Shown in pieces: positions 1 through 64,000 of a stretch of DNA of 64,000 bases (within the stretch, counting starts at the first letter, position 1; each line of letters starts with the position of its first letter). Origin of the DNA: Patescibacteria group bacterium. Lineage in GTDB: Bacteria > Patescibacteriota > Patescibacteriia > UBA10025 > JBIOWE01. The notes below the pieces were generated by a model. The model searched no databases and was not told the origin of the DNA. It saw nothing but the letters and a program-made list of their open reading frames with translations. Location: NCBI GenBank assembly GCA_044868145.1, contig JBIOWE010000004.1:333860-397859 (forward strand). Direction: 5' to 3'. The position numbers and the translations under genes are program-made.

Positions 1-303
1 CGCGTTCTTCAGGGAAGGAGGGTAGCCATGATTATATTCCGGGGTTACGATAATGAATCCATCCGCCGAATTTACTTTTTCTACCCATGCCCGTTCACCT
101 TCGTCCGTATATGACTCCTCTATTTCTTTGGTGTCTTTTGCATAGTGATACAACGGTAGATCGATTGCCTTGAGGTCAACGAGTTCAGCATGCATGTCAG
201 TGCGTTTTGCGGCCAGATTGTGTATCCACTGAGCAACGCGTTCACCCGCCCGTACTTCACGAATACTGGAAAGTATGATGAGAATTTTTGGAGACTGGCC
301 CAT
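1..303 (-). CDS. NADPH-dependent FMN reductase family protein (partial; C-terminus lies beyond the window edge)
   Basis: Reverse-strand translation from the ATG at 303 reads MGQSPKILIILSSIREVRAGERVAQWIHNL...ADGFIIVTPEYNHGYPPSLKNA, a flavodoxin-like NAD(P)H-dependent FMN reductase signature. It is absent from the ORF track because no stop occurs within the window. It lies directly downstream of MarR, suggesting an operon. Confidence 0.6.
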   Translation of the reverse strand, partial: MGQSPKILIILSSIREVRAGERVAQWIHNLAAKRTDMHAELVDLKAIDLPLYHYAKDTKEIEESYTDEGERAWVEKVNSADGFIIVTPEYNHGYPPSLKNA

Positions 304-308
304 ATGCT

Positions 309-773
309 TTACGATGCCAATGTAAATTTTTCTTCTTTTGTTTCGGCCGATGCGAGTAATTTTTCAAGACTTACCTCGAAATCGTTTTTTTGTTTTGCGC
401 TCAAAACGCCAAAGAGTGTTGACAGTTGCTCATTGATTGTTTTAATCGCCTTTTCAGCGGTTGCGTGTCCTTCTTTGGTAAGCGTGAGCATGCGTTCTCT
501 TCGATTGTTCTGGTTCTCCGTGCGAAGAATTAATTTTTTCTCATGCAGAATCTCAATTTGCCTGCTTACGGCTGCTTCGGTTAAGCCGTGGAATCGAGCA
601 ATATGCTTCTGGGTGACCTGCCCGCGTTTCCGGAGCGCCATCAACATCCGAAATTGGGAAAATGTTAAGTCGAGCTGAACGTGCAGTTCGTGTGCTGCGA
701 TGCGGCCCAACACACACGTCAGCTTATGGAGCTTTACGCTAATATCCTTATTGTTTGAAGGGATTGAGACCAT
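309..773 (-). CDS. MarR family transcriptional regulator
   Basis: 154-aa winged-helix protein. The segment LRKRGQVTQKHIARFHGLTEAAVSRQIEILHEKKLILR...RRERMLTLTKEG is typical of the MarR recognition helix and wing. Confidence 0.75.
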   Translation of the reverse strand: MVSIPSNNKDISVKLHKLTCVLGRIAAHELHVQLDLTFSQFRMLMALRKRGQVTQKHIARFHGLTEAAVSRQIEILHEKKLILRTENQNNRRERMLTLTKEGHATAEKAIKTINEQLSTLFGVLSAKQKNDFEVSLEKLLASAETKEEKFTLAS

Positions 774-944
774 GGTTATCCACAGTATAGATGTTAATAG
801 TTAACAAGTCAAGTATTAATCTTAACGAGAAAAACATCGAGACAATTGCTTTGTATTTTTTTTTCGAAAACGTCGGCTCATGAGATTCTTGACAAAAACG
901 AACCATGGATGTATCATACACAATACCCCCTAGGGGTATACACT

Positions 945-1208
945 ATGAAAGAAAATAACGAAAATAAGGTATTTCCGCTCCTCCATCGAATTATCGGCCA
1001 GCTTAATGGGCTTGAGCGGATGATGAAGGAGAAACGGGATTGTCAGGAAATTATGAATCAACTCATGGCCAGTCGCGCCGCGCTTGAGAAGCTGGGCATT
1101 CTTGTTTTGCAAGATGAATCAAGCTACTGTTTTGTCGGCAAAGGTGACGCGAAGAAGCGGATGAAGAATCTTGAGAATATTACAAAGCAATTATTCAAAG
1201 TGACCTAA
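945..1208 (+). CDS. CsoR/RcnR/FrmR-family metal-sensing transcriptional repressor
   Basis: About 87 aa from the ATG at 945. HRIIGQLNGLERMMKEKRDCQEIMNQLMASRAALEKLG matches the DUF156/CsoR four-helix pattern with conserved C and H residues. The upstream part of the ORF track call (846) is probably not coding. Confidence 0.6.
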   Translation: MKENNENKVFPLLHRIIGQLNGLERMMKEKRDCQEIMNQLMASRAALEKLGILVLQDESSYCFVGKGDAKKRMKNLENITKQLFKVT

Positions 1209-1273
1209 TCTCCGCGTATTCAGAACGGAGCAAGCAAGTCAAAGTATATTCCGCAATCGTCTTAATATACCAT

Positions 1274-1396
1274 TGTCATTTCGAGCACCGACCCTGAGTT
1301 TGTCGAAGAGGAGGAGCGAGAAATCCCCATGCGAAAAGGTAGGGCAAGGAGATTCCTCGTCGCCTCTCGACAAGCTCGAGACTCCTCGGAATGACA
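1274..1396. repeat. MITE-like repeat, family B copy 1 (terminal inverted repeats TGTCATTYYGA...TCRGAATGACA)
   Basis: About 123-bp non-coding element with terminal inverted repeats (tgtcatttcgagc ... ctcggaatgaca). It shares its ends and internal blocks (gaaatccccatgcgaaaaggta, acaagctcgag) with the second copy at 21247-21372. Confidence 0.55.
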
Positions 1397-1439
1397 ACAA
1401 GAGAGCATAGTCGACTATTTATTGTTAATCTTAAAACGT

Positions 1440-1760
1440 ATGGCAAAGATTATCTTTACCGACCAAAATTTTCAAGAAGAGGTTTTGAAGTCTGATAAAC
1501 CAGTACTCGTTGATTTTTGGGCTGAATGGTGCGCACCATGCCGCATTCAAGGACCGATTATTGAGAAGCTGTCGGATGAACTCTCGGCAAAAATCAAAAT
1601 TGGCAGCATGGATGTAGACGCACATCCGCAGACATCGCAGCAATACGGCGTGTTGAGTATCCCGACGCTGTTGTTATTCAAAGGCGGCAAGGTTGTCTGG
1701 CAGGGCGTTGGCCTGCATCATGAGCCAAAAATTCGAGAGGCAATTGAGGTAGCTGTGTAA
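1440..1760 (+). CDS. trxA: thioredoxin
   Basis: 106 aa with the VLVDFWAEWCAPCR active-site region and full thioredoxin fold signature. The ATG at 1440 is preferred over the TTG at 1422. It sits directly upstream of trxB. Confidence 0.85.
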   Translation: MAKIIFTDQNFQEEVLKSDKPVLVDFWAEWCAPCRIQGPIIEKLSDELSAKIKIGSMDVDAHPQTSQQYGVLSIPTLLLFKGGKVVWQGVGLHHEPKIREAIEVAV

Positions 1761-1763
1761 TCT

Positions 1764-2687
1764 ATGGAGAAGCTCCTTATTCTTGGCTCGGGCAATGCCG
1801 GATGGACGGCCGCGCTCTACGCAGCCCGTGCAAATTTAAATCCTCTTGTTATCACGGGTGAACAAGAAGGTGGTCAACTGACTACAACAACGCTCGTGGA
1901 AAATTACCCGGGCTTTCCAGATGGTGTCCAGGGTCCAGAATTGATGGAAATATTCAAAAAGCAGGCGCTCAAGTTCGGCGCCCGTGTCAAAACCGCGCTT
2001 GCGACTTCGTTCAAAAACAAGAGCGGGTCGTTTGCCATTGGTTTGGACGATGGCGCAACCATAGAAGCTAAAAGCGTGATTATTGCCACTGGCGCGTCGC
2101 CGAAGAAACTTGGTGTGCCTGGCGAACAAGAGTACATGGGCCGTGGAGTCTCCACGTGTGCCACGTGTGACGGCTATTTTTTCCGCGGTAAGACCGTGGC
2201 AGTCATTGGCGGCGGCGATAGCGCAGCCGAAGAATCCACGTTTCTCGCGAAAGTCGTGGGAAAGGTGTGTTTGCTCGTCCGGAAGGATGTGCTACGAGCA
2301 AGTAAGATTATGCAAGAACGCGTAATGAAAAACTCCAACATTGAAATTATGTGGAATACGGAAGTTGCGGAAGTGATCGGCGATGGCAAGAAAGTGCGCG
2401 GCCTCCGTATCAAAGACAGCAAAACGAATGACGAGCGTGAACTTGCCGTTGATGGAATGTTCCTCGCTATCGGCCACATACCAAACGTAAGCATCTTCCA
2501 AGAATGGATTAAACTGAACGAGCTCGGTTATGTAGAAACCGATAGGCGGATGCACACCAATCTGCCCGGCGTGTTCGCGTCCGGCGACGTGCAGGACCAT
2601 TTGTATCGTCAAGCGGTGACCGCCGCCGGCACCGGGTGCATGGCAGCGATTGAGGCGGAGCGATACCTTGAACATCTTGACCGATAA
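1764..2687 (+). CDS. trxB: thioredoxin-disulfide reductase
   Basis: 307 aa. It has an N-terminal GSGNAGWTAALYAA FAD-binding motif, the redox-active CATCDG, a GGGDSAAEE NADPH motif and a C-terminal GDV...AAGTGCMAA region. Confidence 0.9.
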   Translation: MEKLLILGSGNAGWTAALYAARANLNPLVITGEQEGGQLTTTTLVENYPGFPDGVQGPELMEIFKKQALKFGARVKTALATSFKNKSGSFAIGLDDGATIEAKSVIIATGASPKKLGVPGEQEYMGRGVSTCATCDGYFFRGKTVAVIGGGDSAAEESTFLAKVVGKVCLLVRKDVLRASKIMQERVMKNSNIEIMWNTEVAEVIGDGKKVRGLRIKDSKTNDERELAVDGMFLAIGHIPNVSIFQEWIKLNELGYVETDRRMHTNLPGVFASGDVQDHLYRQAVTAAGTGCMAAIEAERYLEHLDR

Positions 2688-2692
2688 CAATA

Positions 2693-3955
2693 ATGGAGAC
2701 GAATTTGTACGCAGGCGCTCTCGCGCAGCTCGCAAAAGCAAAGCAACACCTTTCGCATCATGAGGATGTATCCGCGCGTCTGACAAAACCAGATCGCGTT
2801 CTTCAATTTCCCATTCGCGTCCAAATGGATAACGGAACCGAGCAGTCGTTTGAAGGATATCGGGTGCAATATAATAATAGCCGCGGGCCGTACAAAGGCG
2901 GTATCCGTTTCCATCCGCAAACGAACCTTGACGAAGTGAAGGCGCTCGCATTTTGGATGACAATGAAATGTGCAGTGGTGAACATTCCATTCGGCGGTGG
3001 CAAGGGCGGTGTTACTGTCGACCCAAAGAAATTGAGCGAGACCGAACTCGAAGGGTTAAGTCGCGGCTGGGTGACTGCGTTTGCGGAGTACATTGGTCCG
3101 GAAAAAGATGTGCCTGCGCCGGACGTGTACACTAACCCCAAGATTATGGCGTGGATGGTTGATGAGTATTCCAAAATTGTCGGTAAATGGTCGCCTACCG
3201 CATTCACTGGGAAGCCGATTGATAAAGGCGGGTCTGCCGGCCGTGAATATGCGACGGGCCAGGGTGGCTATTACGCCCTGCATGAGCTTGCGAACCGGCT
3301 TGGGCTTGAGCCAAAAAGCACGCGAGTCGCCATTCAGGGGTTTGGCAACGTTGGCTATTACACCGCCAAGATTTTGGACGCCGCTGGCTATAAAATTATC
3401 GCCCTTTCCGACTCAAAAGGCGGAATTTTAGACTTGCGCGGGCTCGGCATGGATCCGGAAAACGTTATGAAAACCAAGCAAGAAAAGGGGATGATTGAAG
3501 GGTGCTATGGTGTTGGGTCGGCTTTAGATTGTGAGAACTATAAGAAGATATCAAATAAAGAATTATTGACGCTTGAGTGTGATATCCTCGTTCCGGCGGC
3601 GCTTGAGAATCAAATTACAAAAGAAAACGCGAACCAAATGAAGGCAAAGGCCATTCTTGAAATGGCAAATGGTCCTGTTACGCCGGAAGCGGATGATATA
3701 CTGTTCGAAAAAAAGATCCACGTAGTTCCGGACATTTTGGCGAACGCAGGCGGAGTCACTGTTTCCTATTTTGAGTGGGACCAGAATATGAAGAACGAGC
3801 ATTGGTCAGAGCGAGACGTGCTGGCCAAACTTCAGTCCATCATGGTTCAGTCATTCCAAGAAGTTTGGAATATTGCGCAAGAAAAAAGGGTAGACATGCG
3901 AACCGCGGCATACGTTCTCGCCGTTCAGCGCATTGGGAGTGCCATCAAAAAGTAG
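2693..3955 (+). CDS. gdhA: Glu/Leu/Phe/Val-family glutamate dehydrogenase
   Basis: 420 aa. It carries the catalytic KGGIRFHP and GGGKGG motifs and a C-terminal Rossmann GFGNVG. Confidence 0.85.
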   Translation: METNLYAGALAQLAKAKQHLSHHEDVSARLTKPDRVLQFPIRVQMDNGTEQSFEGYRVQYNNSRGPYKGGIRFHPQTNLDEVKALAFWMTMKCAVVNIPFGGGKGGVTVDPKKLSETELEGLSRGWVTAFAEYIGPEKDVPAPDVYTNPKIMAWMVDEYSKIVGKWSPTAFTGKPIDKGGSAGREYATGQGGYYALHELANRLGLEPKSTRVAIQGFGNVGYYTAKILDAAGYKIIALSDSKGGILDLRGLGMDPENVMKTKQEKGMIEGCYGVGSALDCENYKKISNKELLTLECDILVPAALENQITKENANQMKAKAILEMANGPVTPEADDILFEKKIHVVPDILANAGGVTVSYFEWDQNMKNEHWSERDVLAKLQSIMVQSFQEVWNIAQEKRVDMRTAAYVLAVQRIGSAIKK

Positions 3956-3982
3956 TGCGCACTCTTTCAAAATAAAAACCGC

Positions 3983-4012
3983 CCTTCGAAAACTTCGAAA
4001 GGCGGAATGTTG
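3983..4012. terminator. bidirectional hairpin terminator between convergent gdhA and the TenA-like gene
   Basis: ccgcccttcgaaaacttcgaaaggcgg forms a nested palindrome (ccgcc/ggcgg with an inner ttcgaa/ttcgaa). It is flanked by an A-run on the + strand, which becomes a T-run on the - strand. Confidence 0.5.
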
Positions 4013-4021
4013 GGATAGCGG

Positions 4022-4651
4022 TCATGCCGCAAGCGTTTCAAAATAATTCAGCATATTCCACTGCGCGCTGAGCACTTCGCGCGCTTGAAGGAGCGCAACC
4101 GGATCAGGGGGCATTGCCTCTAAAATTTGTAGGGCGAACCCAATGTGCTCATGTTCATTCTCCGCGTGAACCCGGAAGAATTCCGTGGCAGGTCCATCGG
4201 TAAACCCATAGTGCTGGATGAGGCCTTTGCGTTTCAGCGCCATAACCTTTGGCAACTGAACCTCGTACACGTACATTGCCGCCACACCGGCAGATGGGCT
4301 TTTTTGAACTGCCCGTTGCAGACTCTCTGTGACTTTTGACGCAATGGCACGAGTTGCATCGTTCGCCAGATCTTTTTTCGTGAGGCCAAGCTCGAAACAA
4401 AAATCTTTGAACAAACGAACATGTTCCAGCTCATCTTGCGCGTGTTTGGTCAACTGCAAATCATCCAGCCCTTTTCCGCGAAGCCTCTCCATATTCACGG
4501 GGATGCATTCCGTTATTGGTAAATACGCAATGGCGTATTCCTTCAGTACATTCTTACTGATTTTACCATCCACCCACTTTTTATAAAATTGGTGGCCGGC
4601 TAAATCTTTATGGTGCACTGCGCGTTCCAACTGTGCAATCATTCCCTCCAC
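4022..4651 (-). CDS. TenA/PqqC-like (haem-oxygenase-like fold) protein
   Basis: 209 aa, all-helical, resembling the TenA/thiaminase-II/PqqC family from MEGMIAQLERAVHHKDLAGHQFYKKWVDGKISKNVLKEYAI... Assignment rests on pattern memory only. Confidence 0.4.
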   Translation of the reverse strand: MEGMIAQLERAVHHKDLAGHQFYKKWVDGKISKNVLKEYAIAYLPITECIPVNMERLRGKGLDDLQLTKHAQDELEHVRLFKDFCFELGLTKKDLANDATRAIASKVTESLQRAVQKSPSAGVAAMYVYEVQLPKVMALKRKGLIQHYGFTDGPATEFFRVHAENEHEHIGFALQILEAMPPDPVALLQAREVLSAQWNMLNYFETLAA

Positions 4652-4782
4652 TGCTCCTCCTTATTTTGATTGTTAAGTACGGTTTTGGTTTCTTTTTCTA
4701 AAAATAAGTGTAGACCAGTGCCGGAAATTTGTCGAGAGCCGTTCATTTCCGCTTGACACATTGTTCGACCAGGAGTATACTT

Positions 4783-4899
4783 ATGTCATATACAGGGCAA
4801 ATAGCCCTTAAACAAACAACCCCGATCAAAGGGGTATTATCGTGGCACAATGCCACATCATCCCGAATAGGGATAAAAAATATGGGCCTCCACGCGTGA
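4783..4899 (+). CDS. candidate small ORF (38 aa) between a promoter-like element and an intrinsic terminator
   Basis: AGGAG lies 7 nt upstream of the ATG at 4783. The ORF reads MSYTGQIALKQTTPIKGVLSWHNATSSRIGIKNMGLHA and is followed by hairpin ggcctcca-N14-tggaggcc plus a T-tract (4885-4926). TTGACA-17-TATACT lies at 4753-4781. It could instead be a small RNA. Confidence 0.25.
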   Translation: MSYTGQIALKQTTPIKGVLSWHNATSSRIGIKNMGLHA

Positions 4900-4926
4900 T
4901 TGCTAATGGAGGCCTTATCTTTTTCT
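4885..4926 (+). terminator. intrinsic terminator
   Basis: An 8-bp GC stem (ggcctcca/tggaggcc) is followed by ttatctttttctt. Confidence 0.55.
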
Positions 4927-5018
4927 TACGCGACCGTTTACTGTTCTGTGTGGCGGTGATATAATTATCCACAAGCAAAAAGACAAAGGGCACAAAACGC
5001 CTCTTTTTAATTGAAAAA

Positions 5019-5387
5019 ATGGACAAAACATTTGTCGAAAAAATGAGAGTAAGGCTGGAAGAGGAGCGAGAACGGCTTGCACAGCAACTAAAGCAAATGA
5101 CTGAAGCAAGAAAACTCAACCCGGACCAAATTCAGGTAAAGTGGGACGATGTTGGTTCAAAGGATGAAGACAATGCCGTTGAGGTCGCGAATTTTCAAGA
5201 CGAACTTTCCTTGGAGAAGAACTTGGAAAAAGCGCTGGAAAAGGTTAACCTTTCCTTGAAAAAAATCGAAGCCGGAACGTATGGGATCTGTGAACAATGC
5301 GGCAAAGATATCGAAGAACGCCGGCTCGAGGCATATCCCGCTGCTACCATCTGCATGCGGCATAGCGTTCAGAATGGCGGCGTATGA
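5019..5387 (+). CDS. DksA/TraR-family C4 zinc-finger protein
   Basis: 122 aa with a coiled-coil N-terminal region and a C-terminal CEQCGKDIEERRLEAYPAATICMRH C4 finger. Confidence 0.7.
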   Translation: MDKTFVEKMRVRLEEERERLAQQLKQMTEARKLNPDQIQVKWDDVGSKDEDNAVEVANFQDELSLEKNLEKALEKVNLSLKKIEAGTYGICEQCGKDIEERRLEAYPAATICMRHSVQNGGV

Positions 5388-5848
5388 GGCGTTTGCCATC
5401 GTGGTTTTTTGTTGGCCACGGCATTGTCGTTGGCCTGTTTATTCTTGATCGGATCGCCAAATGGTTCGCAATGCATCTCCTGCCTGACGCAGGAGTTTTT
5501 CTTTTTCCGGGCGTTGGGTTTGTACTTGAACGAAACCTCGGCATTGCATACAGTCTCCCACTTCAAGGCACGCTGTTGATTGTCGTTTCGTTTTGCTTGT
5601 TCATTATCCTTGGTTTTTTATTTCGTCGTGCGTTCGCACGCGGCGCAATCGCAGAGACGGTCGGGTATAGTCTGATCATCGTGGGAGCATTTTCAAATTT
5701 ACTCGACCGTTTACATTTCGGTTTTGTGACCGACTACATGACACTGACCGGCTGGCCAGTATTTAATCTCGCGGACGTGATGATTCTCAGCGGCACAGTT
5801 TTGGTTTTGACCAAAGTAATTTTTATGCGTGATACGTATCCCATGTAA
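5384..5848 (+). CDS. lspA: lipoprotein signal peptidase (signal peptidase II)
   Basis: 154 aa with 4 TM segments, the conserved NLGIAYSL region and the FNLADVMI (FNxAD) motif. Its ATG overlaps the dksA-like stop (ATGA). Confidence 0.75.
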   Translation: MRRLPSWFFVGHGIVVGLFILDRIAKWFAMHLLPDAGVFLFPGVGFVLERNLGIAYSLPLQGTLLIVVSFCLFIILGFLFRRAFARGAIAETVGYSLIIVGAFSNLLDRLHFGFVTDYMTLTGWPVFNLADVMILSGTVLVLTKVIFMRDTYPM

Positions 5849-5891
5849 CTTTACTGACTTGTTATAACGCTCTACAATAGAGACAGGACGT

Positions 5892-6902
5892 ATGAAAGCA
5901 ATTGTCTACAGAGGTAAAGAAAACGTAGTATTAAAAAATATTCCGAAACCAAGCATCGGCCATTTTGACGTGTTAATTCGTATTCGAACAGTTGGTATTT
6001 GCGGTACTGATTTACACATTTATCACGGGGGCATGAAAATGAAGCGAGACGCGGTCATGGGTCACGAATTCGCAGGTATGATAGCAGCCGTTGGGCGACA
6101 CGTAAAAAGCCTGCGAATAGGTGATCGCGTTGTCGCCGAACATATTATTGCATGCGGTCAGTGCGTATATTGCCTTGCAGGCAAGCCGAATCTTTGCCTG
6201 CGCGCGGAAGTGATCGGTTTTCACCGCCAAGGCGCACTTGCCGAATATCTTGCCGTGCCCGCCAACTTGGTGCATAAGGTGCCTAGGTCGGTCAGCATGG
6301 AAGAAGCAGCCATGATTGAGCCCCTTTCCATCGCTGTTTACGCTGTTCGCGAAGCCGGTTCGCTCATTGGCCGGAACACCGCAGTGGTTGGCCAAGGCCC
6401 GATTGGTCTATTGGTTGACCAAGTTCTTCATGCCGCAGGAAGCCATGTGGTAGGCATTGACGTGCGAGACGTTTCACTGAAATTCGCGAAGCGAAAGGGA
6501 TGGATCGATTACGCTATAAACGCGAGCCGCGGGAAAGTTCAAAATGCCATAAAGAAGTTATTCAATGATGGATTCGACGTTGTATTTGAAGTCGTTGGTA
6601 AAGAACAAACGGCTCAGCTCTCCATCAATATCGCGCGCCGAGACGGCGACGTATACTTCCTGGGAGTATTTGGAGCGCCGGCGTCACTCAATGTCATGGA
6701 AATTGTGGAAAAGGAACTGAACATCTACGGTGTCTGGCGATGCGCGTTTAGCTTTCCTGAAGCAATCGACCTTGTTGCGAAAAAGAAGGTTGACGTGAAG
6801 AGTCTTATTACGCACGTGTATCCGATTGAAAAAGCGGAACAAGCCTTGAAAGACGCAAGCGCCTACGCCGGCAATCGGATTAAAACGATTATTCGTTTTT
6901 AA
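5892..6902 (+). CDS. zinc-dependent alcohol dehydrogenase (MDR superfamily; threonine/sorbitol dehydrogenase-like)
   Basis: 336 aa with GICGTDLH, GHEFAG, structural-zinc cysteines C-x2-C-x2-C-x7-C and a Rossmann GQGPIGL. Confidence 0.8.
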   Translation: MKAIVYRGKENVVLKNIPKPSIGHFDVLIRIRTVGICGTDLHIYHGGMKMKRDAVMGHEFAGMIAAVGRHVKSLRIGDRVVAEHIIACGQCVYCLAGKPNLCLRAEVIGFHRQGALAEYLAVPANLVHKVPRSVSMEEAAMIEPLSIAVYAVREAGSLIGRNTAVVGQGPIGLLVDQVLHAAGSHVVGIDVRDVSLKFAKRKGWIDYAINASRGKVQNAIKKLFNDGFDVVFEVVGKEQTAQLSINIARRDGDVYFLGVFGAPASLNVMEIVEKELNIYGVWRCAFSFPEAIDLVAKKKVDVKSLITHVYPIEKAEQALKDASAYAGNRIKTIIRF

Positions 6903-6977
6903 TCTAATGAAATTTTTTGTAGGCCTTTGTTCACGAAAGGCACTGTTTTTTGTTATTCCTTCAACCTGGCTCTTTGA

Positions 6978-7006
6978 TTGACAGGCTAATGCTTCGGCGC
7001 TACTCT
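6978..7006 (+). promoter_or_regulatory. sigma70-like promoter (TTGACA-17-TACTCT) plus AAGGAGG RBS for the small ORF at 7027
   Basis: ttgaca at 6978-6983, tactct at 7001-7006, aaggagg at 7014-7020. Confidence 0.45.
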
Positions 7007-7026
7007 GGAAGCAAAGGAGGTACATC

Positions 7027-7218
7027 ATGAGCTTATTGCCAAACTCTGATGAGTTGCAAATCTTGCACAGCTGCGGCACCCTGGTAACGGTCCGCATTGA
7101 AGGAACGTTTGCAGGACCAATGGCCATGCCCGAGAAGTGTCCAAAATGCGGTAAGCCAGTGCAAGACGAGCGAATTAGTGATGCGTTGATCGCGTATGCC
7201 AGCAAGCATATACACTAA
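7027..7218 (+). CDS. small Cys-containing (CPKCGK) protein, zinc-ribbon-like
   Basis: 63 aa with a strong SD (AAGGAGG, 6 nt spacing), an upstream promoter and a downstream hairpin terminator at 7236-7274. Confidence 0.45.
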   Translation: MSLLPNSDELQILHSCGTLVTVRIEGTFAGPMAMPEKCPKCGKPVQDERISDALIAYASKHIH

Positions 7219-7235
7219 AAAGCATACGTGAAAAC

Positions 7236-7274
7236 AAAAAAGAGAGCGTCTTATGAAGAGCGCTCTCTGATTTT
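7236..7274. terminator. bidirectional hairpin terminator
   Basis: gagagcg-tcttatgaaga-cgctctc, with an A-run upstream and a T-run downstream. Confidence 0.5.
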
Positions 7275-7290
7275 TATTAAAGCTCCGGTG

Positions 7291-7600
7291 TTACACCGGC
7301 GCCAGTAGTTCACCGGCCTTTTCCCGAATCATTCCTTCAATTTTTCCCTTGAAGAAACTAACAAGAAAAGGTAGCTTACCTGAGACATCGATTGTCGTCG
7401 GTGTCACGCTGATACTCCCTGTTATATCATAGCCTTGTGCCGTAAACTGGAATTCCGCGGAATTTCCGTTCCATAATTCCGATGCCCCGCTGATGTATTC
7501 CGCGTACTGCTCCTTAAGCTTGGGCAGCAGCTGTTGAATGCGCCTTACTGCTTCTTCCTGCCCCCAGGGTATGGGGAATAGAAATGAACATTGAACCCAT
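7291..7600 (-). pseudogene. PHA-granule-region-like (PHA_gran_rgn/TIGR02610-like) small protein with an apparent +1 frameshift in a G5 run; or a sequencing error
   Basis: The ATG at 7600 (or 7591) follows AAAAGGAGGA and reads M(GS)MFISIPHTLG, then shifts frame at ctggggg (the + strand ccccc run at 7561-7565). It continues in the ORF-track frame as QEEAVRRIQQLLPKLKEQYAEY...WNGNSAEFQFTAQGYDITGSISVTPTTIDVSGKLPFLVSFFKGKIEGMIREK. A TTGACA-16-TATACT promoter lies at 7635-7662 on the - strand. Confidence 0.5.
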
Positions 7601-7757
7601 CGAGCATCCTCCTTTTGTTTTATTTTGAAACGGTAGTATACGGTAAATGAAGATTTTGTCAAGCGCTGATTGACAAAAAAGCTCCTATTACTATACAATA
7701 AAGGCGATATATTAATAAAAAGCCTTCCCAAAAGCTATTTGTGGAAGGTTTTTGTTT

Positions 7758-8351
7758 ATGGCGCATTTGCCAAAATTCAACATTTTCGGTCACGCACATT
7801 TTGTAACGACCAATACACATCATCGCAGGCATATTTTCCGTAATGAGAAATGTTGTGAAATTTTGATATCCGAGATTAATTTCTATCGCAACAAGTTAAG
7901 GTTCAAATTAATCGGATACTGTATTATGCTAGATCATTTGCACATGATAATTTGGTGGGATCCGGGGACCGTACCGCATTTAGTGGTCTCAGCAATTATG
8001 CATCGTATCAAAAACCATTCCGCCCGCTCGATCATCGATTCTGTATATCACACGGGTGGGCAAGGTCCCTTGACCTTGCCGCCGCGTGTGCGCCTGGGTC
8101 AAGGGACCCAGGCTACCCGAGCGGAATATCCACACAAGAGAATGAGCAGACAACAATATCAGGTATGGCAACCCTCTTTCTATGACTTTAATATTTATTC
8201 AGAGGATATGCTACATCAAAAATTAGATTATATTCACCTGAATCCTGTCCGTGCCGGGCTTGTGCGCGATCCTGTTGACTGGAAATATTCCTCTGCCCGA
8301 AATTACTATCTAGGAGACGAGTCAATGTTAAAGATTGATCGACTATTATAA
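7758..8351 (+). CDS. REP-associated tyrosine transposase (RAYT; IS200/IS605-like Y1 HuH transposase)
   Basis: About 197 aa with N-terminal GHAHFVTTNTHHRRHIF, the HuH motif DHLHMII and C-terminal LDYIHLNPVRAGLVRDPVDWKYSS, which is characteristic of RAYTs. A GGAAGG RBS sits 8 nt upstream of the ATG at 7758. GTAG-initiated palindromic REP-like repeats occur elsewhere in the window. Confidence 0.75.
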   Translation: MAHLPKFNIFGHAHFVTTNTHHRRHIFRNEKCCEILISEINFYRNKLRFKLIGYCIMLDHLHMIIWWDPGTVPHLVVSAIMHRIKNHSARSIIDSVYHTGGQGPLTLPPRVRLGQGTQATRAEYPHKRMSRQQYQVWQPSFYDFNIYSEDMLHQKLDYIHLNPVRAGLVRDPVDWKYSSARNYYLGDESMLKIDRLL

Positions 8352-8355
8352 GCAT

Positions 8356-9879
8356 ATGTCTTCAAAAATTCTGACAGCGGCAATTGTCGGTCTTGACGCG
8401 CAAGTTGTGGAGGTCGAGGCGGATCTGACGTTCGGCTTGCCGCGCATGTTTATCGTGGGCTTGCCCGACGCCGCGGTTCAGGAGGCTAAGGAGCGCGTAC
8501 GGTCCGCGCTGAAAAACAGCGGCAATGAATTTCCGCGCGGCAATGTTACGGTAAATCTTGCGCCTGCGGATTTAAAAAAAGAAGGCCCGGCCTACGACCT
8601 ACCCATCGCGCTCGCGATTCTCGCGGCGCAAGGAGTCGTGCCGGCGTCTGCAAGCGAGCGTCGCCAGTTGTTTGTGGGTGAACTCGCGCTTGACGGAACG
8701 ATTCGCGGGGTGCGCGGCGTTCTTTCTATTATGCTTATGGCGCGTGAGCTGGGCGTTCGCGATCTTTTTCTGCCCGCGGAAAATGCCGAGGAGGCGAGCA
8801 TTATTCCTGGTGTAAAGATTTTCGCGGTTGACCATCTCCGGCTGTTAATACAACACCTGCGCGGCAAACGACAACTTGCGCCGTATCGCCATCATGGTGA
8901 AACACGGCAAGCGCCGAAGCAAGAGTACGCAATGGACATGGTGTACGTGCGCGGCCAGGAACATGCGAAGCGCGCCCTCGAAATCGCCGCGGCCGGCGGT
9001 CATAACCTGCTTATGACGGGTCCTCCGGGCTCGGGAAAAACAATGCTCGCGAAAGCGCTCAGGACGATTTTACCGCCGCTCACGTTGGAAGAATCGCTCG
9101 ACGTAACCCGTATTTATTCGGTTGCCGGACTTTTACCCAAACGTCAGCCCCTGTGGCGCGACCGACCGTTTCGCTCGCCGCATCATACGGCGTCATCCGT
9201 GGCGATTGTCGGCGGTGGCTCATGGCCAAAGCCCGGTGAAATATCGCTGGCGCATCGAGGTGTGCTGTTTCTGGACGAATTCCCGGAATTCCAGCGACAG
9301 GTTCTGGAAAGTTTGCGTCAGCCGCTCGAGGAAGGCGTTGTGGTTATCTCGCGCGTGGCAAACACCCTGCAATTTCCGAGCCGGTTCATTCTCGTGGCAG
9401 CGCAAAACCCCTGCCCATGCGGGTTTAGGACCGACCCTAGCCGTCAATGTACCTGCAGTGCGGCTGAAATTGTGAAATATCGAAAAAAAATATCCGGGCC
9501 ATTGCTTGACCGCATTGACCTGCACGTTGAAGTACCTCGCGTTCCCTATGAAAAGCTTACTTCGGCTGTTGCGGGCGAATCGTCAAGTGTTTTTCGCGAC
9601 CGTGTGGCAAAGGCCCGCGATGTGCAATCGGCTCGCTTCCGCGGCGCGAATATACAAACGAACGCCGAAATGCCGATTGCGGTGATGAAGGACTATTGTC
9701 GCCCTGATACTAAAGGCGCAGAATTGTTGCGACAAGCTATGACATCATTGAATCTCTCCGCGCGGTCGTATCAACGCATACTCAAAGTGAGTCGGACCAT
9801 AGCGGACCTTGCCGGATCGGAATCCGTAACCGCCACTCATATAGCGGAGGCATTGCAGTATAGGGAAAAAAGTCAGTAG
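8356..9879 (+). CDS. comM: YifB/ComM-family Mg-chelatase-like AAA+ ATPase
   Basis: About 507 aa with an N-terminal Lon-like domain (AAIVGLDAQVVEVEADL), Walker A GPPGSGKT and a C-terminal Mg-chelatase ChlI-like region. Confidence 0.85.
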   Translation: MSSKILTAAIVGLDAQVVEVEADLTFGLPRMFIVGLPDAAVQEAKERVRSALKNSGNEFPRGNVTVNLAPADLKKEGPAYDLPIALAILAAQGVVPASASERRQLFVGELALDGTIRGVRGVLSIMLMARELGVRDLFLPAENAEEASIIPGVKIFAVDHLRLLIQHLRGKRQLAPYRHHGETRQAPKQEYAMDMVYVRGQEHAKRALEIAAAGGHNLLMTGPPGSGKTMLAKALRTILPPLTLEESLDVTRIYSVAGLLPKRQPLWRDRPFRSPHHTASSVAIVGGGSWPKPGEISLAHRGVLFLDEFPEFQRQVLESLRQPLEEGVVVISRVANTLQFPSRFILVAAQNPCPCGFRTDPSRQCTCSAAEIVKYRKKISGPLLDRIDLHVEVPRVPYEKLTSAVAGESSSVFRDRVAKARDVQSARFRGANIQTNAEMPIAVMKDYCRPDTKGAELLRQAMTSLNLSARSYQRILKVSRTIADLAGSESVTATHIAEALQYREKSQ

Positions 9880-9924
9880 ATTCAAAATTCGAAGCTCGAA
9901 ATACAAAATTCGAAACAAATTCAA

Positions 9925-10290
9925 ATGACCAAATTGCAAAATCCAAAACTATTCGACCTAGAACAGCGCACTCTATTGTTTGCAAAAAACGTGCGATTCT
10001 TTTTCGAGAAATTACCAAGAACCATCATGAACATTGAAGATGGGCGGCAGCTTATACGGTCCTCGGGTTCAATTGGCGCAAACTATATTGAAGCCAATGA
10101 GTCACTAAGCAAAAAAGATTTTCTCATGAGAATAAAAATATGTCGGAAAGAATCAAAGGAATGCAGGTTCTGGCTTCAGCTTTTTGATTTGAGGGGCCAA
10201 ACCAACCTTGAACGGGAGAGGGCTTTGTTCATCCAAGAATCTACCGAATTAATGATGATCTTTGGTTCTATCATACGAAAGTTAGAATAG
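9925..10290 (+). CDS. four-helix-bundle protein (TIGR02436; 23S rRNA intervening-sequence protein family), copy 1
   Basis: 121 aa. FDLEQRTLLFAKNVRFFFEKLPR...QLIRSSGSIGANYIEANESLSKKDFLMRIKICRKESKECRFWLQL matches the family signature. It is flanked by AAATTCGAA / TTCGGATTT short inverted repeats. Confidence 0.75.
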   Translation: MTKLQNPKLFDLEQRTLLFAKNVRFFFEKLPRTIMNIEDGRQLIRSSGSIGANYIEANESLSKKDFLMRIKICRKESKECRFWLQLFDLRGQTNLERERALFIQESTELMMIFGSIIRKLE

Positions 10291-10378
10291 GTTTTGGTCA
10301 TTGGGATTTTAGAAAATTCTTATTGTTTCGGATTTCGATATTCGGATTTCGGATTTATCCTCGATGGGTTTTTACGCC

Positions 10379-10951
10379 TTACTGGACGATGACCGTCCCG
10401 ACTCGTGAGGGGTTTAGATGGTCATGGTACGAGTAGGTGCCGGCTTGAGCGAACGTGAAGGAGTATCGTTCGCCCGGGCCAATGTTGCCTGTGCCGTCGT
10501 CATCCCAGATGCCCCGGTAGCGCAGGTGCGAGGGATGAAAGTCGGGCGCCACGTACACAGCGCTCGATCCGCTATTTGTCCAGGTCACTGTCCCGCCAAC
10601 GCCTATGGTTACCGACGCCGGCGAAAAACCTGACGATGAAACAGACACCGAGGCACTTTGCGCCAACGCCGATACGTTTGTATTGGTGTTCACGGTCGGC
10701 GCTGTGTTAACATTTTTATTTTGATTGATAGTGGTAACAGTATTCACGTTTTTATTTTGATTGACGGTGCTGTTCGTCATTGTTATGTTTGTGTTAAGCG
10801 CAGTACCGTTGATACTAACCATGCTGTTTATCGACGTATTTGTCGTATTAACATTTACTTCGGGTGGTCTTTTTGAAGATAGGTAGAAGCCTCCGCCGAT
10901 GATCAGCGCGATGGCGGCAATGATTCCTATCCATAGTAATGGTTTATTCAT
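10379..10951 (-). CDS. membrane-anchored secreted protein with Asn/Thr-rich repeats and a C-terminal cupredoxin-like domain
   Basis: Signal-anchor MNKPLLWIGIIAAIALII, TVNQNKNVNT repeats, and C-terminal GGTVTWTNSGSSAVYVAPD...GERYSFTFAQAGTYSYHDHLNPSRVGTVIVQ, a plastocyanin/amicyanin-like fold that apparently lacks the Cu-ligand Cys. Confidence 0.45.
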   Translation of the reverse strand: MNKPLLWIGIIAAIALIIGGGFYLSSKRPPEVNVNTTNTSINSMVSINGTALNTNITMTNSTVNQNKNVNTVTTINQNKNVNTAPTVNTNTNVSALAQSASVSVSSSGFSPASVTIGVGGTVTWTNSGSSAVYVAPDFHPSHLRYRGIWDDDGTGNIGPGERYSFTFAQAGTYSYHDHLNPSRVGTVIVQ

Positions 10952-11055
10952 GGAAGAAACTAAGGTAAACAAGCAAAAAAGAGTATAACAAATTCCTGCG
11001 CAGACGACCATTTTTACTGGACTTTTTGGTTAATTTGTGCTAAAATAAAAAAGAA

Positions 11056-12480
11056 ATGGCAACACAAACGCATGTCGGTCAAAATAAAAATAAAAAGGAC
11101 GAGAAGCTGATCTTGCTTCTTGAAGAGCGCGAGAAGCAAAGGCGATTACAGTGGTCGGTGTACGTTCGATACATCGTCATCGTGGTCATTGTTGCGATCT
11201 CGCTCATGGGGGCGCAGTTTCAATTGAACTACGATCTCAGGGGGATATTCCTCGCCGTCGCGCTCGCGTTCATCTTTAACATCGCTTCTAGCTTTGTATA
11301 TCGCTCAACGCGGTATCCAGAGTTTTGGCCCTATCTCGGGATCTTTTTCGACATGATCGTAATTACGATCGTGGTGCATTTCACGGGCGGTATCGAAAGC
11401 GTGTTCTTGCCGTTGTATCTGTTGCAGCTCGTAGGGACTAATTTGCATTTTTCAAAAATCGCTGGCCCTTTGAATTTTATTTTTGGCGGTAACCTGTTCA
11501 TTTTTCTTGTCCTTCTTGAACAAGCTGGCGTTATTCCGCACTACGCAACGGGTTTCTTCCCTCCTGATGCGTATCAGAATCCTCAATTTATCCTCATGGT
11601 TTCGATCACGTTGATTGCGCTCATGGGTATTTCCACGTACCGCTCGGGTCACGTTGTCTGGAGTTTACAATCTGTTGAGCGAAAATTATTCGAGCTTAAT
11701 GAAGACTTGTCTCGGATGAACCAGGCGCTAGCGGAGGCGAACAAGCGTTTGAGTGATGCAGACCAAATAAAAACGGAATTTATTTCCGTCGCCTCTCACC
11801 AGATGCGGACCCCGTTGTCTGCAATCAAATGGTCGCTTAAAATGGTCATGGATGGGGACATGGGACAGTTATCGCCCGAGCAAAAAGACGTACTACGGAA
11901 AGGCTACATGAGCAATGAGCGGATGATTGGATTGATTAACGACTTGTTGAACGTATCGCGCATCGAGGAAGGGCGCTTTCAATATCAATTTCAGCCAACC
12001 CAACTTGAAGAAGTTGTGGATCATGCGCTTGAGGAGTTGCGCTCGGAAATTGAGACTCGCAAGATTCAATTTTCCTATGCGCCTCCTCGGGAACGGTTTC
12101 CTCCGCTGAATCTTGATGAGCAAAAAATTAAGCTGGCCTTGCAGAACGTTCTCGACAACGCCTTCAAGTATACGCAGAAAGGCGGAAAAGTATGGCTTTC
12201 TCTTGATCGCGAGGACGGCCAACTACACATACGAGTGCGGGATTCAGGTGTGGGTATCCCGCAGCACCAGCAACACAGAATTTTTTCAAAATTTTTTCGG
12301 GCGGATAACGTCATTCGGATGCAAACGGAAGGATCAGGACTCGGCCTTTTCATCGTTAAGAAGATTATCGAACATCATGGCGGACGCGTTTGGTTCGAAA
12401 GCCGTGAAGAACACGGCACGACGGTTCATATGACGATTCCGCTGGTTTTTAAGCCAAGTACTGCACAAACAAGATTATGA
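11056..12480 (+). CDS. sensor histidine kinase (membrane-bound)
   Basis: 474 aa with multi-TM N-terminus, H-box ISVASHQMRTPLSAIKWSL, N-box LQNVLDNAFKY and G-boxes DSGVGIP / GSGLGLFIVKKIIEHHGG. Confidence 0.85.
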   Translation: MATQTHVGQNKNKKDEKLILLLEEREKQRRLQWSVYVRYIVIVVIVAISLMGAQFQLNYDLRGIFLAVALAFIFNIASSFVYRSTRYPEFWPYLGIFFDMIVITIVVHFTGGIESVFLPLYLLQLVGTNLHFSKIAGPLNFIFGGNLFIFLVLLEQAGVIPHYATGFFPPDAYQNPQFILMVSITLIALMGISTYRSGHVVWSLQSVERKLFELNEDLSRMNQALAEANKRLSDADQIKTEFISVASHQMRTPLSAIKWSLKMVMDGDMGQLSPEQKDVLRKGYMSNERMIGLINDLLNVSRIEEGRFQYQFQPTQLEEVVDHALEELRSEIETRKIQFSYAPPRERFPPLNLDEQKIKLALQNVLDNAFKYTQKGGKVWLSLDREDGQLHIRVRDSGVGIPQHQQHRIFSKFFRADNVIRMQTEGSGLGLFIVKKIIEHHGGRVWFESREEHGTTVHMTIPLVFKPSTAQTRL

Positions 12481-13154
12481 ACATCCCTCTCTCACCGCTT
12501 CTATTATTCTTGAACACGATAGTATGCTTTGCGTGCGGAGGAAAATTGTATGGCGTGTACCGTCGAGATCAGTCTAATAAGGTTGTGGACCATTTCGTCA
12601 AGGCGTACATTTTTTTCGCCGTTGCGTATCTCTTTTTTTCACTGCCCTGGCTCTTGATACCCCAGGAACGTTTTTATCTCGGCGTCATGATGATTTTGGG
12701 CAGCCTCTTTTTGTTCATAGCGTACGGCTACCTTACGATGACGACAACATTTTTTCTCGACCCGCTGCGGTATCGCGTCTCATTTTTCCTTTTCCTGCTT
12801 TTAGCATCGGTCGTGCTGTTGGTTGATATCGCATTTTTTTCCTTTCCTCTCTTTGATAACGCCAGCGGTCTTTTGGACTGGAACTTGGATACTGTTCCCC
12901 GAATAGCCTCCGCGGTCCTCCTGCTTTCCGTCGTTGTCCCTTCCGCGCTGTATTTTCTTTTGCAATCGTTTTCGAGCCCAAACCCTATTGTTCGAACACG
13001 ATCGCTCTTGCTTCTATTTGGGTTTTTATTATTGAGCGCTGCCGCTGTTTTGGTTTACAGTGTCAAACCTTTGCCGCTCTTAATTCTCGCGACCAGCCTG
13101 TCGACTCTCGCTTTTCTGGTCTTATTCCTCGGCGTATATTACAAAAGGCAATGA
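12477..13154 (+). CDS. polytopic membrane protein of unknown function
   Basis: 225 aa with 6+ predicted TM segments. Its start overlaps the HK stop (ATGA), and it lies between the kinase and the response regulator. Confidence 0.5.
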   Translation: MNIPLSPLLLFLNTIVCFACGGKLYGVYRRDQSNKVVDHFVKAYIFFAVAYLFFSLPWLLIPQERFYLGVMMILGSLFLFIAYGYLTMTTTFFLDPLRYRVSFFLFLLLASVVLLVDIAFFSFPLFDNASGLLDWNLDTVPRIASAVLLLSVVVPSALYFLLQSFSSPNPIVRTRSLLLLFGFLLLSAAAVLVYSVKPLPLLILATSLSTLAFLVLFLGVYYKRQ

Positions 13155-13173
13155 AAAAGAGTTCCCTCATTCT

Positions 13174-13554
13174 ATGATTCATGTACTTATTATTGAGGAC
13201 GATCAATTCCTTCGAGATTTGCTCAAGACGAAACTAGAGAAGGAGGGTTTTCGCGTTACGACAGCAATAGACGGACCTGAGGGTTGGCAAAAACTGCAGT
13301 CGGAACCTGTCGATGTTGTGCTGCTCGACATTATTCTCCCAGGATTTGATGGTTTTGAAATCCTGGCGCGCGCGCGAAAATCACCGGATGCGCAATGGAC
13401 AAAACTTCCCATTATTCTCCTCACGAATCTTGGACAAGAGGCGGACGTGGCAAAAGGAAGAACGCTTGGTGCAAACGATTACCTCATCAAGTCCAATTTT
13501 ACGCTCGACGAGATTATTCAGAAAATAAAAAAGCTGCTTGGGAAGGAGAGGTAA
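13174..13554 (+). CDS. response regulator, stand-alone receiver (CheY-like) domain
   Basis: 126 aa with the acidic pocket IIEDD, phospho-acceptor VLLDIILPGFDG and a T/K pair (LLTNLG...DYLIK). No output domain. Confidence 0.8.
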   Translation: MIHVLIIEDDQFLRDLLKTKLEKEGFRVTTAIDGPEGWQKLQSEPVDVVLLDIILPGFDGFEILARARKSPDAQWTKLPIILLTNLGQEADVAKGRTLGANDYLIKSNFTLDEIIQKIKKLLGKER

Positions 13555-13659
13555 CCCAGCACCACTTTTACAGCATTATATTTCATAGAAAATAAAGAAC
13601 GTTCATTTTGATAAATGAGCGTCTTTTTGGCCAAACAGCAAGGTAAAAGTGGTGCTGGG

Positions 13660-15111
13660 TTAGAGGTAGCTCAACGGATTCACCGGTCTGTTGTTGATGC
13701 GCACTTCAAAGTGAACATGTGTGCCTGTGCACCAACCAGTGCATCCCATCATCGCGAGTACTTGGCCACGAGATACTCGCTGCCCCGCCCGCACAAAGAT
13801 TTTGCTGGCGTGCGCGTACAAGGTTTTCATGTTGCCACCATGATTGACGATAACATTGAGTCCGTAGCCGCGGCCTGCGTTGTTCACCGATTCCACAATG
13901 CCGTCGCTCGCCGCGTAGATGGGCGAAGAGTAGTCGCCGTCAATATCAATTCCGGTGTGGCCGTAGCGGAAATATTGGTTAATGCGATGCGATGGGGTTG
14001 GCCAGAGCAATCTACCGGACGAGGTCACCCGCGCAGGCGGCGGAATATTTTGGTACGCGTACCGCGATGGCGTATACGTATTTGTTGACTTTGGCGCTTC
14101 CGGCATTGTTCCACCAGGGATAAGTAGAATTTGTCCTTTCTCGATTGCGGTTGCGTCGGCAAGGCGATTGTATTCAATGACCTCGTCAGCGCTCACGCTA
14201 TACTTTTGGGCAATTTTTGCAACCGTATCGCCGGACTGTACTTGATGGGATAACCCCGAGGCGGGCAGAATGGTTAGCTTGTCTCCCGGTCGAATATAGT
14301 CACGACTCCCGAGCCGGTTTTCCCAGAGAACGGTGTTTCCGCTTATGTGGAATTTTTCCGCTATGGTCGAGATTGTGTCGCCGGGCTCGACGTAATAATA
14401 CACAACACGGCTGCGCGGGGATTGATCGTCCGGCTCAATGAGGCCGCTCGAAACAACAGCGCCCGACACCTGCGACGTAATAACGGTCGGTTCGATAGCT
14501 TCGGCAACTTCGCCGACCACTGGCTCTTTGTTCGCGGCGGCAGCCGATTGTATCGGCTCTCGTATTGGTGCTTTAGCCGCCGATGTATCCTCAGTGAGTT
14601 GTTCAAGCGAATTATTGATAAATGTGTTAACCAGGCTGCGCTTGCCAAAATCTTCCGCACGGACTTCCCGGGCCAATACATTGTTAGAAAGCACAATGAT
14701 TCCCAAAAGAAAGACCACAATATGAATTGCTGTATTGCGCGTAAAGGGGAATGATATCGTGCTTTTTGCGGGTAGCAATTTTTTCATCATCCAGACCTTC
14801 ACGATGCGGTAGACACGGTAAAGCCGAACCAGAATATGCCGGAAGATGAAATCAGCCACAATGGTGATTGGGCGGACGATTACTAGCAGTAAGAAAAAGC
14901 CTACAGCGCGCACGCCGTAGGAAAGGAGCCGTAGGACTCCAACGGAAAGCTGAATAATGAATTTTTTGATGTGGATACGAATAGGTTGACCTCTTGTAAG
15001 TGTGTTTTTTCTTACGAGTCGCTTCGCATGATGTTTTTCCCTTGCCAGAGCGCCCTTTGCATGCTTACAGAAGTCAAGGTATAGACTACCATATTGTGAA
15101 AATACCGTCAA
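13660..15111 (-). CDS. M23 family peptidase with two LysM domains
   Basis: LysM1 is YYVEPGDTISTIAEKFHISGNTVLWENRL and LysM2 is HQVQSGDTVAKIAQKYSVSADEVIEYNRL. The C-terminal M23 region is GHTGIDIDG...GNMKTLYAHASK...GTHVHFEV. The N-terminus has two TM segments. The true start is uncertain; the internal MMKK at about 14790 is possible. Confidence 0.8.
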   Translation of the reverse strand: MTVFSQYGSLYLDFCKHAKGALAREKHHAKRLVRKNTLTRGQPIRIHIKKFIIQLSVGVLRLLSYGVRAVGFFLLLVIVRPITIVADFIFRHILVRLYRVYRIVKVWMMKKLLPAKSTISFPFTRNTAIHIVVFLLGIIVLSNNVLAREVRAEDFGKRSLVNTFINNSLEQLTEDTSAAKAPIREPIQSAAAANKEPVVGEVAEAIEPTVITSQVSGAVVSSGLIEPDDQSPRSRVVYYYVEPGDTISTIAEKFHISGNTVLWENRLGSRDYIRPGDKLTILPASGLSHQVQSGDTVAKIAQKYSVSADEVIEYNRLADATAIEKGQILLIPGGTMPEAPKSTNTYTPSRYAYQNIPPPARVTSSGRLLWPTPSHRINQYFRYGHTGIDIDGDYSSPIYAASDGIVESVNNAGRGYGLNVIVNHGGNMKTLYAHASKIFVRAGQRVSRGQVLAMMGCTGWCTGTHVHFEVRINNRPVNPLSYL

Positions 15112-15196
15112 GACTCTCTGTGAGTTGGGCGCCTTTTGCTCACGGTTTGAAAGCGAGTGGAAAACAATGGTAAACTTAATGATAAGCAGATTACGT

Positions 15197-17641
15197 ATGA
15201 GCGTTTTTGAACATCGGACTATTGAACCAAAATGGCAAGCGCGGTGGGAGCAGGCGCACGCGCACGAGACTGATCTTAAGCATTCCCAGAATAAGTGTTA
15301 CTGCTTGGTGATGTTTTCCTATCCATCAGCGAAGAAGCTGCATATCGGGCATTGGTACAATTACGGACCAACCGACACCTGGGCTCGCTGGAAGCGCCTA
15401 CAGGGATTGAATGTGTTTGAGCCAATGGGATTTGACGCATTTGGATTGCCCGCGGAAAACCAGGCAATCAAGGAACAAAGGCACCCCCGGACCATTACCT
15501 ATGAGAGTATTGATCAGATTCGCGGCCAGCTGAAACAAATTGGCGCAATGTATGATTGGTCGAAAGAAGCCATTACATCGGAGCCAGAGTATTATAAGTG
15601 GACACAGTGGATCTTTTTGCAGTTGTTCAAGCATGCGCTCGCCTACAAAAAAAAAGCGCCAGTGAATTGGTGCCCCACCGATAGAACCGTTCTGGCGAAC
15701 GAACAAGTCATTGACGGATGCTGCGAACGATGCGGTACCCCCGTCGAGCAGAAAGAACTTGAGCAATGGTTTTTTCGCATCACCGAATACGTGGAAGACT
15801 TATTAAAGTTTGACCATCTTGATTGGCCGGAGCGGACCAAGCTCGTACAAAAAAATTGGATTGGCAAGAGTGAAGGCGCCAACATTGTGTTTCAGACGGA
15901 AGACAAGAAACATCAACTTCGCGTTTTTACGACACGGCCAGACACGCTTTTTGGCGCTTCGTTCCTTGTTCTCGCGCCTGAGCATGAACTGGTTGAAGCG
16001 TTAACCCCCCCTGACCGCCGCGAGGCAGTGGCCGCGTACCGGGAGCAAGCGGGAAAGCGCACAACCGCGGAGCGCGAACTCGCTGATCGAGAAAAAACAG
16101 GAGTTCCCCTTGGCAGCTATGTGATCAATCCAGCCACAAAAACAAAAATTCCCATCTGGATCGCGGATTACGTCCTGCTTACCTATGGCTCAGGAATCGT
16201 CATGGCGGTGCCGGGCCACGACACGCGTGATTATGCCTTCGCGAAGAAATACAAGCTGCCGATTGTAAAAGTTATTAATCCACCAGGCGTTATGCCGAAG
16301 CGCCCGCTAGAAGCTGGATTAAGCGCCGGAGGTTTAGGCTATCTTGCTTCTGATCTCGAGGCGGAATGCTGGACAGGAGAAGGCACAATGATCAATTCAG
16401 GCCATTATAACGGCCTTTCCACGGAGCAAGTGCGTAAACGGATTGTTACCGATCTTGAGCGTTCCGGTCAGGCGTCGTTCGGGACGTCGCACCGCTTGCG
16501 TGATTGGCTGGTGTCGCGTCAGCGCTATTGGGGCGCGCCGATTCCCGTTATCTATTGCGATGAGCATGGAGCCGTGCCTGTACCGGAAAAGGACTTGCCC
16601 GTTTTATTGCCAGATGATGTTGATTTTCAACCAACCGGTGAGTCGCCGCTCACGCGGTCCGCATCGTTTGTTACTACCACGTGTCCTCTTTGCAAGAAGC
16701 CGGCGCGACGTGAAGTTGATACGCTCGATACATTCGTCGATTCATCGTGGTACTTTTTTCGTTATCTTTCGCCACACGACCCGTCGCAACCGTTTGACAA
16801 GAAGCTTGTAAGAAAATGGATGCCGGTTGATCTGTATGTCGGCGGCGCGGAGCATGCAACCTTGCACCTCCTGTATGCCCGGTTCATCGCCAAGGTGTTG
16901 ATGCGCGATCGCGCCTATGAACCGTTTCACAGATTGCGGCATCAAGGCACGATAACGAAAAACGGCGCCAAGATGTCGAAATCGAAAGGCAACGTGGTGA
17001 ACCCGGACGCATTCGTCGAGCAGTTTGGTTCAGACACCTTCCGCATGTTCCTGATGTTTATGGGCCCATACGAAGACGGGGGAGATTGGAGTGATCGCGG
17101 CATTCTTGGGATTCGTCGGTTTCTTGACCGCGTCTATACTGTCTACACGTCAGCGCCCCTCGTCGAAGCTTCTGCCCCAATCCTGGCGCGTCAATTGTTG
17201 CACCGGACCATCCACAAGGTAAGCGCTGATTTGGACAAGATGCATTTTCACACGGCCATCGCCAGCCTTATGGAATGTTTAACCGGTTTGACCAAGCTGG
17301 GCGGGCTTACCAAGGACCAGGGCCAAACCTTTCTCACCTTGCTGGCGCCGTTTGCACCGCATCTTGCCGAAGAACTCTGGGAGCGTATTGGTCATGCAAA
17401 CTCCATTTTCACAGAACACTGGCCTTCGTTTGACCCTAGTGCAATTGAAGAAACGACGGTGCCACTGATCCTGCAAGTGAACGGAAAACTGCGCGACACG
17501 CTCACGGTCGAAAAGGGACTGAATGATCAAGAGCTTGTTCGCCTTGCGCAAGGCAGCCAAAAGGTGCAAAAATACATTAGTGGCAAAACAATCCGCAGAA
17601 CCATTGTAGTAAAAGATAAACTGGTCAATTTCGTCCTATGA
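15197..17641 (+). CDS. leuS: leucine--tRNA ligase
   Basis: About 815 aa with the class I HIGH-type motif (AKKLHIGHWYNY), CP1 editing domain, the zinc motif CERCGTP and KMSKS (AKMSKSKGN). Start is at MSVFEHRTIEPKWQARW (15197); the ORF-track upstream extension is unlikely. Confidence 0.9.
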   Translation: MSVFEHRTIEPKWQARWEQAHAHETDLKHSQNKCYCLVMFSYPSAKKLHIGHWYNYGPTDTWARWKRLQGLNVFEPMGFDAFGLPAENQAIKEQRHPRTITYESIDQIRGQLKQIGAMYDWSKEAITSEPEYYKWTQWIFLQLFKHALAYKKKAPVNWCPTDRTVLANEQVIDGCCERCGTPVEQKELEQWFFRITEYVEDLLKFDHLDWPERTKLVQKNWIGKSEGANIVFQTEDKKHQLRVFTTRPDTLFGASFLVLAPEHELVEALTPPDRREAVAAYREQAGKRTTAERELADREKTGVPLGSYVINPATKTKIPIWIADYVLLTYGSGIVMAVPGHDTRDYAFAKKYKLPIVKVINPPGVMPKRPLEAGLSAGGLGYLASDLEAECWTGEGTMINSGHYNGLSTEQVRKRIVTDLERSGQASFGTSHRLRDWLVSRQRYWGAPIPVIYCDEHGAVPVPEKDLPVLLPDDVDFQPTGESPLTRSASFVTTTCPLCKKPARREVDTLDTFVDSSWYFFRYLSPHDPSQPFDKKLVRKWMPVDLYVGGAEHATLHLLYARFIAKVLMRDRAYEPFHRLRHQGTITKNGAKMSKSKGNVVNPDAFVEQFGSDTFRMFLMFMGPYEDGGDWSDRGILGIRRFLDRVYTVYTSAPLVEASAPILARQLLHRTIHKVSADLDKMHFHTAIASLMECLTGLTKLGGLTKDQGQTFLTLLAPFAPHLAEELWERIGHANSIFTEHWPSFDPSAIEETTVPLILQVNGKLRDTLTVEKGLNDQELVRLAQGSQKVQKYISGKTIRRTIVVKDKLVNFVL

Positions 17642-18252
17642 ACATGGTCAGCATTGATCCCAAGAACCCGCAGGCAAGCGTCATTGCCCAGGCAGTGCGC
17701 ATCCTCCGGCAAGGAGGCGTGGTCGCATACCCAACGGACACGGCGTACGGTCTCGCATGCGACGCACTCAATGAAGAGGCGATTGGTAAGATATTCATTA
17801 TGAAAAAGCGGTACCAGAAACCGCTTCCGGTTGCGGTAGCGAATATGAAAATGGCTGAAACGGTCGCAATAATGAGCGAGCAAGAAAAAAAGATTGCGAA
17901 GAAGTATTGGCCAGGCCCTTTGAGCATTATTGTGCAAAAAAAAGATTCAGTACCGCCCGCGTTAACGCTTGGCTTGCAAACCATTGGCGTGCGCATCCCC
18001 AACCACCCTGTTGCGCTGGCGCTGGTTAGTGCTTTTGGCAAGCCGATTACCTCCACGAGTGCCAATATTACCGGTCAGGGGAATTGCTATAACGCGGAAT
18101 GCGTGCATAGAAATTTCCGTTCTGAAATTGCAAAACCTGATCTCATCCTCGACGGCGGAGAATTACCCGAAGTGCCGGTCTCGACCGTCATCCAAGTGCA
18201 AGCCGGAAAGGTCCACATCGTTCGTGAAGGACCGGTGAAGGTTGGTTTCTAG
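17638..18252 (+). CDS. tsaC: L-threonylcarbamoyladenylate synthase (Sua5/YrdC/TsaC family, short form)
   Basis: 204 aa containing VVAYPTDTAYGLACDA and KKRYQKPLPV. Its ATG overlaps the leuS stop. Confidence 0.8.
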   Translation: MNMVSIDPKNPQASVIAQAVRILRQGGVVAYPTDTAYGLACDALNEEAIGKIFIMKKRYQKPLPVAVANMKMAETVAIMSEQEKKIAKKYWPGPLSIIVQKKDSVPPALTLGLQTIGVRIPNHPVALALVSAFGKPITSTSANITGQGNCYNAECVHRNFRSEIAKPDLILDGGELPEVPVSTVIQVQAGKVHIVREGPVKVGF

Positions 18253-18255
18253 CAC

Positions 18256-19446
18256 ATGCCGCGACATTTCCACGCCCATCTCCCGCATTATTTTTCCAAG
18301 CACCCCTCGCGTTCGCTCGTAGAACTCTTTTGGTCAGTGGGCATTCTCGATTTTGCGACCGCAGCAGTTTCGCTCTTCGAGCCGATTTTTTTATACGTGA
18401 TCGGCTACTCGCTTGCCCAGATAATGTTGTTCTATCTGATCACGTACGGGGCGTACATCTTACTTCTGCCGTTCGGCGCGAAGATCGCGGGAAAGGCAGG
18501 ATACGAGCATGCGATTTTTTATAGTCAATTTTTCTTTATCGCCTACTACCTCTGTCTGTTCGCCATTCCAAACGTCCCGGCATTCTTTTTTGCCGCGCCG
18601 ATTATTTTCGCAATCCAAAAGGCGCTCTATTGGCCAGCGTTCCATGCGGACGTCACCGTATTTTCCCAAGCCGGACAGCGCGGCCGTGAATTAGGGAGCA
18701 TTATAACGATAAGTCGTGTGGCCTACATCCTCGGTCCCGTGGCAGCTGGATTTTTACTGGAGCGTGCTAATTTTAGCGTACTGTTTATCGTGGCGTCTTG
18801 TTTGTTTCTGGTTTCCACCATCCCCCTGTTTCGCATGCATGAGGTGCGCGAGACGACGTCTTTTTCGTATCCCAAAGTATTTCGCACCATGCGGGAAAAA
18901 ACTCATCGACGTAATTTTTTCGCGTTCCTCGGTTTTGGCGAGGAACTCATCGTGTTAACGCTTTGGCCGATCTTTATCTACACAATCGTTGGTGATTTTC
19001 TTGAGCTTGGTTCTTTGGTCGCGCTCGCAACTGTCACCACGGCTCTTTTTGTGCTGCTTTGGGGTAAAATGGCCGATAGGCAATCAAAGCAGCGTGCGCT
19101 TTCTGTGGGCGTTCTTTTTGCAGCGATTGCGTGGATTTTGAGAATTTTCGCACGCAGCGTGCCTCACGTTTTTGGGATTGACACGCTCTCGCGGTCATCG
19201 AAAGAAGCCTTGGTTATACCGCTTTTTGCCCAAGTATACGAATACGCCAGACGCGAAGGTCCGCTTACCTATATGGTGTTTTTCGAGTCGTCGCTAGGGA
19301 TCGGAAAATTTCTTACTGCGCTTTTGCTATTCATCCTTTTTTCGCTGACGTCGATTTCATGGCCAACGGTGTTCATTATTGGAGCGGCCCTGACGCTACT
19401 GTACCTCTTGTTTAAGCCGGCGGAGTCGAACGAACCCATTTCATAA
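18256..19446 (+). CDS. MFS-type transporter
   Basis: 396 aa with about 12 TM helices and basic loops between TM2/3 and TM8/9. Confidence 0.6.
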   Translation: MPRHFHAHLPHYFSKHPSRSLVELFWSVGILDFATAAVSLFEPIFLYVIGYSLAQIMLFYLITYGAYILLLPFGAKIAGKAGYEHAIFYSQFFFIAYYLCLFAIPNVPAFFFAAPIIFAIQKALYWPAFHADVTVFSQAGQRGRELGSIITISRVAYILGPVAAGFLLERANFSVLFIVASCLFLVSTIPLFRMHEVRETTSFSYPKVFRTMREKTHRRNFFAFLGFGEELIVLTLWPIFIYTIVGDFLELGSLVALATVTTALFVLLWGKMADRQSKQRALSVGVLFAAIAWILRIFARSVPHVFGIDTLSRSSKEALVIPLFAQVYEYARREGPLTYMVFFESSLGIGKFLTALLLFILFSLTSISWPTVFIIGAALTLLYLLFKPAESNEPIS

Positions 19447-19449
19447 CGC

Positions 19450-19476
19450 GTAGGTCGGGGCCAGGCCCCGACCTAC
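19450..19476. repeat. REP-like palindrome, copy 1 (GTAGGTCGGGGCCAGGCCCCGACCTAC)
   Basis: Perfect 12-bp arms around AGG with GTAG...CTAC termini, the form associated with RAYT transposases. It lies intergenic between the MFS gene and rsmA. Confidence 0.65.
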
Positions 19477-19491
19477 CGGGGTATTTTCGGT

Positions 19492-20346
19492 ATGACTATC
19501 GCATTAGAACAAACAATAAAAAATCTCAAGGCAGAGTATCGTTTTAGACCATCGCGATCATCCGGACAAAATTTTTTAATTGATGCCGAAACGCTTCAGG
19601 TCATGGTGCGTTCGGCAGATCTTCATCCTGATGACGTCATTTTGGAAATTGGCGCGGGGTTCGGCACGCTTACGTTTGAACTTGCGAAACGTGCGTCGCG
19701 CATGATTGCCGTTGAACTTGACCGTCGGCTCGCTGCGGCGCTTGCCACGGAAGTACAAAAACGGTCAGCCGCCAATATCGAGGTGATACCCGGTGATATT
19801 TTTTCACGATGGCGCGAATTGCATAAAACGGTCCACGACCTCGGTTACAAAATCGTGGCAAATCTTCCATACAATATCACCTCGCGCGTTCTTGGCGAGT
19901 TCGTCAGCATAAAACCCCGACCGTCCTCTATGACGGTTATGGTTCAGAAAGAAGTTGCCGAGAGAGTTGTTGCTGCGCCGGGCAAAACAAGCGTGTTGTC
20001 TATTGTCTGCCAATTGTACGGAGAACCGAGGATTGCGTCTACCGTGCCCGCTTCGCATTTTTGGCCCCAGCCCTCGGTCGATTCCGCCATACTGCATATC
20101 GCACAGATCGGTCTGCGCCATTCAAAGGTCCTGGGAGCGATTCCGGAAAGGAAATTTTTCCAAATCGTACGGATTGGGTTTGCCGCCCGGCGTAAACAAC
20201 TGCAAAACAATCTTGCAAACGGTTTCCGCGCTTCCCGTGACCGAGCAAAGGAATGGCTGCGCTTGGCGAATCTTTCCGAGACTGTTCGTGCGCAAGATTT
20301 GTCAGTGCAGGACTGGACTAAACTGGCCAAAATCATTGCCAAGTAG
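19492..20346 (+). CDS. rsmA: 16S rRNA (adenine1518/1519-N6)-dimethyltransferase
   Basis: 284 aa with GQNFLID, SAM-binding EIGAGFGTLT and NLPYNITS. Confidence 0.9.
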   Translation: MTIALEQTIKNLKAEYRFRPSRSSGQNFLIDAETLQVMVRSADLHPDDVILEIGAGFGTLTFELAKRASRMIAVELDRRLAAALATEVQKRSAANIEVIPGDIFSRWRELHKTVHDLGYKIVANLPYNITSRVLGEFVSIKPRPSSMTVMVQKEVAERVVAAPGKTSVLSIVCQLYGEPRIASTVPASHFWPQPSVDSAILHIAQIGLRHSKVLGAIPERKFFQIVRIGFAARRKQLQNNLANGFRASRDRAKEWLRLANLSETVRAQDLSVQDWTKLAKIIAK

Positions 20347-20369
20347 GTCGGTGCCAGGCTCCAACCTGC
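20343..20369. repeat. REP-like palindrome, copy 2 (degenerate: GTAGGTCGGTGCCAGGCTCCAACCTGC)
   Basis: The 5' arm matches copy 1; the 3' arm carries substitutions. Its GTAG overlaps the rsmA TAG stop. Confidence 0.5.
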
Positions 20370-20395
20370 CGTGTTGTAATGAGAATTAATTTTGT

Positions 20396-20424
20396 TTGAC
20401 ACAACGACCCTTCTGTGATATAAT
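20396..20424 (+). promoter_or_regulatory. consensus sigma70 promoter (TTGACA-17-TATAAT) at the head of the giant-protein/T4SS-like operon
   Basis: ttgaca at 20396-20401, a 17-nt spacer, and tataat at 20419-20424. The first ATG of the downstream gene is at 20459. Confidence 0.6.
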
Positions 20425-20458
20425 TTTTGTACTAAACGAGAAAAAAATCAAGACAAAA

Positions 20459-21235
20459 ATGACCCCTGTGCCCGAACAAAAAAATGAACAAACGGAAGGG
20501 GTAAAAAATTTTAGTACGGGGCAAAATCTTTCGAAGAAACAACAGAAATTCGCACTTCTTCTCGTTGCGTTCATCGGTTTTTTGGCGATTGGTATCGCGG
20601 TGTATCAATTTTTTCATACCTTACGCGCGCCGTTTGCCATCAAAAACGTTGCTCTTAATATCAACGGTCTTACCACGCAACAAGCATTGATCGAGGGATT
20701 GCGCACGAAAGACACGGACGAGGACGGCATTTCCGATTACGACGAACTGTATACATACCGAACAAGCCCCTATCTTGCGGATTCGGATAGCGACAAGATT
20801 TCGGATAAAGACGAACTTGCCGCAGGAAAAAATCCAAATTGTCCGGAAGGGAAAGACTGTCTTCAGCCGAGCATTACCAATACTAATTCTCTCGTTGTCA
20901 TCCCGGGCACGCCCCAGGCAAGCGATATTCCGATAGCGACATTGCGCCAAACATTGAAAGACGCGGGCGCGCCGGAAGACGTTTTGAATGGTATGTCGGA
21001 CGACGAACTGCGCCAACTCTATCAAGAGGTAGTCCAGGAGCAAGGCGGCGCACAAAATCTGAACGCCGGCGCATCTGACGCAACAATATCTCTCAGTACG
21101 CTTCAGAATCTTACTCCCTCAGAAATTCGGCAGTTCTTAATCCAGAGCGGCATTTCTGAAAGCACACTCAATGACGTGAATGACGAACAGTTACAAGCCA
21201 TTTTTCAAGAGGCATTGGCACAATATACGCAATAG
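20459..21235 (+). CDS. membrane-anchored protein with Asp-rich Ca-binding-like repeats (DTDEDGISDYDE / DSDSDKISDKDE)
   Basis: About 258 aa with TM helix FALLLVAFIGFLAIGIAVY and thrombospondin-type-3-like D-x-D-x-D-G motifs. It is the first gene of the operon that leads into the giant protein. Confidence 0.5.
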   Translation: MTPVPEQKNEQTEGVKNFSTGQNLSKKQQKFALLLVAFIGFLAIGIAVYQFFHTLRAPFAIKNVALNINGLTTQQALIEGLRTKDTDEDGISDYDELYTYRTSPYLADSDSDKISDKDELAAGKNPNCPEGKDCLQPSITNTNSLVVIPGTPQASDIPIATLRQTLKDAGAPEDVLNGMSDDELRQLYQEVVQEQGGAQNLNAGASDATISLSTLQNLTPSEIRQFLIQSGISESTLNDVNDEQLQAIFQEALAQYTQ

Positions 21236-21246
21236 CCAAAAACCAG

Positions 21247-21372
21247 TGTCATTCTGACCCCGCCGAATGGCGGGGGAAGAATCCCCAAGCAAAAACGTAT
21301 TGGCAGGGAGATCCTTCGACTCCGTCCCTCCCCCTCGGCAAGCTCGAGGTCGGGACTTCGCTCAGGATGACA
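21247..21372. repeat. MITE-like repeat, family B copy 2
   Basis: tgtcattctgacc ... ctcaggatgaca termini. It shares internal blocks with the copy at 1274-1396 and contains the hairpin ccccgccgaatggcggggg, which is also found in the 46.3-46.6 kb cluster. Confidence 0.55.
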
Positions 21373-21390
21373 GCAACATAGCAAGCCCAC

Positions 21391-24300
21391 ATGTTTAGCA
21401 AAGAGAAAAAAACTAAACGTACCATACGATTCATCGCTGGTTTCATCCTGGTGAGTATACTGTTTATCATCGGTGGGACCGTGTTTTTGTATACGAGAAG
21501 CGCTCAGGCGCAGTTTGGTATTCCCGGCGTTCCACAGCCCACGATAGTTGTTGAGGACGTTCCGGCAAAAGTATTAAACGCGATCAATAAAGCGATAAAA
21601 ACTGCGGCCGATGTTGCGTTCAAAAACGTGCTTCGGCAGTTTTTGAATAAAATTGCGTACGACGCGGCGGTGTACGTCGCCTCCGGCGGCAAAGGCCAAA
21701 AGCCATTGTTTTTGACGAACCCCGGCCAACTCCTTGAAAAAACCGCGGACAATGCGTATGGCGAGTACCTCGATAATCTTTCAAAACAGGTTTGGGGAAA
21801 ATCATTGTGTGATCAGCCCCCGTTTATTAAAGCGCGTTTGGATGTTTGGGCGCGCCAGGTGAAAGACCCGAAGATCACGCAGGCAACCTGCCCTGTGTCC
21901 GCGGCTGTCGCGAACATTCAACGCAGCACGCATGAGCAACTTGTTGACTTTTCAAAAAAATTCAATCCGCAAGCTTCTGAATTTGGGGCGTATCTCTCTA
22001 TTATTTCCGGCGCGGAACAATTCAGCTCGAAGCAAGTTGAATCAACGAAATTCGTTAAGCAACTCGAAGGGGAGTTTGAGTCCGTGAAGAGTACGATCAC
22101 CGGAGCGGTGAAGACGCCCGCGCGCACCGTTGGCGACGCGCTTTCCAGCATCGTGCCGGAATCCATTAAACCGTATGCGACCTATACCGGTACGGCGATA
22201 GCCGACGCTATCGGCGTGTTCACGAATACGCTTACGAGTAAATTGATTGAGCGGATATTTAAAAAAGGTTTTAACCCGGAAGCAGACACGAGCTTTAGAG
22301 AATTTGTCGGCACATCTTCCTCCGGCGTCGCGGCGGCACGAACATTGTTTGCCTCACTCAATCAGCCGGATTTTAATGTTGGGGGATCGCAAGACATTCT
22401 CAATATACTCGCTTCTTGCCCGCCGACCCCAGCCTATAATAATTGCATTATCGATGAAAAATTCCGCATTGCCATTGAGCAGGAGTTAACCGTTGGAGAG
22501 GCATTGCAGCAAGGACTGCTTGATAGTTCAAAAATTTTCGGTTTCGACGCGCAAGGGCGCGAACCGACCTTTCGAAATGGCTATCCATACCGAAGCTTGC
22601 TCGTTTTGCGGCACTATAGAATTATTCCTGCCGGATGGGAGCTTGCTGCGGGGTACATTCAGAAATTTGAACCCGGCAACTACACGCTTGGCGGTCTGGT
22701 CGCGCAGTATGAACAGAAAGAGAAGTCGCCGGGCCAGCCAAATCCGTTTTATCATCTGATTGACCCGAACTGGGTGTTGAAAGCTCCGGAATTATTTTGT
22801 CGCAGGCAGGGCGCGGGCGAACAGGTGACCAACGAACAATTTAGCCCAACCTTTAATCTGGACGACCCAAACAATCAAATTTCCACCCGACAAGTGCAGC
22901 GAGCGGATTACTGCGCGGACGAGCAAACGTGTCTTTTTGAAAACGAGGACGGTTCGTGCAAACGGTTCGGCTATTGCGTCGAAGAAAAGCCAATCTGGCG
23001 GTTCCAAGGGACGCAATGCGCCTCCCAGTTCTCAACGTGTCAGGCATTTCAGAAACAAGACGGCACATCAGTCGCATACGTGCAAAACACCATTGATTAC
23101 AACAGTTGCAACGCGAACAACGCCGGCTGCCAAATTTATTGTACGGAATTCAACACCTCGACGAATCAATGGCAATGCGACACGGGCGACAATCTTAGTA
23201 CGGGAGAAAGTAATATCATCAGCTTCAACGGTCAGGTGCAATCGTGTAATGCAACCGCTGCGGGGTGCAGTGAATTCATTCGCACAAAAGACGGGCTCGG
23301 CACGAACATTCTTGCGAACGGAAGTTTTGAAAAATTCTCCGGCACGATTAATGACCAAACAAAGGATACCGTAGACCAATGGGGACTTGCTGACGTTTCG
23401 TCTGAAGCGTTTTCTGGACTTGCGGCCGCACAGATTGTTCCGAATGATTCCATTGTGAGCGTACCGCTTGCTACGGGCTTTGCGGTTGGAGGTCGGACAT
23501 TTACGTTGTCGTTTCATGGGAAGCGTATTAGTGGCGATTGCTCGAGCGGCAACACCTATTCACTCGAGACTCAAGGCGCGCCAAGCCCGGAACTTTCGAC
23601 CTCGTTCACCTATTTCGATTCATGGACCAGGTATGCGGGCACTATCACGTTCCCCGTTGGCACGCCCGCGACGAACTTGGTTGTCCGCGTTGGCAATAAT
23701 GCGACGTGTACGAGCGTGGTTGACGCCGTACAGCTCGAAGAAGGCAGCCAGCCCAGCGACTACAAGGACTACGGGTCAGTGAACAAATTATATTTGAATG
23801 GCCAGCGTATTTCCTGTTCTGATGAAGAAGTGGGCTGTGAGCAGTACACGTCCGTTACGACAGGCGAATCAATCCCAGGCAAAGTAACGAACCCCCAGAT
23901 TTGCGATCCGAATGACCCAAGCTCTTGTGACCAGTGCCCTGTTCAGTACTTGGGGTGCAAGGCCTATCGAGAAATGCCAATCACGAATACACCGCAACGG
24001 CCAGGGCAAGATATTATTTCCTTTATTGCTTCCACGGGCCAAGCGTGCCCCGCGTCAGCCGTGGGCTGCGAAGAGTACACGAATCTCGACGAAGTGGCGG
24101 GTGGCGGCGAAGGTCTGGAATATTACAGCTTGATTCGACAGTGCGTGAAAGACGATGCACCGAACATCGGCACCTACTACACGTGGGTCGGTTCGGATGA
24201 ATTCGGATATCAATTGAAAAAATTCGAGCTGAAAAAAAGTAACTTAGGCGGTGCGCCCTGCACGAACCTCGGCATTGACAACCCGAGTTTGCCCGGCCAA

Positions 24301-27300
24301 TATCAGTGGCCGAATTGCGTTGACGGACAAACGTTTGATGAAAACGGCGACGGTATATCCGAAACCCACGATGCGGCAACGTGTCCATTGAACCAGGTTG
24401 GGGTAAATCCAGATTGTACGCAGTTTTATGACGATATCGGCAACACCTACACAGTGCTCAAGTCAAGAATCGCCTACGCAGATGCGAACTGCCACCCATA
24501 CAGGAACACTATAGACGGACAGGCAGTGACGTACCATCTTATTCCTGGCCAGGGCATTCAGTGCTCGGCCCAGTATGCGGGCTGTCGCGAGTACAAAGGC
24601 AACGCCGGAACGAACATCCGCACACTTATTTCATCCGACTTTGAGTCCGGCTCCATTAATCCGTGGGCGTCTGATGCGCCGGGGAACTTGAACCCCAGCA
24701 CGGAATCAGTGCAAGTGGGCGGGCACTCCATGCTCGTGTTGACAACCGCCTCGACGAATGTGGAGACGCTCATAACGCAAGGGAAATCGTATCTCATTTC
24801 ATTCTGGGCAAAATCAGACAGCGCGGATACGATTGTGCGCGTTGGCTTTACGAATCCGAATATCGTTTTCCCGGGTCAGGCAGCCGTGAAAGTCCAGGAT
24901 TGGAACCGCTATCAAATGGGTCCGGTATTTTTGAACCAGCCAGTAACCGCGGGCGCGAAGCTTTCCATTTTCTCGGCTGGCGATGCATTCTTTGTTGATA
25001 ATATCATCGTCCAGGAAGTGGTCGATAATATTTATATGATCAAGGGTTCCTACCAAGAATGCGCCGGCTATGAAAACTGCGATGCGTACCGCGACCGCGA
25101 CAACCAAACCCATTACCTGAAATCCTTCTCGAATTTGTGCGCGTCCGATAAAGTCGGCTGCGAAGCAATGATTGACACGAAAAATTCAAGCTCGGCGTTC
25201 AGCGAACAGTTTACGGCGAATCCGGAGCGCGGGGATATGAATGGCGATGGCAAGTACACGTTCGAAGACGGTGAGTACATTATGAATTACATATTTAATC
25301 GGGATGGGCCAAAACCGTATCCAGTACTGCTTGCGGATGTAAACGGTTCTGGCACGATCTCGCTTAGCGACCAAATCTATCTTGTGAATTATATTAATGG
25401 AAACGGCCCCGCACCCGTGCCCTACAATGCGACAAAGCGAACAATCCCTGACGATAGCTACGTGTACATGGTCAATGACCCTGCAAAATACTGCGATGCC
25501 CAAGAAAAAGGCTGTTCAAGACTGGGGACCGTTAACTTTAATTTGAACAATCAGGTTTCCGGATACGCTGATACGTACCTCATCAATAATCCCGATACCT
25601 ATGGTCAGACGCTGTGCAAGTCCTCCGAGCAGAGTTGCGCCGCATTCAACACGGGCAGCGGTACGTCATACTTTAAAGATCCCAAGCGTCAATGTGAATA
25701 TCGAGATGTTGGTGCCGGCCGAACCGGCTGGTACAGAGTAGGGAGTGCGTCATTGACGCCGGATTGTCCGGTCGCGACTGGTTTTTGTTTCGGCGGCGCA
25801 AACGCAGGCGCTGCGTGTGACATCGATAGTGATTGCGGAAGCAACATATGCAAATCTTCTTCGGAAGGCCTTTCTCAGCCGACGAACGGGTGGGTCGGAA
25901 TCTGCCCGGCGGGCCAATCCGGTTGCCAGGAATACAGCGACCCGACGGAATCGCTCGATGCCTCCGTTGGGCAGTGCAAGGTGAATTTGAATACTGGGAC
26001 ATACGAAACGGTGTGTACCGCGGGCGACGGAGCTGGAACGACTAATTGCGATCCGAGCAATCCTGCGCCAGTCTGCGATCCGGATGCTGATGGTGTGAAT
26101 GGCGTCTGCAGCGTCAGCGCAGTGTCTTGCAAACCATATTACTACGTTAATCAAAGCATTGACACCTCATCTTGCTTCGGAACCGTGGACCCGCGTATCG
26201 GGTGCCGTCTGTTCTATGATAGCTCGCAAGGCGCAGCAACGTATGACAGCAGGGCGACCTATACAGAGGTAGATCGCATCAAGCAGCCAACAGCGCCAGT
26301 CACCTGCGCCGATCCAAACAATTGCGATTCAAACCTTATCGTCAAAGTCCGGAACGATCGGGAATGCGGTAAATGGCTCGAATGCGCGACGTCGACTAGA
26401 GTAACGAATACCCGTGGAGAGGTGGAAGAGCTCTGTTTCGATATTAAGGCGTGCAATAAGATTGATCCGAAAACAGGCGCATGCATAGGTACGCGTGCGT
26501 GCTCAAATGATTCGACAAAGAGTTGTACGACCAACGCGGACTGCACGGGAGGTGGAACCTGTGTAGAGCTTGATATTCAGAATTCTAACATTACGCCGCA
26601 CGCCTCAACAAACGTTGATGTCATTAAAAATTCGTCCGGTATTGTTAAGGCAGGCGTGAACTGGGGTTGCTCTAACGATCCTGCCATTGTATGTAAAATA
26701 GATGCGGACTGCGGCTTGGGTAATAAGTGTCAAATCATCAGCGGATTTTACCCCGTGCGCGCCATGACCGAGATTGGGTTAGGAGGCGCTAGCGACGTTG
26801 ATCTTGTAGCCACCGGCGACATGGGGGATATTGATCTGAACGAAGGGTACAAGAAAACGTTTCCAGCCGGTTGGGAACGATCAGGGGCGGACCTCACGCG
26901 GGTGATTGAAGAGGCCTTGGACGGGACGCCGGATCGAGCAAAGATTGACGAAAATAACGTGTTGGTGGTGGACACGAACAGCACCGTCGCCGGGGAAGGC
27001 GTGCAATACCAGCTAACCGGTGTTGGTTCGGCGGAATACGTGGTTTCGCTCAATGCTCGATTCGATGCAACCCCTGAACCGGACGACATGATCGCCGTGA
27101 AGCTTGGCTATTTTAATTCGCTAGGCGTGCTTATTGGTTCGCAATTGATTGGGGACCGTATTCAGCCGACCACCTCATGGGCAAAGTTCGTGTTCGGTCC
27201 TTTGACGCCGAATATTCCCGCGAGCACGGACTCGGTAAAACTGCAGATTGTGCAGGAATCAGCCTCAGGAGGAGACGTGCAAAACGGCATAACGTTTTAT

Positions 27301-29271
27301 CTGGATAACGTTTCCATGAAACCAACGCTCGAAGTGCAAAGCGATCCGCCGAACCCTTCCAATAAGTTAACGCGGACGTGCCGCATGTACCCGCGCTCGG
27401 ATTCAACCCTCTGTCGGTACATTGATAGTAATGGAGCGGAATACAAAGGGTGGTTCGGCTATTGTATTGAACAAGACCCGAAGAATCCGAGCCAATGCAT
27501 TACCTGGTGGCCCGTTGATATTATCGCCGGAGAGTCGAACGTGTTCGGTGCCGGCGTAAAAGCCGGGTATGCGGATCGTGCTCCCTTATATATGTGCGTG
27601 GATTCAAGAGGCAATTATAACCGCGCCGGCAACAAGTATATAATCACAGCTAATGCATATTCCATGTTTTATCTTGACGGCGACTCGTGCGGTAATTCTT
27701 CCGGGGTTGGAAGTTGCGGTCCGACTGCCACGGATATCTACGGTCGGAGTTATTCATATAATTGTAAAGTCAATGGTGCAGGGTTTACATTCGGCGGATG
27801 TGTGCGTAATGCGAGCGGAGGCGGACAAGCGAATTATCGCTATTGGAATATTCCTTCGGCAGGGCAACCAGAATATGGTCTTTTTGATTACGAAATCGAA
27901 CGTGTACTAGGCAGAAAAGTGTCAAATCGCGGTGAATATCCGAACTCCTTCGTCTTAACTGCCAACGATGCCACCACTGACCCAGACCCGGACTTTGTTG
28001 GCCTGCAAGGTAACCTTCCGCTTAACGGTTCCGCATGGGTGTTTAAGTGTTCTCACACCGATGCAGTTTGCGGCGGGCAAGATTTACGCGTTGCCCTAGT
28101 ATTCGACGGTCAGCATCGCTTAATTCGCTACTATGTCTACCTGGATGACTGGACGGGAAGCGAAAACGAAGCCGGAGCGTTCACTCTTGATTTTTATCTC
28201 CGTGAGCAGTGCGAAGCGCTCGCGCAAGTGGTAAAGTCCGGCGGCGATAACGTTGCTTGGGCTGGCAGGTCCTCTTCAGGGTCGCCGTATACCGCTCAAG
28301 ATTTGCAATATAATTATCTGACTGATTTTGCACCATTCGGCGGTGTGCTACAACCAAAGCCGGAAGGCAGCACGCCGGATAGTTGGGCAGTCCCTGTCTA
28401 CGCGGAGCAACGCCAAAATCCGCGAGATACTTCGACGGCTCGGGCGGGCAGCGCCTATGCGTGCGATAATGGTAACTGCAGCACGCGCATGTGCAGTAAT
28501 AGCAGCACGAACGATTGTTCGGACGATAATAAGATTAACACGTGCTTGAAAGGCCAGGATGGTGTGGTGAATACGGCGGATGATGGCTACTGTATTGGAC
28601 TTGGTCCATACCCGCCTGGCGGCACGGGCGGCGGCGTGTGGGCGAGCGGCAAAACCATTGCCCTGGGCATTGATCGCCTCAAGCGTCTATTCGCCGACGT
28701 ATACGTAAGTTGGGCATGGGACTATGCGCAGGGAAAATACGTTATTCAGCAGCCGATTATCAATGCATGGCAGGCTAGCTTTGACGGGATGAGTGAATGT
28801 CCCGGAGCACGCCCGGGTTACCCCAACGATTACTGCGGCATTCGGCCGCAAGCCGGCAACTTACGCATTGTTGCGGGCGGCTCTTCGTATAAATCCGGAG
28901 ATATTACGATCCAGAGCGGTGACACAATACAACTAACATTCACGAGTACGGCAGATCGCGAGCAACTACCGTTGCAGCGCATTCGCATCGATTGGCAGGG
29001 GAATGGCTTTAATACAAATCCCAACGATGGCGATGTTGATGAACCGTGGGGCTTTGCACCCAAAGGCGACCCCGCGAACCCGCATTGGTATAACCACACG
29101 TATACTTCCATTGACGCGGCCACCTGTCCGGGCACCGGCTGCAAGCCGACAATTCAACTAATCGACAACTGGGGTTGGTGCAGTGGTGGATCCGGTGTGG
29201 ACAGGCGGAACGTTCCGGACGGAGTATGTACGTCCGTTGACACCTATCCGGATGATATTATTGTCCAGTAG
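21391..29271 (+). CDS. giant (2626-aa) cysteine-rich extracellular protein with an N-terminal TM anchor and a dockerin-type Ca-binding repeat pair
   Basis: Single long ORF with N-terminal TM RFIAGFILVSILFIIGGTVFLY and more than 100 Cys in recurring C-x-C / CxxC contexts. A dockerin-like tandem (DMNGDGKYTFEDGEYIMNYIFNRDG...ADVNGSGTISLSDQIYLVNYINGNG) lies at about 25234-25410, with Gly-rich C-terminal stretches. The stop is 5 nt before the VirB6-like gene. Confidence 0.7.
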   Translation: MFSKEKKTKRTIRFIAGFILVSILFIIGGTVFLYTRSAQAQFGIPGVPQPTIVVEDVPAKVLNAINKAIKTAADVAFKNVLRQFLNKIAYDAAVYVASGGKGQKPLFLTNPGQLLEKTADNAYGEYLDNLSKQVWGKSLCDQPPFIKARLDVWARQVKDPKITQATCPVSAAVANIQRSTHEQLVDFSKKFNPQASEFGAYLSIISGAEQFSSKQVESTKFVKQLEGEFESVKSTITGAVKTPARTVGDALSSIVPESIKPYATYTGTAIADAIGVFTNTLTSKLIERIFKKGFNPEADTSFREFVGTSSSGVAAARTLFASLNQPDFNVGGSQDILNILASCPPTPAYNNCIIDEKFRIAIEQELTVGEALQQGLLDSSKIFGFDAQGREPTFRNGYPYRSLLVLRHYRIIPAGWELAAGYIQKFEPGNYTLGGLVAQYEQKEKSPGQPNPFYHLIDPNWVLKAPELFCRRQGAGEQVTNEQFSPTFNLDDPNNQISTRQVQRADYCADEQTCLFENEDGSCKRFGYCVEEKPIWRFQGTQCASQFSTCQAFQKQDGTSVAYVQNTIDYNSCNANNAGCQIYCTEFNTSTNQWQCDTGDNLSTGESNIISFNGQVQSCNATAAGCSEFIRTKDGLGTNILANGSFEKFSGTINDQTKDTVDQWGLADVSSEAFSGLAAAQIVPNDSIVSVPLATGFAVGGRTFTLSFHGKRISGDCSSGNTYSLETQGAPSPELSTSFTYFDSWTRYAGTITFPVGTPATNLVVRVGNNATCTSVVDAVQLEEGSQPSDYKDYGSVNKLYLNGQRISCSDEEVGCEQYTSVTTGESIPGKVTNPQICDPNDPSSCDQCPVQYLGCKAYREMPITNTPQRPGQDIISFIASTGQACPASAVGCEEYTNLDEVAGGGEGLEYYSLIRQCVKDDAPNIGTYYTWVGSDEFGYQLKKFELKKSNLGGAPCTNLGIDNPSLPGQYQWPNCVDGQTFDENGDGISETHDAATCPLNQVGVNPDCTQFYDDIGNTYTVLKSRIAYADANCHPYRNTIDGQAVTYHLIPGQGIQCSAQYAGCREYKGNAGTNIRTLISSDFESGSINPWASDAPGNLNPSTESVQVGGHSMLVLTTASTNVETLITQGKSYLISFWAKSDSADTIVRVGFTNPNIVFPGQAAVKVQDWNRYQMGPVFLNQPVTAGAKLSIFSAGDAFFVDNIIVQEVVDNIYMIKGSYQECAGYENCDAYRDRDNQTHYLKSFSNLCASDKVGCEAMIDTKNSSSAFSEQFTANPERGDMNGDGKYTFEDGEYIMNYIFNRDGPKPYPVLLADVNGSGTISLSDQIYLVNYINGNGPAPVPYNATKRTIPDDSYVYMVNDPAKYCDAQEKGCSRLGTVNFNLNNQVSGYADTYLINNPDTYGQTLCKSSEQSCAAFNTGSGTSYFKDPKRQCEYRDVGAGRTGWYRVGSASLTPDCPVATGFCFGGANAGAACDIDSDCGSNICKSSSEGLSQPTNGWVGICPAGQSGCQEYSDPTESLDASVGQCKVNLNTGTYETVCTAGDGAGTTNCDPSNPAPVCDPDADGVNGVCSVSAVSCKPYYYVNQSIDTSSCFGTVDPRIGCRLFYDSSQGAATYDSRATYTEVDRIKQPTAPVTCADPNNCDSNLIVKVRNDRECGKWLECATSTRVTNTRGEVEELCFDIKACNKIDPKTGACIGTRACSNDSTKSCTTNADCTGGGTCVELDIQNSNITPHASTNVDVIKNSSGIVKAGVNWGCSNDPAIVCKIDADCGLGNKCQIISGFYPVRAMTEIGLGGASDVDLVATGDMGDIDLNEGYKKTFPAGWERSGADLTRVIEEALDGTPDRAKIDENNVLVVDTNSTVAGEGVQYQLTGVGSAEYVVSLNARFDATPEPDDMIAVKLGYFNSLGVLIGSQLIGDRIQPTTSWAKFVFGPLTPNIPASTDSVKLQIVQESASGGDVQNGITFYLDNVSMKPTLEVQSDPPNPSNKLTRTCRMYPRSDSTLCRYIDSNGAEYKGWFGYCIEQDPKNPSQCITWWPVDIIAGESNVFGAGVKAGYADRAPLYMCVDSRGNYNRAGNKYIITANAYSMFYLDGDSCGNSSGVGSCGPTATDIYGRSYSYNCKVNGAGFTFGGCVRNASGGGQANYRYWNIPSAGQPEYGLFDYEIERVLGRKVSNRGEYPNSFVLTANDATTDPDPDFVGLQGNLPLNGSAWVFKCSHTDAVCGGQDLRVALVFDGQHRLIRYYVYLDDWTGSENEAGAFTLDFYLREQCEALAQVVKSGGDNVAWAGRSSSGSPYTAQDLQYNYLTDFAPFGGVLQPKPEGSTPDSWAVPVYAEQRQNPRDTSTARAGSAYACDNGNCSTRMCSNSSTNDCSDDNKINTCLKGQDGVVNTADDGYCIGLGPYPPGGTGGGVWASGKTIALGIDRLKRLFADVYVSWAWDYAQGKYVIQQPIINAWQASFDGMSECPGARPGYPNDYCGIRPQAGNLRIVAGGSSYKSGDITIQSGDTIQLTFTSTADREQLPLQRIRIDWQGNGFNTNPNDGDVDEPWGFAPKGDPANPHWYNHTYTSIDAATCPGTGCKPTIQLIDNWGWCSGGSGVDRRNVPDGVCTSVDTYPDDIIVQ

Positions 29272-29275
29272 CGCG

Positions 29276-32053
29276 ATGAAATCGCTCGCAGGCATATTCG
29301 CTTCTCTGAATCCACGCGGCCAAACTTTGCGCCGCGGTATGGTTTTATTGGCCGGCGTTGCTGTCGCGGGAGGCCTCCTGCTCGTTACCACGCAGCCAGC
29401 GCATGCCTCTATTTTGGGAGACGTTGGCGATAAAATCGCCGGATGGATTGCCGGCATTCTTTTTGCCATAGCCACTGTTCTCGGCAAGCTCTTGCTTGTG
29501 GCGATAGAGTTGTTGTTGGCTATTGTGACCTATAATAATTTTACGGACACGGATGCCGTAGTTCGTGGATGGGTGATTGTACGTGATATTGGCAACATGC
29601 TTTTTGTACTGATTTTGCTGACGATGGCATTTGGTACAATCTTGCGTATTCAAACGTACCGGTGGAGTCGGCTCTTAGGTCGCATCATTATGATGGCGAT
29701 TCTGATCAACTTCTCACGAATGATCGCCGGATTCTTCATTGACATTGCGCAGGTGATCATGCTCACGTTTGTTAACGCGTTTGCCCAAAACGCGGCAGGT
29801 ACGTTTACGAACGTCTGGGGCTTAAACGATCTTCTGTCCTTTCTAGATCAACCGAATCCACCTGCAGGCGTTGAGTTACTCGGCTCGGCTTTTTTTATGA
29901 ATGTGTTGCTCGTCGTCGCCATTGTCGTGATGTTCGTTATGGTACTGGTCTTTCTCATGCGCATTATCATGCTCTGGATTCTGGTGGTTCTTTCGCCCAT
30001 TGCGTACCTGCTCTACGCCTTCCCGGCCGGACAGCGTTATGCAAGTCAGTGGTGGGGCGCGTTTGGCCGGTACGTGGTGATTGGCCCGGTCCTTGCGTTT
30101 TTTATCTGGTTCTCGCTCTATATACTTGGTCAATTTCCTGCAGAAGCTTTGTTGAATAAGCCTAGAGCCAGTGTTTCCGGACAGACCGAAGAGCTTTCCG
30201 CAACAGTTATCAAGGCAGGTAGTTCCACAAATATTTTAAATTTCATTATCGCGACTGCCATGCTTGTTGGCTCATTGATGGTGGCGAGACAGATGGGCGG
30301 AATGGCGGGCGCTGCGGCAAGTACGGCCATCGGTAAACTTCGCGCAGCTGGCGCCGGCGCGATCCGCGCGCCGTTGCGCCTTGGCCGCGCTGCCCTGCGT
30401 GGCGCCGGCCAGGTGACTGCCGGAGGATTTGACGCACTGTCGCGGGCAAGGCCTGTGAGAGAGGGGCTCGCGAGAGTTGGCGCATCAGGCATTCCATTGG
30501 TTCGTGACCTTGCTGCCAGAACCCTTGTCGCTTCCGCACAAAGAGAAAAGTCCTATGAAGAACAGGCTGAACGATACGCCAGATTTGTACCTGACACACG
30601 CGTACGAAGTCGATATGCTAATGCTAGATTTGCCATTACGCCGAAACAACGAGCCATGCAACGGGCCTTTCGTAAGCAATCTCCCAGTACCATTAATAAA
30701 GAAGACGAGTTAATAAAATTTGTTGAAGGAATGGATGATGAAGCACTGCGTAAAGTTAAAGACGCAGAGTGGGCAGCAATCGGTAGGAGAGGAATACGAT
30801 TAGGCGCACTAGGACGCGGAGATACGATCATCCGTAAAGATCGCGATGCGCTTGGCGCGTACAATAGGGGTCGAAGCGAATTTTTTACAGCAAAAGGGTT
30901 ACCAGATGGTCTTGATACAGTGGGGGAGGTAGGCCTAAACCAAAACAACCGACCATTAACGGGTTCGAACCGCTTTGGCAACGTACCGAGTCCGGGAACC
31001 ACATATTACGATCGGGTTATGCGGGAAGGGAAGTCTAAGCATCAATATAGATTGGTAGAAGACGAAGAACGGCCAGCAGCAGCAAAGGCAGCAAAGCGCG
31101 GAGAGGGGAATCTGAGCGTTGGTAAATTTGATACAGGCCAAAGCAATGCTCTTGCCGTAGATTTTGACAAATTAGGACTGGAATTTTTGCGTCCGACTGC
31201 TACCCAAAAGTTTAGCCAGACAAAAGGCATTAATATTGATGATCGTGGAGAGATCAGGCAAGTCGCCTCAAAAATGGTTGGCGTTCTTGATCAGGAAATT
31301 GGTAAATTGCGACAACAAGGGGGTCAAGATCGGCGCATTCAAGAGCTTGAACGTTCCCGCGAACGTTTCAGTAAGCCAGAGTCATTTGATCGATTGAATC
31401 TGCTTAACTCAAGTAGCGAAGGTTACGGTGTGCGTGACTTAATGAAAACGCATGTTCATGAAGACTACCATGCAACAGGTGTCAAAGATGAAGAATCCGT
31501 GACGCGCCTAACCGAGCACACGATGCAAAACAGGATTTATAGTCTACGCAAAGGCATTGGAGGGAGCGTCGCAGCAGGCGAATCGAACGTTAATGACATT
31601 CTTACTAAAGAGCGGGGAAGCTTGCGTGCTGAATTCAGCGCGCGACCAAGAACCCGCATTCGAACGGAAACGCCACCAGTCAGCGAAAATGTTGGGAAAC
31701 AAGTTCAGGAGGCCGCAGACTTTCATGGACAATTAGAACAGATGCCGGTGGAAGAGTTTGCGAAGAATGCCAATGAAATAGCAGAACAAGTAAAGAAATT
31801 ATCAGAAGGCCTGAAACAACTGGGAGGCAAGATTGAGGGAGTGCCTAATGTCAATACTCTTGAGAATCAAGTTCGCACCGGTCAATTTACGCCTGAACAA
31901 TGGAAAATCTTTACGAATGATTTTGGAAAGCTTGCGAAAGCTTTGGAAGAACGAACCTCTGCAACGGGGCAAAAACCAACGCAGCCAAAACCTCCACAGC
32001 CACCTGCAAGCAAACCGCCTGAAGAAGAAATTTTTGAATCACCATTTGCATAG
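29276..32053 (+). CDS. VirB6/TrbL-like polytopic T4SS membrane protein with a long hydrophilic C-terminal tail
   Basis: About 925 aa from the ATG at 29276. The N-terminal 330 aa have 6-7 TM helices arranged as in TrbL/VirB6 (LGKLLLVAIELLLAIVTYNNFTD...NMLFVLILLTMAFGTILR...FFMNVLLVVAIVVMFVMVLVFLM). The tail is charged and coiled-coil-rich, ending in Pro-rich KPTQPKPPQPPASKPP. Confidence 0.55.
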   Translation: MKSLAGIFASLNPRGQTLRRGMVLLAGVAVAGGLLLVTTQPAHASILGDVGDKIAGWIAGILFAIATVLGKLLLVAIELLLAIVTYNNFTDTDAVVRGWVIVRDIGNMLFVLILLTMAFGTILRIQTYRWSRLLGRIIMMAILINFSRMIAGFFIDIAQVIMLTFVNAFAQNAAGTFTNVWGLNDLLSFLDQPNPPAGVELLGSAFFMNVLLVVAIVVMFVMVLVFLMRIIMLWILVVLSPIAYLLYAFPAGQRYASQWWGAFGRYVVIGPVLAFFIWFSLYILGQFPAEALLNKPRASVSGQTEELSATVIKAGSSTNILNFIIATAMLVGSLMVARQMGGMAGAAASTAIGKLRAAGAGAIRAPLRLGRAALRGAGQVTAGGFDALSRARPVREGLARVGASGIPLVRDLAARTLVASAQREKSYEEQAERYARFVPDTRVRSRYANARFAITPKQRAMQRAFRKQSPSTINKEDELIKFVEGMDDEALRKVKDAEWAAIGRRGIRLGALGRGDTIIRKDRDALGAYNRGRSEFFTAKGLPDGLDTVGEVGLNQNNRPLTGSNRFGNVPSPGTTYYDRVMREGKSKHQYRLVEDEERPAAAKAAKRGEGNLSVGKFDTGQSNALAVDFDKLGLEFLRPTATQKFSQTKGINIDDRGEIRQVASKMVGVLDQEIGKLRQQGGQDRRIQELERSRERFSKPESFDRLNLLNSSSEGYGVRDLMKTHVHEDYHATGVKDEESVTRLTEHTMQNRIYSLRKGIGGSVAAGESNVNDILTKERGSLRAEFSARPRTRIRTETPPVSENVGKQVQEAADFHGQLEQMPVEEFAKNANEIAEQVKKLSEGLKQLGGKIEGVPNVNTLENQVRTGQFTPEQWKIFTNDFGKLAKALEERTSATGQKPTQPKPPQPPASKPPEEEIFESPFA

Positions 32054-32055
32054 CC

Positions 32056-33402
32056 ATGGCATACATAGACGACATCGCACAAAAGTATAATGCGTTGCCT
32101 ATGGAAGTACGCACGAAACTGCAAACACAGGACGTTCGGCAGGAAATTTTCGGATTGGAAAGGCGGTACGCCGTGAAGCTGAATTTCTTGCTCATGCTCG
32201 TTTTGACGGGAGAATTGGCGATCGAAGATATTCCCGAATACATGCAAAAACGATTTCAGTTGACGGATGAAGACAGTATCGCTTTTAAAAAGGCGCTCAT
32301 TGCCCGCGTATTGAAAGCATTTCTCGAGCCCGAAGACTTGAAGCAGCTCACGCCGACAAATGAAATGAAAGATATACTGCAAGGCAAGCTTGTGCAAATT
32401 TTTGAGGGTACGGAAGAAGCGAAAGCGGAGTTCAACGAAAAGATGGCGTATGCTCTTGTCGCGGACGACGATGCGGAACCCGATGAACTTGCAAAGCTGT
32501 TATACGCGAATCAAGAACGTCTAACGCAAAAACGCCTAACACTGGAGGACAGGCCGCAAGAGCCTACCATCGCGAACTGGCTCAAGGACTTTATCCTTTT
32601 TGCCGGCGCGATGACGTTCGATAACGTGACGCTGACTCGCTATATGACCACGTCCGCAAACGTCCAAGTACTCGATCCAGGTGAGCGAGAGCGCGTGGCG
32701 AAACTGATGAAATTGTATCGAGCTGTGAAGTTCTATCCTGCTAGTATGCCCAACGACCCGAACGAATGGGAGTTTATTGCGGAAGAGCAGCAGGAAGAGT
32801 TGACAAAAACTCGCCCCGGCGCGGTTTTCACACCCTATTTCCCGTCGGCAGAAAGGATCCCCTCGCTTGGTGAGCGCTTTCGAGCGCACGAAAAAAAGTT
32901 TGAAACGATTCTCAAAAAAGAGGACGAGTTACTTGCGAGCACACAAGGAGACGTCGAGCGTATCAAGCGCGAGCTTGCAAACGCGGCGCGCAGTGGTGAT
33001 GAGGTAACACTTAGCGCGTGCATGCAGCTTCTCGCCCGCGCGGGCATGCTCATGACCATTCTGAAGCAACAACCCGCATGGCTTGATGCGACGCTTGCAT
33101 CAGTTCGTAGAAAATACGAATCGACGATTGGTAAAGTAGCCCTGGATCAACTTATTGAGAACGCAAAAATCAACCCGGTTTCCTTGCCGCTTCTTTCAGA
33201 ATTCCTTCAATATCTCTTGAAAGAGCGCGGCAAGATGAGTGAAAGCGAATCTGCGCTCGTCGGCGTGCATATTGGCCAAACCGTGCAAGGGGAAAAACAA
33301 ACCCTGGCGTTCGGGAACGAAGCAACGGGTGAATTTGAATGGGTGAAGAACCGCGTCGAGGGCGGCACGTTGGTGAGCGAGCTGACGCAAAACCCGTCAT
33401 AG
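32056..33402 (+). CDS. hypothetical protein (448 aa), last gene of the first T4SS-like operon
   Basis: Soluble, helical, no recognisable motif. Its start is 3 nt after the VirB6-like stop. Confidence 0.4.
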   Translation: MAYIDDIAQKYNALPMEVRTKLQTQDVRQEIFGLERRYAVKLNFLLMLVLTGELAIEDIPEYMQKRFQLTDEDSIAFKKALIARVLKAFLEPEDLKQLTPTNEMKDILQGKLVQIFEGTEEAKAEFNEKMAYALVADDDAEPDELAKLLYANQERLTQKRLTLEDRPQEPTIANWLKDFILFAGAMTFDNVTLTRYMTTSANVQVLDPGERERVAKLMKLYRAVKFYPASMPNDPNEWEFIAEEQQEELTKTRPGAVFTPYFPSAERIPSLGERFRAHEKKFETILKKEDELLASTQGDVERIKRELANAARSGDEVTLSACMQLLARAGMLMTILKQQPAWLDATLASVRRKYESTIGKVALDQLIENAKINPVSLPLLSEFLQYLLKERGKMSESESALVGVHIGQTVQGEKQTLAFGNEATGEFEWVKNRVEGGTLVSELTQNPS

Positions 33403-33686
33403 GATATTCTTTAGACAGAAAAAGCCCTTCCCACCGAGGGTTTTTGTTTTTATAGTTATCATCGCCCCTCCGGGAGTGTACGCGCCTGTACAAGGTTCGC
33501 AGGACTCCCCTCCTTACCAAGGAGGGGAAGAACGGACGACACAGGCTTCGACCCAAGATAGTTTCTCAAGGGGAGGTCCGAGGGGCAGTCCAAAACCATA
33601 TGACGACCCTCTTTAATAGAAAGTTATTACCTTAAAACGCGGCCTTTTCGCATTAAAAAATGCTCCTTACGGCAATAAATCCCGGT

Positions 33687-33715
33687 TTGATTTTTTTGGC
33701 AACTTCTGATATAAT
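33687..33715 (+). promoter_or_regulatory. sigma70-like promoter (TTGATT-17-TATAAT) for the second T4SS-like operon
   Basis: ttgatt at 33687-33692 and tataat at 33710-33715. A 13-bp tandem duplication, tttcatggttgaa x2, follows at 33739-33766. Confidence 0.4.
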
Positions 33716-33763
33716 AAACTCCGCAGCACGTGGTAAAAAAGCACTATTTCATGGTTGAATTTC

Positions 33764-34894
33764 ATGGTTGAAACGATGAACAATTTGCCAGACGGCATGC
33801 TCATCCGCACGAAAGACGGAAAATATAAAATTGTCCAGCATGGCGAGCTTGTTGCCTATCAACCGTCCGTAACCGTTGCAGCGTCAATCATGACGCAAAC
33901 GATACCACATCCGAACGAGCCGACTGCACCGCTTGCGCCGCGGTTCGCTAAAACGACCGCAGCGTTTTACATGCATCCTGACGACGAAGAAGAGATACGC
34001 CGCCACGAAGAGAAAGTACAGATGGTGACCGAGGAGGAGTCGGTGCACGAGATCGATCCAATTATCACCGGCATTGTCAGTAAACACAACTTGACGTTTC
34101 CCGACGACGTGTTGCGGAAGCGATTTTGGAGCATCGCGTCCTCTCGCTTGACGCAAATGCGTGATTCGTTGGAAACCCATGATGCGCTTACTCGGCCCGC
34201 GAAAGTTGGCGGCATGGGATACGATGAGGTCTTGAGTCAAAACATTCTGAGTACCTTGGAGCAGGAGTCATCAAACATTCACGACACAATGCAATCCGCG
34301 CCGCGGTCTCATGCACCGGAGCCGCCAGCAGGTCGCCCAACCGGAGCCCTCGAGCAGCAGCCGATGCGCCCGACTATTCCGCAAGCCCTAGCCCGGCCCG
34401 TGCAGCCGCTAAGAATGCAACAGCCCGAACCTCGACCAGTACCCCTGCCGCAACCGATTATGCCACCAGTGCGATCAGTAGATCGTCCAGTACCGCAGAT
34501 GCCACGCGTGATGCGCGAAACGATCATGACGGAACGACAGCCGGTCGTTGACATACGAAGACCAACGCGCGTTGTTGGACCAGTCGAAGAGCTGAGCGTA
34601 ACTTCAGTTGAAGATTTTCGAAAGCTCGGACGATCGCTTGAGGAACAAACAAAAAAAATGTTACAAAAGTTTGATCTACTTGCTGATGAATCTCTTTTGA
34701 AAAAAGCCGATGGCATTACCGCATGGCACACCTCGCCGATGTATCAATTATACGTAGACGTTGGTAGGGAGAGCATTGAGAGTGGTAAGTCAATTGCGGA
34801 TGTTGTGGCAGGGCGCGCTGCCGCGTCAAAACCAACTATAGCTGCGGAGGAATTCTATGCGATTGCCGACATGAATAAACGTTTGAGATTTTAA
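33764..34894 (+). CDS. hypothetical protein with a central Pro/Gln-rich linker
   Basis: About 376 aa containing PEPPAGRPTGALEQQPMRPTIPQALARPVQPLRMQQPEPRPVPLPQPIMPP. Start ambiguous among 33755 (TTG), 33764 and 33776. Confidence 0.4.
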   Translation: MVETMNNLPDGMLIRTKDGKYKIVQHGELVAYQPSVTVAASIMTQTIPHPNEPTAPLAPRFAKTTAAFYMHPDDEEEIRRHEEKVQMVTEEESVHEIDPIITGIVSKHNLTFPDDVLRKRFWSIASSRLTQMRDSLETHDALTRPAKVGGMGYDEVLSQNILSTLEQESSNIHDTMQSAPRSHAPEPPAGRPTGALEQQPMRPTIPQALARPVQPLRMQQPEPRPVPLPQPIMPPVRSVDRPVPQMPRVMRETIMTERQPVVDIRRPTRVVGPVEELSVTSVEDFRKLGRSLEEQTKKMLQKFDLLADESLLKKADGITAWHTSPMYQLYVDVGRESIESGKSIADVVAGRAAASKPTIAAEEFYAIADMNKRLRF

Positions 34895-34897
34895 CAC

Positions 34898-35320
34898 ATG
34901 CAACAGTTTGTTGTTCCACAATTCATTGATGTAGAAAGCAAAATTATCGGTCCACTGACTGTGCGGCAGTTTTTGATTTTCTTATTGGCCGCCGGTCTAA
35001 TTTTTGCAACGTTCAAGATTTTTTCCTTTGCGCCAGCGGCCGTGCTCACTATTCTGATATTCGCAATCGCGGTTGTCTTCGCTGCGGTCAAAATTAACGG
35101 TCGGCCATTCCATTATTTTATTATTTCGCTTATCCAAACGAGCAAGCGGCCCCCACTGAAAATATGGGAAAAACAATTGACGCAACATGAGCGAAAACGC
35201 AAAGACAAAGAAAAGACTGAACGAACCGAGATTATTGTGGCAAAGAAACCATTGACAAAATCGCGCCTGACCGAACTTTCCCTCATCGTCGACACCGGAG
35301 GCGCGTTTAAAGAAGAGTAA
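34898..35320 (+). CDS. PrgI-family (VirB3-like) T4SS membrane protein
   Basis: 140 aa with the N-terminal signature MQQFVVPQFIDVESKIIGPLTVRQFLIFLLAAGLIF, followed by a second TM helix. Confidence 0.65.
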   Translation: MQQFVVPQFIDVESKIIGPLTVRQFLIFLLAAGLIFATFKIFSFAPAAVLTILIFAIAVVFAAVKINGRPFHYFIISLIQTSKRPPLKIWEKQLTQHERKRKDKEKTERTEIIVAKKPLTKSRLTELSLIVDTGGAFKEE

Positions 35321-35324
35321 GAGT

Positions 35325-36002
35325 ATGGCAAAAGACGAAAAAAAACGAAAAGAAGCTTATTCAACCCAGCGTTATTTGGACATTTTGGAAATCAAAGACG
35401 ACTGTGTTGTTTTGAAGGATGGCACGCTCCGCGGGGTTATGCTGGTTTCGTCGATCAACTTTGCGCTCAAGTCCGAAGAAGAGCAGAATGCTGTTATATC
35501 CGGGTACATGCAGTTTTTGAACTCACTGGATTTTCCCATTCAGATCGTCGTTCAATCACGCAAATTGAATATTGACGAATACATTGAACGACTCAAAGAT
35601 ATCGAGAAGCGGCAAACGAATGATCTCTTACGCATCCAAACGCAAGAATATCGTCAGTATATCGGTGAACTTGTCGAACTATCGGATATCATGAGCAAGA
35701 AGTTTTATGTTGTCATTCCATTCGCACCCGGCAAAGGAGGCACGAAGAAATTCTTTTCCGTGTTCCGAGAAGCGCTCTCACCGACGTCGGTGATCCATTT
35801 GAAACAAAAAAAATTCGAAAAGTATCGGGACGAGCTTGGTAAGCGTGTCGGATACGTTTTGAGCGGACTTTCTTCAACCGGCTTGAATGCGGTTCAGCTT
35901 GACACCCAGGGTCTCATTGAGCTGTATTACGACACGTACAATCCGGAAATCGCGCCCCAACAAAAATTTGTGGAAGCGAATAAACTTAATCTTGAAGCAT
36001 AA
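35325..36002 (+). CDS. VirB4/TraE-like conjugative ATPase, N-terminal fragment (split gene)
   Basis: 225 aa. LDILEIKDDCVVLKDGTLRGVMLVSSINFALKSEEEQNAVISGYMQFLNSLDFPIQIVVQSRKLNIDEY matches the N-terminal region of Gram-positive VirB4 (PrgJ/TraE). It ends with a TAA 2 nt before the ATG of the next ORF. Confidence 0.6.
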   Translation: MAKDEKKRKEAYSTQRYLDILEIKDDCVVLKDGTLRGVMLVSSINFALKSEEEQNAVISGYMQFLNSLDFPIQIVVQSRKLNIDEYIERLKDIEKRQTNDLLRIQTQEYRQYIGELVELSDIMSKKFYVVIPFAPGKGGTKKFFSVFREALSPTSVIHLKQKKFEKYRDELGKRVGYVLSGLSSTGLNAVQLDTQGLIELYYDTYNPEIAPQQKFVEANKLNLEA

Positions 36003-36004
36003 TT

Positions 36005-37918
36005 ATGGTTGAATTTTTCCGAAAACGCACGCCATTGCCAACGGAGCCCCTTGGGCAGCTGACGTCCGAAGAGCAGCGTCGGCTCCGGGAGCAAACGATT
36101 GAGGAAAAAAAGGAAACTCTGGAAGCCGAGCAGGTGTACAGACGCGGTGTTGTCACCGTTCGGGATTTGATCGCGCCTTCGGCGATGAAGGTAGAACCAC
36201 GGTACATGGAGCTCAATGGCAGGTTTGTTCGGACGATTTTCGTCGTCGCCTATCCGCGCTACATTAGCGTTGGCTGGTTCGCGCCGATCATCAATTTAAA
36301 CACGCCGCTTGATATTTCAATGTTTTTTTACCCGCTTGGCTCCGAGGTCATTTTGAAGCAGCTAAGAAATAAAGTTGGCGCGTTGCAAGCGCAAATTCTC
36401 TCGGACGCGGAAAAAGGCGCGCCGCGCGATCCTATACGCGAAACTGCGCTTCGCGACATAGAAAAACTTCGCGACGACTTGACGCAAGGAATTGAGAAAT
36501 TTTTTCAATATGCGCTCTATGTAACGTTGTACGCGGATTCAAAGGAGCAGCTTGAACAAATTTCGGAAAAAGTGGAAACGCTGTTCGGAACCCGACTCAT
36601 TTATACCAAACGCGTTCTCTATCAAGCAGAGCAAGGTTTTAATTCAACCCTGCCCCTTGGAACGGACCAGCTCATGATTGCGTTTAACATGAATACGTCG
36701 CCATGCGCGTCGTCGTTTCCTTTTATTTCTTCCGAGCTTACGTCTGACAATGGTATTTTGTACGGTATTAACCGTCATAATAACAGTTTGATACTTTTCG
36801 ACCGGTTTTCGCTGCAAAACGCAAATTCCGTGGTGTTTGCGACGTCAGGCGCCGGCAAGAGTTACGCAATCAAACTCGAAGTGCTCCGCAGTATGATGCT
36901 CGGAACGGACGTTATTATTATTGACCCGGAACGCGAGTACAAATATTTATCCGATGCAGTAGGAGGGACGTACATAAACATCTCACTGAACTCGGAAAGT
37001 AAGATTAACCCCTTTGACTTGCCGAAAAATCCAGGCGACGAAAAGCCGGCAGACATCATTCGTTCGGCGGTCATTGCGCTCAAGGGTCTTGTTCGTTTGA
37101 TGCTCGGGGAGCTTTCCCACGAAGAGGACGCGATTGTTGATCGTGCGCTCATCGAGACCTATGCCAAAAAAGACATTACACCGGACGCGGACCTTTCCAA
37201 AGTCGAATCGCCTCTTATGAGCGACTTTCAGGAAGTGCTTTCCGGCATGGCTGGAGCGGACAATCTCGTTACGCGGCTGCGAAAGTTCACCGAAGGCACG
37301 TTTTCCGGGTTGTTCAATAGTCCGACAAACGTGGAGATTAATAATCAACTGGTTGTTTTCACTGTACGGGACTTGGAAGATGAGCTGCGACCTATCGGGA
37401 TCCAAATCATTATTGCGCATATTTGGAACGTCGTCCGCTCGCAACTGAAAAAACGCATTCTTGTTATTGACGAAGGATGGTGGCTGATGCAGCATGAAGA
37501 TTCGGCCAAGTTTATTTTCGCGCTCGTGAAGCGATGCCGAAAATATTACCTCGGCATTACGACGATTACGCAAGACGTCACTGACTTTTTACGGTCGCCG
37601 TATGGCCAAGCCATAGTGACCAACTCCTCCATTCAGTTGCTTATGAAACAGTCGCCCGCGGCCATTGATATCGTCGCGAAGACTTTTTTACTCACGGAGG
37701 GCGAACGGTACCTGCTCCTCGAGAGTAACGTTGGCGAGGGAATTTTCTTTGCGGGCGCCAAGCACGCCGCCATTAAGGTGGTTGCCTCCTACACCGAAGA
37801 TCAGGTGATTACGTCTGACCCGCGCCAGCTCTTAGAAATCGAGCAAGCAAAAAAGGAGTTTGAGCAACAGTTTGCAGAGCAAGGCGCTGAACGCCAGCCC
37901 CAGGCTGCCGCAACATAA
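36005..37918 (+). CDS. VirB4-like T4SS ATPase (central and C-terminal ATPase domains)
   Basis: 637 aa with Walker A FATSGAGKSYAIK and Walker B/helical region ILVIDEGWWLM. It continues the VirB4 N-region homology (GRFVRTIFVVAYPRYISVGWFAPIINLNTPLDISMFFYP). Confidence 0.8.
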   Translation: MVEFFRKRTPLPTEPLGQLTSEEQRRLREQTIEEKKETLEAEQVYRRGVVTVRDLIAPSAMKVEPRYMELNGRFVRTIFVVAYPRYISVGWFAPIINLNTPLDISMFFYPLGSEVILKQLRNKVGALQAQILSDAEKGAPRDPIRETALRDIEKLRDDLTQGIEKFFQYALYVTLYADSKEQLEQISEKVETLFGTRLIYTKRVLYQAEQGFNSTLPLGTDQLMIAFNMNTSPCASSFPFISSELTSDNGILYGINRHNNSLILFDRFSLQNANSVVFATSGAGKSYAIKLEVLRSMMLGTDVIIIDPEREYKYLSDAVGGTYINISLNSESKINPFDLPKNPGDEKPADIIRSAVIALKGLVRLMLGELSHEEDAIVDRALIETYAKKDITPDADLSKVESPLMSDFQEVLSGMAGADNLVTRLRKFTEGTFSGLFNSPTNVEINNQLVVFTVRDLEDELRPIGIQIIIAHIWNVVRSQLKKRILVIDEGWWLMQHEDSAKFIFALVKRCRKYYLGITTITQDVTDFLRSPYGQAIVTNSSIQLLMKQSPAAIDIVAKTFLLTEGERYLLLESNVGEGIFFAGAKHAAIKVVASYTEDQVITSDPRQLLEIEQAKKEFEQQFAEQGAERQPQAAAT

Positions 37919-37924
37919 ACATCT

Positions 37925-38509
37925 ATGAACAGAAAATATCTTCTTTTTCTCGGCATCTTCGTCGGTTTGCTCCTTATTGCCGCGGCCGTTTTATTTTTTT
38001 TGAATCGGCAGCCAGCGGCAAACCAGAATACCGGCAATCAGAATACAAATACCCAGATCGTGGTGAATACTAATGTCACCAATACCGCAACGAACGTGCA
38101 AGCCGTTAATGAGCAGGAGAAGACGAAGCTCGAATTAAGCCGGATCGCTCTTTCATTCGCTGAACGGTTTGGGACATATTCGAATCAGTCGGATTTTGAA
38201 AATGTCGAAAGCCTGAAAGTGTTCATGACCGGCAGCATGCAAACGTGGGCCGACGGATTTGTGGCCAGCGCGCGCCAGCAGAACGCCGACTCCTCAATTT
38301 ATTACGGTGTCACCACAAAAGTCATTACGTCAAAGAATGTCCGTTTTGACGAAACGCACGCGGATTTTGTCTTTACGACCCAGCGAATAGAATCAACCGG
38401 CACGACGGATAACAATCGAGTTTTTTTCCAGGATATTTCCATCAAGTTCGTGAAAGAAGGATCGCAATGGAAAGTAAACGAGGCAACGTGGCTTGATATT
38501 AAAGCTTAG
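37925..38509 (+). CDS. membrane-anchored protein, possible VirB8-like (NTF2-fold) component
   Basis: 194 aa with a single N-terminal TM (LLFLGIFVGLLLIAAAVLFFL), an Asn/Thr-rich linker and a roughly 130-aa globular domain. Its position after VirB4 suggests a PrgL/VirB8 analogue, but this is inference only. Confidence 0.3.
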   Translation: MNRKYLLFLGIFVGLLLIAAAVLFFLNRQPAANQNTGNQNTNTQIVVNTNVTNTATNVQAVNEQEKTKLELSRIALSFAERFGTYSNQSDFENVESLKVFMTGSMQTWADGFVASARQQNADSSIYYGVTTKVITSKNVRFDETHADFVFTTQRIESTGTTDNNRVFFQDISIKFVKEGSQWKVNEATWLDIKA

Positions 38510-38510
38510 T

Positions 38511-39095
38511 ATGGCGAACGACATCGATAGCCTGCAGTCCGGACGAAGCCCGGGTTCGCGCGAGGAGCAGAAAACGATCGCGCAACAGCTTGAAAAAGAA
38601 ACGGCGCGCAAGATGTACCTGAACCGCCGCGCAACAGAGCAAACAACGCTTCGCGAGCTGCCGTCGAGTCGAACAACAAAACCAGAACAAGAAGAAGCGC
38701 GGTCCGAGGAAGAAGAATCTAGCCAGTCGTTCGTTGAGAATGAAGACCAGTCGAATGTGTCGCAGGGCCAGGAACGATCCGTGGCCAGTTCTTTTCAGCA
38801 AAAACTACAGATGGCCCGACAGGTCGCGAGCAAGGAGGTAAAAACAGAGATGTCAGTTGCTGCCGAAGCTACCGCAAAGGCTGCATCACGAGCCGCTGTT
38901 ATGGCTGTGCGAGGCGCGGCGCTTGCCGTGATCAACGCAGTCGGCGCGGTTATAGGATTTATTGCGGGGTTTGGCTGGCCGGTGTTACTTGGAATTTTAA
39001 TAGTTATTGTGCTTGGCTTTCTCATAAGTGATCCAGTATCTGCTTCCAAACTTGGCGTGTGCTTCATTGTTGAAGCCCTGGGCTTTAGTTGCTGA
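38511..39095 (+). CDS. hypothetical protein with an acidic N-terminal region and a C-terminal two-helix hydrophobic hairpin
   Basis: About 195 aa from the ATG at 38511. The C-terminus reads AAVMAVRGAALAVINAVGAVIGFIAGFGWPVLLGILIVIVLGFLI. Confidence 0.35.
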   Translation: MANDIDSLQSGRSPGSREEQKTIAQQLEKETARKMYLNRRATEQTTLRELPSSRTTKPEQEEARSEEEESSQSFVENEDQSNVSQGQERSVASSFQQKLQMARQVASKEVKTEMSVAAEATAKAASRAAVMAVRGAALAVINAVGAVIGFIAGFGWPVLLGILIVIVLGFLISDPVSASKLGVCFIVEALGFSC

Positions 39096-39100
39096 TAGAT

Positions 39101-40075
39101 ATGAATCATCGAACCAGAATTTTCCTCTTTTTTCTTGCAATCTTTGTTCTTTCTCTTTTTGTATTGCCGCACGCAGCCTCCGCCCAACTCCAGACGCTCA
39201 CGGACGTCTGCAAAGTGACAAATGAAAAGGACGCGATCCACCTGAATGTCGGGTTTTCGGTACCGGGCGTCATTTTCGAACTGCCCGCGGGCAGCGGCGA
39301 ATTTTACGTGAAGAATTTCGGATGCTATATCGGCGGGTTTTATCGTTACTTTGCCGGCGTGGCTGGCATTCTCGCGGCCGTGCTTATCATGTGGGGTGGG
39401 TATAAATACGTTACATCGTTCGGCAACCCTAGTAGACTCTCCGATGCGAAAGACACGATTCAACAGGCGTTGATTGGGCTCGCGTTCGTGCTCGGCACAT
39501 ACATTATTCTCTACACTATTAATCCGAACCTTGTCATTCTGCAAACGCCACAGTTGCCTATCATTCCTTCCGTTGAGCTCACCAAATCTTACGACTGGGA
39601 AAATGTACGATTCTGTCGAGAAAAAGCACAGTTTACAACTGCCAGCTGCGGAGGAATCTTCAATGCGGGTAAGACTGATGAGTGCCGAATGGTCAGCAAC
39701 GGTTGCAAGAATTCGAACGGCATTTGCGTGGCGGCCAAGAACAGTTACGCTGGATTAACGCGACCAGCCGATCTAAAACAAGGTGATATTTTCATCAATT
39801 GTCAGGAGTCAATATTGTTGTCCTACACAAAACCCGGGGAGTCCGAGGAGAAAGAGAGAACCTTGGTTGGAGATCCGAACGTGGACTGTGGCTACATCAA
39901 AGATGATATCGGCGGTCTACATTTAACCGGAAATCGAGGCGTTGGCATGAAATGCCCAGCGGATAAATATGGATGTGTGATTATTAATGACGCCGGGTTC
40001 GTGATTTACGGAGCGGGAGACTTACAACCTGGCAATGGAATTATTGGAGCATTTCTCAATGCAACATGCTATTAG
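39101..40075 (+). CDS. secreted protein with a pilin-like two-helix membrane module and a Cys-rich C-terminal domain
   Basis: Signal peptide MNHRTRIFLFFLAIFVLSLFVLPHAASA. The module GGFYRYFAGVAGILAAVLIMWGGYKYVTSFGNPSRLSDAKDTIQQALIGLAFVLGTYIILYTINPNLV is paralogous to the N-terminal region of the VirB1-like protein at 41346. The C-terminal domain carries about 12 Cys. Confidence 0.5.
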   Translation: MNHRTRIFLFFLAIFVLSLFVLPHAASAQLQTLTDVCKVTNEKDAIHLNVGFSVPGVIFELPAGSGEFYVKNFGCYIGGFYRYFAGVAGILAAVLIMWGGYKYVTSFGNPSRLSDAKDTIQQALIGLAFVLGTYIILYTINPNLVILQTPQLPIIPSVELTKSYDWENVRFCREKAQFTTASCGGIFNAGKTDECRMVSNGCKNSNGICVAAKNSYAGLTRPADLKQGDIFINCQESILLSYTKPGESEEKERTLVGDPNVDCGYIKDDIGGLHLTGNRGVGMKCPADKYGCVIINDAGFVIYGAGDLQPGNGIIGAFLNATCY

Positions 40076-40089
40076 AATAATAACGTACT

Positions 40090-41346
40090 ATGCGTAGAAT
40101 TTTTGTCATCGCTGGCTTCGCACTCCTTGTGGTAGGCATTGGTATTGCCATTTATTTTGTATTTTTCCGCGGCGCTGGTGGACCCACGAATAACGCGAAC
40201 GTCGGAAACGCGAACACGAACATTGGCGGTTTTCCTGTCACCAACGGCAACGTGAACGGCTCCATTGTAAACTTTACGGTTAACGGAAACGTCAACGTGG
40301 GAGGTCCAATTACGAATGCAGTCTTGCCGGAAATAGATACCATCGCTCGGGGAGGAAAAACGCTCACGAACGATCTTTCCCAACAAAGCATCATGGCTCC
40401 GTCGATCGGGCCAGACGGCAAAAGCGTCGTGTTTTACGATCCGATCACCGGACTGTTTTATGAGCTGTCGCCTGACGGAAAAACGAAACGACAGCTTTCC
40501 GACCAACGTTTTCCGAACGCCGAGAAAATATCCTGGGCGCCAGACGGCACCCGCGCCATTGTTACGTTTCCGGACGGAAGCAAAGTGCTGTACGATTTTT
40601 CGACCAAGCAACAAGTAACGCTCCCGCGCGAATGGGACAACATTGTGTTTTCCGGCGATGGAACAAAAATAGGGTTTAAAGACTTGCAGGAAAACGTGGA
40701 TAACCGGTGGCTCTCAATTGCGAATCCGGATGGGTCAAGCGTGCAATCGATTGAGCCAATTGGCGACAAAGGGGACGACGTTCAGGTTGCCTGGTCGCCG
40801 ACGAGCCAGGTGATAGCTTTATTCCGCGAGGGCAGTTCGGGTTCAACCCAGGAAGTGTTTCCCATTGGGCAGCACGGTGAGAACTTTAAATCCTTTGCCG
40901 TGGATGGCCGGGGCTTTGAAGGCGCATGGTCTCCGAAGGGCGACCGCTTGCTCTATAATGTGTTTAACGCGGGTTCGGACTACAAACCGACCCTTTGGAT
41001 CGTGGACGCATCGGGCGATAACATCGGGAACAACAACCGCGCTCTGGGCGTGCAAACCTGGGCGAATAAGTGCGTTTTCTCGAGCGATAACGTCACGATA
41101 TTTTGTGCGGTGCCGAGCGATTTACCAGAGGGAGCTGCGTTGTATCCGGACATCGCTCAAAACGTGCCGGATACGTTTTATCGCATCAATACACAAACGG
41201 GTTTGAGGACGGTTCTCGCGCAACCCGTCAATGCTCAAGGCGGCGGTTCGTATACGGTTCGATCGCCTTTTCTATCCGAAGGTGAACAGAATTTGTACTT
41301 CACGGATTCGTTGAGCGGGCGCCTCTATACAATTCAATTAAAATAA
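40090..41346 (+). CDS. TolB-like PD40/WD40-type beta-propeller protein, membrane-anchored
   Basis: 418 aa with N-terminal TM and repeated SWAPDGTRAIV / VFSGDGTKIGF / AWSPTSQVIAL / AWSPKGDRLLY blades. Confidence 0.55.
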   Translation: MRRIFVIAGFALLVVGIGIAIYFVFFRGAGGPTNNANVGNANTNIGGFPVTNGNVNGSIVNFTVNGNVNVGGPITNAVLPEIDTIARGGKTLTNDLSQQSIMAPSIGPDGKSVVFYDPITGLFYELSPDGKTKRQLSDQRFPNAEKISWAPDGTRAIVTFPDGSKVLYDFSTKQQVTLPREWDNIVFSGDGTKIGFKDLQENVDNRWLSIANPDGSSVQSIEPIGDKGDDVQVAWSPTSQVIALFREGSSGSTQEVFPIGQHGENFKSFAVDGRGFEGAWSPKGDRLLYNVFNAGSDYKPTLWIVDASGDNIGNNNRALGVQTWANKCVFSSDNVTIFCAVPSDLPEGAALYPDIAQNVPDTFYRINTQTGLRTVLAQPVNAQGGGSYTVRSPFLSEGEQNLYFTDSLSGRLYTIQLK

Positions 41347-42356
41347 TGGTCATAAGATTTTCTTTTCGCAAGGCCGTTCTTATTGGGCTTGCATTGGTTT
41401 TTGCATTCGTTATGTTCAACGTCCTTGCGTTAGCCGCGCACGCTCAACAGGATACGTCAAAGGGCGCAACTTTTCGTCCGAACATCACTATTCCCGGCTC
41501 CAAGTTTATCGCAGGCCAAGAAGTCGTAATTAACGGTGATACCATCGGCGAATGGATCGCCGCGTTTTACGTATTTTTTGTCGGCATCGCCGGCATACTT
41601 GCCACAGTCATGATTATGTGGGGCGGCTACAAGTATATTACCTCATTCGGCAATGCAACGCGCACGCAGGGCGCAAAAGATACGATCACCCAGGCGCTCA
41701 TCGGTTTAGCAATGACGCTCGGCGCTTACATTATCCTCCTCACCATCAATCCGAACCTCGTGCAGTTTAAAAGCTTGACGTTGGCGCCGATTCCCTCTCA
41801 CGAACTTGGCGAGCGCGGGGAAGCAAGTCTCAAAGGCGCGGCGCACTGGGACGGCAATAACGTGGCGACCTACGACAATCTCTTGAGAGCTGCGGCGGAT
41901 AGCTACGGACTTGACCGCGATTGGATGAAAGCAATTATGCTTGTTGAGTCAGGCGGGAATCCGAACGCGGTGTCGCCCGCGCAGGCATGCGGGCTTATGC
42001 AGCTTCTGCCTTCCACGGCGAACTTGACGTGTGAGCAACTAAAGAATCCCGCAGCAAACATTGACGCGGCAGGGAAGTATTTGCGAAGCCTGACGAACCT
42101 GACGTGCCCGCAAAATGCAACGTTGAGAGACAATACGGCTGTTTCCTGTGATCCGAGAAAAACGAAATGTCGAAACGGCGATATTCATTACATCGTGGCC
42201 GCGTACAACGGTGGCGTTGGGGCGAACTGTTCAAGCGTTTCTTGCCCGGGCAGTACCTGGTGGGAATGCCCGGTGAACACAGGATTTGACGAAACGAGAA
42301 GTTACGTTCAACTGGTCCAAACCGCATACGACAAAATAAAGCTGAATGGGTGGTAG
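41346..42356 (+). CDS. VirB1-like lytic transglycosylase (SLT domain) with an N-terminal pilin-like membrane module
   Basis: 336 aa. The N-terminal module IAAFYVFFVGIAGILATVMIMWGGYKYITSFGNATRTQGAKDTITQALIGLAMTLGAYIILLTINPNLV matches that of 39101. The SLT catalytic region is DRDWMKAIMLVESGGNPNAVSPAQACGLMQLLPSTA (ES...GLMQ). Confidence 0.7.
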   Translation: MVIRFSFRKAVLIGLALVFAFVMFNVLALAAHAQQDTSKGATFRPNITIPGSKFIAGQEVVINGDTIGEWIAAFYVFFVGIAGILATVMIMWGGYKYITSFGNATRTQGAKDTITQALIGLAMTLGAYIILLTINPNLVQFKSLTLAPIPSHELGERGEASLKGAAHWDGNNVATYDNLLRAAADSYGLDRDWMKAIMLVESGGNPNAVSPAQACGLMQLLPSTANLTCEQLKNPAANIDAAGKYLRSLTNLTCPQNATLRDNTAVSCDPRKTKCRNGDIHYIVAAYNGGVGANCSSVSCPGSTWWECPVNTGFDETRSYVQLVQTAYDKIKLNGW

Positions 42357-42454
42357 GACGTACGACCGCATATAGCTTATGGCGTATAGTATATAGAAGT
42401 TTGCAAGAAGGTTTTTCTATAAGCCATACGCTATAGGCAAAGATGGTGTGGGGA

Positions 42455-42495
42455 TAAAAAACTCCCATTCGTTATTTTGAATGGGAGTTGAATGA
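42455..42495 (-). terminator. intrinsic terminator for the minus-strand small gene
   Basis: A 10-bp stem aactcccatt/aatgggagtt is followed on the minus strand by TTTTTTATCC. Confidence 0.6.
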
Positions 42496-42512
42496 TGTTG
42501 CCCATTGCGGGC

Positions 42513-42761
42513 TTACTTACCTCCTTTCAAGTAAGCATCGAGGCCATGTTTAACAGCCTCTGATGTCAGTTTTACAGTTTGATGGAGTGTTTCAACTCGC
42601 TGCTTCCAGCCGGGGAGACCGCCGCGAACCGCTATAGGATCATTTTGATCGGTATAAAATTCCTGTGTCTCGGGATTGTAATAGAGTTTACTCGATCCCG
42701 CCGTGGCAGCGAGAAATATTTCGTTGTCTCTTTGCTTTTGCTTCTTCGTTTTGACTATCAT
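42513..42761 (-). CDS. hypothetical small protein (82 aa)
   Basis: Complete ORF with a downstream intrinsic terminator. No recognisable family. Confidence 0.35.
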   Translation of the reverse strand: MIVKTKKQKQRDNEIFLAATAGSSKLYYNPETQEFYTDQNDPIAVRGGLPGWKQRVETLHQTVKLTSEAVKHGLDAYLKGGK

Positions 42762-43049
42762 TGTTCACCACCTCATTTAAGGGCTTTTGGTTGTTGTCAA
42801 TTAAACTTTTTGAAGCAAAGCGTTGTTCTATGGTCCTCTGGTACGATATATTCTACTCCATGTCATAGGCGCCCAACCCTCCTTTCGTTGTAGTCGTAAA
42901 GAACGTTATACAAGTTTTTTCAAAAAGAGTGAGCAGGGTTCCTTCCCGAGGTGGTAAGCCCAGGTCAAAACCGCCGCTTCACTCTTTTCTGATTGTCAAT
43001 GTGTAATACAGTATTATCTTCACCAATGAGCCAGTTTGTCAAGCCCTTT

Positions 43050-45113
43050 TTATTCCATGTGAATTTTTTTGCTGAAGTAAGCCATTTTTTTCTTGAGCAG
43101 CGGATAAAGCGTGAGCTCCGGATCTCTCTGCATAACCCAGTCGCTGGCTTCGCGCGCCTTCTGGATAATCGCGACATCTGTTAATTTTGCCATTTTGAGG
43201 TCGGGAAATCCTGCTTGACGTAGTCCGTACACCTCGCCAGGTCCTCGGAACTCGAGATCTTTTTCCGCGAGCTGGAACCCGTTTTCTGATTCTACGAGTG
43301 CCCGTAACCTTTGCTGCGTTAGGTCGTTCGCAGTTTCGGTAAACAAAAAACATGTGGACTGGTGTTCGCTCCTGCCGATGCGCCCGCGAAATTGGTGTAG
43401 CTGCGCCAGCCCGAATCGTTCCGCGCTTTCGATAATCATGGCGGTCGCGTTTGGAACGTCAATGCCAACCTCAACGACCGGCGTTGCCACCAGGATTTTT
43501 ATGTCGCCTTCTGCGAATGCGCGCATAACATGTTCTTTTGCCTGAATGCGTAATTTTCCGTGCAAGAGACCAAGTGCGATATCCGGGAACACGTTTTTTT
43601 TAAGGCGTTCAAATTCAGCGGTTGCGGCTTTTACACCAAGAACGTCCGAAGGATCAATGAGCGGGCAGATGACAAATGCTTGGTGACCTTTCTTGATTTC
43701 TTCGCGAACGAATGCATACGTCGCCTGCCTGTCTTGGGGCGGCACAATTTCTGTGATGATTTTTTTTCTCCCAGGCGGCATTTCGTCAATGATCGAAAGG
43801 TCCAAGTCGCCGTAGAGCGTCAGCGCAAGTGTGCGCGGAATTGGGGTTGCGGTCATGGACAAAAGATGGGGAAGAAGTCCTTTGGAGCGCTGTTTTAATT
43901 TCTTTCGTTGCTCAACGCCGAAGCGGTGCTGCTCGTCTATAATGACGAGACCGAGCCGTTTGAACTCAACTTTTTGTTGGATCAACGCGTGGGTTCCAAC
44001 CACGCAAGAGAGTTTCCCGCTTGCGATTGCCTTGAGTATCACAGATTGTGTAACATGTTGCTCTCTCATTTTTTTTGATGAACGAGTGAGCAGACCGATT
44101 TCAATGCTCATCGGCGCGAGCAGCTCGCGTACTTTTTTACTGTGCTGCTCGGCGAGAATTTCTGTTGGCGCCATGAGTGCCGATTGAAAGCCGGCACGGA
44201 CCGCGCTCACCATCGCCATCGCCGCAACAACCGTTTTGCCCGACCCAACGTCGCCCTCCAGCAGCCGATTCATCGGCGTACGTTTTTCCATGTCGCGGAG
44301 GATTTCCCACGCGGCCTTTTTCTGCGCCTGCGTGAGTGTGAATGGGAGCGAGCCAACGAATTTCCGTATGTAGTCTTGCTGGTACGGGATCGCCGGCGCC
44401 TGCTCTTGCATCAGGCTGCGCCGTGAAATCCTCGCTTTCAGGAGGAGCGTAAAGAGCTCGTTAAATTTGAGCCGTTCTTGCGCCTTTTGGAGCAGCGCGG
44501 GGTTTTCGGGAAAATGGATTTGTTGAACCGCCGTGCGCAACTCCATGAGTTTATGCGTTTGAACAATATCGGGCGGAAGCCAATCGACAATTTGGCGAAT
44601 GAGCGGAAATACCAACTTAATAAAGTAACGCAGTTGTTTGTTTGTCAGCTCTTCCGTAAGCGAATACACAGGCACGATGCGCGCAGTATGAATTTGTTCC
44701 TTCCGTTCCTTTTCATAGGTAGGACTCACCATCTGGAATCCGTATTCGCTGGATTCCACTTTTCCTGAAAGATAGACGGCGTCGCCCACGTTTAACACTT
44801 TCGTGAGGAACGGTTGATTAAACCATATAATTTTCAGTGACCCCGACGCATCGGAAACAAGCGCTTCCGTCAGCATTTTTCGGCGATAAGGTGATCGACG
44901 ATTCTCGATGAGATTGACCTTAACTTTAATCGTAGCCCGTTGGCCGGGCGCGAGCGCGTTAATCGTATCCACGTGAGAAAGATCCTCGTACCGCATCGGA
45001 TAGTAACCCAACAGTTCCGCGACCGATTCTATGCCAAGGTTGCGCAGACGCCTGGCAATGGTTTTCCCAACTCGCGGCAATTGCTCGACAGGTGATTGAA
45101 GTGTTAGCACCAT
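43050..45113 (-). CDS. recG: ATP-dependent DNA helicase RecG
   Basis: 687 aa with an N-terminal wedge domain, helicase motifs I GDVGSGKT, II DEQHRFG and VI QLHQFRGRIGR. Confidence 0.9.
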   Translation of the reverse strand: MVLTLQSPVEQLPRVGKTIARRLRNLGIESVAELLGYYPMRYEDLSHVDTINALAPGQRATIKVKVNLIENRRSPYRRKMLTEALVSDASGSLKIIWFNQPFLTKVLNVGDAVYLSGKVESSEYGFQMVSPTYEKERKEQIHTARIVPVYSLTEELTNKQLRYFIKLVFPLIRQIVDWLPPDIVQTHKLMELRTAVQQIHFPENPALLQKAQERLKFNELFTLLLKARISRRSLMQEQAPAIPYQQDYIRKFVGSLPFTLTQAQKKAAWEILRDMEKRTPMNRLLEGDVGSGKTVVAAMAMVSAVRAGFQSALMAPTEILAEQHSKKVRELLAPMSIEIGLLTRSSKKMREQHVTQSVILKAIASGKLSCVVGTHALIQQKVEFKRLGLVIIDEQHRFGVEQRKKLKQRSKGLLPHLLSMTATPIPRTLALTLYGDLDLSIIDEMPPGRKKIITEIVPPQDRQATYAFVREEIKKGHQAFVICPLIDPSDVLGVKAATAEFERLKKNVFPDIALGLLHGKLRIQAKEHVMRAFAEGDIKILVATPVVEVGIDVPNATAMIIESAERFGLAQLHQFRGRIGRSEHQSTCFLFTETANDLTQQRLRALVESENGFQLAEKDLEFRGPGEVYGLRQAGFPDLKMAKLTDVAIIQKAREASDWVMQRDPELTLYPLLKKKMAYFSKKIHME

Positions 45114-45265
45114 ATGTTCATTGTACAGATTTCCCGTACGAAAAAATAGAGGTATTACCTCTACTCATTCGTCAGTGCTGTAATTATACATTTCGCGCGA
45201 ACCTACTTTTCCACCCGAGGCGGACCAGCCATTTGGTTGAGAACGGAACTACGGATTTTTTGCCG

Positions 45266-46204
45266 TTATTTAACTTTGATTACCACTTTGCCTTTCGGTT
45301 TCCCTGCCTCAAGATACTTGAGGGCTTCGGCCGTTTCATCCAAAGAAAAGACTTTGTCGATATGCACCTTCACTATACCTCGTTCAACCAATTCGGTTAA
45401 TTTTCCAAGTCGCTCTCCGGTCACCTGGGTAGACTGCGAAATTGCGTTGACTCCGTATTTTTTCATAAGTCCTTGGTTGGGTTGTTCTCCCATGGAAACG
45501 ATCACACCGCCTTTTTGAAGAACTGAAAAAGAACGGGCATAGGTTTCGCCGCCCACAGTATCAAAGACGGCATCGAAATTTTTTACCCCGTCCTCAAATT
45601 TTTGAGACTTGTAGTCAATAACTTGATCTGCGCCCAATCCTTTTACATATTCGGCATCTTCCGCGCTTGCAGTAGCCGCCACGGTCGCACCGAGATGCTT
45701 CGCTATCTGAACGGCAAACGTACCAATGCCTCCAGCACCGCCATGAATAAGAACCTTTTGCTTTTTTTTAAGTTTCATATGCTGGAACAATGCTTGGACG
45801 GCGCTCACTCCTGCCAAGGGCAAACCGGCCGCTTCTTCATGGCTAAGATTTTTAGGTTTTATGGCCACAGATGCTACCTTTGCAAGAGTATATTCCGCAA
45901 ACGATCCTGAACCGCCGCGTAAGAAGCTAGCTCGTCCGTATACTTCCTCACCTTTGCGAACTGTCGTAACCCCAGAGCCCGTTTCCGAGACCACTCCTGA
46001 GAAATCTCCCCCCAAGGTTGCGGGAAATTGCAACGACATCATTTTACTCATCAATCCTTGACGGATCTTCCAGTCAGAGGGATTCACTCCTGCGGCATAT
46101 ACTTCAACCACAATCTCTCCTTCGGAAGCCACGGGCTTCAGCACATTGTTATTAATCTCCACAACTTCACCGCCTCCGTATCTAATGATTTGTGCTGATT
46201 TCAT
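45266..46204 (-). CDS. NADPH:quinone oxidoreductase (MDR/zeta-crystallin-like zinc-independent dehydrogenase)
   Basis: 312 aa with an ADH_N-like domain and a Rossmann GGAGGIGTFAVQIAK. Confidence 0.75.
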   Translation of the reverse strand: MKSAQIIRYGGGEVVEINNNVLKPVASEGEIVVEVYAAGVNPSDWKIRQGLMSKMMSLQFPATLGGDFSGVVSETGSGVTTVRKGEEVYGRASFLRGGSGSFAEYTLAKVASVAIKPKNLSHEEAAGLPLAGVSAVQALFQHMKLKKKQKVLIHGGAGGIGTFAVQIAKHLGATVAATASAEDAEYVKGLGADQVIDYKSQKFEDGVKNFDAVFDTVGGETYARSFSVLQKGGVIVSMGEQPNQGLMKKYGVNAISQSTQVTGERLGKLTELVERGIVKVHIDKVFSLDETAEALKYLEAGKPKGKVVIKVK

Positions 46205-46289
46205 AGGATAGTGTTGAGTTTAATTAATAGGAACGCTAACAGATTTACGCCAGAATCATCTCCGAACAAGTTACATTTGGTGCGTCCAA

Positions 46290-46560
46290 GAGCCTGCCTG
46301 CCCTGTCTGCCGACAGGCAGGTGGCAGGCAGGGATTTGTCACCCCGTGGGTGATCACCCAAAGGGCGGAACCTCACGACAAAAATTTTATTTATTGGTTG
46401 GTTTGGTGCAGTATATACGCGTTGATTCGAGCGGATTTCGCGGGCGGCGGCTAGCGCCCCGGAGTTTATCCCGCCGAATGGCGGGCCCCCGCAGCCGCCG
46501 CCCCTCCAGAGGCGGGCAGGCCGGGCGCGCCTTGGAGTTTATCCCGCACCCTTGCGGTGC
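46290..46560. repeat. cluster of GC-rich palindromic/hairpin repeats
   Basis: Hairpins gcctgccctgtctgccgacaggcaggtggcaggcagg and gtcaccccgtgggtgatcaccc are followed by two tandem units GGAGTTTATCCCGC + hairpin (cccgccgaatggcggg; ccgcacccttgcggtgcgg). The first hairpin also occurs in the MITE at 21247-21372. Confidence 0.5.
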
Positions 46561-46684
46561 GGGGACGATGGCAAGTTTTTCTACGGATTCCGAATTAGTA
46601 CAGATTCGGAATTCGTAGGTAAAGGCTATTCGACTTTACCTTTGGCGGCAAATTCTTTAGTTCTGAAAATCGTTCAACAAAAAA

Positions 46685-47218
46685 CTACTTGTATTCCCTT
46701 GGTCCATACGGAGCGTTATATCTACCCAACATATAACCCCAAGCATTATCTCCAACTTTGGGACTCAAATTCTCGTCCAATAGAAAAAGGATGTCATCAT
46801 TTACTTTCCAATAGTATCGAAAATCTCGGTTAGCATTAGAATCTAGTTCGTACACTACTGCCTGCGGATAATCTTTGACACCATGACGTACCGTCAACGC
46901 TCCTTGTGTGACGATTCTATCGTTTCCTTTGCTCCCGATAAGTCCTAGCCAATATGTAGTTGGGGCTTTAGTTTCTTGATTTTGATACAGCGTAAGCTGT
47001 ACCTTCATCCTTCCACCAACACAGATTACGACTGGGCATGAGACGCGGCCCTCAAAAACGGCAAGAATCGTGTCTCCGTTGGCGTTTACCTCTGGGTATG
47101 GAGGTTCAAAGGTAGTCGGGGCCTTGTGGAAATAACCGTTTTGAAACAGCCAAAAAACAACTCCCAAAATGATAATGATCGGGATAATAAGGATAATAGT
47201 TTTTCGCGATAGTTTCAT
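46685..47218 (-). CDS. hypothetical membrane-anchored protein (177 aa)
   Basis: N-terminal TM IILIIPIIIILGVVFWLF. No recognisable family. Confidence 0.4.
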   Translation of the reverse strand: MKLSRKTIILIIPIIIILGVVFWLFQNGYFHKAPTTFEPPYPEVNANGDTILAVFEGRVSCPVVICVGGRMKVQLTLYQNQETKAPTTYWLGLIGSKGNDRIVTQGALTVRHGVKDYPQAVVYELDSNANRDFRYYWKVNDDILFLLDENLSPKVGDNAWGYMLGRYNAPYGPREYK

Positions 47219-47280
47219 ACTACCGACAAGTTTCGGACAGAGGTGTCAAGCGCCTTATCGATTTTCGCTCATTTTCTGAC

Positions 47281-47305
47281 TGGTGCGCCCAACAGGACTT
47301 GAACC
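47281..47305 (-). other. orphan tRNA 3'-end fragment (T-arm + acceptor + CCA: GGTTCAAGTCCTGTTGGGCGCACCA)
   Basis: The minus-strand sequence ends in a canonical T-loop (TTCAAGT), a 7-nt acceptor strand, a discriminator and CCA. No matching 5' half (GCGCCCA) lies within about 90 nt upstream. Confidence 0.4.
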
Positions 47306-47371
47306 CCGCAAAATTTCTCGCTTTCGCTCGAAATATGCGGGACAAGACTGTGACCGAATCCTTGTTCATAA

Positions 47372-47446
47372 TGCGCTCGGGAGGATTTGAACCTCCGGCC
47401 TCCAGATCCGCAATCTGGCGTTCTATCCGGGCTGAACTACGAGCGC
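47372..47446 (-). tRNA. tRNA-Arg (anticodon GCG)
   Basis: The minus strand folds as a canonical cloverleaf: GCGCTCG TA GTTC AGCCCGGATA GAAC G CCAGA TTGCGGA TCTGG AGGCC GGAGG TTCAAAT CCTCC CGAGCGC A. It has a 7-bp acceptor, 5-bp anticodon stem and 7-nt loop with GCG at positions 34-36. Confidence 0.75.
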
Positions 47447-47646
47447 GTCAAAAAGTTTACTCTATCCGGGCTGCCTGTCCGCCGATCCGAGCTTAGCGAG
47501 GAATAGGCGGAAGCTATGGGCGCATGTAATGGATATGTTGACTAGAACGTATTTTACTCTTGACTGAGTCCCGATGTTCGCCAAAGGCGAAATCGAGATC
47601 CCGACTACCGACTCATCGTCGGAACGTCGGGACTACGGGCGCATAT

Positions 47647-48141
47647 TTAAAGCTTCAAGTATCTCGCCACCGCATCAGACAGCGATTCGTTTTCTCTCGT
47701 AAGGTCTTCTTGGAGGTACTGCAGCAAGATTTTGCGCAGGCGAATTGGGTTTTGATTGACGAGCGAGATGGAAAGATAGGGTCGCAGTGATGACTTAAAA
47801 TCTAGATAGAGTGTTTTTACGTCGGGCGGTTCATAAATAATCCAGAATCCTTTTATTTCTTTGTAAGGGTAAAACGATTCTCCTATCAATATGCCTTCTT
47901 CAGAAATTTGTATGGGCACGTTTAGGGGCTCTCGTTTGTTGCGTATGTATTGAATCAGAATGACCAGGAAAATAATAATGATAAATAGGTAGCTTCTTGT
48001 CCAAATGGAAAAAATAAGAAGGCCGAATATGGCTAGCGCCATCCAGAGAAACCAGCGCCGCGTTCGTTTGTGTTTGATGAATTCGGGAAACGTCCATTCC
48101 GCAAGGACTTTTCCATAGTCAGGTTGTGTTGGCTCTGCCAT
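47647..48141 (-). CDS. hypothetical membrane protein (about 164 aa)
   Basis: Start taken at MAEPTQPDYG (48141), because the ORF-track N-terminal extension overlaps tRNA-Ser. It has two TM helices and a C-terminal globular region (bPH-like, speculative). Confidence 0.4.
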   Translation of the reverse strand: MAEPTQPDYGKVLAEWTFPEFIKHKRTRRWFLWMALAIFGLLIFSIWTRSYLFIIIIFLVILIQYIRNKREPLNVPIQISEEGILIGESFYPYKEIKGFWIIYEPPDVKTLYLDFKSSLRPYLSISLVNQNPIRLRKILLQYLQEDLTRENESLSDAVARYLKL

Positions 48142-48165
48142 AAGATTTATAAATAATACTCTGAC

Positions 48166-48255
48166 TGGCGGAGAGAGAGGGATTCGAACCCCCGATGGCT
48201 TTGCAGCCATAGCGGTTTTCAAGACCGCCCCATTCAACCACTCTGGCATCTCTCC
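48166..48255 (-). tRNA. tRNA-Ser (anticodon TGA)
   Basis: 90-nt class II tRNA on the minus strand: GGAGAGATGCCAGAGTGGTTGAATGGGGCGGTCTTGAAAACCGC + long variable arm TATGGCTGCAAAGCCATC + GGGGGTTCGAATCCCTCTCTCTCCGCCA. CCA is encoded. Confidence 0.85.
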
Positions 48256-48262
48256 CTATGGG

Positions 48263-48357
<95 letters not shown>

Positions 48358-48564
48358 AAAAGTTCAGCTTCGCTGAACTGATTAAATGTGAAGGCCTCGC
48401 GGTTCCGGGGCGTCCTTTAGACGCCCGTGAACTGCTCCCGTAGGTCGCAGTTCACCCGCTCAGCCAACTCTCCATCCAAGATTATGTTTGCTGCCTGATT
48501 ATACCACTTCTTCTTTTTAATTTACACAAAAAGGCACTCAATTCTACAATGTGTCATAGGAGGC

Positions 48565-48673
48565 GTCAACCCCCACACCAATTTCAAAACAATCAACTTA
48601 TTCAGAGCGGGCTCATTTCATAGTTGAGCATCTCTTCTTCGATAAAACATTGATTGAAATTGGTGTGGGGTCA
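48565..48673. repeat. MITE-like repeat, family C copy 1 (TIR GTCAACCCCCACACCAATTTCAA)
   Basis: About 109-bp element with 20-23 bp terminal inverted repeats (gtcaacccccacaccaatttcaa ... ttgaaattggtgtggggtca), between the tRNA cluster and the hisS 3' end. Confidence 0.6.
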
Positions 48674-48679
48674 AGTGTT

Positions 48680-49993
48680 TTACGGTAGATGTTTGCGTAG
48701 GTAGGTAGCTATTTGGTTGATTGGCACCGTTTCCTGCTTTGCCGTTTTGAGATTTTTTATGCTTACCGCATCGCTCTCTTTTTCCTTCGGCCCGACGAGG
48801 AGCGCGAATTCGTAATTTTGCTTGCCCGCGTATTCAAATTGTTTGCTCACTGTCGCGTTCTCCAAGTACAGGTCGGTCGCAATGCCCGTCCTGCGCAGCT
48901 CGGTCGCGAGTTGCAACGCATCACTCATAAAATTTTTATTCCATACGAGCGTCAGTACGTTCACTATAGGGCGTTCGTTTCGCTCTTTTTTGTTTGTCAC
49001 AATGTCTGCAATTCGTTCAATGCCGATCGAACAGCCACACGCCGGAATGGTTTTTTTCGCAAACATGCCGATGAGATTATCATAGCGCCCTCCACCGGCA
49101 ATACTGCTTCTCAAATCCGGTGAGAAAAATTCAAAAATGGGTCCGGTATAGTAGTCGAGTCCGCGCGCGAGAAACGGGCGGAAAACAATACTGGCTTTTT
49201 CTACGAACGGTTCCGTCAGTTTCAGAATTTCGTCCACTTCTTGCAATCCCACTCGACCCGTTTCGTTTGATGCTACTTTTTTTCGCACAACGTCCTCGGC
49301 ATCCTTTGTGCCCAAGTCGGCCATCAGTTCGTCAATGACGGTTTGCGCTACCTGTTTGTTCTTGAGTTCTTGCTTGATTTCTTCCAATGAATTTTTTCCC
49401 AGTTTGTCGAGCACGATTAAGACATCATTTTGTTTTGCAGCCTGAACCCCGTAGGCATCTAGCAAACCCGTCAGCACTTTTCTTGAATTGAGGCGAATCT
49501 CAAATTGTTGTATGCCCATGGCGCTGATTGCGTCCGCAATAGCAAGGATGATTTCCGCATCAGCGGCAATGTAGTCTGTGCCGACGGTATCAATATCGCA
49601 TTGCACGAGTTCGCGGTAGCGACCCTTGCCAGGTCGGTCAGCGCGCCAAACCGGCACAATTTGATATCGTTTGAATATCCGCGGCAGCTTCCCTGCGTAT
49701 TCCGCAACGACGCGAGCAAGCGGGATCGTCAAGTCGTAGCGGAGCGCGAGATCTGGCTCGCCGGTTTTTTCTTGGTCACCGCGCTTCAAAATTTTATACA
49801 TGAGTTTTTCTCCCTCCTCACCGTATTTGCCGGAGAGAATCTCCAATCGTTCAAATGCAGGCGTTTCCAAAGGCAGAAACCCATATGTTTCAAAAACCGT
49901 TTTCGCGGAACGAAACAGCGCTTCCCGAAACCGTACGTCTTCGGGAAGAAAATCACGCGTGCCTGATGGCGGTGTTGTGTTTATTTTTTTCAT
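48680..49993 (-). CDS. hisS: histidine--tRNA ligase
   Basis: About 437 aa from MKKINTTPPSGTRDFLPEDV, with class II motifs (ETPAFE...LRYDLT; GGGRYDNL) and a C-terminal anticodon-binding domain. Confidence 0.85.
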   Translation of the reverse strand: MKKINTTPPSGTRDFLPEDVRFREALFRSAKTVFETYGFLPLETPAFERLEILSGKYGEEGEKLMYKILKRGDQEKTGEPDLALRYDLTIPLARVVAEYAGKLPRIFKRYQIVPVWRADRPGKGRYRELVQCDIDTVGTDYIAADAEIILAIADAISAMGIQQFEIRLNSRKVLTGLLDAYGVQAAKQNDVLIVLDKLGKNSLEEIKQELKNKQVAQTVIDELMADLGTKDAEDVVRKKVASNETGRVGLQEVDEILKLTEPFVEKASIVFRPFLARGLDYYTGPIFEFFSPDLRSSIAGGGRYDNLIGMFAKKTIPACGCSIGIERIADIVTNKKERNERPIVNVLTLVWNKNFMSDALQLATELRRTGIATDLYLENATVSKQFEYAGKQNYEFALLVGPKEKESDAVSIKNLKTAKQETVPINQIATYLRKHLP

Positions 49994-49998
49994 ACGCT

Positions 49999-50685
49999 TT
50001 AAACGTTCGATGCCTTTGCTATAACCCATGCAATGACGGTTTCTGTGCCGGCTTTTTTTAAAACGCTTGCACATTCCTCAAGTGTAGCGCAGGTCGTGGC
50101 AACGTCATCGAAAAGTATAACATGTTTCGGCGGCTGCTTGTAGCGCACGATTTTGAAAGCATTGCGAATATTCGTGAGCCGCTCTTCGGACCCAAGCGAA
50201 ACCTGAGGCGCGGTATTCTTCGAACGTATAAGGACTTTTGTCTCAAGTGCAAGATCAAGTGAATGCGTCAGTTCTTTGGCGATAAGCTCTGATTGGTTAA
50301 ATCCGCGTTCCCGCTCGCGCTTACGGTGCAACGGCACAGGCAGTACGATGCTGGCGCGCGCAAGGTCTGTGCCGGATTGTTGCCCCCATTGGGTATGGCT
50401 GCGCAAGAAACAGGTTGCAAGAATTGGCGCAAGCGTAACCACCCCGTTGTATTTCAGAAGATGGATCGCTTCCTGAACGACGTTTTCTTCATACGCAGTT
50501 GCCGCGAACAAACCGTCGAGATAACTGAACGGTCCAGTCTTAAAATATCGCGGCTTCAGGGCTAGTCCTTGTTCGCAGGACGCACAGAGCCAGTATCCAT
50601 CTTTGCCACAGCCCAGGCACGTGATTGGAAAGACTATTTCAAGTAGCACTGCCAATATTTTTTGTATTACTTTTTTCACTGCCAT
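49999..50685 (-). CDS. comF: ComF-family protein (phosphoribosyltransferase domain, N-terminal zinc ribbon)
   Basis: About 228 aa with FPITCLGCGKDGYWLCASCEQ and the PRTase motif HVILFDDVATTCATL. Confidence 0.75.
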   Translation of the reverse strand: MAVKKVIQKILAVLLEIVFPITCLGCGKDGYWLCASCEQGLALKPRYFKTGPFSYLDGLFAATAYEENVVQEAIHLLKYNGVVTLAPILATCFLRSHTQWGQQSGTDLARASIVLPVPLHRKRERERGFNQSELIAKELTHSLDLALETKVLIRSKNTAPQVSLGSEERLTNIRNAFKIVRYKQPPKHVILFDDVATTCATLEECASVLKKAGTETVIAWVIAKASNV

Positions 50686-50746
50686 ATGTTTCAAAAACAA
50701 AACACCTTCCTCTGGGGAAGGCGTTTTCATTATTGATTCGTGACTT

Positions 50747-53263
50747 TTACTCTAGCACAATCTTTTTATCCCGTACAGTCGCAGATACGGTATCGCCGTT
50801 TTGCCATTTGTTATCGAGCATACCTTGCGCAAGCGCGTTCTCTAGTTGTTCCTGAACCGTACGCTTGACGGCGCGGGCGCCTTGTTCAGGTTTATAACTC
50901 ATTTCTGCGATGAACTTCACGATCTTTTTATCGTACTCCAAGGCGAGATCCTGGTCAGCGAGTTTATTCGTCAGCTCCTTGAGCTCGAGCTCAACAATAG
51001 AAAATATTTCTTCAAGCGCGAGTGGTTTAAAAACGATAATCCTGTCAATGCGATTCAAAAATTCCGGACGGAATTTCCGTTCTAAGTCTTTCAATACCTG
51101 CACTTTAATCTGTTCGTATTTTTCCTTTGCCGCACGTTTATCTTCAGATGACTCCGCCGTAAAACCGATGCTCGCAGCCTTATTCAAATTTTCCAATCCG
51201 ACATTCGAGGTCATAATGATAATCGTGTTTTTAAAATTCACTTTTTTTCCGATGGCGTCAGTCAAATGCCCATCTTCCAGTACTTGGAGCAAGAGATTAA
51301 AAACCTCTGGGTGGGCTTTTTCGATTTCATCAAACAGTACAACGCTGTACGGCTTGCGTCGGACCGGTTCCGTCAGCTTGCTGCCTTCTTTGTAACCAAC
51401 GTATCCTGCCGGGGCGCCGATCAGCTTGGAGATATTAAAGCTTTCCGCAAATTCAGACATGTCAATGCGGATGAGCGCATGTTCGTCCTCGAACACTGTT
51501 TTTGCCAGCACTTTCGCAGTTTCCGTTTTGCCGACACCCGATGGCCCCAAGAAAATAAAGGAGCCCAAAGGTCGGTTCGGGTTCGCGAGCCCGACCCGGG
51601 AGCGCCGGATACTGTCCGAGATGGCCTTGAGCGCTTCCGCTTGGCCGACGATTCTTGCGCTGAGTACTTTTTCTAAATGCAGCAACCGCTCCTTTTCCGC
51701 AACAATAAGATCCTGCAAGGGGATTTTGGTTATGCGGGAGATAACCTCGGCTACATCCTTTTCAGTGATTTTACCGATGTACTTGCGGGATTCTTGGGCT
51801 TTTCTCTCGCGTAGAACGGCGAGCTTGGATTGAACAGTTTGTTCTTGCGTTTTAATACGCAGCGCTTCTTCGAACCGTTCTTGATTCACCGCAACGTGCT
51901 TTTTTTGCTGTATTTTGTTCACCTCTTGTTCAAGGGTGCGGATTTCCCGCGTAAGCGAATCGGTTTTTTGGTTCACTTTCATTTTCGAAGCCGCCTCGTC
52001 AATTAAATCAATTGCTTTATCCGGCAAGAACTTATCTTGGAGATAGCGAGTGCTTAACGTGACTGCGGCACGAATCGCATCGTCAGTAATATGGACGAGA
52101 TGATATTTTTCGTAATTTTCTTTGATGCCCTGGAGTACCTCGACAGTTTCTTCCGGCGTTGCCTCTTCGACCATAATCGGTTGAAACCGACGTTCGAGTG
52201 CTGCATCTGATTCTATATGCTTGCGGTACTCGTCCATGGTTGTTGCACCGATCACGCGCACCTCGCCTTTTGCGAGCGCGGGTTTCAAAATATTTGCCGC
52301 GTCCATTGATCCGGATGCTGACCCCGCGCCGATAATGGTGTGTAATTCGTCAATGAACAGGATGATATTCGGATCCGCCTTAATCTCGTCTATGATTTGT
52401 TTTAGGCGGCTTTCAAATTCGCCCCGGTAAATTGTGCCGGCAACCACAAGGCTAAGGTCGAGCTTTAGTATTTTTTTGTTCAGAAGCGCGTCCGGGACTT
52501 CTCCGTGAATGATTTTTTTCGCAAGCCCTTCGACGATTGCTGTTTTGCCGACGCCGGGATCTCCAATCAGTACGGGGTTATTTTTTGTCCTGCGAGAAAG
52601 AATATGGATGAGTCGTTCAATTTCTCGGCCGCGCCCAATCACAGGATCGATGCTGCGCTGGAGCGTTTCGTTCGTCAGGTTCGTCGAAAAGAAGTCCAGC
52701 GCAGAAGATTTTTGCTGATCTTTTTGTCCCTCGCGTTGGTCCAGCTTTTCCAAATCCTTGTCTTGGTCAAAAAATTGGGCAAGATCGGGAAAGCGCGAAG
52801 TGCTCTTCATGACTGTAGCGAGGTGCGCTTTGAGTTGGTTGAGGTTCACCTGGCTTTCTTCCCATAGTTCGATCATCGTTGGGTTATTCACGTTGATCAA
52901 ACTCATCAGAAGATGCTCGGTGCCAATATACTTATGTTTATATTGGTGGGCAAAGAGTGCGGCTTTTTCAATCGTTTTTTTGGTGTCTTCGGACAATTTC
53001 AATTTTCCAGTCTTTGCCTTTTCCGCGTCAACAGTACGGACTGATGGTTTATTGCGTTCAATAACGCTCGAACGCACGCGTTCCGCGGTCAGCTTGAACT
53101 TGGCTAAAATCTCCGCGCCAATGCTTCCCTTCTGCAAAATTAATCCATACACAAGATGCTCGGGGTTCACAGCTGCATGGCCGAGCGACGTGGAAAGCTC
53201 CTGGGCTTTCTTTAGCGCATTCTTCAAATGCGCAGTGAATTTATCTAATATTTTCGGGTACAT
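50747..53263 (-). CDS. clpC: ClpC/ClpB-family AAA+ chaperone (two Clp_N repeats, two AAA+ modules, short middle domain, hence ClpC-like)
   Basis: 838 aa with D1 Walker [10 protein letters not shown]2 Walker [10 protein letters not shown], and sensor/arginine-finger regions. Confidence 0.85.
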
Positions 53264-53301
53264 TTTTGGTCGGAGAGATTATAACACTACTGTATTTTAC
53301 C

Positions 53302-53412
53302 GTCAACCCCCACACCAATTTCAATTAATGTTTGATTGAAAAAGAGGAGGGTAGTTTGTGAAATGAGTTTCTTCTGAATGCGCTGATTGTTTTAAAATTG
53401 GTGTGGGGGTCA
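53302..53412. repeat. MITE-like repeat, family C copy 2 (opposite orientation to copy 1)
   Basis: gtcaacccccacaccaatttcaa ... ttaaaattggtgtgggggtca. Internally it is similar to the reverse complement of copy 1. Its right TIR contains the stop codon of the minus-strand gene at 53410. Confidence 0.6.
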
Positions 53413-54087
53413 TGCCGTTTTGGCCGGTTCCGGTGTTTTTGGCCTTACTGTTCGCAAACTTTCGTACATCATATATATGTAAATGACAACAAACGGCCCA
53501 AAGAGAAGCTCGAGAACATTTCCAAGCAGCGTCGAATATAGACCAATTGAGCCAATGATGAGTGAGATAATGCCAATAAGTACTAATCTCCCAAAGACCT
53601 CCCAAAACCGTCCTTTGACATAGGTGACGCTTTGTTTGATTGCTTGCCAACCGGTCTTCCCCTCTGTTACCACAATCGCCTGGCTAAAAATAAACCACAC
53701 AATCGCCACGATGCCGGGTACAATCAACAGGATGAGTCCAGCGAGAATAATGGCGGCCATGATTACCGATGTCAGTACCATGCTTGGCCATAACGTCCAC
53801 CCTTTTTTCCATAAGGCGGAAAACGAAGGAGGCATTGCGCGCTGTTGCAAGTAATAATAGTACGCTCCGGCTCCCCAAACAGACAATACGACTGAAACCA
53901 CAGACACGAAGATTGACCAATGATTGTATTGATCCGCGGTCACCAGATGGAAAAAAAATCCGAGATCGATCGCAAGAAACGGAGCAGAAACGACGATCGC
54001 GATAAGGACCAGCGTCTGAAAATGCTTTTTATACCACTGAATAGTATCGCGAATCAGTTGATTGATTTGAATAAATTGTTGTTCCAT
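53410..54087 (-). CDS. polytopic membrane protein of unknown function (about 225 aa)
   Basis: Start taken at MEQQFIQINQ (54087), just downstream of the htpX stop. It has 5-6 TM helices. Confidence 0.45.
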   Translation of the reverse strand: MEQQFIQINQLIRDTIQWYKKHFQTLVLIAIVVSAPFLAIDLGFFFHLVTADQYNHWSIFVSVVSVVLSVWGAGAYYYYLQQRAMPPSFSALWKKGWTLWPSMVLTSVIMAAIILAGLILLIVPGIVAIVWFIFSQAIVVTEGKTGWQAIKQSVTYVKGRFWEVFGRLVLIGIISLIIGSIGLYSTLLGNVLELLFGPFVVIYIYMMYESLRTVRPKTPEPAKTA

Positions 54088-54091
54088 ATTT

Positions 54092-54994
54092 TTAGCCCAT
54101 GTGTCGAAGCGCCGCGATTCGTTCCTCGATCGGAGGATGCGTTGAGAAGAGGCGAGCCAGTCCTGACATTGCTTTCGCACCGAAAGGATTCGAGATAAAG
54201 AGATGCGCTGTGGCGTTGTTCGCTCGTTGCATTGGCTGTTGTTCGCGTCCGATTTTTTCCAACGCCTTGGCAAGACCTTCTGGATAGCGCGTCAGCAAAG
54301 CGCCGGACGCGTCCGCAAGCAATTCTCTGCGTCGAGAAACTGCGAGTTTAATTAATTGCGCGATAATCGGCGAAAATATGAGCAAGACCAATCCGATGGC
54401 GAAGAGGATAATCTGTGCTTGACCGCCGCCCCGGTTTCCGCCGCCCCTCCCACCACCGATAAATCGGACGCGGAAAAACCAGTTCCCGAGCAGAGCCACC
54501 ACGCCGACAAGAACGAGGACGATCATCATCAACCGAATGTCGTAGTTTTTGATGTGCGAAAGTTCATGACCAATAACGCCTTCGAGCTCCTCGTTCTCCA
54601 ATTTTTCAATTGCGCCCGTCGTAATGGCGAGAGAAGCGCGCTTTGGGTCACGACCGGTGGCGAAAGCGTTAATGGCCGGGTCATTAATGATATAGACCCT
54701 TGGTACAGGAAGGCCGGATGCAATGCAAAGGTTTTCCACCATGCGATAGACATACGGGTTTTCATCTTTGGCGATCGGATGTGCGCCTGATGCCGCGAGT
54801 GCTATTTTATCGCCGGAAAAGTAGCTGACGAGCGTCATAACGAACGCGATCATTCCCGCAATAATCAACCCTGCATAGCCCGATTCCGACGTCTGGCCGA
54901 ACACCCAGCCCAAGAAGAGAACAAACCCTATGAATAATAGAATGAGTATAAACGATTTTCTCTTATTGGCACCTATGTAGGAATATGTCGTCAT
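54092..54994 (-). CDS. htpX: zinc metalloprotease HtpX (M48 family)
   Basis: 300 aa with HELSHIKNYD (HExxH), a Gly-rich GGGRGGGNRGGG loop and 4 TM helices. Confidence 0.85.
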   Translation of the reverse strand: MTTYSYIGANKRKSFILILLFIGFVLFLGWVFGQTSESGYAGLIIAGMIAFVMTLVSYFSGDKIALAASGAHPIAKDENPYVYRMVENLCIASGLPVPRVYIINDPAINAFATGRDPKRASLAITTGAIEKLENEELEGVIGHELSHIKNYDIRLMMIVLVLVGVVALLGNWFFRVRFIGGGRGGGNRGGGQAQIILFAIGLVLLIFSPIIAQLIKLAVSRRRELLADASGALLTRYPEGLAKALEKIGREQQPMQRANNATAHLFISNPFGAKAMSGLARLFSTHPPIEERIAALRHMG

Positions 54995-55022
54995 CGTGCT
55001 AATCTGTTAAACAGATAATCAG

Positions 55023-55394
55023 TTAATTGGAGGGCTTTTTTTGACGGATCGAGGTAATAAAGCTATTAATTGCCTTGGCCAGATATTGGTACTTGTCGTC
55101 CAGTTCATCAAAGGTTTTCTTATCAATGTATTTTAGCCCTTGTGCTGCGGAAAGATGGCTCCTTGTTTCTTCGACTGATCCGCGAGCTATAACAAGAAGT
55201 TGGATGCGATCTTGATAGCCGTACCGTCCATGACTTTCTGCAATATTTGCCATAATGGATAGGGCGGATTTTTTTAATTGTGCAGTCAGCAAGAAAGTCT
55301 CTTCTTTTGGAAATTGCTTGCAAGCATTATAAACCCTAAGCAGAAGGGCGTATGCTTCTTGCCAAATTCTCAAATCCCGAAAAGAGTCAACCAT
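55023..55394 (-). CDS. four-helix-bundle protein (TIGR02436 family), copy 2
   Basis: 123 aa. DLRIWQEAYALLLRVYNACKQFPKEETFLLTAQLKKSALSIMANIAESHGRYGYQDRIQLLVIARGSVEETRSHL matches the family. It is flanked by CCAATTAACTG / CCGATTAACTGG inverted repeats. Confidence 0.75.
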   Translation of the reverse strand: MVDSFRDLRIWQEAYALLLRVYNACKQFPKEETFLLTAQLKKSALSIMANIAESHGRYGYQDRIQLLVIARGSVEETRSHLSAAQGLKYIDKKTFDELDDKYQYLAKAINSFITSIRQKKPSN

Positions 55395-55437
55395 AAACCG
55401 TTTTGCCGATTAACCGATTAACTGGTTCGCTGATTCG

Positions 55438-56001
55438 CTAAAACTTCACCTTGACCGGTTCTCGTGCAGCACCTTCCGCCTCTTCCAGCTCAAAGAATTC
55501 GAAGGGTTTGAAGCCCATCATGCCGGCGATGAGTGAGTTCGGAAATACTTGCATCGCTGTGTTGAAGTCGCGGACATTGCCGTTGTAGAATCGACGCGCC
55601 GCCTGAATTTTGTTTTCCGTGTCCGATAGTTCGTCCTGGAGTTTTGCGAAGTTTTCGTTTGCTTTTAACTGAGGGTAATTCTCCGCCAGCGCGAACAGAC
55701 TTTTCAGTGCGCCGGACAGCATGTTCTCCGCTTGACCTTTTTCCCCGGCGCCTTGCGCGCCCATTGCTTTCGACCGAGCTTCTGTAACTTTATAGAACAC
55801 TTCCTTCTCGTGCGCCGCGTAGCCCTTTACCGTTTCCATCAAGTTTGGAATGAGGTCGTAGCGACGTTTGAGCTGCACGTCGATGTCGGCCCACGCTTCG
55901 TTCGTCTGATTTCGTTTCCGAATCAGGCTGTTATAAACGCCGACGAGCCAGAATACCACAAGGGCGATTGCAGCGAGGATGATCCATGTAACAGTTGACA
56001 T
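55438..56001 (-). CDS. lemA: LemA family protein
   Basis: 187 aa with an N-terminal TM and the LemA signature NSLIRKRNQTNEAWADIDVQLKRRYDLIPNL. Confidence 0.8.
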   Translation of the reverse strand: MSTVTWIILAAIALVVFWLVGVYNSLIRKRNQTNEAWADIDVQLKRRYDLIPNLMETVKGYAAHEKEVFYKVTEARSKAMGAQGAGEKGQAENMLSGALKSLFALAENYPQLKANENFAKLQDELSDTENKIQAARRFYNGNVRDFNTAMQVFPNSLIAGMMGFKPFEFFELEEAEGAAREPVKVKF

Positions 56002-56048
56002 ATTGTTCTTTTTCCTCGTTCACGATATTCGCGTGAACAAATTAATGG

Positions 56049-56528
56049 TTATTTGATATTGATAAGATAAATAAGATCCGCGTCGACGACAAGTTGTGCA
56101 TTTGCATTTTTCGACGACTGGACGATAACCGTATTGCCGTTATGCAGGTCCGCTTTCTGTACTTCGGTTGTTTGTGAATAAAACGCGTCCGTGTTGGTCC
56201 TCTTGTTTGTCGTATTGATGCGTACGATCCTTGTTGCGTTCGTTATGTTGACCGTAAATGAATAGGAAGTTCGCTTGGCAGTGGATGGATCGGTTACCTG
56301 CACTTTCACGGCTAACGCGTTATCGTTCACGTCGGTAATTTCTCCGCGCCATTGGTACATGGGTTGCTGCGTTTGCTGCGACGCTATGTAAGATTCTATG
56401 GTTTTAACCGTTTGTTCTTCATTCTTTTGCGATCGAATTTCAGTCAGAAGCAGCACAACGACCAAAGCGGCAAAGGTAATGAGGATCGTAATCTCCAATA
56501 AAAATTTTTTATTTTCTTTTCTTGACAT
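56049..56528 (-). CDS. hypothetical membrane-anchored protein
   Basis: About 160 aa from the ATG at 56528 (MSRKENKKFLLEITILITFAALVVVLL). Its start codon overlaps the -35 of the divergent promoter. Confidence 0.4.
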   Translation of the reverse strand: MSRKENKKFLLEITILITFAALVVVLLLTEIRSQKNEEQTVKTIESYIASQQTQQPMYQWRGEITDVNDNALAVKVQVTDPSTAKRTSYSFTVNITNATRIVRINTTNKRTNTDAFYSQTTEVQKADLHNGNTVIVQSSKNANAQLVVDADLIYLINIK

Positions 56529-56550
56529 TTTCAAGAAATCTTGGTACAAT
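56522..56550 (+). promoter_or_regulatory. near-consensus sigma70 promoter (TTGACA-17-TACAAT) for the first YVTN-propeller paralog
   Basis: ttgaca at 56522-56527, a 17-nt spacer, and tacaat at 56545-56550. Confidence 0.55.
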
Positions 56551-56637
56551 GAATCAGTACGAAAAACGGTTTCATGAGTTGATTATCACGTATTTTCGTG
56601 ATTCTGTCAATTTATTTACCATTTTAAAACAAACAGA

Positions 56638-59600
56638 AGTGCGGGAGAGACGAACAAAAGAAAAAACTGTATCAGCATGGGTGCGTGTTTCTCTCTTTTC
56701 TTCTTTTTTGATTGCCATAATCGTTTTCTTTTCAAGCGCTGGAGTCTCCGCGTTAATTCAAGAGCCAACCGACGTACCACCCGGAGACAACCTCTCCGGT
56801 TTTCTTGATGTTGGGCCATTGAGTCAGGCAAAGCGGGGCGCGCTTCGCCTCGGAAGCAACGTAACGTCCAGCACACAGCTTGATGTCAACGGGTCAGGGT
56901 ACCTCAATGCGCTGACCGTCGATCAGAATCTCACCGTGAATGGCAATACGCTTTTTGTTGACTCGCAAAATAATCGGATTGGACTTGGGACGTTGACGCC
57001 TGCGTATACGCTTGACGTCCTCGGGGGTGGCGTGAGCGTTACGACGCCAGTTTCCGGTGCATGGGGAGTCGCCGTCTGGAGCAGTGACCATGATGCTAGC
57101 TATGGAAAAGGCGCTTCTGGAATCCAAGCGACAAACAATCATGGTGACGGTTCCGGCGTGTGGGGATCGAGTGCATCCACATATGGTTTGTTTGGCGAAA
57201 GTACGAATGGTTCCGGCGTTATTGGTCGCGTAACAGGACTAGCCGGCGGATACGGCGTCTACGCGATGAATGCAAACGTCACAACAGGTTGGGCAGGATA
57301 TTTTACGGGACGTCTTTTTTCATCGAACGACGTGATTGGCCGCAGATTTTTGCCGGAACAATTGCAATCGTCGCTTGTGCCATTCGCGCAAGGCCAGGAA
57401 CTTTCCACGCGGAGCACGTATAATTTATACAAACCGCGCGATCTGGCATTCGACGGAACAAACATCTGGGTGTTGCGCGATCAATTCAGCGGCGAAGTTT
57501 CCAAAGTCCGTCCTGAAGACGGTTTGAAGCTTTCCGACGTTTTGCTTGATGATCCCCAAGGCCGCGAGCCAACGCGATTGATTTACGCCGCGAACTACCT
57601 TTGGACGTCGAATAAAAGCGGCACGAATGTGACGCGTATTGACCCTGCGACAAGCACGCAAACGCATTTTTCAACTGTACCGATTGGTGTCAACTGCGCT
57701 GATCTCACCCAATCGGAGGGTACGTATTATGTTGGTTGTAACCCGACTGCGCTGGTGTATGACAGCGCCACTGCGGGCGGCCCATATGTGTGGGTGTCGA
57801 GTTATACTGACCCGCAGCCGTCTAACGGTACGCTTGGCACGAGCAGTATTGTTCGCATCCGCTTGTCCGACGGAGTGCGCACAGGATTCCTTTTGCAAAA
57901 TTCGGGCAGCGTCCTCGGGGTGAATCCCGTGGCCATTGCGTTTGACGGAACAAATATTTGGACAGTCAATTTTGGCATTCACGGAAGTATCGGTACGCCA
58001 AATGCTCCTGTCACCTTGGCTGACAGCGTTACCAAGTTCCAGGCATCGGACGGTGCGTTCCTCGGGACGTTTTCGCTCGGTACGTGCAACTACCCCATTG
58101 ATATCGTTTACGAAAATGTAGGCAGTCGCCTGTGGGTAGTCTGCAATCAAATGCGTTCATGGGAGAATAATGTGATTCGTTTTAATCCATCTTCGAATGC
58201 CGCGGACGGGGCGTTTTTGTCTGGTGGAGATTATCCCAACCGCATTGCCGTGGACAGCATTACCTCGACCGGTCCGTATGTCTGGGTAACGCATCTCCAA
58301 GGCGTCTCGCGACTCAAAGCATCCGACGGATCTGTTGTGGGACCTTTTACAACGGGCGCAAGTCCCGGCGGGATGACCACGGAGAAAACGTACACGCAAG
58401 GTGCGACAACGTATACGTATCTCTGGACCGCCGATAATCTGTCCTATCAACTTTCCAAGTTCAAGTCGAGCGATGGTGTGCTACAAGGCAATTTTGTGAT
58501 CGAGGGAACCGAGGTCGCAGGAATGACTTTTGACGGAACATACGTATGGACCGCGAACAAAAATTCACGCACGGTCTTTAAAATACGCGTGGCTGACGGC
58601 CAACGGGTTGGCGCCTATACGCTGAATGCGCCGAGCCCACGCCAAGTGTTGTACGACGGTCAAAACGTTTGGGTAACACATTTTTACAGTTATACGCAAA
58701 CGTCAATTTCAAAATTGCGCGCGAGTGATGGCACATTACTCTTTGAAAAAGTATTGACACAAGCGCATGCTGATCCGAAAGGTATGTTCCTTGATACGGT
58801 TACGTCCGGTGGACCGTATGTATGGATCCTCGTGGCAGGTTGGGGTATTCCGAATGAAAGCCATCTTATCCGCTACAAAATTTCCGACAATAGCGAAACA
58901 CGTTTCAACCTGGGTCTCAATACCGCATTGAACCCCCAAGCGCCCGCAAGTATGGTATATGACGGGCAATATCTTTGGATAAGCGCATTCTATGATCCGG
59001 ATCCCAATACCATCAATACCGCGGGCGAGACGTCGAGCCTCGTTCGGGTAGATATTCAGAGTTGTTCAGGCTCATGCTCGATCTTCATAACAACTCCTCC
59101 GTCAGGCCATTACTTACCTCTCGGTATTGCATACGACGGTAAATATCTTTGGACCGCTAATTCTGGGGTAGGCAGCGTGAGTAAGTGGAATCCTAACGGC
59201 GATGGCACCGTAACAGAAATCGCTAATTATCCTGTGAATGTGGATACGTCGGCTGGCCAGCCAGTAGACAACCCGCGCCAAGTTGTTTTTGACGGAACGT
59301 TTGTGTGGGTGGGACTCACGAAGCGAATAGACACGAACAATTATCTTTCCATTCTCCGAGCATCCGACGGAGCAGTTGTTAAAAACAATATCCAGTATGC
59401 GAGCTACGTTTCGCCCGCGAGTTTTGCGTTCGATGGAAGTTTTGTCTGGCTCGGCGGGGATTATTTGAAGGGACTGTACAAATTTTACTCTGGTGCTGGA
59501 TATGGTAAAGAAATTATCGAAGGGGTGGTCCGCCTGCAGAACAGCGTACCGGGTGAATTGGACACTGGCAATATCAATGTGAGCGGAATAGGGACAATTG

Positions 59601-59782
59601 GCGGAAACGCGATTGTGGGCGCAAACGTCATCGCTTCGAGCAACGCATGGGGAGGCGCATCAGATACGCTTGTCAATGTCGCTGGACAAGGGACATATAA
59701 CTGTCCCGACGGTTATTTCGTTAAAGATATTGTGGTGGACGGGAGCAATAACCCGACGCAATTAAAATGCAGGCCATTGTAA
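56638..59782 (+). CDS. secreted tail-fibre-like / YVTN-type beta-propeller repeat protein, paralog 1
   Basis: Up to 1086 aa. The start is uncertain: the GTG at 56638 gives MRERRTKEK + hydrophobic signal-anchor, and the ORF-track start lies inside the promoter. It has an N-terminal Gly-rich repeat region (QLDVNGSGYLNALTVDQNLTVNGNTLFVDSQNNRIGLGT...), at least 9 repeats of the motif [AV]FDG[TSQK]x[IVL]W[VT], and the C-terminal tail CPDGYFVKDIVVDGSNNPTQLKCRPL. Confidence 0.6.
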
Positions 59783-59795
59783 TAACCATATCATG

Positions 59796-59822
59796 GTAGG
59801 TCGGGGCCAGGCTCCGACCTAC
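59796..59822. repeat. REP-like palindrome, copy 3 (GTAGGTCGGGGCCAGGCTCCGACCTAC)
   Basis: Near-identical to copy 1. It sits just upstream of paralog 2, and the ORF-track ATG at 59793 immediately abuts its GTAG. Confidence 0.65.
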
Positions 59823-59834
59823 GAAGTCACTGAA

Positions 59835-61838
59835 ATGCAAAAACGAATGAGACAAATGAAAGCTGTATACGCAAAACCCCTTGTTATTATGGGTATGGCT
59901 TCGGTCATAATCGGAATGTCGTTTATTTTACACGCGACGCAAGCCGCGTGGGTTGACCCCGGATCTCCTGCGCCGCAGGACAACATTTATCAGCTTATTA
60001 ATATTGGTTCAACTGATCAGGTACGACAAGGTAAACTGCTTCTCAGCCGAGATTATAAACCGGAAGAGACGTTAACGCTGAGCTACCCGCTTGAAGTTGT
60101 CGGACAGCCGCTTGCCACGGGGTTTAACGTGTCTGGTCTGCTTACCCTGGACGGAAATTTGATCGTTGACACAAACACACTGTATGTAGACAGCACGAGC
60201 AACCTCATCGGCATAGGCCTTGCTCCTGACCCTGCCTACAAGCTGACTATTACAGGTGGTGGAAACGGATTGCGCATCGGCGGCGGTTCAGGGGTCGCTG
60301 GTCCAGCATTGAACGTGAGCGCAGTTGGCAACAGTGCGATTTACGCAAAATCACTTGGGTCAACAGCGACGTACGCAGCGATCTTTGGCGAAGGTGTCAC
60401 GGGCGATGGAATCAACGGAATCAATAACTATGCAGGTGCAGTAACAACAAATATCCCCGCGGGCGCGCGAGGAGCCAACACTGGTGCCAGCCCTGGAGCG
60501 CCGGGAGTTCTTGGGACGACTGCAAGCGCAACTGGCGCAAGCGTGCGTGGTGAACTAACGGATCTAATGAACATCAACGGTTGGGCAGGCTATTTTGCCG
60601 GACGCGTGCGCGCGTCGTCGGACGTCGTTGGTAATAAATTTATTCCATCCGCGTTCCAACAATCCGTGCTTCCATATATCACCGATTATTCGCTGGGGGA
60701 TTACGCTGCGAGCACTTCCCCGTCTAGCCTTGCGTTCGATGGCAGTTCCGTTTGGGTGGCGAACGCTGGCTCGACGAACGTTTCCAAAATCCGCGCTTCA
60801 GACGGAAAAAAGATATTCGACGTGAATATGGGCTTTACCCCGCTCGACGTTGTGTTCGATGGCCAAAATGTCTGGGTATCGTATAACAACAGCGGTGGAA
60901 AATTGGCAAAGCTGAACCCGCAAGATGGTTCTATCGCACTGACGATTGATACCTCGCCGCGGTCGGACCTTCAAAATCTGCTCATTACGTTCGATGGAAC
61001 GCTGAAATATATTTGGGCAGCGTCGTCGAGCGGGAATGAGGTGCGACGGTATGCCGTTGATGGCAGCAGTCTCTGCTCGTATGGCACTAATCTCTCAAAT
61101 CCTCAAGGACTCGCCTACGATGGTACAAACATTTGGATAGCAAGTAGAAGCAACAATACGGTGCACCGCATTCAATCCAGTTGTGCGGTAAGCAATTTTC
61201 TCTCCGGCTCGAATCAAGTCGCCGTGAATGCGCCGAACAGACTCCTGTTCGACAACACGAATATGTGGGTGGTGAGTGACGCTGCGTCGGGAACGGGCAA
61301 CGTTACACGGATTTCATCGAGTGGCGCCACGACGTCTCACTCCACTGCGGTTGCAAGCGCGTTTGACTTGTCGTTCGACGGATCATTTGTCTGGATTACG
61401 CACAACAGCGGCACGATCGTTCGAATGAGCGCTCAAACGGGCCAGGCCGTCAAAACGTTCGATGCGAATGGCGCGTCCGCAAACAATGGCCGAGGTATTG
61501 TCTATGATGGCACATACATGTGGATTGGCTATGACGCTGGAACGACAATTTCAAAATACGTCACAGGAACCGGCTGGTCGCAGCCCGACCTTGCTGGCTA
61601 TCTTTTTTTGCAAAACGTTAGTCCATTTATTACGCAAACCGGCAGCTTCAATATCTCCGGCACTAGTGTTATCGGCACCTCACTGACTGTCGCGGGCAAT
61701 CTCGATGCGACGGCTAATACTTGGAATGGGATCGATGCAACACCTGCGCCGGGCAGCGGGTGTTTGAATGGACAATTCGTTAAAGGATTTACGTTGACGG
61801 GCTCTGGAATTGTGAATTTGATATGTAGACCATTATAA
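59835..61838 (+). CDS. secreted tail-fibre-like / YVTN-type beta-propeller repeat protein, paralog 2
   Basis: About 667 aa from MQKRMRQMKAVYAKPLVIMGMASVIIGMSF (signal-anchor). It has a Gly-rich N-region, FDG..VW repeats (LAFDGSSVWVAN, VVFDGQNVWVSY, LAYDGTNIWIAS, LSFDGSFVWITH, IVYDGTYMWIGY) and the tail CLNGQFVKGFTLTGSGIVNLICRPL. Confidence 0.6.
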   Translation: MQKRMRQMKAVYAKPLVIMGMASVIIGMSFILHATQAAWVDPGSPAPQDNIYQLINIGSTDQVRQGKLLLSRDYKPEETLTLSYPLEVVGQPLATGFNVSGLLTLDGNLIVDTNTLYVDSTSNLIGIGLAPDPAYKLTITGGGNGLRIGGGSGVAGPALNVSAVGNSAIYAKSLGSTATYAAIFGEGVTGDGINGINNYAGAVTTNIPAGARGANTGASPGAPGVLGTTASATGASVRGELTDLMNINGWAGYFAGRVRASSDVVGNKFIPSAFQQSVLPYITDYSLGDYAASTSPSSLAFDGSSVWVANAGSTNVSKIRASDGKKIFDVNMGFTPLDVVFDGQNVWVSYNNSGGKLAKLNPQDGSIALTIDTSPRSDLQNLLITFDGTLKYIWAASSSGNEVRRYAVDGSSLCSYGTNLSNPQGLAYDGTNIWIASRSNNTVHRIQSSCAVSNFLSGSNQVAVNAPNRLLFDNTNMWVVSDAASGTGNVTRISSSGATTSHSTAVASAFDLSFDGSFVWITHNSGTIVRMSAQTGQAVKTFDANGASANNGRGIVYDGTYMWIGYDAGTTISKYVTGTGWSQPDLAGYLFLQNVSPFITQTGSFNISGTSVIGTSLTVAGNLDATANTWNGIDATPAPGSGCLNGQFVKGFTLTGSGIVNLICRPL

Positions 61839-61844
61839 ATATTG

Positions 61845-61873
61845 ACCTTGGTCAGGGCGAGGCCCTGACCTAC
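61845..61873. repeat. REP-like palindrome, copy 4 (variant: GGTCAGGGCGAGGCCCTGACCTAC)
   Basis: Perfect 9-bp arms with a CTAC 3' end, sharing the GCC..GACCTAC architecture. It sits just upstream of paralog 3. Confidence 0.5.
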
Positions 61874-61885
61874 GAGCGTGCTGAA

Positions 61886-63844
61886 ATGAAAAATCGAAAG
61901 CAACAACAGAAAAGAATAAAGAAATTTGCAGTTGTCTGCTTCATGTTTAGCGTTGTCGCAATTGTGTTGTTATTTGGATTCGGCATTGCCCGCGGTCAAT
62001 GGCAAGAGCCGACGGTCCCGCCGCCCGGATCAAATGTATCAGCGCCGATCAGTGTTGACGATCTAGTGGAAGCGAAGCAAGGCGGGCTGCTCATTGACCC
62101 AACGTATGTACTGGGAAGCGCCTTCTCATTACGTGGTGGTTCAAAGCTCGATGTCCGTGGCGAGGTGAAAGTTACGGGCACCTCCGCGGAGGTCGGTGGC
62201 GGCCTACAGATAGACAATTCGAGCGACGATTCTCTTGTTGTCTCGGGTACGCAAGTAGGTATTGGCACGGATGCGTTCGGTGTGGGGTACAAACTGACCG
62301 TAAATGGCGGCGGCATTGGCATTGGTTCGGAGGCGACGCCAGTGAGTAGTGACGGCGTGTATGCCTACAGCAATAATAACTGGGGGATTATCGCCGCCAG
62401 TACGGATGCTTCGGGCCGGGGCGCGGCATACGGCGAATATGCAGCCGGGTACGGCGTGCACGGCAAGAGTACTGCCGGCGCTGGCGTTATGGGTCAGTCC
62501 GCGGTGGGTTACGGCGTGTATGCGCACACAGCAAACGGCGGCACAACGTTACTCGGCGTGAATACGCTCACCGCCGGCAATTTCTGGGCGGGATATTTCG
62601 TGGGCAAACTCGGCGCAAGCGATGAAGTCGTTGGCGCGAAATTTTTGCCGACAAAATTGCAAAACTCACTCGTGCCGTACACGGTTGGTTGGCGGCAAAC
62701 ATTTACAACGGCCGTCGATGGTCCCGCGAACCTCGCGTTTGACGGCACGTACATCTGGGCCGCGAACGTGAACAGCACGACGGTTTCGAAGATTCGCGCG
62801 AGCGACGGGGTGAAAGTAACGGACGTGACCATTGGCAATGGAGTTCTTGACGTGGTGTTTGACGGAAGTTTTGTCTGGGTGTCTCGCTCCGGCGCATCGA
62901 ACCAGTTGGCAAAAGTTAATCCGTGGACTAATGCGATCGTCGCAACCTATGGCATTGACGCGAATGCGGCGAATCTACTTGTAACATCAGAAGGTGCGAA
63001 CACGTTTATCTGGTACGCGTCTACGTCAACGAATGCGGTACGCAAGTTGAACGCGAACGGCGTGCTGCAATGTTCGGCATCCGGACTCTCAACGCCGCGC
63101 GGGCTCGCGTACGACGGGATAAATGTGTGGGTTGCGAACAACGGAGCAAACAATGTTCTACGCATAAACTCAACATGCGGCAGTGTGGGCTCGTCTGTCG
63201 CTGTGACCGCACCGTTCAGACTCGCCTTTGACGGTTCTTACATGTGGGCGACAACGCGCAACGCCAGCTCGACAAACAACGTTACGAAAATATACGGCGC
63301 TGATGGCGTGATTGCGGGAACGTATTCAACGGGCGTGGCCCAGGCGAATGATTTAGCGTTCGACGGAACATTCTTCTGGGTGACGCACGATACCGCGGTT
63401 GTACGCATAGGCGCTGGCGACGGAACCGTGTATCCGGCGTTGACCAACCCGGGCGGTAACGCGTCAGGGGTCGTGTTCGACGGCACATACGCGTGGGTCG
63501 GGAAAGGATCAGGTAATGCGGTTGATCGCTATTACTCTGGCTCTGGCTGGGGTCATACCGACCCTTCAAGCATGGTCCAACTGCAAAGCTCGACGCCAGG
63601 CACTGCTCAAATCGGAGGATTCGCCATCACAGGGTCGGCCACGCTTGGCGGAAGCTTACAAGTCAACACAGGCGATCTGTCCGTGACCGGCAATACCTGG
63701 GGTGGGACAGCTGATCAATCAACTAGCGTTTCCGGAAATTCAGGAACAAATTCCTATAATTGCTCAACGAACGGATATTTCGTGAAAGGCATTGAGGTGA
63801 ACGCGTTCGGGCAAATCGTCAACTTTTTCTGTAGGCCACTATGA
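61886..63844 (+). CDS. secreted tail-fibre-like / YVTN-type beta-propeller repeat protein, paralog 3
   Basis: 652 aa with MKNRKQQQKRIKKFAVVCFMFSVVAIVLLFGF (signal-anchor), a Gly-rich N-region, FDG..W repeats (LAFDGTYIWAAN, VVFDGSFVWVSR, LAYDGINVWVAN, LAFDGSYMWATT, LAFDGTFFWVTH, VVFDGTYAWVGK) and the tail CSTNGYFVKGIEVNAFGQIVNFFCRPL. Confidence 0.6.
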   Translation: MKNRKQQQKRIKKFAVVCFMFSVVAIVLLFGFGIARGQWQEPTVPPPGSNVSAPISVDDLVEAKQGGLLIDPTYVLGSAFSLRGGSKLDVRGEVKVTGTSAEVGGGLQIDNSSDDSLVVSGTQVGIGTDAFGVGYKLTVNGGGIGIGSEATPVSSDGVYAYSNNNWGIIAASTDASGRGAAYGEYAAGYGVHGKSTAGAGVMGQSAVGYGVYAHTANGGTTLLGVNTLTAGNFWAGYFVGKLGASDEVVGAKFLPTKLQNSLVPYTVGWRQTFTTAVDGPANLAFDGTYIWAANVNSTTVSKIRASDGVKVTDVTIGNGVLDVVFDGSFVWVSRSGASNQLAKVNPWTNAIVATYGIDANAANLLVTSEGANTFIWYASTSTNAVRKLNANGVLQCSASGLSTPRGLAYDGINVWVANNGANNVLRINSTCGSVGSSVAVTAPFRLAFDGSYMWATTRNASSTNNVTKIYGADGVIAGTYSTGVAQANDLAFDGTFFWVTHDTAVVRIGAGDGTVYPALTNPGGNASGVVFDGTYAWVGKGSGNAVDRYYSGSGWGHTDPSSMVQLQSSTPGTAQIGGFAITGSATLGGSLQVNTGDLSVTGNTWGGTADQSTSVSGNSGTNSYNCSTNGYFVKGIEVNAFGQIVNFFCRPL

Positions 63845-64000
63845 AGAAAAATTTTTACCGAGCTTCAGCTCAGGGTGCAAGAATTATGGCTTTAGCCATT
63901 ACGAAGCATGCTCAATAAGATAAATCCATATTGGCCAAATAATACTACCTATTTCTTAACTGGCTCTACCTTCCTCCACTATCCTTATTTTAAAGAAGAT

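Follow-up and report, generated by a model that had tools for sequence, protein, structure and literature searches.

We identified within the window (the whole 64-kb stretch of DNA that was analysed) a giant gene encoding a Cys-rich protein of 2,626 amino acids that is predicted to be exported and is followed by genes of a T4SS-like apparatus. The features around it are as follows:

20396-20424, + strand, sigma-70-type promoter match (TTGACA-17-TATAAT with TG), 12/12 consensus match
20459-21235, + strand, TSP3-like gene, 258-aa single-pass membrane protein with two TSP type-3 Ca-binding loops
21236-21390, + strand, intergenic leader of 155 nt with a predicted stable fold
21391-29271, + strand, giant gene, 2,626-aa exported Cys-rich protein, one uninterrupted ORF
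29276-32053, + strand, extended VirB6/TrbL-like polytopic membrane protein, 925 aa, ~550-aa hydrophilic domain at the C-terminus
32056-33402, + strand, p448, 448 aa, no TM segment predicted, conserved downstream of the VirB6-like gene
33420-33445, + strand, terminator-like hairpin, 10-bp stem then T run, closing the first operon
33687-33715, promoter-like site after the terminator-like hairpin
33755-42356, + strand, T4SS core block, p379 first
34898-35320, + strand, PrgI/VirB3-like, in the T4SS core block
between PrgI/VirB3-like and VirB4, + strand, TraC-like 225-aa protein
36005-37918, + strand, VirB4 ATPase, then two small proteins
39089-40075, + strand, T4SS pilin, then a beta-propeller
41346-42356, + strand, pilin+SLT/VirB1-like protein, end of the T4SS core block

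The promoter match likely marks the start of an operon comprising the TSP3-like gene, the giant, the VirB6-like gene and p448, the first terminator-like hairpin being found only after p448. A preliminary description of this DNA had the giant and the VirB6-like gene transcribed together, the stop of the former adjoining the start of the latter; the adjacency is borne out, with 4 nt between the giant's stop codon (TAG, 29269-29271) and the VirB6/TrbL-like ATG (29276) on the same strand, and the predicted promoter and terminator together with this spacing support a shared unit. The corresponding gaps are short in orthologous loci, e.g. 16 nt in L002 and L004. The TSP3-like protein carries the invariant loops DTDxDGxSDYDE and DSDSDGxxDKxE as well as a C-P-x-G-x-x-C loop, and in an alignment of 32 orthologues (A7) residues D85, D87, D89, D93, E96, D108, D110 and D112 are invariant. 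The leader between this gene and the giant is predicted to fold at -58.9 kcal/mol (z -3.1, 0 of 200 shuffles equally stable), has no match in Rfam, is present as a single copy in the window and is unusually long for the giant family, orthologous gaps spanning ~18-45 nt (L002-L005). Besides the SLT/VirB1-like lytic enzyme an M23/LysM peptidase is also encoded near the giant.

The single uninterrupted 7.9 kb ORF, put at ~12 % of the window when first described, occupies 12.3 % of it. We consider the probability of an assembly chimera or pseudogene to be negligible, this explanation being refuted by the presence of the identical 2,626-aa protein in two independent assemblies, a 414 kb NCBI contig and a Logan assembly (SRR30692719, 35 kb), and by more than 100 colinear homologues; full-length, colinear and non-repetitive homologues number in the hundreds. 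Contrary to the initial view that no homolog could be assigned, the giant belongs to a very large family of ~1,275 clusters at 50 % identity, found in at least 441 GTDB species genomes of Patescibacteria (Parcubacteria-group). It is a large, previously uncharacterised family, for which the literature offered no more than general references to large Cys-rich proteins of CPR bacteria. Searches of PHROGs and NCBIfam with the giant returned no match and a PDB profile search with the family returned CBMs only. Nor is the giant a typical repetitive adhesin of the Bap/RTX/SiiE-like kind, with its long arrays of tandem Ig-like or other repeats, since TRF shows nothing relevant and self-BLASTP at E < 0.01 gives 0 matches. 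The conservation profile shows a conserved proximal half and a more variable distal half. Some variants are split, with the core, middle and C parts encoded by separate genes that each have a signal peptide; this arrangement fits a multi-subunit extracellular assembly. The preliminary description did not mention the family size, the fixed gene order or the three CBM4/9/22-type modules, which are included in the following map of the protein:

21391-21510, + strand, Sec-type signal peptide, aa 1-40, predicted cleavage after SAQA
21511-22377, + strand, N-terminal predicted alpha-helical region, aa 41-329, conserved within the family, helices mostly at pLDDT below 55
22378-22800, + strand, most conserved non-Cys domain, aa 330-470, pLDDT 90-96
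22801-23307, + strand, Cys-rich module A, aa 471-639, thirteen Cys and the repeated motif C-x6-C-x-E-[YF]
23308-23790, + strand, CBM4-type jelly roll 1, aa ~640-800, family-profile match to CBM4-2 chains
23791-24612, + strand, Cys-rich modules B and C, aa 801-1074, beta-rich scaffold, TNL...GGE motif invariant, pLDDT ~85-95
24613-25035, + strand, CBM22/CBM4_9-type jelly roll 2, aa 1075-1215, conserved family-wide
25231-25401, + strand, dockerin type I module, aa 1281-1337, Pfam Dockerin_1, PDB match, Ca loops
25438-26760, + strand, Cys-rich modules E and F, aa 1350-1790, first ~110 aa Cys-invariant, remainder less conserved
26788-27360, + strand, CBM-like jelly roll 3, aa ~1800-1990, weaker evidence than for jelly rolls 1 and 2
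27373-29268, + strand, C-terminal region, aa 1995-2626, conserved block, hypervariable stretch and moderately conserved tail

The N-terminal hydrophobic stretch, previously taken for a TM anchor, resembles a cleavable Sec signal peptide, with a basic n-region, a hydrophobic core and a P-x-x-A-x-A motif kept in 87 of 120 homologues. No other TM-like segment was seen in the giant, and the LPxTG sorting-signal test found LPxT[GAS] within the last 60 residues of 0 of the 120 homologues. The high Cys content noted earlier was confirmed (98 Cys, 3.7 %) while the proposed C-x-C and CxxC patterning was not, as C-x-C is absent and CxxC occurs once only; the prevailing spacing is C-x5-C / C-x6-C, with 26 spacings of 6-7 versus 6.3 ± 2.4 in shuffles. 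The great majority of Cys at aa 470-1440 are 100 % conserved in the 120 homologues, the exceptions lying in variable stretches; in module A eleven are fully conserved and C584 and C596 reach ~81-82 %. The predicted signal peptide and conserved Cys framework support the earlier proposal of an extracellular, putatively disulfide-rich protein from a reduced-genome symbiont lineage, here an ultra-small bacterium of the Patescibacteria (CPR). That the giant is itself a T4SS substrate, an effector or toxin for the host, is suggested by its position adjoining T4SS genes and by the proposal that Patescibacteria T4SSs deliver effectors (PMC11665869). We regard this as very improbable given the conserved Sec signal peptide, the invariant Cys framework and lectin modules typical of stable extracellular proteins, the lack of a polymorphic C-terminal toxin domain and a size that is very large for a translocated protein.

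Between the signal peptide and the first Cys-rich module, aa 41-329 gave no family match and no fold match. The domain at aa 330-470, in which R407, R410, W416, E417, A419, A420, D458, P459, W461, V462 and L463 are invariant, matched no PDB fold despite its confident model. A beta-jelly-roll fold like that of solved CBMs (CBM_4_9 / CBM22, Pfam PF02018) is found in the giant. The family profile of jelly roll 1, which is more variable than the giant's core, matches the xylanase CBM4-2 chains 3jxs and 1k42 (E 8e-4 to 6e-3); the region of jelly roll 2 contains the invariant aromatics W1092, Y1134 and W1171; and jelly roll 3, with a motif resembling those of the other two, matches 4d0q_A and 1gui_A at profile level (E 0.003-0.02). 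The AF2 model of aa 800-1470 has a pLDDT of 81 and a pTM of 0.64. Modules E and F carry C-x3-[DS]-D-C-x4-6-C motifs. The C-terminal region, which in some lineages is encoded by one or two separate genes with a signal peptide on each, opens with a conserved CR-YP...GW-GYC-E-DP...WWPVD block and is hypervariable at aa ~2050-2250. A direct repeat, D8, links 22964-22991 and 27452-27479 (FGYC-E motif), and a PKD-like motif (DW-G...PH--H-Y...DNWGWC) was seen by eye, with no tool support, in the last ~140 aa. For ~80 % of the giant in total, including the confidently modelled invariant domain and the recurrent C-x6-C beta-module, current libraries of families and structures contain no relative, which makes the protein a target for structural discovery.

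The dockerin-like EF-hand tandem noted in the preliminary description is genuine. Scanned alone, aa 1071-1370 match Dockerin_1 (PF00404) at 33.2 bits (E 6e-8) against a cut-off of 22.9, the whole-protein scan giving 22.4 bits, just under that value, and the PDB ScaB dockerin 4uyp_B matches at E 0.003. The tandem loops DMNGDGKYTFED and DVNGSGTISLSD, of 12 residues each with D/N/S at positions 1, 3 and 5 and D at 12, both conform to the calcium-binding pattern and so, as judged from sequence, pass the calcium-motif check proposed at the outset. AF2 places helices after the loops at aa 1291-1303 and 1325-1335, with a pLDDT of 55-70 only. The module occupies one fixed slot between the conserved T1263-x-N1265 and C1368. 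An insert of dockerin length is present in ~38 of 120 homologues, 21 with both Ca loops intact, and a strict two-loop test is passed by 9 of 85 species-level loci, while homologues without the dockerin have 33-54 aa in the same slot. The dockerin is thus a clade-restricted insertion and no defining feature of the giant family. The expectation that it implies a cohesin-like partner was not borne out in the window: no cohesin match was found among the ORFs of the window and, with the dockerin present in a minority of homologues and few loci, cohesin docking cannot be the family's general mechanism. When loci with and without the dockerin were compared for the length of the adjacent VirB6-like and TSP3-like genes, no usable signal emerged (n=9, phylogenetically confounded).

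Three CBM4/9/22-type modules plus a dockerin form an architecture typical of glycoside hydrolases, and the giant could on that basis be a secreted polysaccharide-degrading or wall-remodelling enzyme, cellulosome-like, with aa 330-470 as a novel catalytic module acting on host or own glycans. The invariant E417, D458, R407 and R410 would suit such a module, and a connection with cell-wall degradation has been reported for giant genes in predatory bacteria (bioRxiv 10.1101/2023.11.21.568195). However, neither sequence nor fold searches (Pfam, NCBIfam, PHROGs, PDB) matched a catalytic family, most family members do without the dockerin, no cohesin was found in the window, and the SLT/VirB1-like enzyme and M23/LysM peptidase are already encoded nearby; we therefore consider an enzymatic role improbable.

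The wider neighbourhood places the giant in a fixed order of KsgA, TSP3-like, giant, extended VirB6/TrbL-like and a ~440-aa protein, usually continued by PrgI/VirB3, TraC-like, VirB4, pilins and SLT. The TSP3-like / giant / VirB6-like order is kept over 85 loci from divergent species, with the TSP3-like gene directly upstream of the giant in 78 of the 85 and a VirB6-like gene detected in 62, most of the remaining loci being truncated. In this window the giant is encoded in one cluster with VirB4, VirB3/PrgI and VirB6-like genes. The VirB6-like protein scores 22 bits against TrbL (PF04610; E 1.5e-4), under the 25.9 gathering cut-off; TrbL is the only recurrent Pfam family among its orthologues, found at E ≤ 0.01 in 9 of 35 (best E 1.4e-5), and a profile search against PDB matched no VirB6 structure. 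The VirB6 assignment thus rests on sub-threshold Pfam scores. Sequence searches of Pfam, NCBIfam, PHROGs and PDB and a fold search of PDB linked the giant itself to no known T4SS family (VirB1-11, Prg/Trs/Tcp, PrgB). The VirB6-like, p448, p379, PrgI, TraC-like and VirB4 genes stay together even where the giant is missing, and 23 of the 30 loci with enough downstream sequence show the VirB6-like-to-VirB4 grouping. The giant is missing from 14 of 50 VirB6-like loci, which hold pilins or an unrelated 200-400-aa family instead, and is thus no obligatory T4SS part. These 200-400-aa proteins were considered as possible relatives of the giant N-terminus or the TSP3-like protein and rejected (hmmsearch E > 0.05); they form a family of their own.

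A T4SS-independent surface protein (a general adhesin, S-layer-like coat or wall organiser) situated at the boundary of a housekeeping and a T4SS block is the alternative that we take most seriously, although we think it rather unlikely. The upstream LeuRS, Sua5, MFS and KsgA genes are just as syntenic as the TSP3-like gene and the giant, which speaks against a T4SS role: the order may be conserved regardless of function, and adjacency here is weak evidence of a functional link. The 14 loci without the giant point the same way, as do L002 and L004, where the VirB4 core does not follow directly, and the occurrence in CPR genomes of large Cys-rich extracellular proteins unrelated to T4SS (PMC4736985). 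On the other hand the giant, where present, is almost always directly upstream of the VirB6-like gene, at a distance of 4 nt here and with similarly short gaps in the orthologous loci L002 and L004, and no terminator intervenes before the end of p448.

This place directly upstream of the VirB6-like gene makes the giant a candidate for the T4SS's missing host-contact part. From context we infer, with slightly better than even confidence, that it serves the Patescibacteria T4SS-like apparatus as an extracellular arm, exported via Sec and binding glycans; in the same best reading, which we hold to equally narrowly, it would be a lineage-specific outer component of an MPF-FATA-related system. The export signal, conserved Cys framework, CBM folds, dockerin, family size, gene order and operon-like spacing are seen in the data, whereas surface retention, partners, glycan binding and any role in T4SS function are proposed. 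A single operon would make the giant, the small TSP3-type Ca-binding membrane protein, the extended VirB6-like subunit and the 440-aa cytoplasmic protein. The giant would be exported via Sec and its signal peptide removed, after which the conserved N-terminal half (aa 41 to ~1460) may hold it at the surface by non-covalent contact with the VirB6-like protein, the TSP3-like protein or both. The variable distal half together with the CBM4/9/22-type lectin modules could bind envelope glycans, either the host's or those of the cell's own wall, and such binding would position a secretion or uptake channel against the host. In one sub-clade the dockerin insertion may provide an extra Ca-dependent protein-docking site.

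A more far-reaching version of the extracellular-arm reading, which we advance only tentatively as possible though doubtful, is that the TSP3-like protein, giant and extended VirB6 form an unrecognised extracellular T4SS module with the giant acting as VirB5/adhesin. A disulfide-stiffened, lectin-bearing arm would then dock on VirB6, cross the envelope and select the host surface, and the variable distal half with optional dockerin, fn3/Big_7 and PA14 would set host range. If true, the TSP3-like/giant/VirB6 module would give Parcubacteria-group CPR bacteria a T4SS subtype of their own. The function of the Patescibacteria T4SS has been described as 'completely unknown' (PMC11665869); the system is widespread in the phylum and essential in one species tested, and the most complete survey reported no adhesin (PMC12102498). 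The giant family offers a concrete, testable candidate for the host-touching part in large uncultured Parcubacteria-group lineages.

VirB5 is a stalk/pilus-tip protein whose gene lies just upstream of virB6 in Gram-negative systems. By analogy, and speculatively, the place of the giant gene upstream of a VirB6-type gene may parallel that of virB5. Like PrgB (pCF10) and VirB5 the giant is predicted to be exported, is encoded in or beside T4SS genes and would be expected to contact target cells. It differs from them in having no sequence or fold similarity, no LPxTG and a size 2-10 times larger, and in its place on the chromosome with vertical inheritance instead of on a plasmid. The giant's CBM modules are likened to CBM22/CBM4/CBM9 of xylanases and glucanases (Paenibacillus barcinonensis Xyn10C, PDB 4xup/4xuo) but have no attached catalytic module and are embedded in a Cys-rich scaffold. 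Its dockerin has the two F-hand Ca loops of type I dockerins, with a helix after each, but is internal rather than C-terminal, restricted to a sub-clade and found in an organism that is not cellulolytic.

Patescibacteria T4SSs are MPF-FATA-like, without relaxase, and 'no adhesins, such as PrgB, were detected' (Quinonero-Coronel et al. 2025, PMC12102498). The cluster in the window resembles them in its PrgI/VirB3, TraC/TrsD-like, VirB4, extended VirB6, VirB2-like pilins and SLT/VirB1-like protein, and in the nearby KsgA and RecG, the latter reported specifically for class ABY1. In Southlakia epibionticum the T4SS and several glycan-binding surface proteins, one with a dockerin, are essential (Wang et al. 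2023, PMC10633639). The giant and its TSP3-like partner appear in neither paper; no comparable protein of 2-3 kaa is encoded in the S. epibionticum cluster (SEML1_0006-0019), and in Saccharimonadia, the only class with genetics, no such giant is present in the T4SS cluster. The Cys-rich proteins of Peribacteria (Anantharaman et al. 2016, PMC4736985) are, like the giant, large, exported, proposed to act in attachment and encoded by a CPR symbiont. As described, they are set apart by a multi-gene cluster, a Cys content of 7 %, repeats of the FG-GAP and Myxococcus types and sequences that vary between strains, whereas the giant represents a single colinear family with a fixed place beside the T4SS.

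The gene at 21391-29271 (+) is, as the preliminary description had it, a single open reading frame of 2,626 codons with no internal stop. An identical protein with the same neighbours is encoded on a 414-kb NCBI contig and, in an independent assembly, on a Logan contig (SRR30692719), and more than 100 homologues align colinearly with it over most of its length, so that a chimera or pseudogene can be excluded; that the giant protein is an artefact has a negligible probability. Its stop codon (TAG, 29269-29271) lies beside the VirB6-like gene as described, with 4 nt between it and the ATG. The locus, in order, comprises:

Upstream: LeuRS, Sua5, MFS and KsgA genes
20459-21235 (+): 258-aa single-pass membrane protein (TSP3-like)
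21391-29271 (+): giant Cys-rich protein
29276-32053 (+): extended TrbL/VirB6-like membrane protein
32056-33402 (+): 448-aa protein (p448), then a terminator-like hairpin
Next: p379, PrgI/VirB3-like protein, TraC-like 225-aa protein, VirB4 ATPase, two small proteins
Block end: T4SS pilin, beta-propeller, and at 41346-42356 (+) a T4SS pilin domain fused to an SLT lytic transglycosylase (VirB2-like and VirB1-like in one chain); then RecG on the opposite strand

The TSP3-like protein contains two invariant TSP type-3 Ca-binding loops, and a perfect TTGACA-17-TATAAT match lies 5′ of its gene. The 155-nt gap separating it from the giant gene (21236-21390) far exceeds that of orthologous loci (about 18-45 nt) and has a predicted stable multi-branch fold (-58.9 kcal/mol, z -3.1), with no second copy in the window and no Rfam match. 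A 27-nt perfect palindrome, GTAGGTCGGGGCCAGGCCCCGACCTAC, by its appearance a REP-like or terminator-type repeat, occurs in four copies (19450-19476, 20343-20369, 59796-59822 and 61847-61873) mostly within or at the edge of intergenic gaps; one overlaps the very beginning of the 59793 ORF and two flank KsgA, just 5′ of the giant operon. A second pilin-domain protein (39089-40075 (+)), at 328 aa, is far above the usual VirB2 pilin length.

We identified 1,275 clusters related to the giant protein at E < 1e-3 (982 at E < 1e-30) using phmmer with aa 41-640 as the query on 1.84 billion representative proteins. Among the best 150 of the 1,275 the match is always N-terminal, mostly in proteins of 1.6-3.6 kaa, and the shorter ones may be cut off at contig ends. 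Nearly all homologues belong to Parcubacteria-group MAGs within Patescibacteria/CPR (Kerfeld-, Buchanan-, Komeili- and Nomurabacteria), and 441 genomes among the GTDB species representatives scanned contain relatives. Many contigs, including L008, L014 and L020, are TPA binchicken assemblies titled 'uncultured Gammaproteobacteria bacterium', and one contig is titled Pirellulales; these Patescibacteria-type loci are probably from mislabelled or contaminated bins.

Analysis of the giant protein (98 Cys, 3.7 %) in combination with 120 aligned homologues delineated the following regions:

aa 1-40: predicted Sec signal peptide, P-x-x-A-x-A after the hydrophobic core conserved in 87/120 homologues
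aa 41-329: predicted helical, low confidence
aa 330-470: most conserved non-Cys domain (pLDDT 90-96)
aa 470-1460: Cys-rich beta scaffold, nearly all Cys 100 % conserved in the 120 homologues
aa 1281-1337: dockerin, by score and loop pattern
C-terminal half: lower conservation, hypervariable at aa ~2050-2250

The segment previously taken for an N-terminal TM anchor looks like a signal peptide containing the only hydrophobic stretch (aa 12-34). Together with the absence of a second TM segment or LPxTG motif, its conserved motif predicts that the mature protein would be secreted without N-terminal anchoring; that it serves as an effector is very improbable. A pattern of CxC and CxxC motifs had also been proposed, whereas we found no CxC and one CxxC. 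Instead C-x5-C and C-x6-C spacings (6-7 residues) number 26 vs 6.3 +/- 2.4 in shuffles, usually in the context [YF]-x-x-x-x-x-x-C-x-x-x-x-[AV]-G-C-x-E-[YF]. In a good AF2 model of aa 800-1470 (pLDDT 81, pTM 0.64) each C-x6-C appears as a short turn joining strands. The dockerin proposed earlier is genuine, although the insert is present in only ~38/120 homologues (9/85 species loci by a strict test) and most of them have just 33-54 aa in this slot. Within aa 330-470, R407, R410, W416, E417, A419, A420, D458, P459, W461, V462 and L463 are invariant, and the domain has no fold match in the PDB. No further domains were recognisable by Pfam, NCBIfam, PHROGs or PDB, nor any tandem repeats or internal self-similarity except a short FGYC-E motif; a novel glycan-active enzyme seems improbable.

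The reading with the most support is an extracellular protein, exported and stabilised by disulfides, that works with the T4SS-like machine; every step past export and fold we infer. This reading draws on the operon-like spacing to, and fixed position beside, the VirB6-like gene, on a conserved proximal and variable distal half with lectin-type modules, and on split variants, whose occurrence implies extracellular assembly. In 85 loci the gene order is KsgA / TSP3-like / giant / VirB6-like / (p448) / (p379 / PrgI / TraC / VirB4), the TSP3-like neighbour being detected in 78/85 and VirB6-like in 62/85, with most of the remainder ending too early in sequence. Certain lineages encode an N-core of 1.7-2.05 kaa and one or two further genes before VirB6-like, each with a signal peptide of its own. 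The main reservation is that neighbouring housekeeping genes are as syntenic as the giant, which is also absent at about one in four related VirB6-like loci and missing in Saccharimonadia. A surface protein independent of the T4SS is accordingly an alternative to keep in mind, if an unlikely one.

Starting conversely from VirB6-like genes in metagenomes, with 50 loci having enough upstream and 30 enough downstream sequence, we found the giant at 36/50, either pilins or an unrelated family of 200-400-aa proteins upstream at the other 14, and the PrgI/VirB4 block downstream at 23/30. These counts place VirB6-like and p448 within the T4SS block and make TSP3-like/giant a frequent, lineage-specific addition at its 5′ end. 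Seven giant-less Patescibacteria loci (L093, L102, L111, L117, L122, L131 and L152) carry members of the 200-400-aa family directly upstream of VirB6-like, mutually related (BLASTP E as low as 1e-43) with no relationship found to the giant or TSP3-like protein. An open-ended ORF upstream of a giant-less VirB6-like cluster (L117:1-1092; 13.5 % cysteine) is a different protein type, Cys-richer still than the giant.

Elsewhere in the window, three consecutive large genes at 56522-63844 (+) (1,086, 681 and 652 aa) lack any Pfam match; their common repeated DNA and peptide motifs, (A/S)FDG-x-x-x-WV, suggest beta-propeller-like repeat proteins. Two adjacent inverted-repeat pairs (48569-48670 and 53308-53410; complementarity 83 % over 52 nt and 90 % over 39 nt) enclose 4.6 kb with HisRS and a ClpB-type ATPase, a segment that could be invertible or mobile, or the repeats could be shared regulatory sites. 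An IS200-like Y1 transposase ORF (7752-8351 (+)) adjoins a 39-nt hairpin-forming inverted repeat (8044-8128).

We rate the giant as a surface or adhesin-type protein of a CPR symbiont, encoded next to the T4SS. Earlier work on CPR genomes has noted giant Cys-rich extracellular proteins (PMC4736985), and the essential surface proteins of a Saccharibacterium include glycan-binding and dockerin-bearing ones (PMC10633639). The literature searched holds no description of this family, of the Cys framework invariant within it, of the TSP3-like partner or of the fixed position 5′ of VirB6-like, and a dedicated survey of Patescibacteria T4SS found no adhesin (PMC12102498). The gene set downstream of the giant matches the MPF-FATA-related, relaxase-less T4SS of that survey, which reports KsgA, and for class ABY1 RecG, near such loci; both lie nearby in the window as well.

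Follow-up and report, generated by a model that had tools for sequence, protein, structure and literature searches.

The staphylococcal conjugative plasmids pGO1 and pSK41 carry a subclass of the MPF_FATA T4SS in which TrsD (TraD) and TrsE (TraE) are encoded side by side. In pSK41 a gene for a 135-aa VirB3-like protein is followed by those for TrsD (227 aa) and TrsE (672 aa), and the plasmid also possesses a relaxase and a coupling protein. TrsD has been described as a remote homologue of the N-terminal portion of VirB4 and as the T4SS component that Patescibacteria carry in the greatest number (PMC12102498). In that survey 1,664 of the 2,272 TrsD copies in Patescibacteria are adjacent to virB4, about 27%, plus those of Gracilibacteria, are unlinked to it, and the copy of Southlakia epibionticum is listed as essential. 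The Patescibacteria T4SS of Quinonero-Coronel et al. 2025 (PMC12102498) and Wang et al. 2023 (PMC10633639) have a TrsD homologue beside VirB4 together with PrgI/VirB3, VirB6-like and VirB2-like pilin components; they are chromosomal and have no relaxase nearby. Pairing of TrsD with VirB4 has been published for Patescibacteria as well as for pGO1/pSK41-type plasmids, and existing Pfam and NCBIfam models cover it. PMC12102498 does not set out the complementary "split gene" mapping or the rare fused form, both reported below; a literature text search for "split VirB4" returned no papers, and TrsD is not named in the main text of Guglielmini et al. 2014.

Here we analyze such a locus in a Patescibacteria genome, within a stretch of 64,000 nucleotides (the window).

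Results

Two genes and their junction

A preliminary description of the window had presented a VirB4 ATPase gene split into two ORFs by an in-frame TAA, with re-initiation at an ATG 2 nt downstream. Its coordinates were borne out: ORF1 extends from the ATG at 35325 to the TAA at 36000-36002 (225 aa) and ORF2 from the ATG at 36005 to the TAA at 37916-37918 (637 aa), giving the 862 aa mentioned there, and the junction reads aTAATTATGg with TT at 36003-36004. The statement that the TAA is in frame did not hold. The two ORFs lie in different frames ((start-1) mod 3 = 2 vs 1), so the TAA interrupts no continuous frame and is simply the stop codon of ORF1. Upstream of its ATG the frame of ORF2 is closed by a TGA at 35993-35995, 10 nt away, and the frame of ORF1 continued past the TAA runs into a TGA after 19 more codons.

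The genes of this chromosomal T4SS operon are closely packed, and the 2-nt junction is ordinary among them; elsewhere in the operon the gaps measure 2, 3, 4, 6, -17, -7, 14 and -1 nt. Scanning for promoters and terminators yielded no more sites overall than expected from shuffled sequence, and none where ORF1 meets ORF2. Neither ORF2 nor most of the operon's genes are preceded by an evident Shine-Dalgarno-like motif. All features are listed in Table 1.

Table 1. Features of the T4SS locus in the window (positions are those of the window).
Feature	Position	Strand	Evidence
Candidate VirB6/TrbL-like polytopic membrane protein, 956 aa (mechanical ORF call)	29183..32053	+	Weak Pfam TrbL match: E 2.3e-4, 21.4 bits, cutoff 25.9
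Promoter-like site, within the one long intergenic gap along this row of genes	33687..33715	+	Consensus scan, 10/12 matches, extended TG
Small membrane protein of the PrgI family (VirB3-like), 140 aa; 4 nt separate it from ORF1 downstream	34898..35320	+	PF12666, E 1e-8, 36 bits vs cutoff 27
ORF1, TrsD/TraC-like protein, 225 aa: first module of the N-terminal domain of VirB4, as a protein of its own	35325..36002	+	NCBIfam, PF26593, alignment, Foldseek
Gene junction TAA-TT-ATG	36000..36007	+	ORF2 in +2 frame relative to ORF1
ORF2, VirB4 ATPase proper, 637 aa: rest of N-terminal domain and P-loop C-terminal domain	36005..37918	+	NCBIfam, Pfam, alignment
Walker A ATSGAGKS, ORF2 aa 279-286	36839..36862	+	Translation and alignment
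Walker B-like ILVIDE, ORF2 aa 485-490	37457..37474	+	Translation and alignment
VirB2-like T4SS pilin-domain protein, 328 aa	39089..40075	+	PF18895 T4SS_pilin, 26.7 bits vs cutoff 26.6; NCBIfam Mbov_0395 pilin-like, E 5e-4
Pilin-domain and SLT lytic transglycosylase protein (predicted VirB1-like function), 336 aa	41346..42356	+	Pfam SLT, E 6.5e-19; T4SS_pilin, E 6.6e-9

ORF1 resembles the N-terminus of VirB4

The peptide SSINFALKSEEEQNAVISGYMQFLNSLDFPIQIVVQS, quoted earlier as evidence of a PrgJ/TraE-type VirB4, was found in the ORF1 translation, and the similarity to the VirB4 N-terminus proved real: ORF1 matched the NCBIfam models VirB4_plasma (positions 93-284 of 894), CD1110 (20-118 of 752) and TIGR00929 (2-144 of 792). 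The comparison with PrgJ was a loose one, PrgJ-type VirB4s being single-chain proteins; the proper comparator for ORF1 and ORF2 is the TrsD plus TrsE subclass of pGO1/pSK41. Against the TrsD/TraD model NF041427, ORF1 (aa 23-113, profile positions 24-121 of 201) scored 29.6 bits (E 5.6e-7), far below the curated cutoff of 200 bits. With pSK41 TrsD itself, BLASTP gave 7e-7 with 26% identity over 136 aa, and hhalign a probability of 50% over 72 columns. On these scores ORF1 is best regarded as a remote homologue of TrsD/TraD and not as a member by the NCBI threshold.

The precomputed annotation of exactly this protein (P0001, gene table of locus L085) and of all its 120 best homologues contains PF26593, "TraC-like". 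Our own Pfam hmmscan of ORF1 gave no significant match and did not return PF26593 at E<=10; the Pfam copy scanned may lack the model. Comparison with 35 homologues identified 45 invariant columns, including the C-terminal E224. The AF2 model of ORF1 had a pLDDT of 71.6, and R388 TrwK/VirB4 (7O41-7O43, 8RTB, 8RTD) was the sole fold family among its top 14 Foldseek matches in the PDB. These matches had TM values of 0.34-0.44, E about 6e-3 and ~11% identity, and may be called weak but specific. TrwK belongs to a diderm system and is a single-chain VirB4, unlike the two-gene form in the window. The PDB sequence search with ORF1 found no VirB4, only spurious matches (a designed repeat protein and an ABC transporter).

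ORF2 supplies the remainder of VirB4

ORF2 passed NF045971 (CD1110-family VirB4; TIGR00929 superfamily) with 372.6 bits against a cutoff of 325, over positions 165-729 of 752. It also matched Pfam P-loop_TraG (E 3.8e-27) and could be aligned to pSK41 TrsE. When the patterns GxxGxGK[ST] and hhhhDE were applied, Walker A and Walker B were both found intact. The VirB4 N-terminal domain is incomplete in ORF2, which starts at about position 165 of the CD1110 profile and at about aa 227 of a fused 831-aa VirB4 of Bacillus mycoides. The missing part is ORF1. Alignment with the B. mycoides protein placed ORF1 aa 13-217 on its aa 26-212 and ORF2 aa 35-608 on its aa 227-818, and the NCBIfam coordinates were likewise complementary, ORF2 covering the remainder of the models matched by ORF1. 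ORF1 and ORF2 are thus collinear with and complementary to fused VirB4s and together make up one complete VirB4.

Concatenated, the two products are collinear with the whole of a single-chain monoderm VirB4 (CD1110 family, e.g. the 831-aa B. mycoides plasmid protein; PrgJ type). Such a VirB4 is one polypeptide, whereas in the window a gene of its own encodes the first ~210 residues. A rare relative, P0270 (898 aa), has both parts joined through a linker of ~90 aa, which constitutes Rosetta-stone evidence.

The break point is conserved

Comparison of orthologous loci, which had been suggested as a check, demonstrated that the split is conserved. We analyzed 80 species-level Patescibacteria loci (Kerfeld-, Falkow-, Buchanan-, Kuenen-, Magasanik-, Komeili-, Veblenbacteria and others). 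In 76 of them the ORF1 homologue (49-68% protein identity) stops at the same homologous position, corresponding to query aa 221-225, and is followed on the same strand by a VirB4 gene (63-82% identity). The distance between the two genes ranged from -14 to +484 nt, and the frame offset was 0, 1 or 2 in 14, 25 and 37 loci, respectively. In roughly half of the related loci the gap exceeds 15 nt, indicating that translational coupling is no conserved requirement. The best 120 of 7,519 ORF1 homologues were 207-250 aa long and came from Patescibacteria throughout; among the top 150 representatives of 50%-identity clusters, all except one were 132-443 aa long. Forms of the N-terminal piece extended at the C-terminus to 300-540 aa are frequent. 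One locus, L080, has a TrsD homologue with no VirB4 after it.

Equivalent break points were found in pSK41 and in three further records: Paenibacillus polymyxa (PrgI followed by products of 332 and 641 aa), Clostridioides difficile BI1 (PrgI followed by products of 322 and 640 aa) and a haloarchaeal plasmid of Haloglomus (products of 541 and 781 aa, in this order). Both the break point and the encoding by separate genes are therefore conserved across many CPR lineages and beyond; the split is ancient. The fused VirB4 of B. mycoides is closest to pSK41 TrsE, which belongs to a split pair, a hint that fission or fusion took place more than once.

Comparison of the locus with described systems

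The window has the gene order of pGO1/pSK41, with a VirB3-like gene first, then one for a product of the TrsD size range (~200-230 aa) and then one for a short VirB4-like ATPase (~640-670 aa). The three products measure 140, 225 and 637 aa, compared with 135, 227 and 672 aa in pSK41, and the pSK41 break point relative to fused VirB4 is that of the window. There are differences: the likeness of ORF1 to pSK41 TrsD is remote in sequence, the system is chromosomal and not on a conjugative plasmid, and it is accompanied by VirB2-like pilin genes (PF18895, cutoff 26.6 bits, scores of 26.7 and 36.2). The relaxase and coupling protein of pSK41 also have no counterpart among the window ORFs scanned. 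The Pfam scan, which left out ORFs below 100 aa and some longer ones (e.g. 49999-50730, 53410-54273, 54092-54994, minus strand), found no relaxase or T4CP domain in 28 window ORFs, nor near the three tRNA genes. The flanking genes encode LeuRS, a KsgA-like methylase, RecG, HisRS, a ClpB-like protein and tRNAs.

With the published Patescibacteria T4SS (PMC12102498, PMC10633639) the window shares the TrsD homologue beside VirB4, PrgI/VirB3 next to VirB4, a candidate VirB6-like protein (below the Pfam cutoff), the VirB2-like pilins, the chromosomal context and the absence of a nearby relaxase among the ORFs scanned. No substantive difference was seen, and the locus is one more instance of these systems. 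The neighbouring T4SS genes are all intact. The true start of the VirB6/TrbL-like ORF is probably later than called, since the call overlaps the previous gene by 89 nt. The promoter-like site could mark the start of a transcription unit containing the PrgI, TrsD-like and VirB4 genes; this is a hint only, because the number of such sites was not above shuffle expectation.

Discussion

We consider it about 90% probable, judging from sequence comparisons, that VirB4 is encoded here as two separate polypeptides by design, a TrsD-like protein and the ATPase. Among the alternatives offered in the preliminary description, a genuine two-polypeptide VirB4 is the one that is strongly supported, by the stop conserved in 76 of 80 loci, by thousands of free-standing homologues of ~225 aa and by the pSK41-type architecture.

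The other alternatives named there were decay, an assembly artefact and recoding, and each is refuted by the data. Two adjacent ORFs that sum to a normal VirB4 length superficially look like a single-chain virB4 broken by a recent nonsense or frameshift mutation, with a dead T4SS, but a recent lesion is very improbable when the stop position is kept in so many species at 49-68% identity, each with its own downstream start codon and with spacers varying up to 484 nt. The 45 invariant columns of ORF1, E224 included, the intact Walker motifs of ORF2 and the intact neighbouring genes also speak against it. The assembly is of metagenome type, which might have let an assembly or base-call error create an artificial stop or frameshift at 36000-36004. 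The chance of this is negligible. A Logan contig from run SRR30692719, the product of a separate assembly, shows no difference from the window over 2,678 nt that span the junction, an identity that also counts against a pseudogene, and the same gene boundary occurs in dozens of genomes that were assembled independently, one of them a "chromosome" record, CP181398.1. The spacing of only 2 nt between stop and start could likewise be taken to favour readthrough or programmed frameshifting that would yield a fused 862-aa VirB4. Readthrough would, however, stay in the frame of ORF1 and end 19 codons on. A -1 shift would be confined to about 5 nt (35996-36000) because of the TGA at 35993-35995 in the frame of ORF2, and no slippery heptamer is found there. 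In relatives the offset takes any value and the gap reaches hundreds of nucleotides, so that no conserved recoding signal exists. We regard recoding as no more credible than decay.

Somewhat more weight, though still little, can be given to the idea that the TrsD-like protein acts independently as an accessory factor, having diverged as a paralogue of the VirB4 N-terminus, and that ORF2 is a self-sufficient short VirB4. TrsD homologues do occur away from virB4, in L080, in Gracilibacteria and in about 27% of copies (PMC12102498). Against this, ORF2 has no counterpart of aa 1-226 of fused VirB4, and ORF1 fills exactly that stretch with no overlap; a natural fusion, P0270, exists, and linkage and gene order are kept in most loci.

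Under the two-polypeptide reading, the 225-aa TrsD/TraC-like protein corresponds to roughly the first 210 residues of single-chain VirB4, and the 637-aa protein to the remainder of the N-terminal domain with the P-loop ATPase domain. Both genes lie directly after the VirB3-like PrgI in the order of the pGO1/pSK41 monoderm subclass (VirB3-like, TrsD, TrsE). The complementary mapping and the natural fusion P0270 suggest that the two proteins form a VirB4-like unit through non-covalent association. In the R388 structures a membrane-proximal surface of VirB4 contacts VirB3, and by analogy the TrsD-like piece may supply this surface. The 2-nt spacing could allow translational coupling and hence matched synthesis of both chains.

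The locus L080 and the unlinked copies reported in PMC12102498 indicate that some independence of TrsD function is possible. We tentatively raise the possibility, which we think doubtful at present, that the detached N-terminal module is no passive fragment but an adaptor subunit under regulation of its own, which could have another stoichiometry than the ATPase hexamer or other partners (VirB3, pilins). Such a role is suggested by the conserved break at one linker, the rare re-fusions (P0270 and the B. mycoides plasmid protein) and the frequent C-terminal extensions of the N-terminal piece.

Beyond annotation, current understanding is unchanged, and the finding of a two-gene VirB4 is an ordinary one. 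When adjacent ORFs add up to the length of a known protein, a conserved natural split is often the reason. The proper annotation of the 225-aa gene is TrsD/TraC-like (VirB4 N-terminal module) and not "hypothetical" or "virB4 pseudogene fragment", and the T4SS locus should be treated as an intact, probably functional one that has not decayed. If the adaptor role were true, the Patescibacteria and pGO1/pSK41-type systems would provide a natural dissection of what the N-terminal subdomain of VirB4 does.

The ORF1/ORF2 junction

The preliminary description read the virB4 gene as cut in two by an in-frame TAA. The coordinates, the TAA/ATG spacing and the total of 862 aa for ORF1 and ORF2 were confirmed on the window sequence, and only two nucleotides (TT) separate the TAA of ORF1 from the ATG of ORF2. 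However, the reading frames of the two ORFs differ. A TGA at 35993-35995 closes the frame of ORF2, and the frame of ORF1, followed past the TAA, reaches a TGA 19 codons on. The TAA is therefore the terminator of ORF1 itself and not a break in a continuous virB4 frame.

Features of the T4SS gene row, in order along the window
Feature	Position	Strand	Length (aa)	Remarks
Large protein	21391-29271	+	2,626	weak CBM_4_9 and dockerin matches; directly upstream of TrbL/VirB6-like gene
TrbL/VirB6-like candidate	29183-32053	+		mechanical ORF call
Two genes				no assigned function
PrgI (small VirB3-like membrane protein)	34898-35320	+		followed by TrsD-like gene, then VirB4
ORF1 (TrsD-like)	35325-36002	+	225	ATG 35325; TAA 36000-36002
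ORF2 (VirB4 ATPase)	36005-37918	+	637	ATG 36005
Two small genes				no assigned function
T4SS pilin-domain protein	39089-40075	+	328	
Beta-propeller protein				
Pilin-SLT protein	41346-42356	+	336	T4SS_pilin aa 65-130; SLT lytic transglycosylase aa 180-294

Products of ORF1 and ORF2

ORF2 scored 372.6 bits against the NCBIfam CD1110-family VirB4 model (cutoff 325; profile positions 165-729 of 752) and also matched Pfam P-loop_TraG, AAA_10 and DUF87. Both Walker motifs, A (ATSGAGKS) and B (ILVIDE), are intact, and ORF2 is a bona fide VirB4-family ATPase. ORF1 matched only N-terminal parts of VirB4 models (VirB4_plasma 93-284 of 894, CD1110 20-118 of 752, TIGR00929 2-144 of 792), as well as the TrsD/TraD family model (E 5.6e-7). 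When the PDB was searched with an AlphaFold2 model of ORF1, built on a 35-sequence alignment (pLDDT 71.6), the 14 best matches were R388 TrwK/VirB4 chains, with weak scores (E from 6e-3, TM 0.34-0.44).

Alignment to the single-chain 831-aa VirB4 of a Bacillus mycoides plasmid placed aa 13-217 of ORF1 on aa 26-212 and aa 35-608 of ORF2 on aa 227-818. Against this fused protein the two ORFs are collinear, do not overlap and are jointly complete. Fused forms occur among close relatives and are rare; one cluster representative, P0270 (898 aa), carries a TrsD-like part (aa 4-223), a proline-containing linker of about 90 aa and a VirB4 body that shares 51% identity with ORF2, all in a single chain. 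Such fusions are Rosetta-stone evidence that both pieces work together.

Conservation of the split

In a 90%-clustered protein collection ORF1 has 7,519 homologues. The 120 best range from 207 to 250 aa; all of them carry a precomputed Pfam PF26593 ("TraC-like") match, and their names refer to Patescibacteria or Kerfeldbacteria. When 1.84 billion 50%-identity representatives were searched with a profile, 3,305 clusters came up, with lengths of 132-443 aa in 149 of the top 150. Many free-standing TrsD-like proteins among the representatives P0121-P0270 are 300-440 aa long, with C-terminal extensions past a core of about 225 aa; they resemble the 322-541-aa forms of Firmicutes and haloarchaeal plasmids.

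Eighty loci from distinct species genomes were compared (Kerfeld-, Falkow-, Buchanan-, Kuenen-, Magasanik-, Komeili-, Veblenbacteria and others). This check, proposed in the preliminary description, found the split conserved in 76: there the stop of the ORF1 homologue falls at the equivalent residue (query aa 221-225), and the next gene, on that strand as well, encodes a VirB4 homologue with 63-82% identity. Spacing between the two genes varies from -14 to +484 nt (median 10.5), with a frame offset of 0 in 14 loci, 1 in 25 and 2 in 37. Three of the four exceptions are cut by a contig edge. In the fourth (JBBUCQ010000038.1, 2164-4839) the TrsD-like gene (243 aa) precedes an unrelated 641-aa ORF, which is not VirB4 and gave no match in an NCBIfam scan. 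PMC12102498 mentions TrsD copies that are not linked to virB4, of which this locus is an example.

Since spacer and frame vary freely while the protein boundary is fixed, we conclude that these are two old, independent genes. The same pattern is incompatible with the other explanations that had been offered. Readthrough or recoding at the TAA is rejected: the frames differ here, and the variable offsets in relatives leave no room for a conserved recoding signal. Decay of virB4 into a pseudogene by recent mutation does not fit an ORF1 end kept across species. An assembly or sequencing error is contradicted by the boundary in relatives and by a contig from the Logan assembly of SRR30692719, which agrees with the window at every base of a 2,678-nt stretch spanning the junction. 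The first explanation, a genuine two-polypeptide VirB4, is thus the one retained, and we give a two-gene VirB4 at this locus a probability of about 0.9.

The same layout is found outside Patescibacteria. In Staphylococcus aureus pSK41 a 135-aa protein is followed by TrsD (227 aa, annotated TrsD/TraD family) and a 672-aa DUF87/VirB4-like ATPase; the Paenibacillus polymyxa megaplasmid (NZ_CP139199) has PrgI, 332 aa and a 641-aa ATPase, the Clostridioides difficile BI1 record (NC_017177) PrgI, 322 aa and 640 aa, and a Haloglomus plasmid 541 and 781 aa. Pairwise alignments located an equivalent break point in all four. In P. polymyxa and C. difficile a sigma-70 family sigma-factor gene, and in Paenibacillus also clpX, precedes the split VirB4. 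Both records are very large and of PLSDB type non-mobilizable, so these loci, too, may be non-conjugative T4SS-like systems.

Gene row and flanks

The T4SS genes form a tightly packed co-directional row with inter-gene distances of 2, 3, 4, 2, 6, -17, -7, 14 and -1 nt, so the ORF1/ORF2 junction is not special. The TrbL/VirB6-like call overlaps the preceding ORF by 89 nt and probably starts further downstream. Only one gap is long (352 nt, 33403-33754). A terminator-like hairpin lies in it at 33420-33445, as does a promoter-like site at 33687-33715, so two transcription units may make up the row. In the pilin-domain protein, unusually long for a pilin, the VirB2-like T4SS_pilin match is limited to aa 84-135 and a cysteine-rich C-terminal region of about 190 aa follows. 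From its domains, the pilin-SLT protein resembles a VirB1-type enzyme attached to a pilin-like membrane anchor.

Housekeeping genes flank the row (LeuRS, rRNA dimethylase, RecG, HisRS, a ClpB-like gene, tRNAs). The scan of 28 window ORFs detected neither a relaxase nor a coupling-protein domain, in keeping with the chromosomal T4SS lacking a relaxase that is known from Patescibacteria. Three successive large ORFs at 56522-63844 (+; 1,086, 681 and 652 aa) gave no Pfam match at E<=1e-5.

Proposed function and relation to published work

The TrsD-like and ATPase chains complement each other, are conserved and linked, and in occasional cases are fused. VirB4 is most likely made as two chains; the TrsD-like one would dock non-covalently onto the ATPase and rebuild the VirB4 N-terminal domain. 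In published R388 structures the N-terminal region of VirB4 engages VirB3; by analogy, the TrsD-like chain would be the region engaging VirB3, which fits the conserved PrgI-TrsD-VirB4 gene order. We regard these docking and adaptor details as somewhat favoured. The TAA-TT-ATG junction would permit termination-reinitiation coupling in this genome; such coupling is not universal, because spacers exceed 15 nt in about half of the relatives.

TrsD, a distant homologue of the N-terminal part of VirB4, is the most abundant T4SS component of Patescibacteria (2,272 homologues, 1,664 of them VirB4-associated), is known elsewhere only from the pGO1-type MPF_FATA subclass, and has a copy listed as essential in Southlakia epibionticum ML1 (Quinonero-Coronel et al. 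2025, PMC12102498). Epibiotic growth requires the T4SS cluster (Wang et al. 2023, PMC10633639). From these accounts, the two-gene TrsD-VirB4 arrangement is already known; all that is added here is the explicit complementary mapping, the conservation of the break point between systems, and a rare relative in fused form.

Follow-up and report, generated by a model that had tools for sequence, protein, structure and literature searches.

Among the closest described counterparts of the proteins considered here are the MAT fibres of Bdellovibrio bacteriovorus, a bacterium living on other bacteria (Caulton et al. 2024, PMC10769870). MAT fibres are surface proteins with signal peptides, of ~650–1500 amino acids, and occur as several paralogs per genome. 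[quoted passage not shown] Further features are a phage-tail-fibre-like stalk with a loop of the VG.G...P...L type, modular binding domains and a C-terminal tip that varies (S74 chaperone, TNF-like, C-type lectin and novel sandwiches). A second group of reference comprises the NHL/YVTN propellers (COG3391, ‘YncE-like’), such as 1l0q of M. mazei, PknD of M. tuberculosis and Vgb of S. aureus, built from four-stranded blades of ~42 residues. Such propellers are found also in enzymes (Vgb lyase) and in S-layer proteins. A third comprises phage tail fibres, among them gp39 of Pelagibacter phage HTVC168P, together with phrog_5906. How ultrasmall episymbiotic bacteria recognize and attach to their hosts is largely unknown (PMC12206443).

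Three consecutive genes on the + strand, P1, P2 and P3, are found in the window, i.e. the whole stretch of 64,000 nucleotides that was analysed. On balance, they probably form one operon with a strong conserved promoter, the products being secreted by Sec and serving for binding at the cell surface (as adhesins or in host recognition). They belong to an undescribed, lineage-restricted family. The adhesin function is deduced from sequence features, and the proteins are possibly trimeric. With MAT fibres they share the signal peptide, the size range, the several paralogs per genome, a conserved region that adjoins the signal peptide, modular binding domains, a putative stalk like that of phage tail fibres with a loop motif of similar type and, presumably, a bacterium that lives on other bacteria. 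Yet the variable part differs, since here the C-terminus is invariant and the middle varies, whereas MAT fibres vary at the C-terminal tip. In addition, P1–P3 lack S74 (a Pfam scan of the three proteins finds no Peptidase_S74 domain) and carry beta-propellers as heads, which are unmentioned in the main text of the MAT paper (PMC10769870). No homology to MAT fibres is detectable beyond ~40 residues, and the trimer is here a predicted one. The four-stranded blades of ~42 residues are those of NHL/YVTN propellers, and the extracellular setting is common to 1l0q and PknD; unlike the known members, however, the blades bear an FDG-x3-W signature and a fibre-like segment flanks the propeller on either side. 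The motif ‘...TLYVDS.NNRVGIGT..P...L’ (~40 residues) is shared with HTVC168P gp39 and phrog_5906, and nothing else aligns. In contrast to phage tail fibres, the present proteins depend on Sec, and their genes occupy a syntenic place in the chromosome outside any virion context.

The ORFs of 1086, 667 and 652 codons reported in the preliminary description are found at their claimed positions, but two of the start sites are better placed otherwise or need comment. The ORF of P1 (56522–59782, + strand) reaches 1086 amino acids if counted from TTG, its frame being open from 56522. As the TTG and ATG candidates fall within the promoter or ahead of it, translation most likely starts at GTG 56639, giving a protein of 1047 amino acids (56639–59782); the N-terminus of the ortholog in locus L004 also supports this start. 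The ORF of P2 (59793–61838, + strand; 681 amino acids) begins with a 14-codon extension that is the palindrome described below, so that ATG 59835 is the most likely start (59835–61838; 667 amino acids). P3 (61886–63844, + strand) encodes 652 amino acids.

A promoter-like site for the operon (56522–56550, + strand) combines a −35 TTGACA, a 17-nt spacer and a TG-extended −10 TACAAT, an 11/12 match. Its elements are invariant in loci L001, L004, L012 and L013, in line with the strong promoter earlier noticed before P1. The −35 box overlaps the start codon of a small divergent gene (56049–56528, − strand) encoding 159 amino acids with an N-terminal TM segment and without a Pfam match. A facing promoter-like site for this gene (TTGACA-17-GATAAT, 56582–56610, − strand) lies within the P1 leader and is kept in relatives. 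On the other side of the array, the next gene (63908–64000, + strand; MLNKINPYWPNNTTYFLTGSTFLHYPYFKED) is represented by its 5′ part, cut by the window end. Its homolog at L015:5908–6177 is a weak match to Y1/IS200-like transposases (E 0.034).

Judged by their alignments, P1, P2 and P3 are true but old paralogs, about 28–37% identical. In pairwise BLASTP, P2 and P3 align over the full length with 36% identity (E 1e-111), P1 and P3 with 28% (E 1e-48), and P1 and P2 with 28% (E 1e-36). This pairwise comparison, suggested in the preliminary description, upholds the paralogy and excludes an assembly duplication, because the paralogs are far too diverged. Long near-identical DNA tracts between the three genes are not found in the window. 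Recent duplication or gene conversion was rejected as well, the inter-gene DNA repeats being just the blade motif, 30–52 nt long and 62–83% identical. The shared architecture is confirmed, with the same order of modules in all three proteins: a long signal peptide with an AxA site, an N-terminal stalk with Gly repeats of 10–12 residues, a WAGYF...LQNSLVPY connector, a 7-bladed propeller of the NHL/YVTN type (two in P1), a second short stalk and a C-x2-G-x-F-x-K...C-R-x-L tail. No Pfam or NCBIfam model covers P1, P2 or P3.

Comparison with related genomes points to the same age. In five related metagenomic loci the upstream neighbours are again HtpX, LemA and the small gene, and four of the five contain three family genes. 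In four loci, HtpX, LemA and the small gene are followed by three family genes, and L001 adds three genes with the same promoter pair (L001–L003 are near-identical contigs, differing by one base or none). In the window, as in L004, L012, L013 and L016, the small divergent gene is a direct neighbour of the array; in L016, LemA, the small gene and one family gene are followed by the contig end. Locus L014/L015 has only two family genes. As the tandem array recurs at the same position behind the same small divergent gene, it is, on this synteny, old and not the product of a recent burst of duplication. Clear gene-for-gene orthology is confined to the two nearest related genomes. A search of species-representative genomes with P3 returned just one distant propeller, from Bryobacteraceae.

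Across the related loci, ClpC, HtpX and LemA are 70–76% identical, the family proteins 26–41%. The rapid diversification proposed for the family is thus correct relative to its neighbours, but not as a recent burst, the paralogs being old. At ≤41% amino acid identity, for orthologs as for paralogs, synonymous sites are saturated. Even orthologs differ strongly in their modules: additional BNR-like or other repeat blocks occur, and lengths range from 650 to 1600 amino acids. Likewise, the notion of a strongly diverged propeller within conserved N- and C-terminal framing is right across the wider family, where the propeller is the most variable region, but not for P2 versus P3, where no other long region is as well conserved (44%, compared with 27–32% in the N-terminal parts). 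An Avd-like 23S-IVP gene adjacent to the array raised the question of diversification by a DGR. This was rejected: no TR/VR repeat pair was found, no long direct repeat in the window includes any of the three genes, and no RT occurs among the window ORFs scanned.

Every member of the family has a basic N-terminus, a hydrophobic core of 19–21 residues and an AxA site just before a conserved W. These features fit a cleavable signal peptide and not the signal-anchor first proposed, AxA being present in all members. By its sequence the signal peptide is long and of the type typical for monoderm bacteria. It covers approximately 56639–56752 in P1 and 59835–59945 in P2, and 61886–61996 in P3. Cleavage at the conserved AxA would expose a conserved mature N-terminus (W-x-E-P...PP..N...Q.K.G.L), and the N-terminal region after the signal peptide is conserved with 40% mean identity. 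The N-terminal stalk extends to ~57415 in P1, follows the signal peptide in P2 and, with the Gly repeats and the WAGYF connector, occupies 61997–62689 in P3; by our own count the N-stalks are of unequal length (181, 213 and 197 residues).

The link of the family to tail fibres is solely a motif of ~40 residues, TLYVDS..N.VGIGT..P..KL, followed by three to six Gly-X repeats of 10–12 residues (spacing peak at 10–12 residues). The motif is matched by phrog_5906 (E 3e-7 and 2.5e-5) and by the tail fibre of Pelagibacter phage HTVC168P (tblastn 4e-4; with an N-terminal profile, hhalign probability 96.5% over 38 columns). A match to the Bdellovibrio MAT fibre Bd2439 (8ol4) is weak, with an E of 0.025 that is not significant alone. 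The aligned stretch of Bd2439 lies within the region described as a trimeric beta-helix, to which the capping-loop motif is assigned (PMC10769870). In all members of the present family the sequence VGIGT-x2-P-x2-KL is offset by one residue from the published capping-loop motif V-G-[GN]-small-x-x-P-x-x-x-L. The tail-fibre likeness earlier assigned to the Gly-rich segment must accordingly be moved: for the quoted segment GYGVYA...WAGYF...LQNS a phage search gives nothing at E ≤ 1, but the separate ~40-residue motif upstream of it does have a phage match. In a monomer AF2 model, a single-chain prediction only, the stalk shows short strands every 10 residues with pLDDT below 50. Such low confidence is what would be expected for an obligate oligomer; it is compatible with a trimer and proves nothing. 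The first ~230 mature residues may be seen as a fibrous, possibly trimeric beta-helical stalk that would hold the protein at the surface.

The propellers lie at ~57416–59473 in P1 (two 7-bladed units), at ~60696–61556 in P2 and at 62690–63550 in P3. The motif [FY]DGxxxW occurs seven times in P2, 40–45 residues apart, and in six clear copies plus a degenerate one in P3, the blade spacing in P2 and P3 being 39–45 residues. In P1, nine regex matches and five degenerate blades recognized by eye give ~14. AlphaFold2 models residues 270–555 of P3 as a propeller with pLDDT above 90. Periodicity, which had been set beforehand as the point on which the propeller claim could fall, is therefore found, together with a propeller-like model. 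Foldseek assigns a probability of 1.00 to matches with 7-bladed propellers; among these are Vgb lyase (target-normalised TM-scores of 0.76–0.80) and 1l0q, the YVTN propeller of an archaeal S-layer (0.59). In searches of the PDB, the family profile matches the Pizza6 designed propellers (1.4e-19), the Methanosarcina YVTN S-layer propeller 1l0q (7.8e-18), Vgb (1.2e-10) and PknD (4.3e-9); the Pizza6 design derives from the NHL domain of PknD. Periodic repeats, the AF2 model, Foldseek and profile matches all argue for the claimed YVTN-type propeller, but the curated YVTN model TIGR02276 stays below threshold (13.7 bits against a cutoff of 27.85, and in P3 only), and NHL or YVTN Pfam matches at E ≤ 1 are absent for P1, P2 and P3. 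The one (P2, P3) or two (P1) modelled propellers would act as ligand-binding heads.

After the propeller come a second stalk and a C-terminal tail ending in CRPL (together 59474–59779 in P1 and 61557–61835 in P2, the limits being approximate). In P3 the stalk covers 63551–63703 and a Cys-Cys hairpin tail runs from 63704 to 63841. The module C-x2-G-x-[FY]-x-K...C-R-x-L-COOH sits at the protein end whatever domains come before it. C[RK]xL ends 66 of the 257 proteins collected, and the two tail cysteines are invariant in 40 sequences. AF2 models the P3 tail as a hairpin (pLDDT 86–93), in which the two cysteines would form a disulfide. The tail may cap the assembly, nucleate it or tether it. No phage or PDB counterpart of the C-terminus was found, and a C1q/TNF-like or foldon-like fold of this part was rejected, as Foldseek of the C-terminal model gives nothing better than E 3.7. 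That the module is a new terminal tag of a Patescibacteria-type lineage, either a foldon-like trimer nucleus or a sorting/anchoring signal for envelope machinery, is a speculative proposal with little probability. If the foldon-like reading held, the trimer could even be a P1–P2–P3 heterotrimer, by analogy with the three tandem C1q genes, because P1, P2 and P3 are presumably transcribed together and four of five informative relatives of the locus likewise have three family genes. This idea is weakened by the unequal N-stalk lengths and by locus L014/L015 with its two family genes.

Several other readings of these proteins can be weighed against surface binding. They might be structural envelope proteins of an S-layer or sheath, whose propellers would tile the cell in the manner of the Methanosarcina YVTN-PKD surface layer protein. 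Indeed, the S-layer propeller 1l0q ranks with the best matches in both sequence and fold, the conserved promoter is so near to consensus that it suggests high expression, and the chromosomal position of the locus is fixed in related genomes. Nevertheless, this is unlikely: Pfam reveals neither PKD nor other known S-layer lattice domains, three different paralogs replace a single dominant subunit, and modular domain content and very fast divergence relative to the neighbours fit interaction proteins better than a lattice. The matches to Vgb lyase by profile (1e-10) and by Foldseek, and the names of database relatives of the propeller (‘sugar lactone lactonase YvrE’, ‘glutamine cyclotransferase’), would rather recall secreted enzymes (lyase, lactonase or hydrolase, like Vgb or SMP-30/YvrE) acting on host or environmental polymers. 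Such a role appears quite improbable. The invariant columns of the propeller all fall within the repeated structural motif (F-D-G...W, K...D-G) of each blade, and the family alignment contains no conserved, unique and asymmetric set of catalytic residues among them; no enzyme family model is matched, and enzymes of the Vgb/SMP-30 type have no counterpart of the conserved stalks and tail.

Genomic context bears on two further readings. Downstream of the array in L001 come a giant protein and, next, pilM, and the saccharibacterial PilX2 is a candidate adhesin with a 7-bladed propeller and a non-canonical signal (PMC12206443). P1–P3 could by this token be type IV pilus tip adhesins (PilY1- or PilX2-like), which we regard as highly improbable, given that the N-terminus is not of the prepilin type (no G/FTLxE, but AxA and then a Pro-rich segment), that no PilC/PilY1 family match exists, that the array in the window has no pilus genes next to it, and that PilX2 is described as RCC1-type and not NHL/YVTN. 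Prophage remnants, i.e. tail fibres or receptor-binding proteins, are hardly credible. Although the 40-residue motif is common to a phage tail fibre and phrog_5906, and phage proteins with COG3391-type propellers exist, the array neighbours in the window are not phage genes but ClpC, HtpX, LemA, HisRS and RecG, and the locus is chromosomally syntenic in related genomes. Moreover, Sec signal peptides, which virion proteins do not have, are present, and the remainder of the protein is without a phage match.

Secreted surface binding proteins would suit an episymbiont, the lifestyle suggested by its gene content for what appears to be an ultrasmall bacterium of the Patescibacteria type. A search with its LeuRS gave non-self matches of at most 56% identity, the named ones coming from several different phyla. 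Near recG and comF, the window holds a relaxase-less cluster of VirB4, T4SS-pilin and SLT genes, a pattern reported for Patescibacteria, which are host-attached bacteria (bioRxiv 10.1101/2025.01.22.634366; PMC12206443). Conserved synteny, a strong promoter, evolution about twice as fast as that of the neighbours and a putative phage/MAT-like stalk combined with swappable propeller heads are traits to be expected where hosts are involved, and they make the locus a concrete candidate for a role in surface recognition within a lineage that has been little studied. No new principle is involved, fibre-like adhesins and extracellular NHL/YVTN propellers being both well known already. The three modules without a Pfam/NCBIfam model (mature N-terminus, WAGYF connector and CRxL tail) could serve to annotate dozens of ‘hypothetical’ proteins.

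The palindromes directly ahead of P2 and P3, called REP in the preliminary description, are both real and stable and behave like a dispersed element. The one at 59796–59822 (GTAGGTCGGGGCCAGGCTCCGACCTAC) lies 13 nt past the P1 stop and 12 nt ahead of the P2 start, folds with −23.3 kcal/mol (z −4.2) and is not followed by a T-tract. The other, a diverged hairpin at 61850–61870 (GGTCAGGGC-GAG-GCCCTGACC), folds with −18.8 kcal/mol (z −3.0). Both are followed by TACGAR-N..-CTGAAATG. An Rfam scan of the window returns three tRNAs only, with no match at either hairpin. A third copy at 19450–19476, identical to the 59796 copy at 26 of 27 positions, is found in a spacer of unrelated genes, 3 nt past a stop codon; this makes three intergenic copies in 64 kb, where chance predicts 0. 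Exact copies occur on five metagenome contigs; on two of them, L008 and L009, the palindrome is part of a reading frame that resembles Y1_Tnp (E 3.5e-9 and 5e-9, respectively). On these sequence grounds, the palindromes are classed as a REP-like element in dispersed copies, with a possible link to an ORF of the Y1-transposase type; a complete RAYT was not seen in the window. As in the REP/RAYT (Y1) systems of proteobacteria, a GC-rich palindrome, here of 27 nt, occupies short intergenic spacers just past stop codons. By analogy with the biology of REP in E. coli, the hairpins past the P1 and P2 stops may tune mRNA stability or relative expression. Lineage and sequence differ from the proteobacterial elements, and the palindrome of L008/L009 resides inside the Y1_Tnp-like frame instead of flanking it.

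Three neighbouring plus-strand genes near the 3′ end of the window, P1 (56639-59782, most likely start GTG 56639, 1047 aa), P2 (59835-61838, most likely start ATG 59835, 667 aa) and P3 (61886-63844, 652 aa), encode proteins homologous along their entire length. Identity is 36% between P2 and P3 (E 1e-111) and 28% for P1 with either P3 (E 1e-48) or P2 (E 1e-36), and a family profile matches exactly these three in the 64 kb. The preliminary description had the three consecutive ORFs and the lengths of P2 and P3 right, but probably not the 1086 aa given to P1. Alternative P1 starts (TTG 56522 and ATG 56549) lie upstream of any transcript from the array promoter, since the latter sits at 56522-56550, and GTG 56639 lines up with the N-terminus of the ortholog on metagenome contig L004. 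The P2 start is set at ATG 59835 because the first 14 codons of the ORF are the preceding palindrome itself (MVGRGQAPTY...). DNA common to the three genes is limited to a short blade motif (62-83% identity); therefore, assembly duplication and recent gene conversion are excluded. The spacers measure 52 nt (P1-P2) and 47 nt (P2-P3), and we infer that the genes are co-transcribed.

To read the family layout, nine full-length members were aligned (P3 numbering). Residues 1-37 combine a basic N-terminus, a hydrophobic core of 19-21 residues and an A-x-A-type site abutting a conserved Trp, and would form a long, cleavable, Gram-positive-style signal peptide, not the signal-anchor proposed earlier. 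The mature N-terminus (38-150) contains W-x-E-P-x3-PP-x2-N...Q-x-K-x-G-x-L and a second motif, L-x-V-D-T-D-T-L-Y-V-D...V-G-I-G-T-x2-P-x2-K-L-x-V-x-G-G. It leads into three to six Gly repeats (151-232; G-[VI]-x-G-x-S..., spacing peak 10-12 residues) and the WAGYF connector (233-268; W-A-G-Y-F-x-G-R-L...V-V-G-x-K-F-L-P-T-x-L-Q-N-S-L-V-P-Y), the family's best conserved block with a mean pairwise identity of 60%. A seven-bladed propeller (269-555; [AV]-[FY]-D-G-x3-W...K-[IL]-x3-D-G) precedes a second stalk segment (556-606; Y-S-G-x-G-x-G-x-T-D-L...L-Q...Q-x-G-x-F-x-I-x-G...N-x-W-G-G) and a tail (607-652; C-x2-G-x-[FY]-[VI]-K-x-[IV]...C-R-x-L) that ends the protein. The ~14 blades of P1 are read as two propellers.

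AlphaFold2 (83-sequence alignment) models P3 residues 270-555 at pLDDT >90, and Foldseek matches the model to seven-bladed propellers, including the Methanosarcina surface-layer YVTN propeller 1l0q and Vgb lyase. Among solved chains, the family profile matches the Pizza6 designs (1e-19), which derive from the PknD NHL domain, 1l0q (8e-18), Vgb (1e-10) and PknD (4e-9). The YVTN-type propeller proposed earlier thus holds for fold and superfamily, but not for the curated models: TIGR02276 scores 13.7 bits, below its cutoff of 27.85, and a Pfam search of P1-P3 gives no match. The domain therefore belongs to the NHL/YVTN superfamily, as one of its divergent members.

The fibre reading of the stalk is plausible and only partly supported. 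The segment of Gly repeats and WAGYF connector first likened to tail fibres has no phage match; the resemblance lies in a ~40-residue motif further upstream. This motif matches phrog_5906, of unknown function (E 3e-7 for P1, 2.5e-5 for P2), and the annotated tail fibre of Pelagibacter phage HTVC168P (tblastn 4e-4, pairwise 2e-9; hhalign probability 96.5% over 38 columns). It also weakly matches 8ol4 (E 0.025), the tip of Bd2439, a mosaic adhesive trimer (MAT) fibre of Bdellovibrio bacteriovorus. The matched stretch lies within a portion of Bd2439 that is described as trimeric beta-helix and as the site of a capping-loop motif, V-G-[GN]-small-x2-P-x3-L (PMC10769870). As monomers, the stalks are modelled by AlphaFold2 at pLDDT <50 with short strands every 10 residues, which is compatible with an obligate oligomeric beta-helix without being evidence for one. 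By the criteria tested, the family is not part of the S74/MAT group: it lacks an S74 domain, is similar at motif level only, and differs from MAT fibres by its conserved C-terminus and variable middle modules.

A C-[RK]-x-L ending occurs in 66 of 257 proteins collected; among these are members of 630-2100 aa in which it follows varying domains, for instance BNR-like blocks or repeats of YYRWWNGS. Its Cys pair is invariant in a 40-sequence alignment, and a scan of the window, L001 and L004 finds it limited to the three family genes per locus. AlphaFold2 gives the last 147 residues a hairpin (pLDDT 86-93) and one further strand. A C1q/TNF-like fold is unsupported, as Foldseek finds no counterpart to this model (best E 3.7). 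A speculative and rather unlikely idea is that the tail serves as a novel tag for trimer registration or for sorting.

Among 1.84 billion representatives searched by profile, 1771 match at E <= 1e-30, mostly by the propeller alone; several dozen clusters combine it with the N-terminal module, many also with the tail. Six related metagenomic loci were retrieved (L001, L004, L012, L013, L016 and L014/L015). In L004, L012 and L013, a minus-strand series HtpX-(23S-IVP)-LemA-small gene faces the family genes, with ClpC further upstream in L012 and the window; L016 has LemA, the small gene and another ORF cut by the contig end, and ends past the start of its second family gene. Three family genes and then a giant protein are found in L001, L004, L012 and L013; L014/L015 has two, followed by a 581-aa non-family protein. 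Each array gene has a single counterpart at the corresponding position in L004 and L001 (P1 with their first genes, 620-690 bits; with others, <=190); therefore, the paralogs are older than these lineages. Where relatives carry ClpC, HtpX and LemA, these are 70-76% identical to those of the window, versus 37-41% (L001, L004) and 26-33% (L012, L013) for family proteins. By this comparison, the family proteins diverge far faster than their neighbours, as surface interaction proteins would, whether through relaxed constraint or through positive selection. The strong propeller divergence noted earlier applies across the family, where this region is the most variable (32% identity), but not to P2 and P3, whose propellers (44%) are better conserved than their N-terminal parts (27-32%). 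The L004 orthologs of P1 and P2 (L004:1872-6242 and 6320-9883) have large extra blocks just before the CRxL tail, with DGGxSW BNR-like repeats in one and YYRWWNGSxWV repeats in the other. Since the latter also occur in the giant protein downstream of the L001 array, the locus seems to swap modules between its genes.

On balance, P1-P3 are, somewhat more probably than not, Sec-secreted surface binding proteins: propellers would bind ligands as heads carried by a conserved, possibly trimeric stalk, with MAT fibres and phage receptor-binding proteins as proposed functional analogues. The rapid divergence fits the predicted adhesin or receptor-binding function first suggested. Fibre-like adhesins and extracellular NHL/YVTN propellers are familiar building blocks. 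Envelope or S-layer structural proteins, a reading that the surface-layer match brings to mind, are unlikely. Secreted enzymes are less probable still; the invariant columns all fall within the per-blade structural motif, which argues for a scaffold or binding role over a conserved active site. Pilus tip adhesins are improbable, and prophage remnants, for all the tail-fibre motif, very improbable. The locus offers a good, testable candidate for host recognition in a poorly understood lineage.

The strong promoter announced ahead of P1 is confirmed (56522-56550, plus strand; TTGACA-N17-(TG)TACAAT, 11/12 positions). A facing promoter (56610-56582, minus strand, 11/12) would serve the small divergent gene. 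All four hexamers are invariant across five loci in otherwise variable intergenic sequence (mean column identity 60%), a conservation that supports both promoters. Because these near-consensus promoters face each other over ~30 nt (56522-56610), the predicted 5′ ends of the two transcripts overlap by ~20 nt. The small gene (56049-56528, minus strand) encodes a membrane-anchored protein of 159 aa with no family match. In the window as in L004, L012, L013 and L016 it is paired head to head with the array, and it diverges rapidly: identity to the L004 protein is 28%, and BLAST gives no match to those of L012 or L013. Its product may be a functional partner of P1-P3.

In each spacer, a GC-rich hairpin without a T-tract begins 11-13 nt past the stop codon. 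The palindrome before P2 (59796-59822) recurs at 19450-19476 (26/27 identical), 3 nt past the end of a gene for an MFS transporter. Five metagenome contigs have exact copies at intergenic positions; on two of them (L008:2182-2208 and L009:1985-2011), the palindrome lies inside, not beside, an ORF matching Y1_Tnp/IS200. Given this dispersal and association, 'REP-like' is a fair label; this suggests a REP/RAYT-type system of unusual placement in the lineage. In E. coli, stable REP hairpins near stop codons can shield the mRNA upstream of them or reduce translation of the upstream gene, and the two spacer hairpins could possibly act likewise. Spacers after genes 2 and 3 in L004 (9884-10000, 12020-12138) and L001 (9885-10000) hold a ~115-nt repeated unit with three hairpins (CCCAGCG...CGCTGGG, GGGG...CCCC, GCACGCT..AGCGTGC), unrelated in sequence to the window palindrome.

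A 23S-rRNA-IVP/bAvd-like four-helix-bundle gene (55023-55394, minus strand) lies 1.2 kb from the array. The ORFs scanned include no reverse transcriptase, and the three genes show no template/variable repeat pair in the window, so a diversity-generating retroelement is probably not involved. The window also encodes a VirB4-like ATPase, two T4SS_pilin (PF18895) proteins, an SLT lytic transglycosylase, recG, a comF-like gene, tRNA synthetases and giant ORFs without domain matches; no relaxase was found among the ORFs scanned. Relaxase-less VirB4 clusters by recG and comF are described in Patescibacteria, specifically Magasanikiibacteriota (bioRxiv 10.1101/2025.01.22.634366), and we infer an episymbiont setting. 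In the regions 21391-33402 and 35325-42356, three consecutive large ORFs of 2626, 956 and 448 aa, essentially without domain matches, lie upstream of the ATPase, pilins and transglycosylase. Another gene starts 64 nt past P3 and is truncated where the window ends (63908-64000, plus strand; MLNKINPYWPNNTTYFLTGSTFLHYPYFKED). Its homolog at L015:5908-6177 weakly matches Y1_Tnp (E 0.034), and L001 and L004 have a giant protein of 2800-3000 aa in its place.
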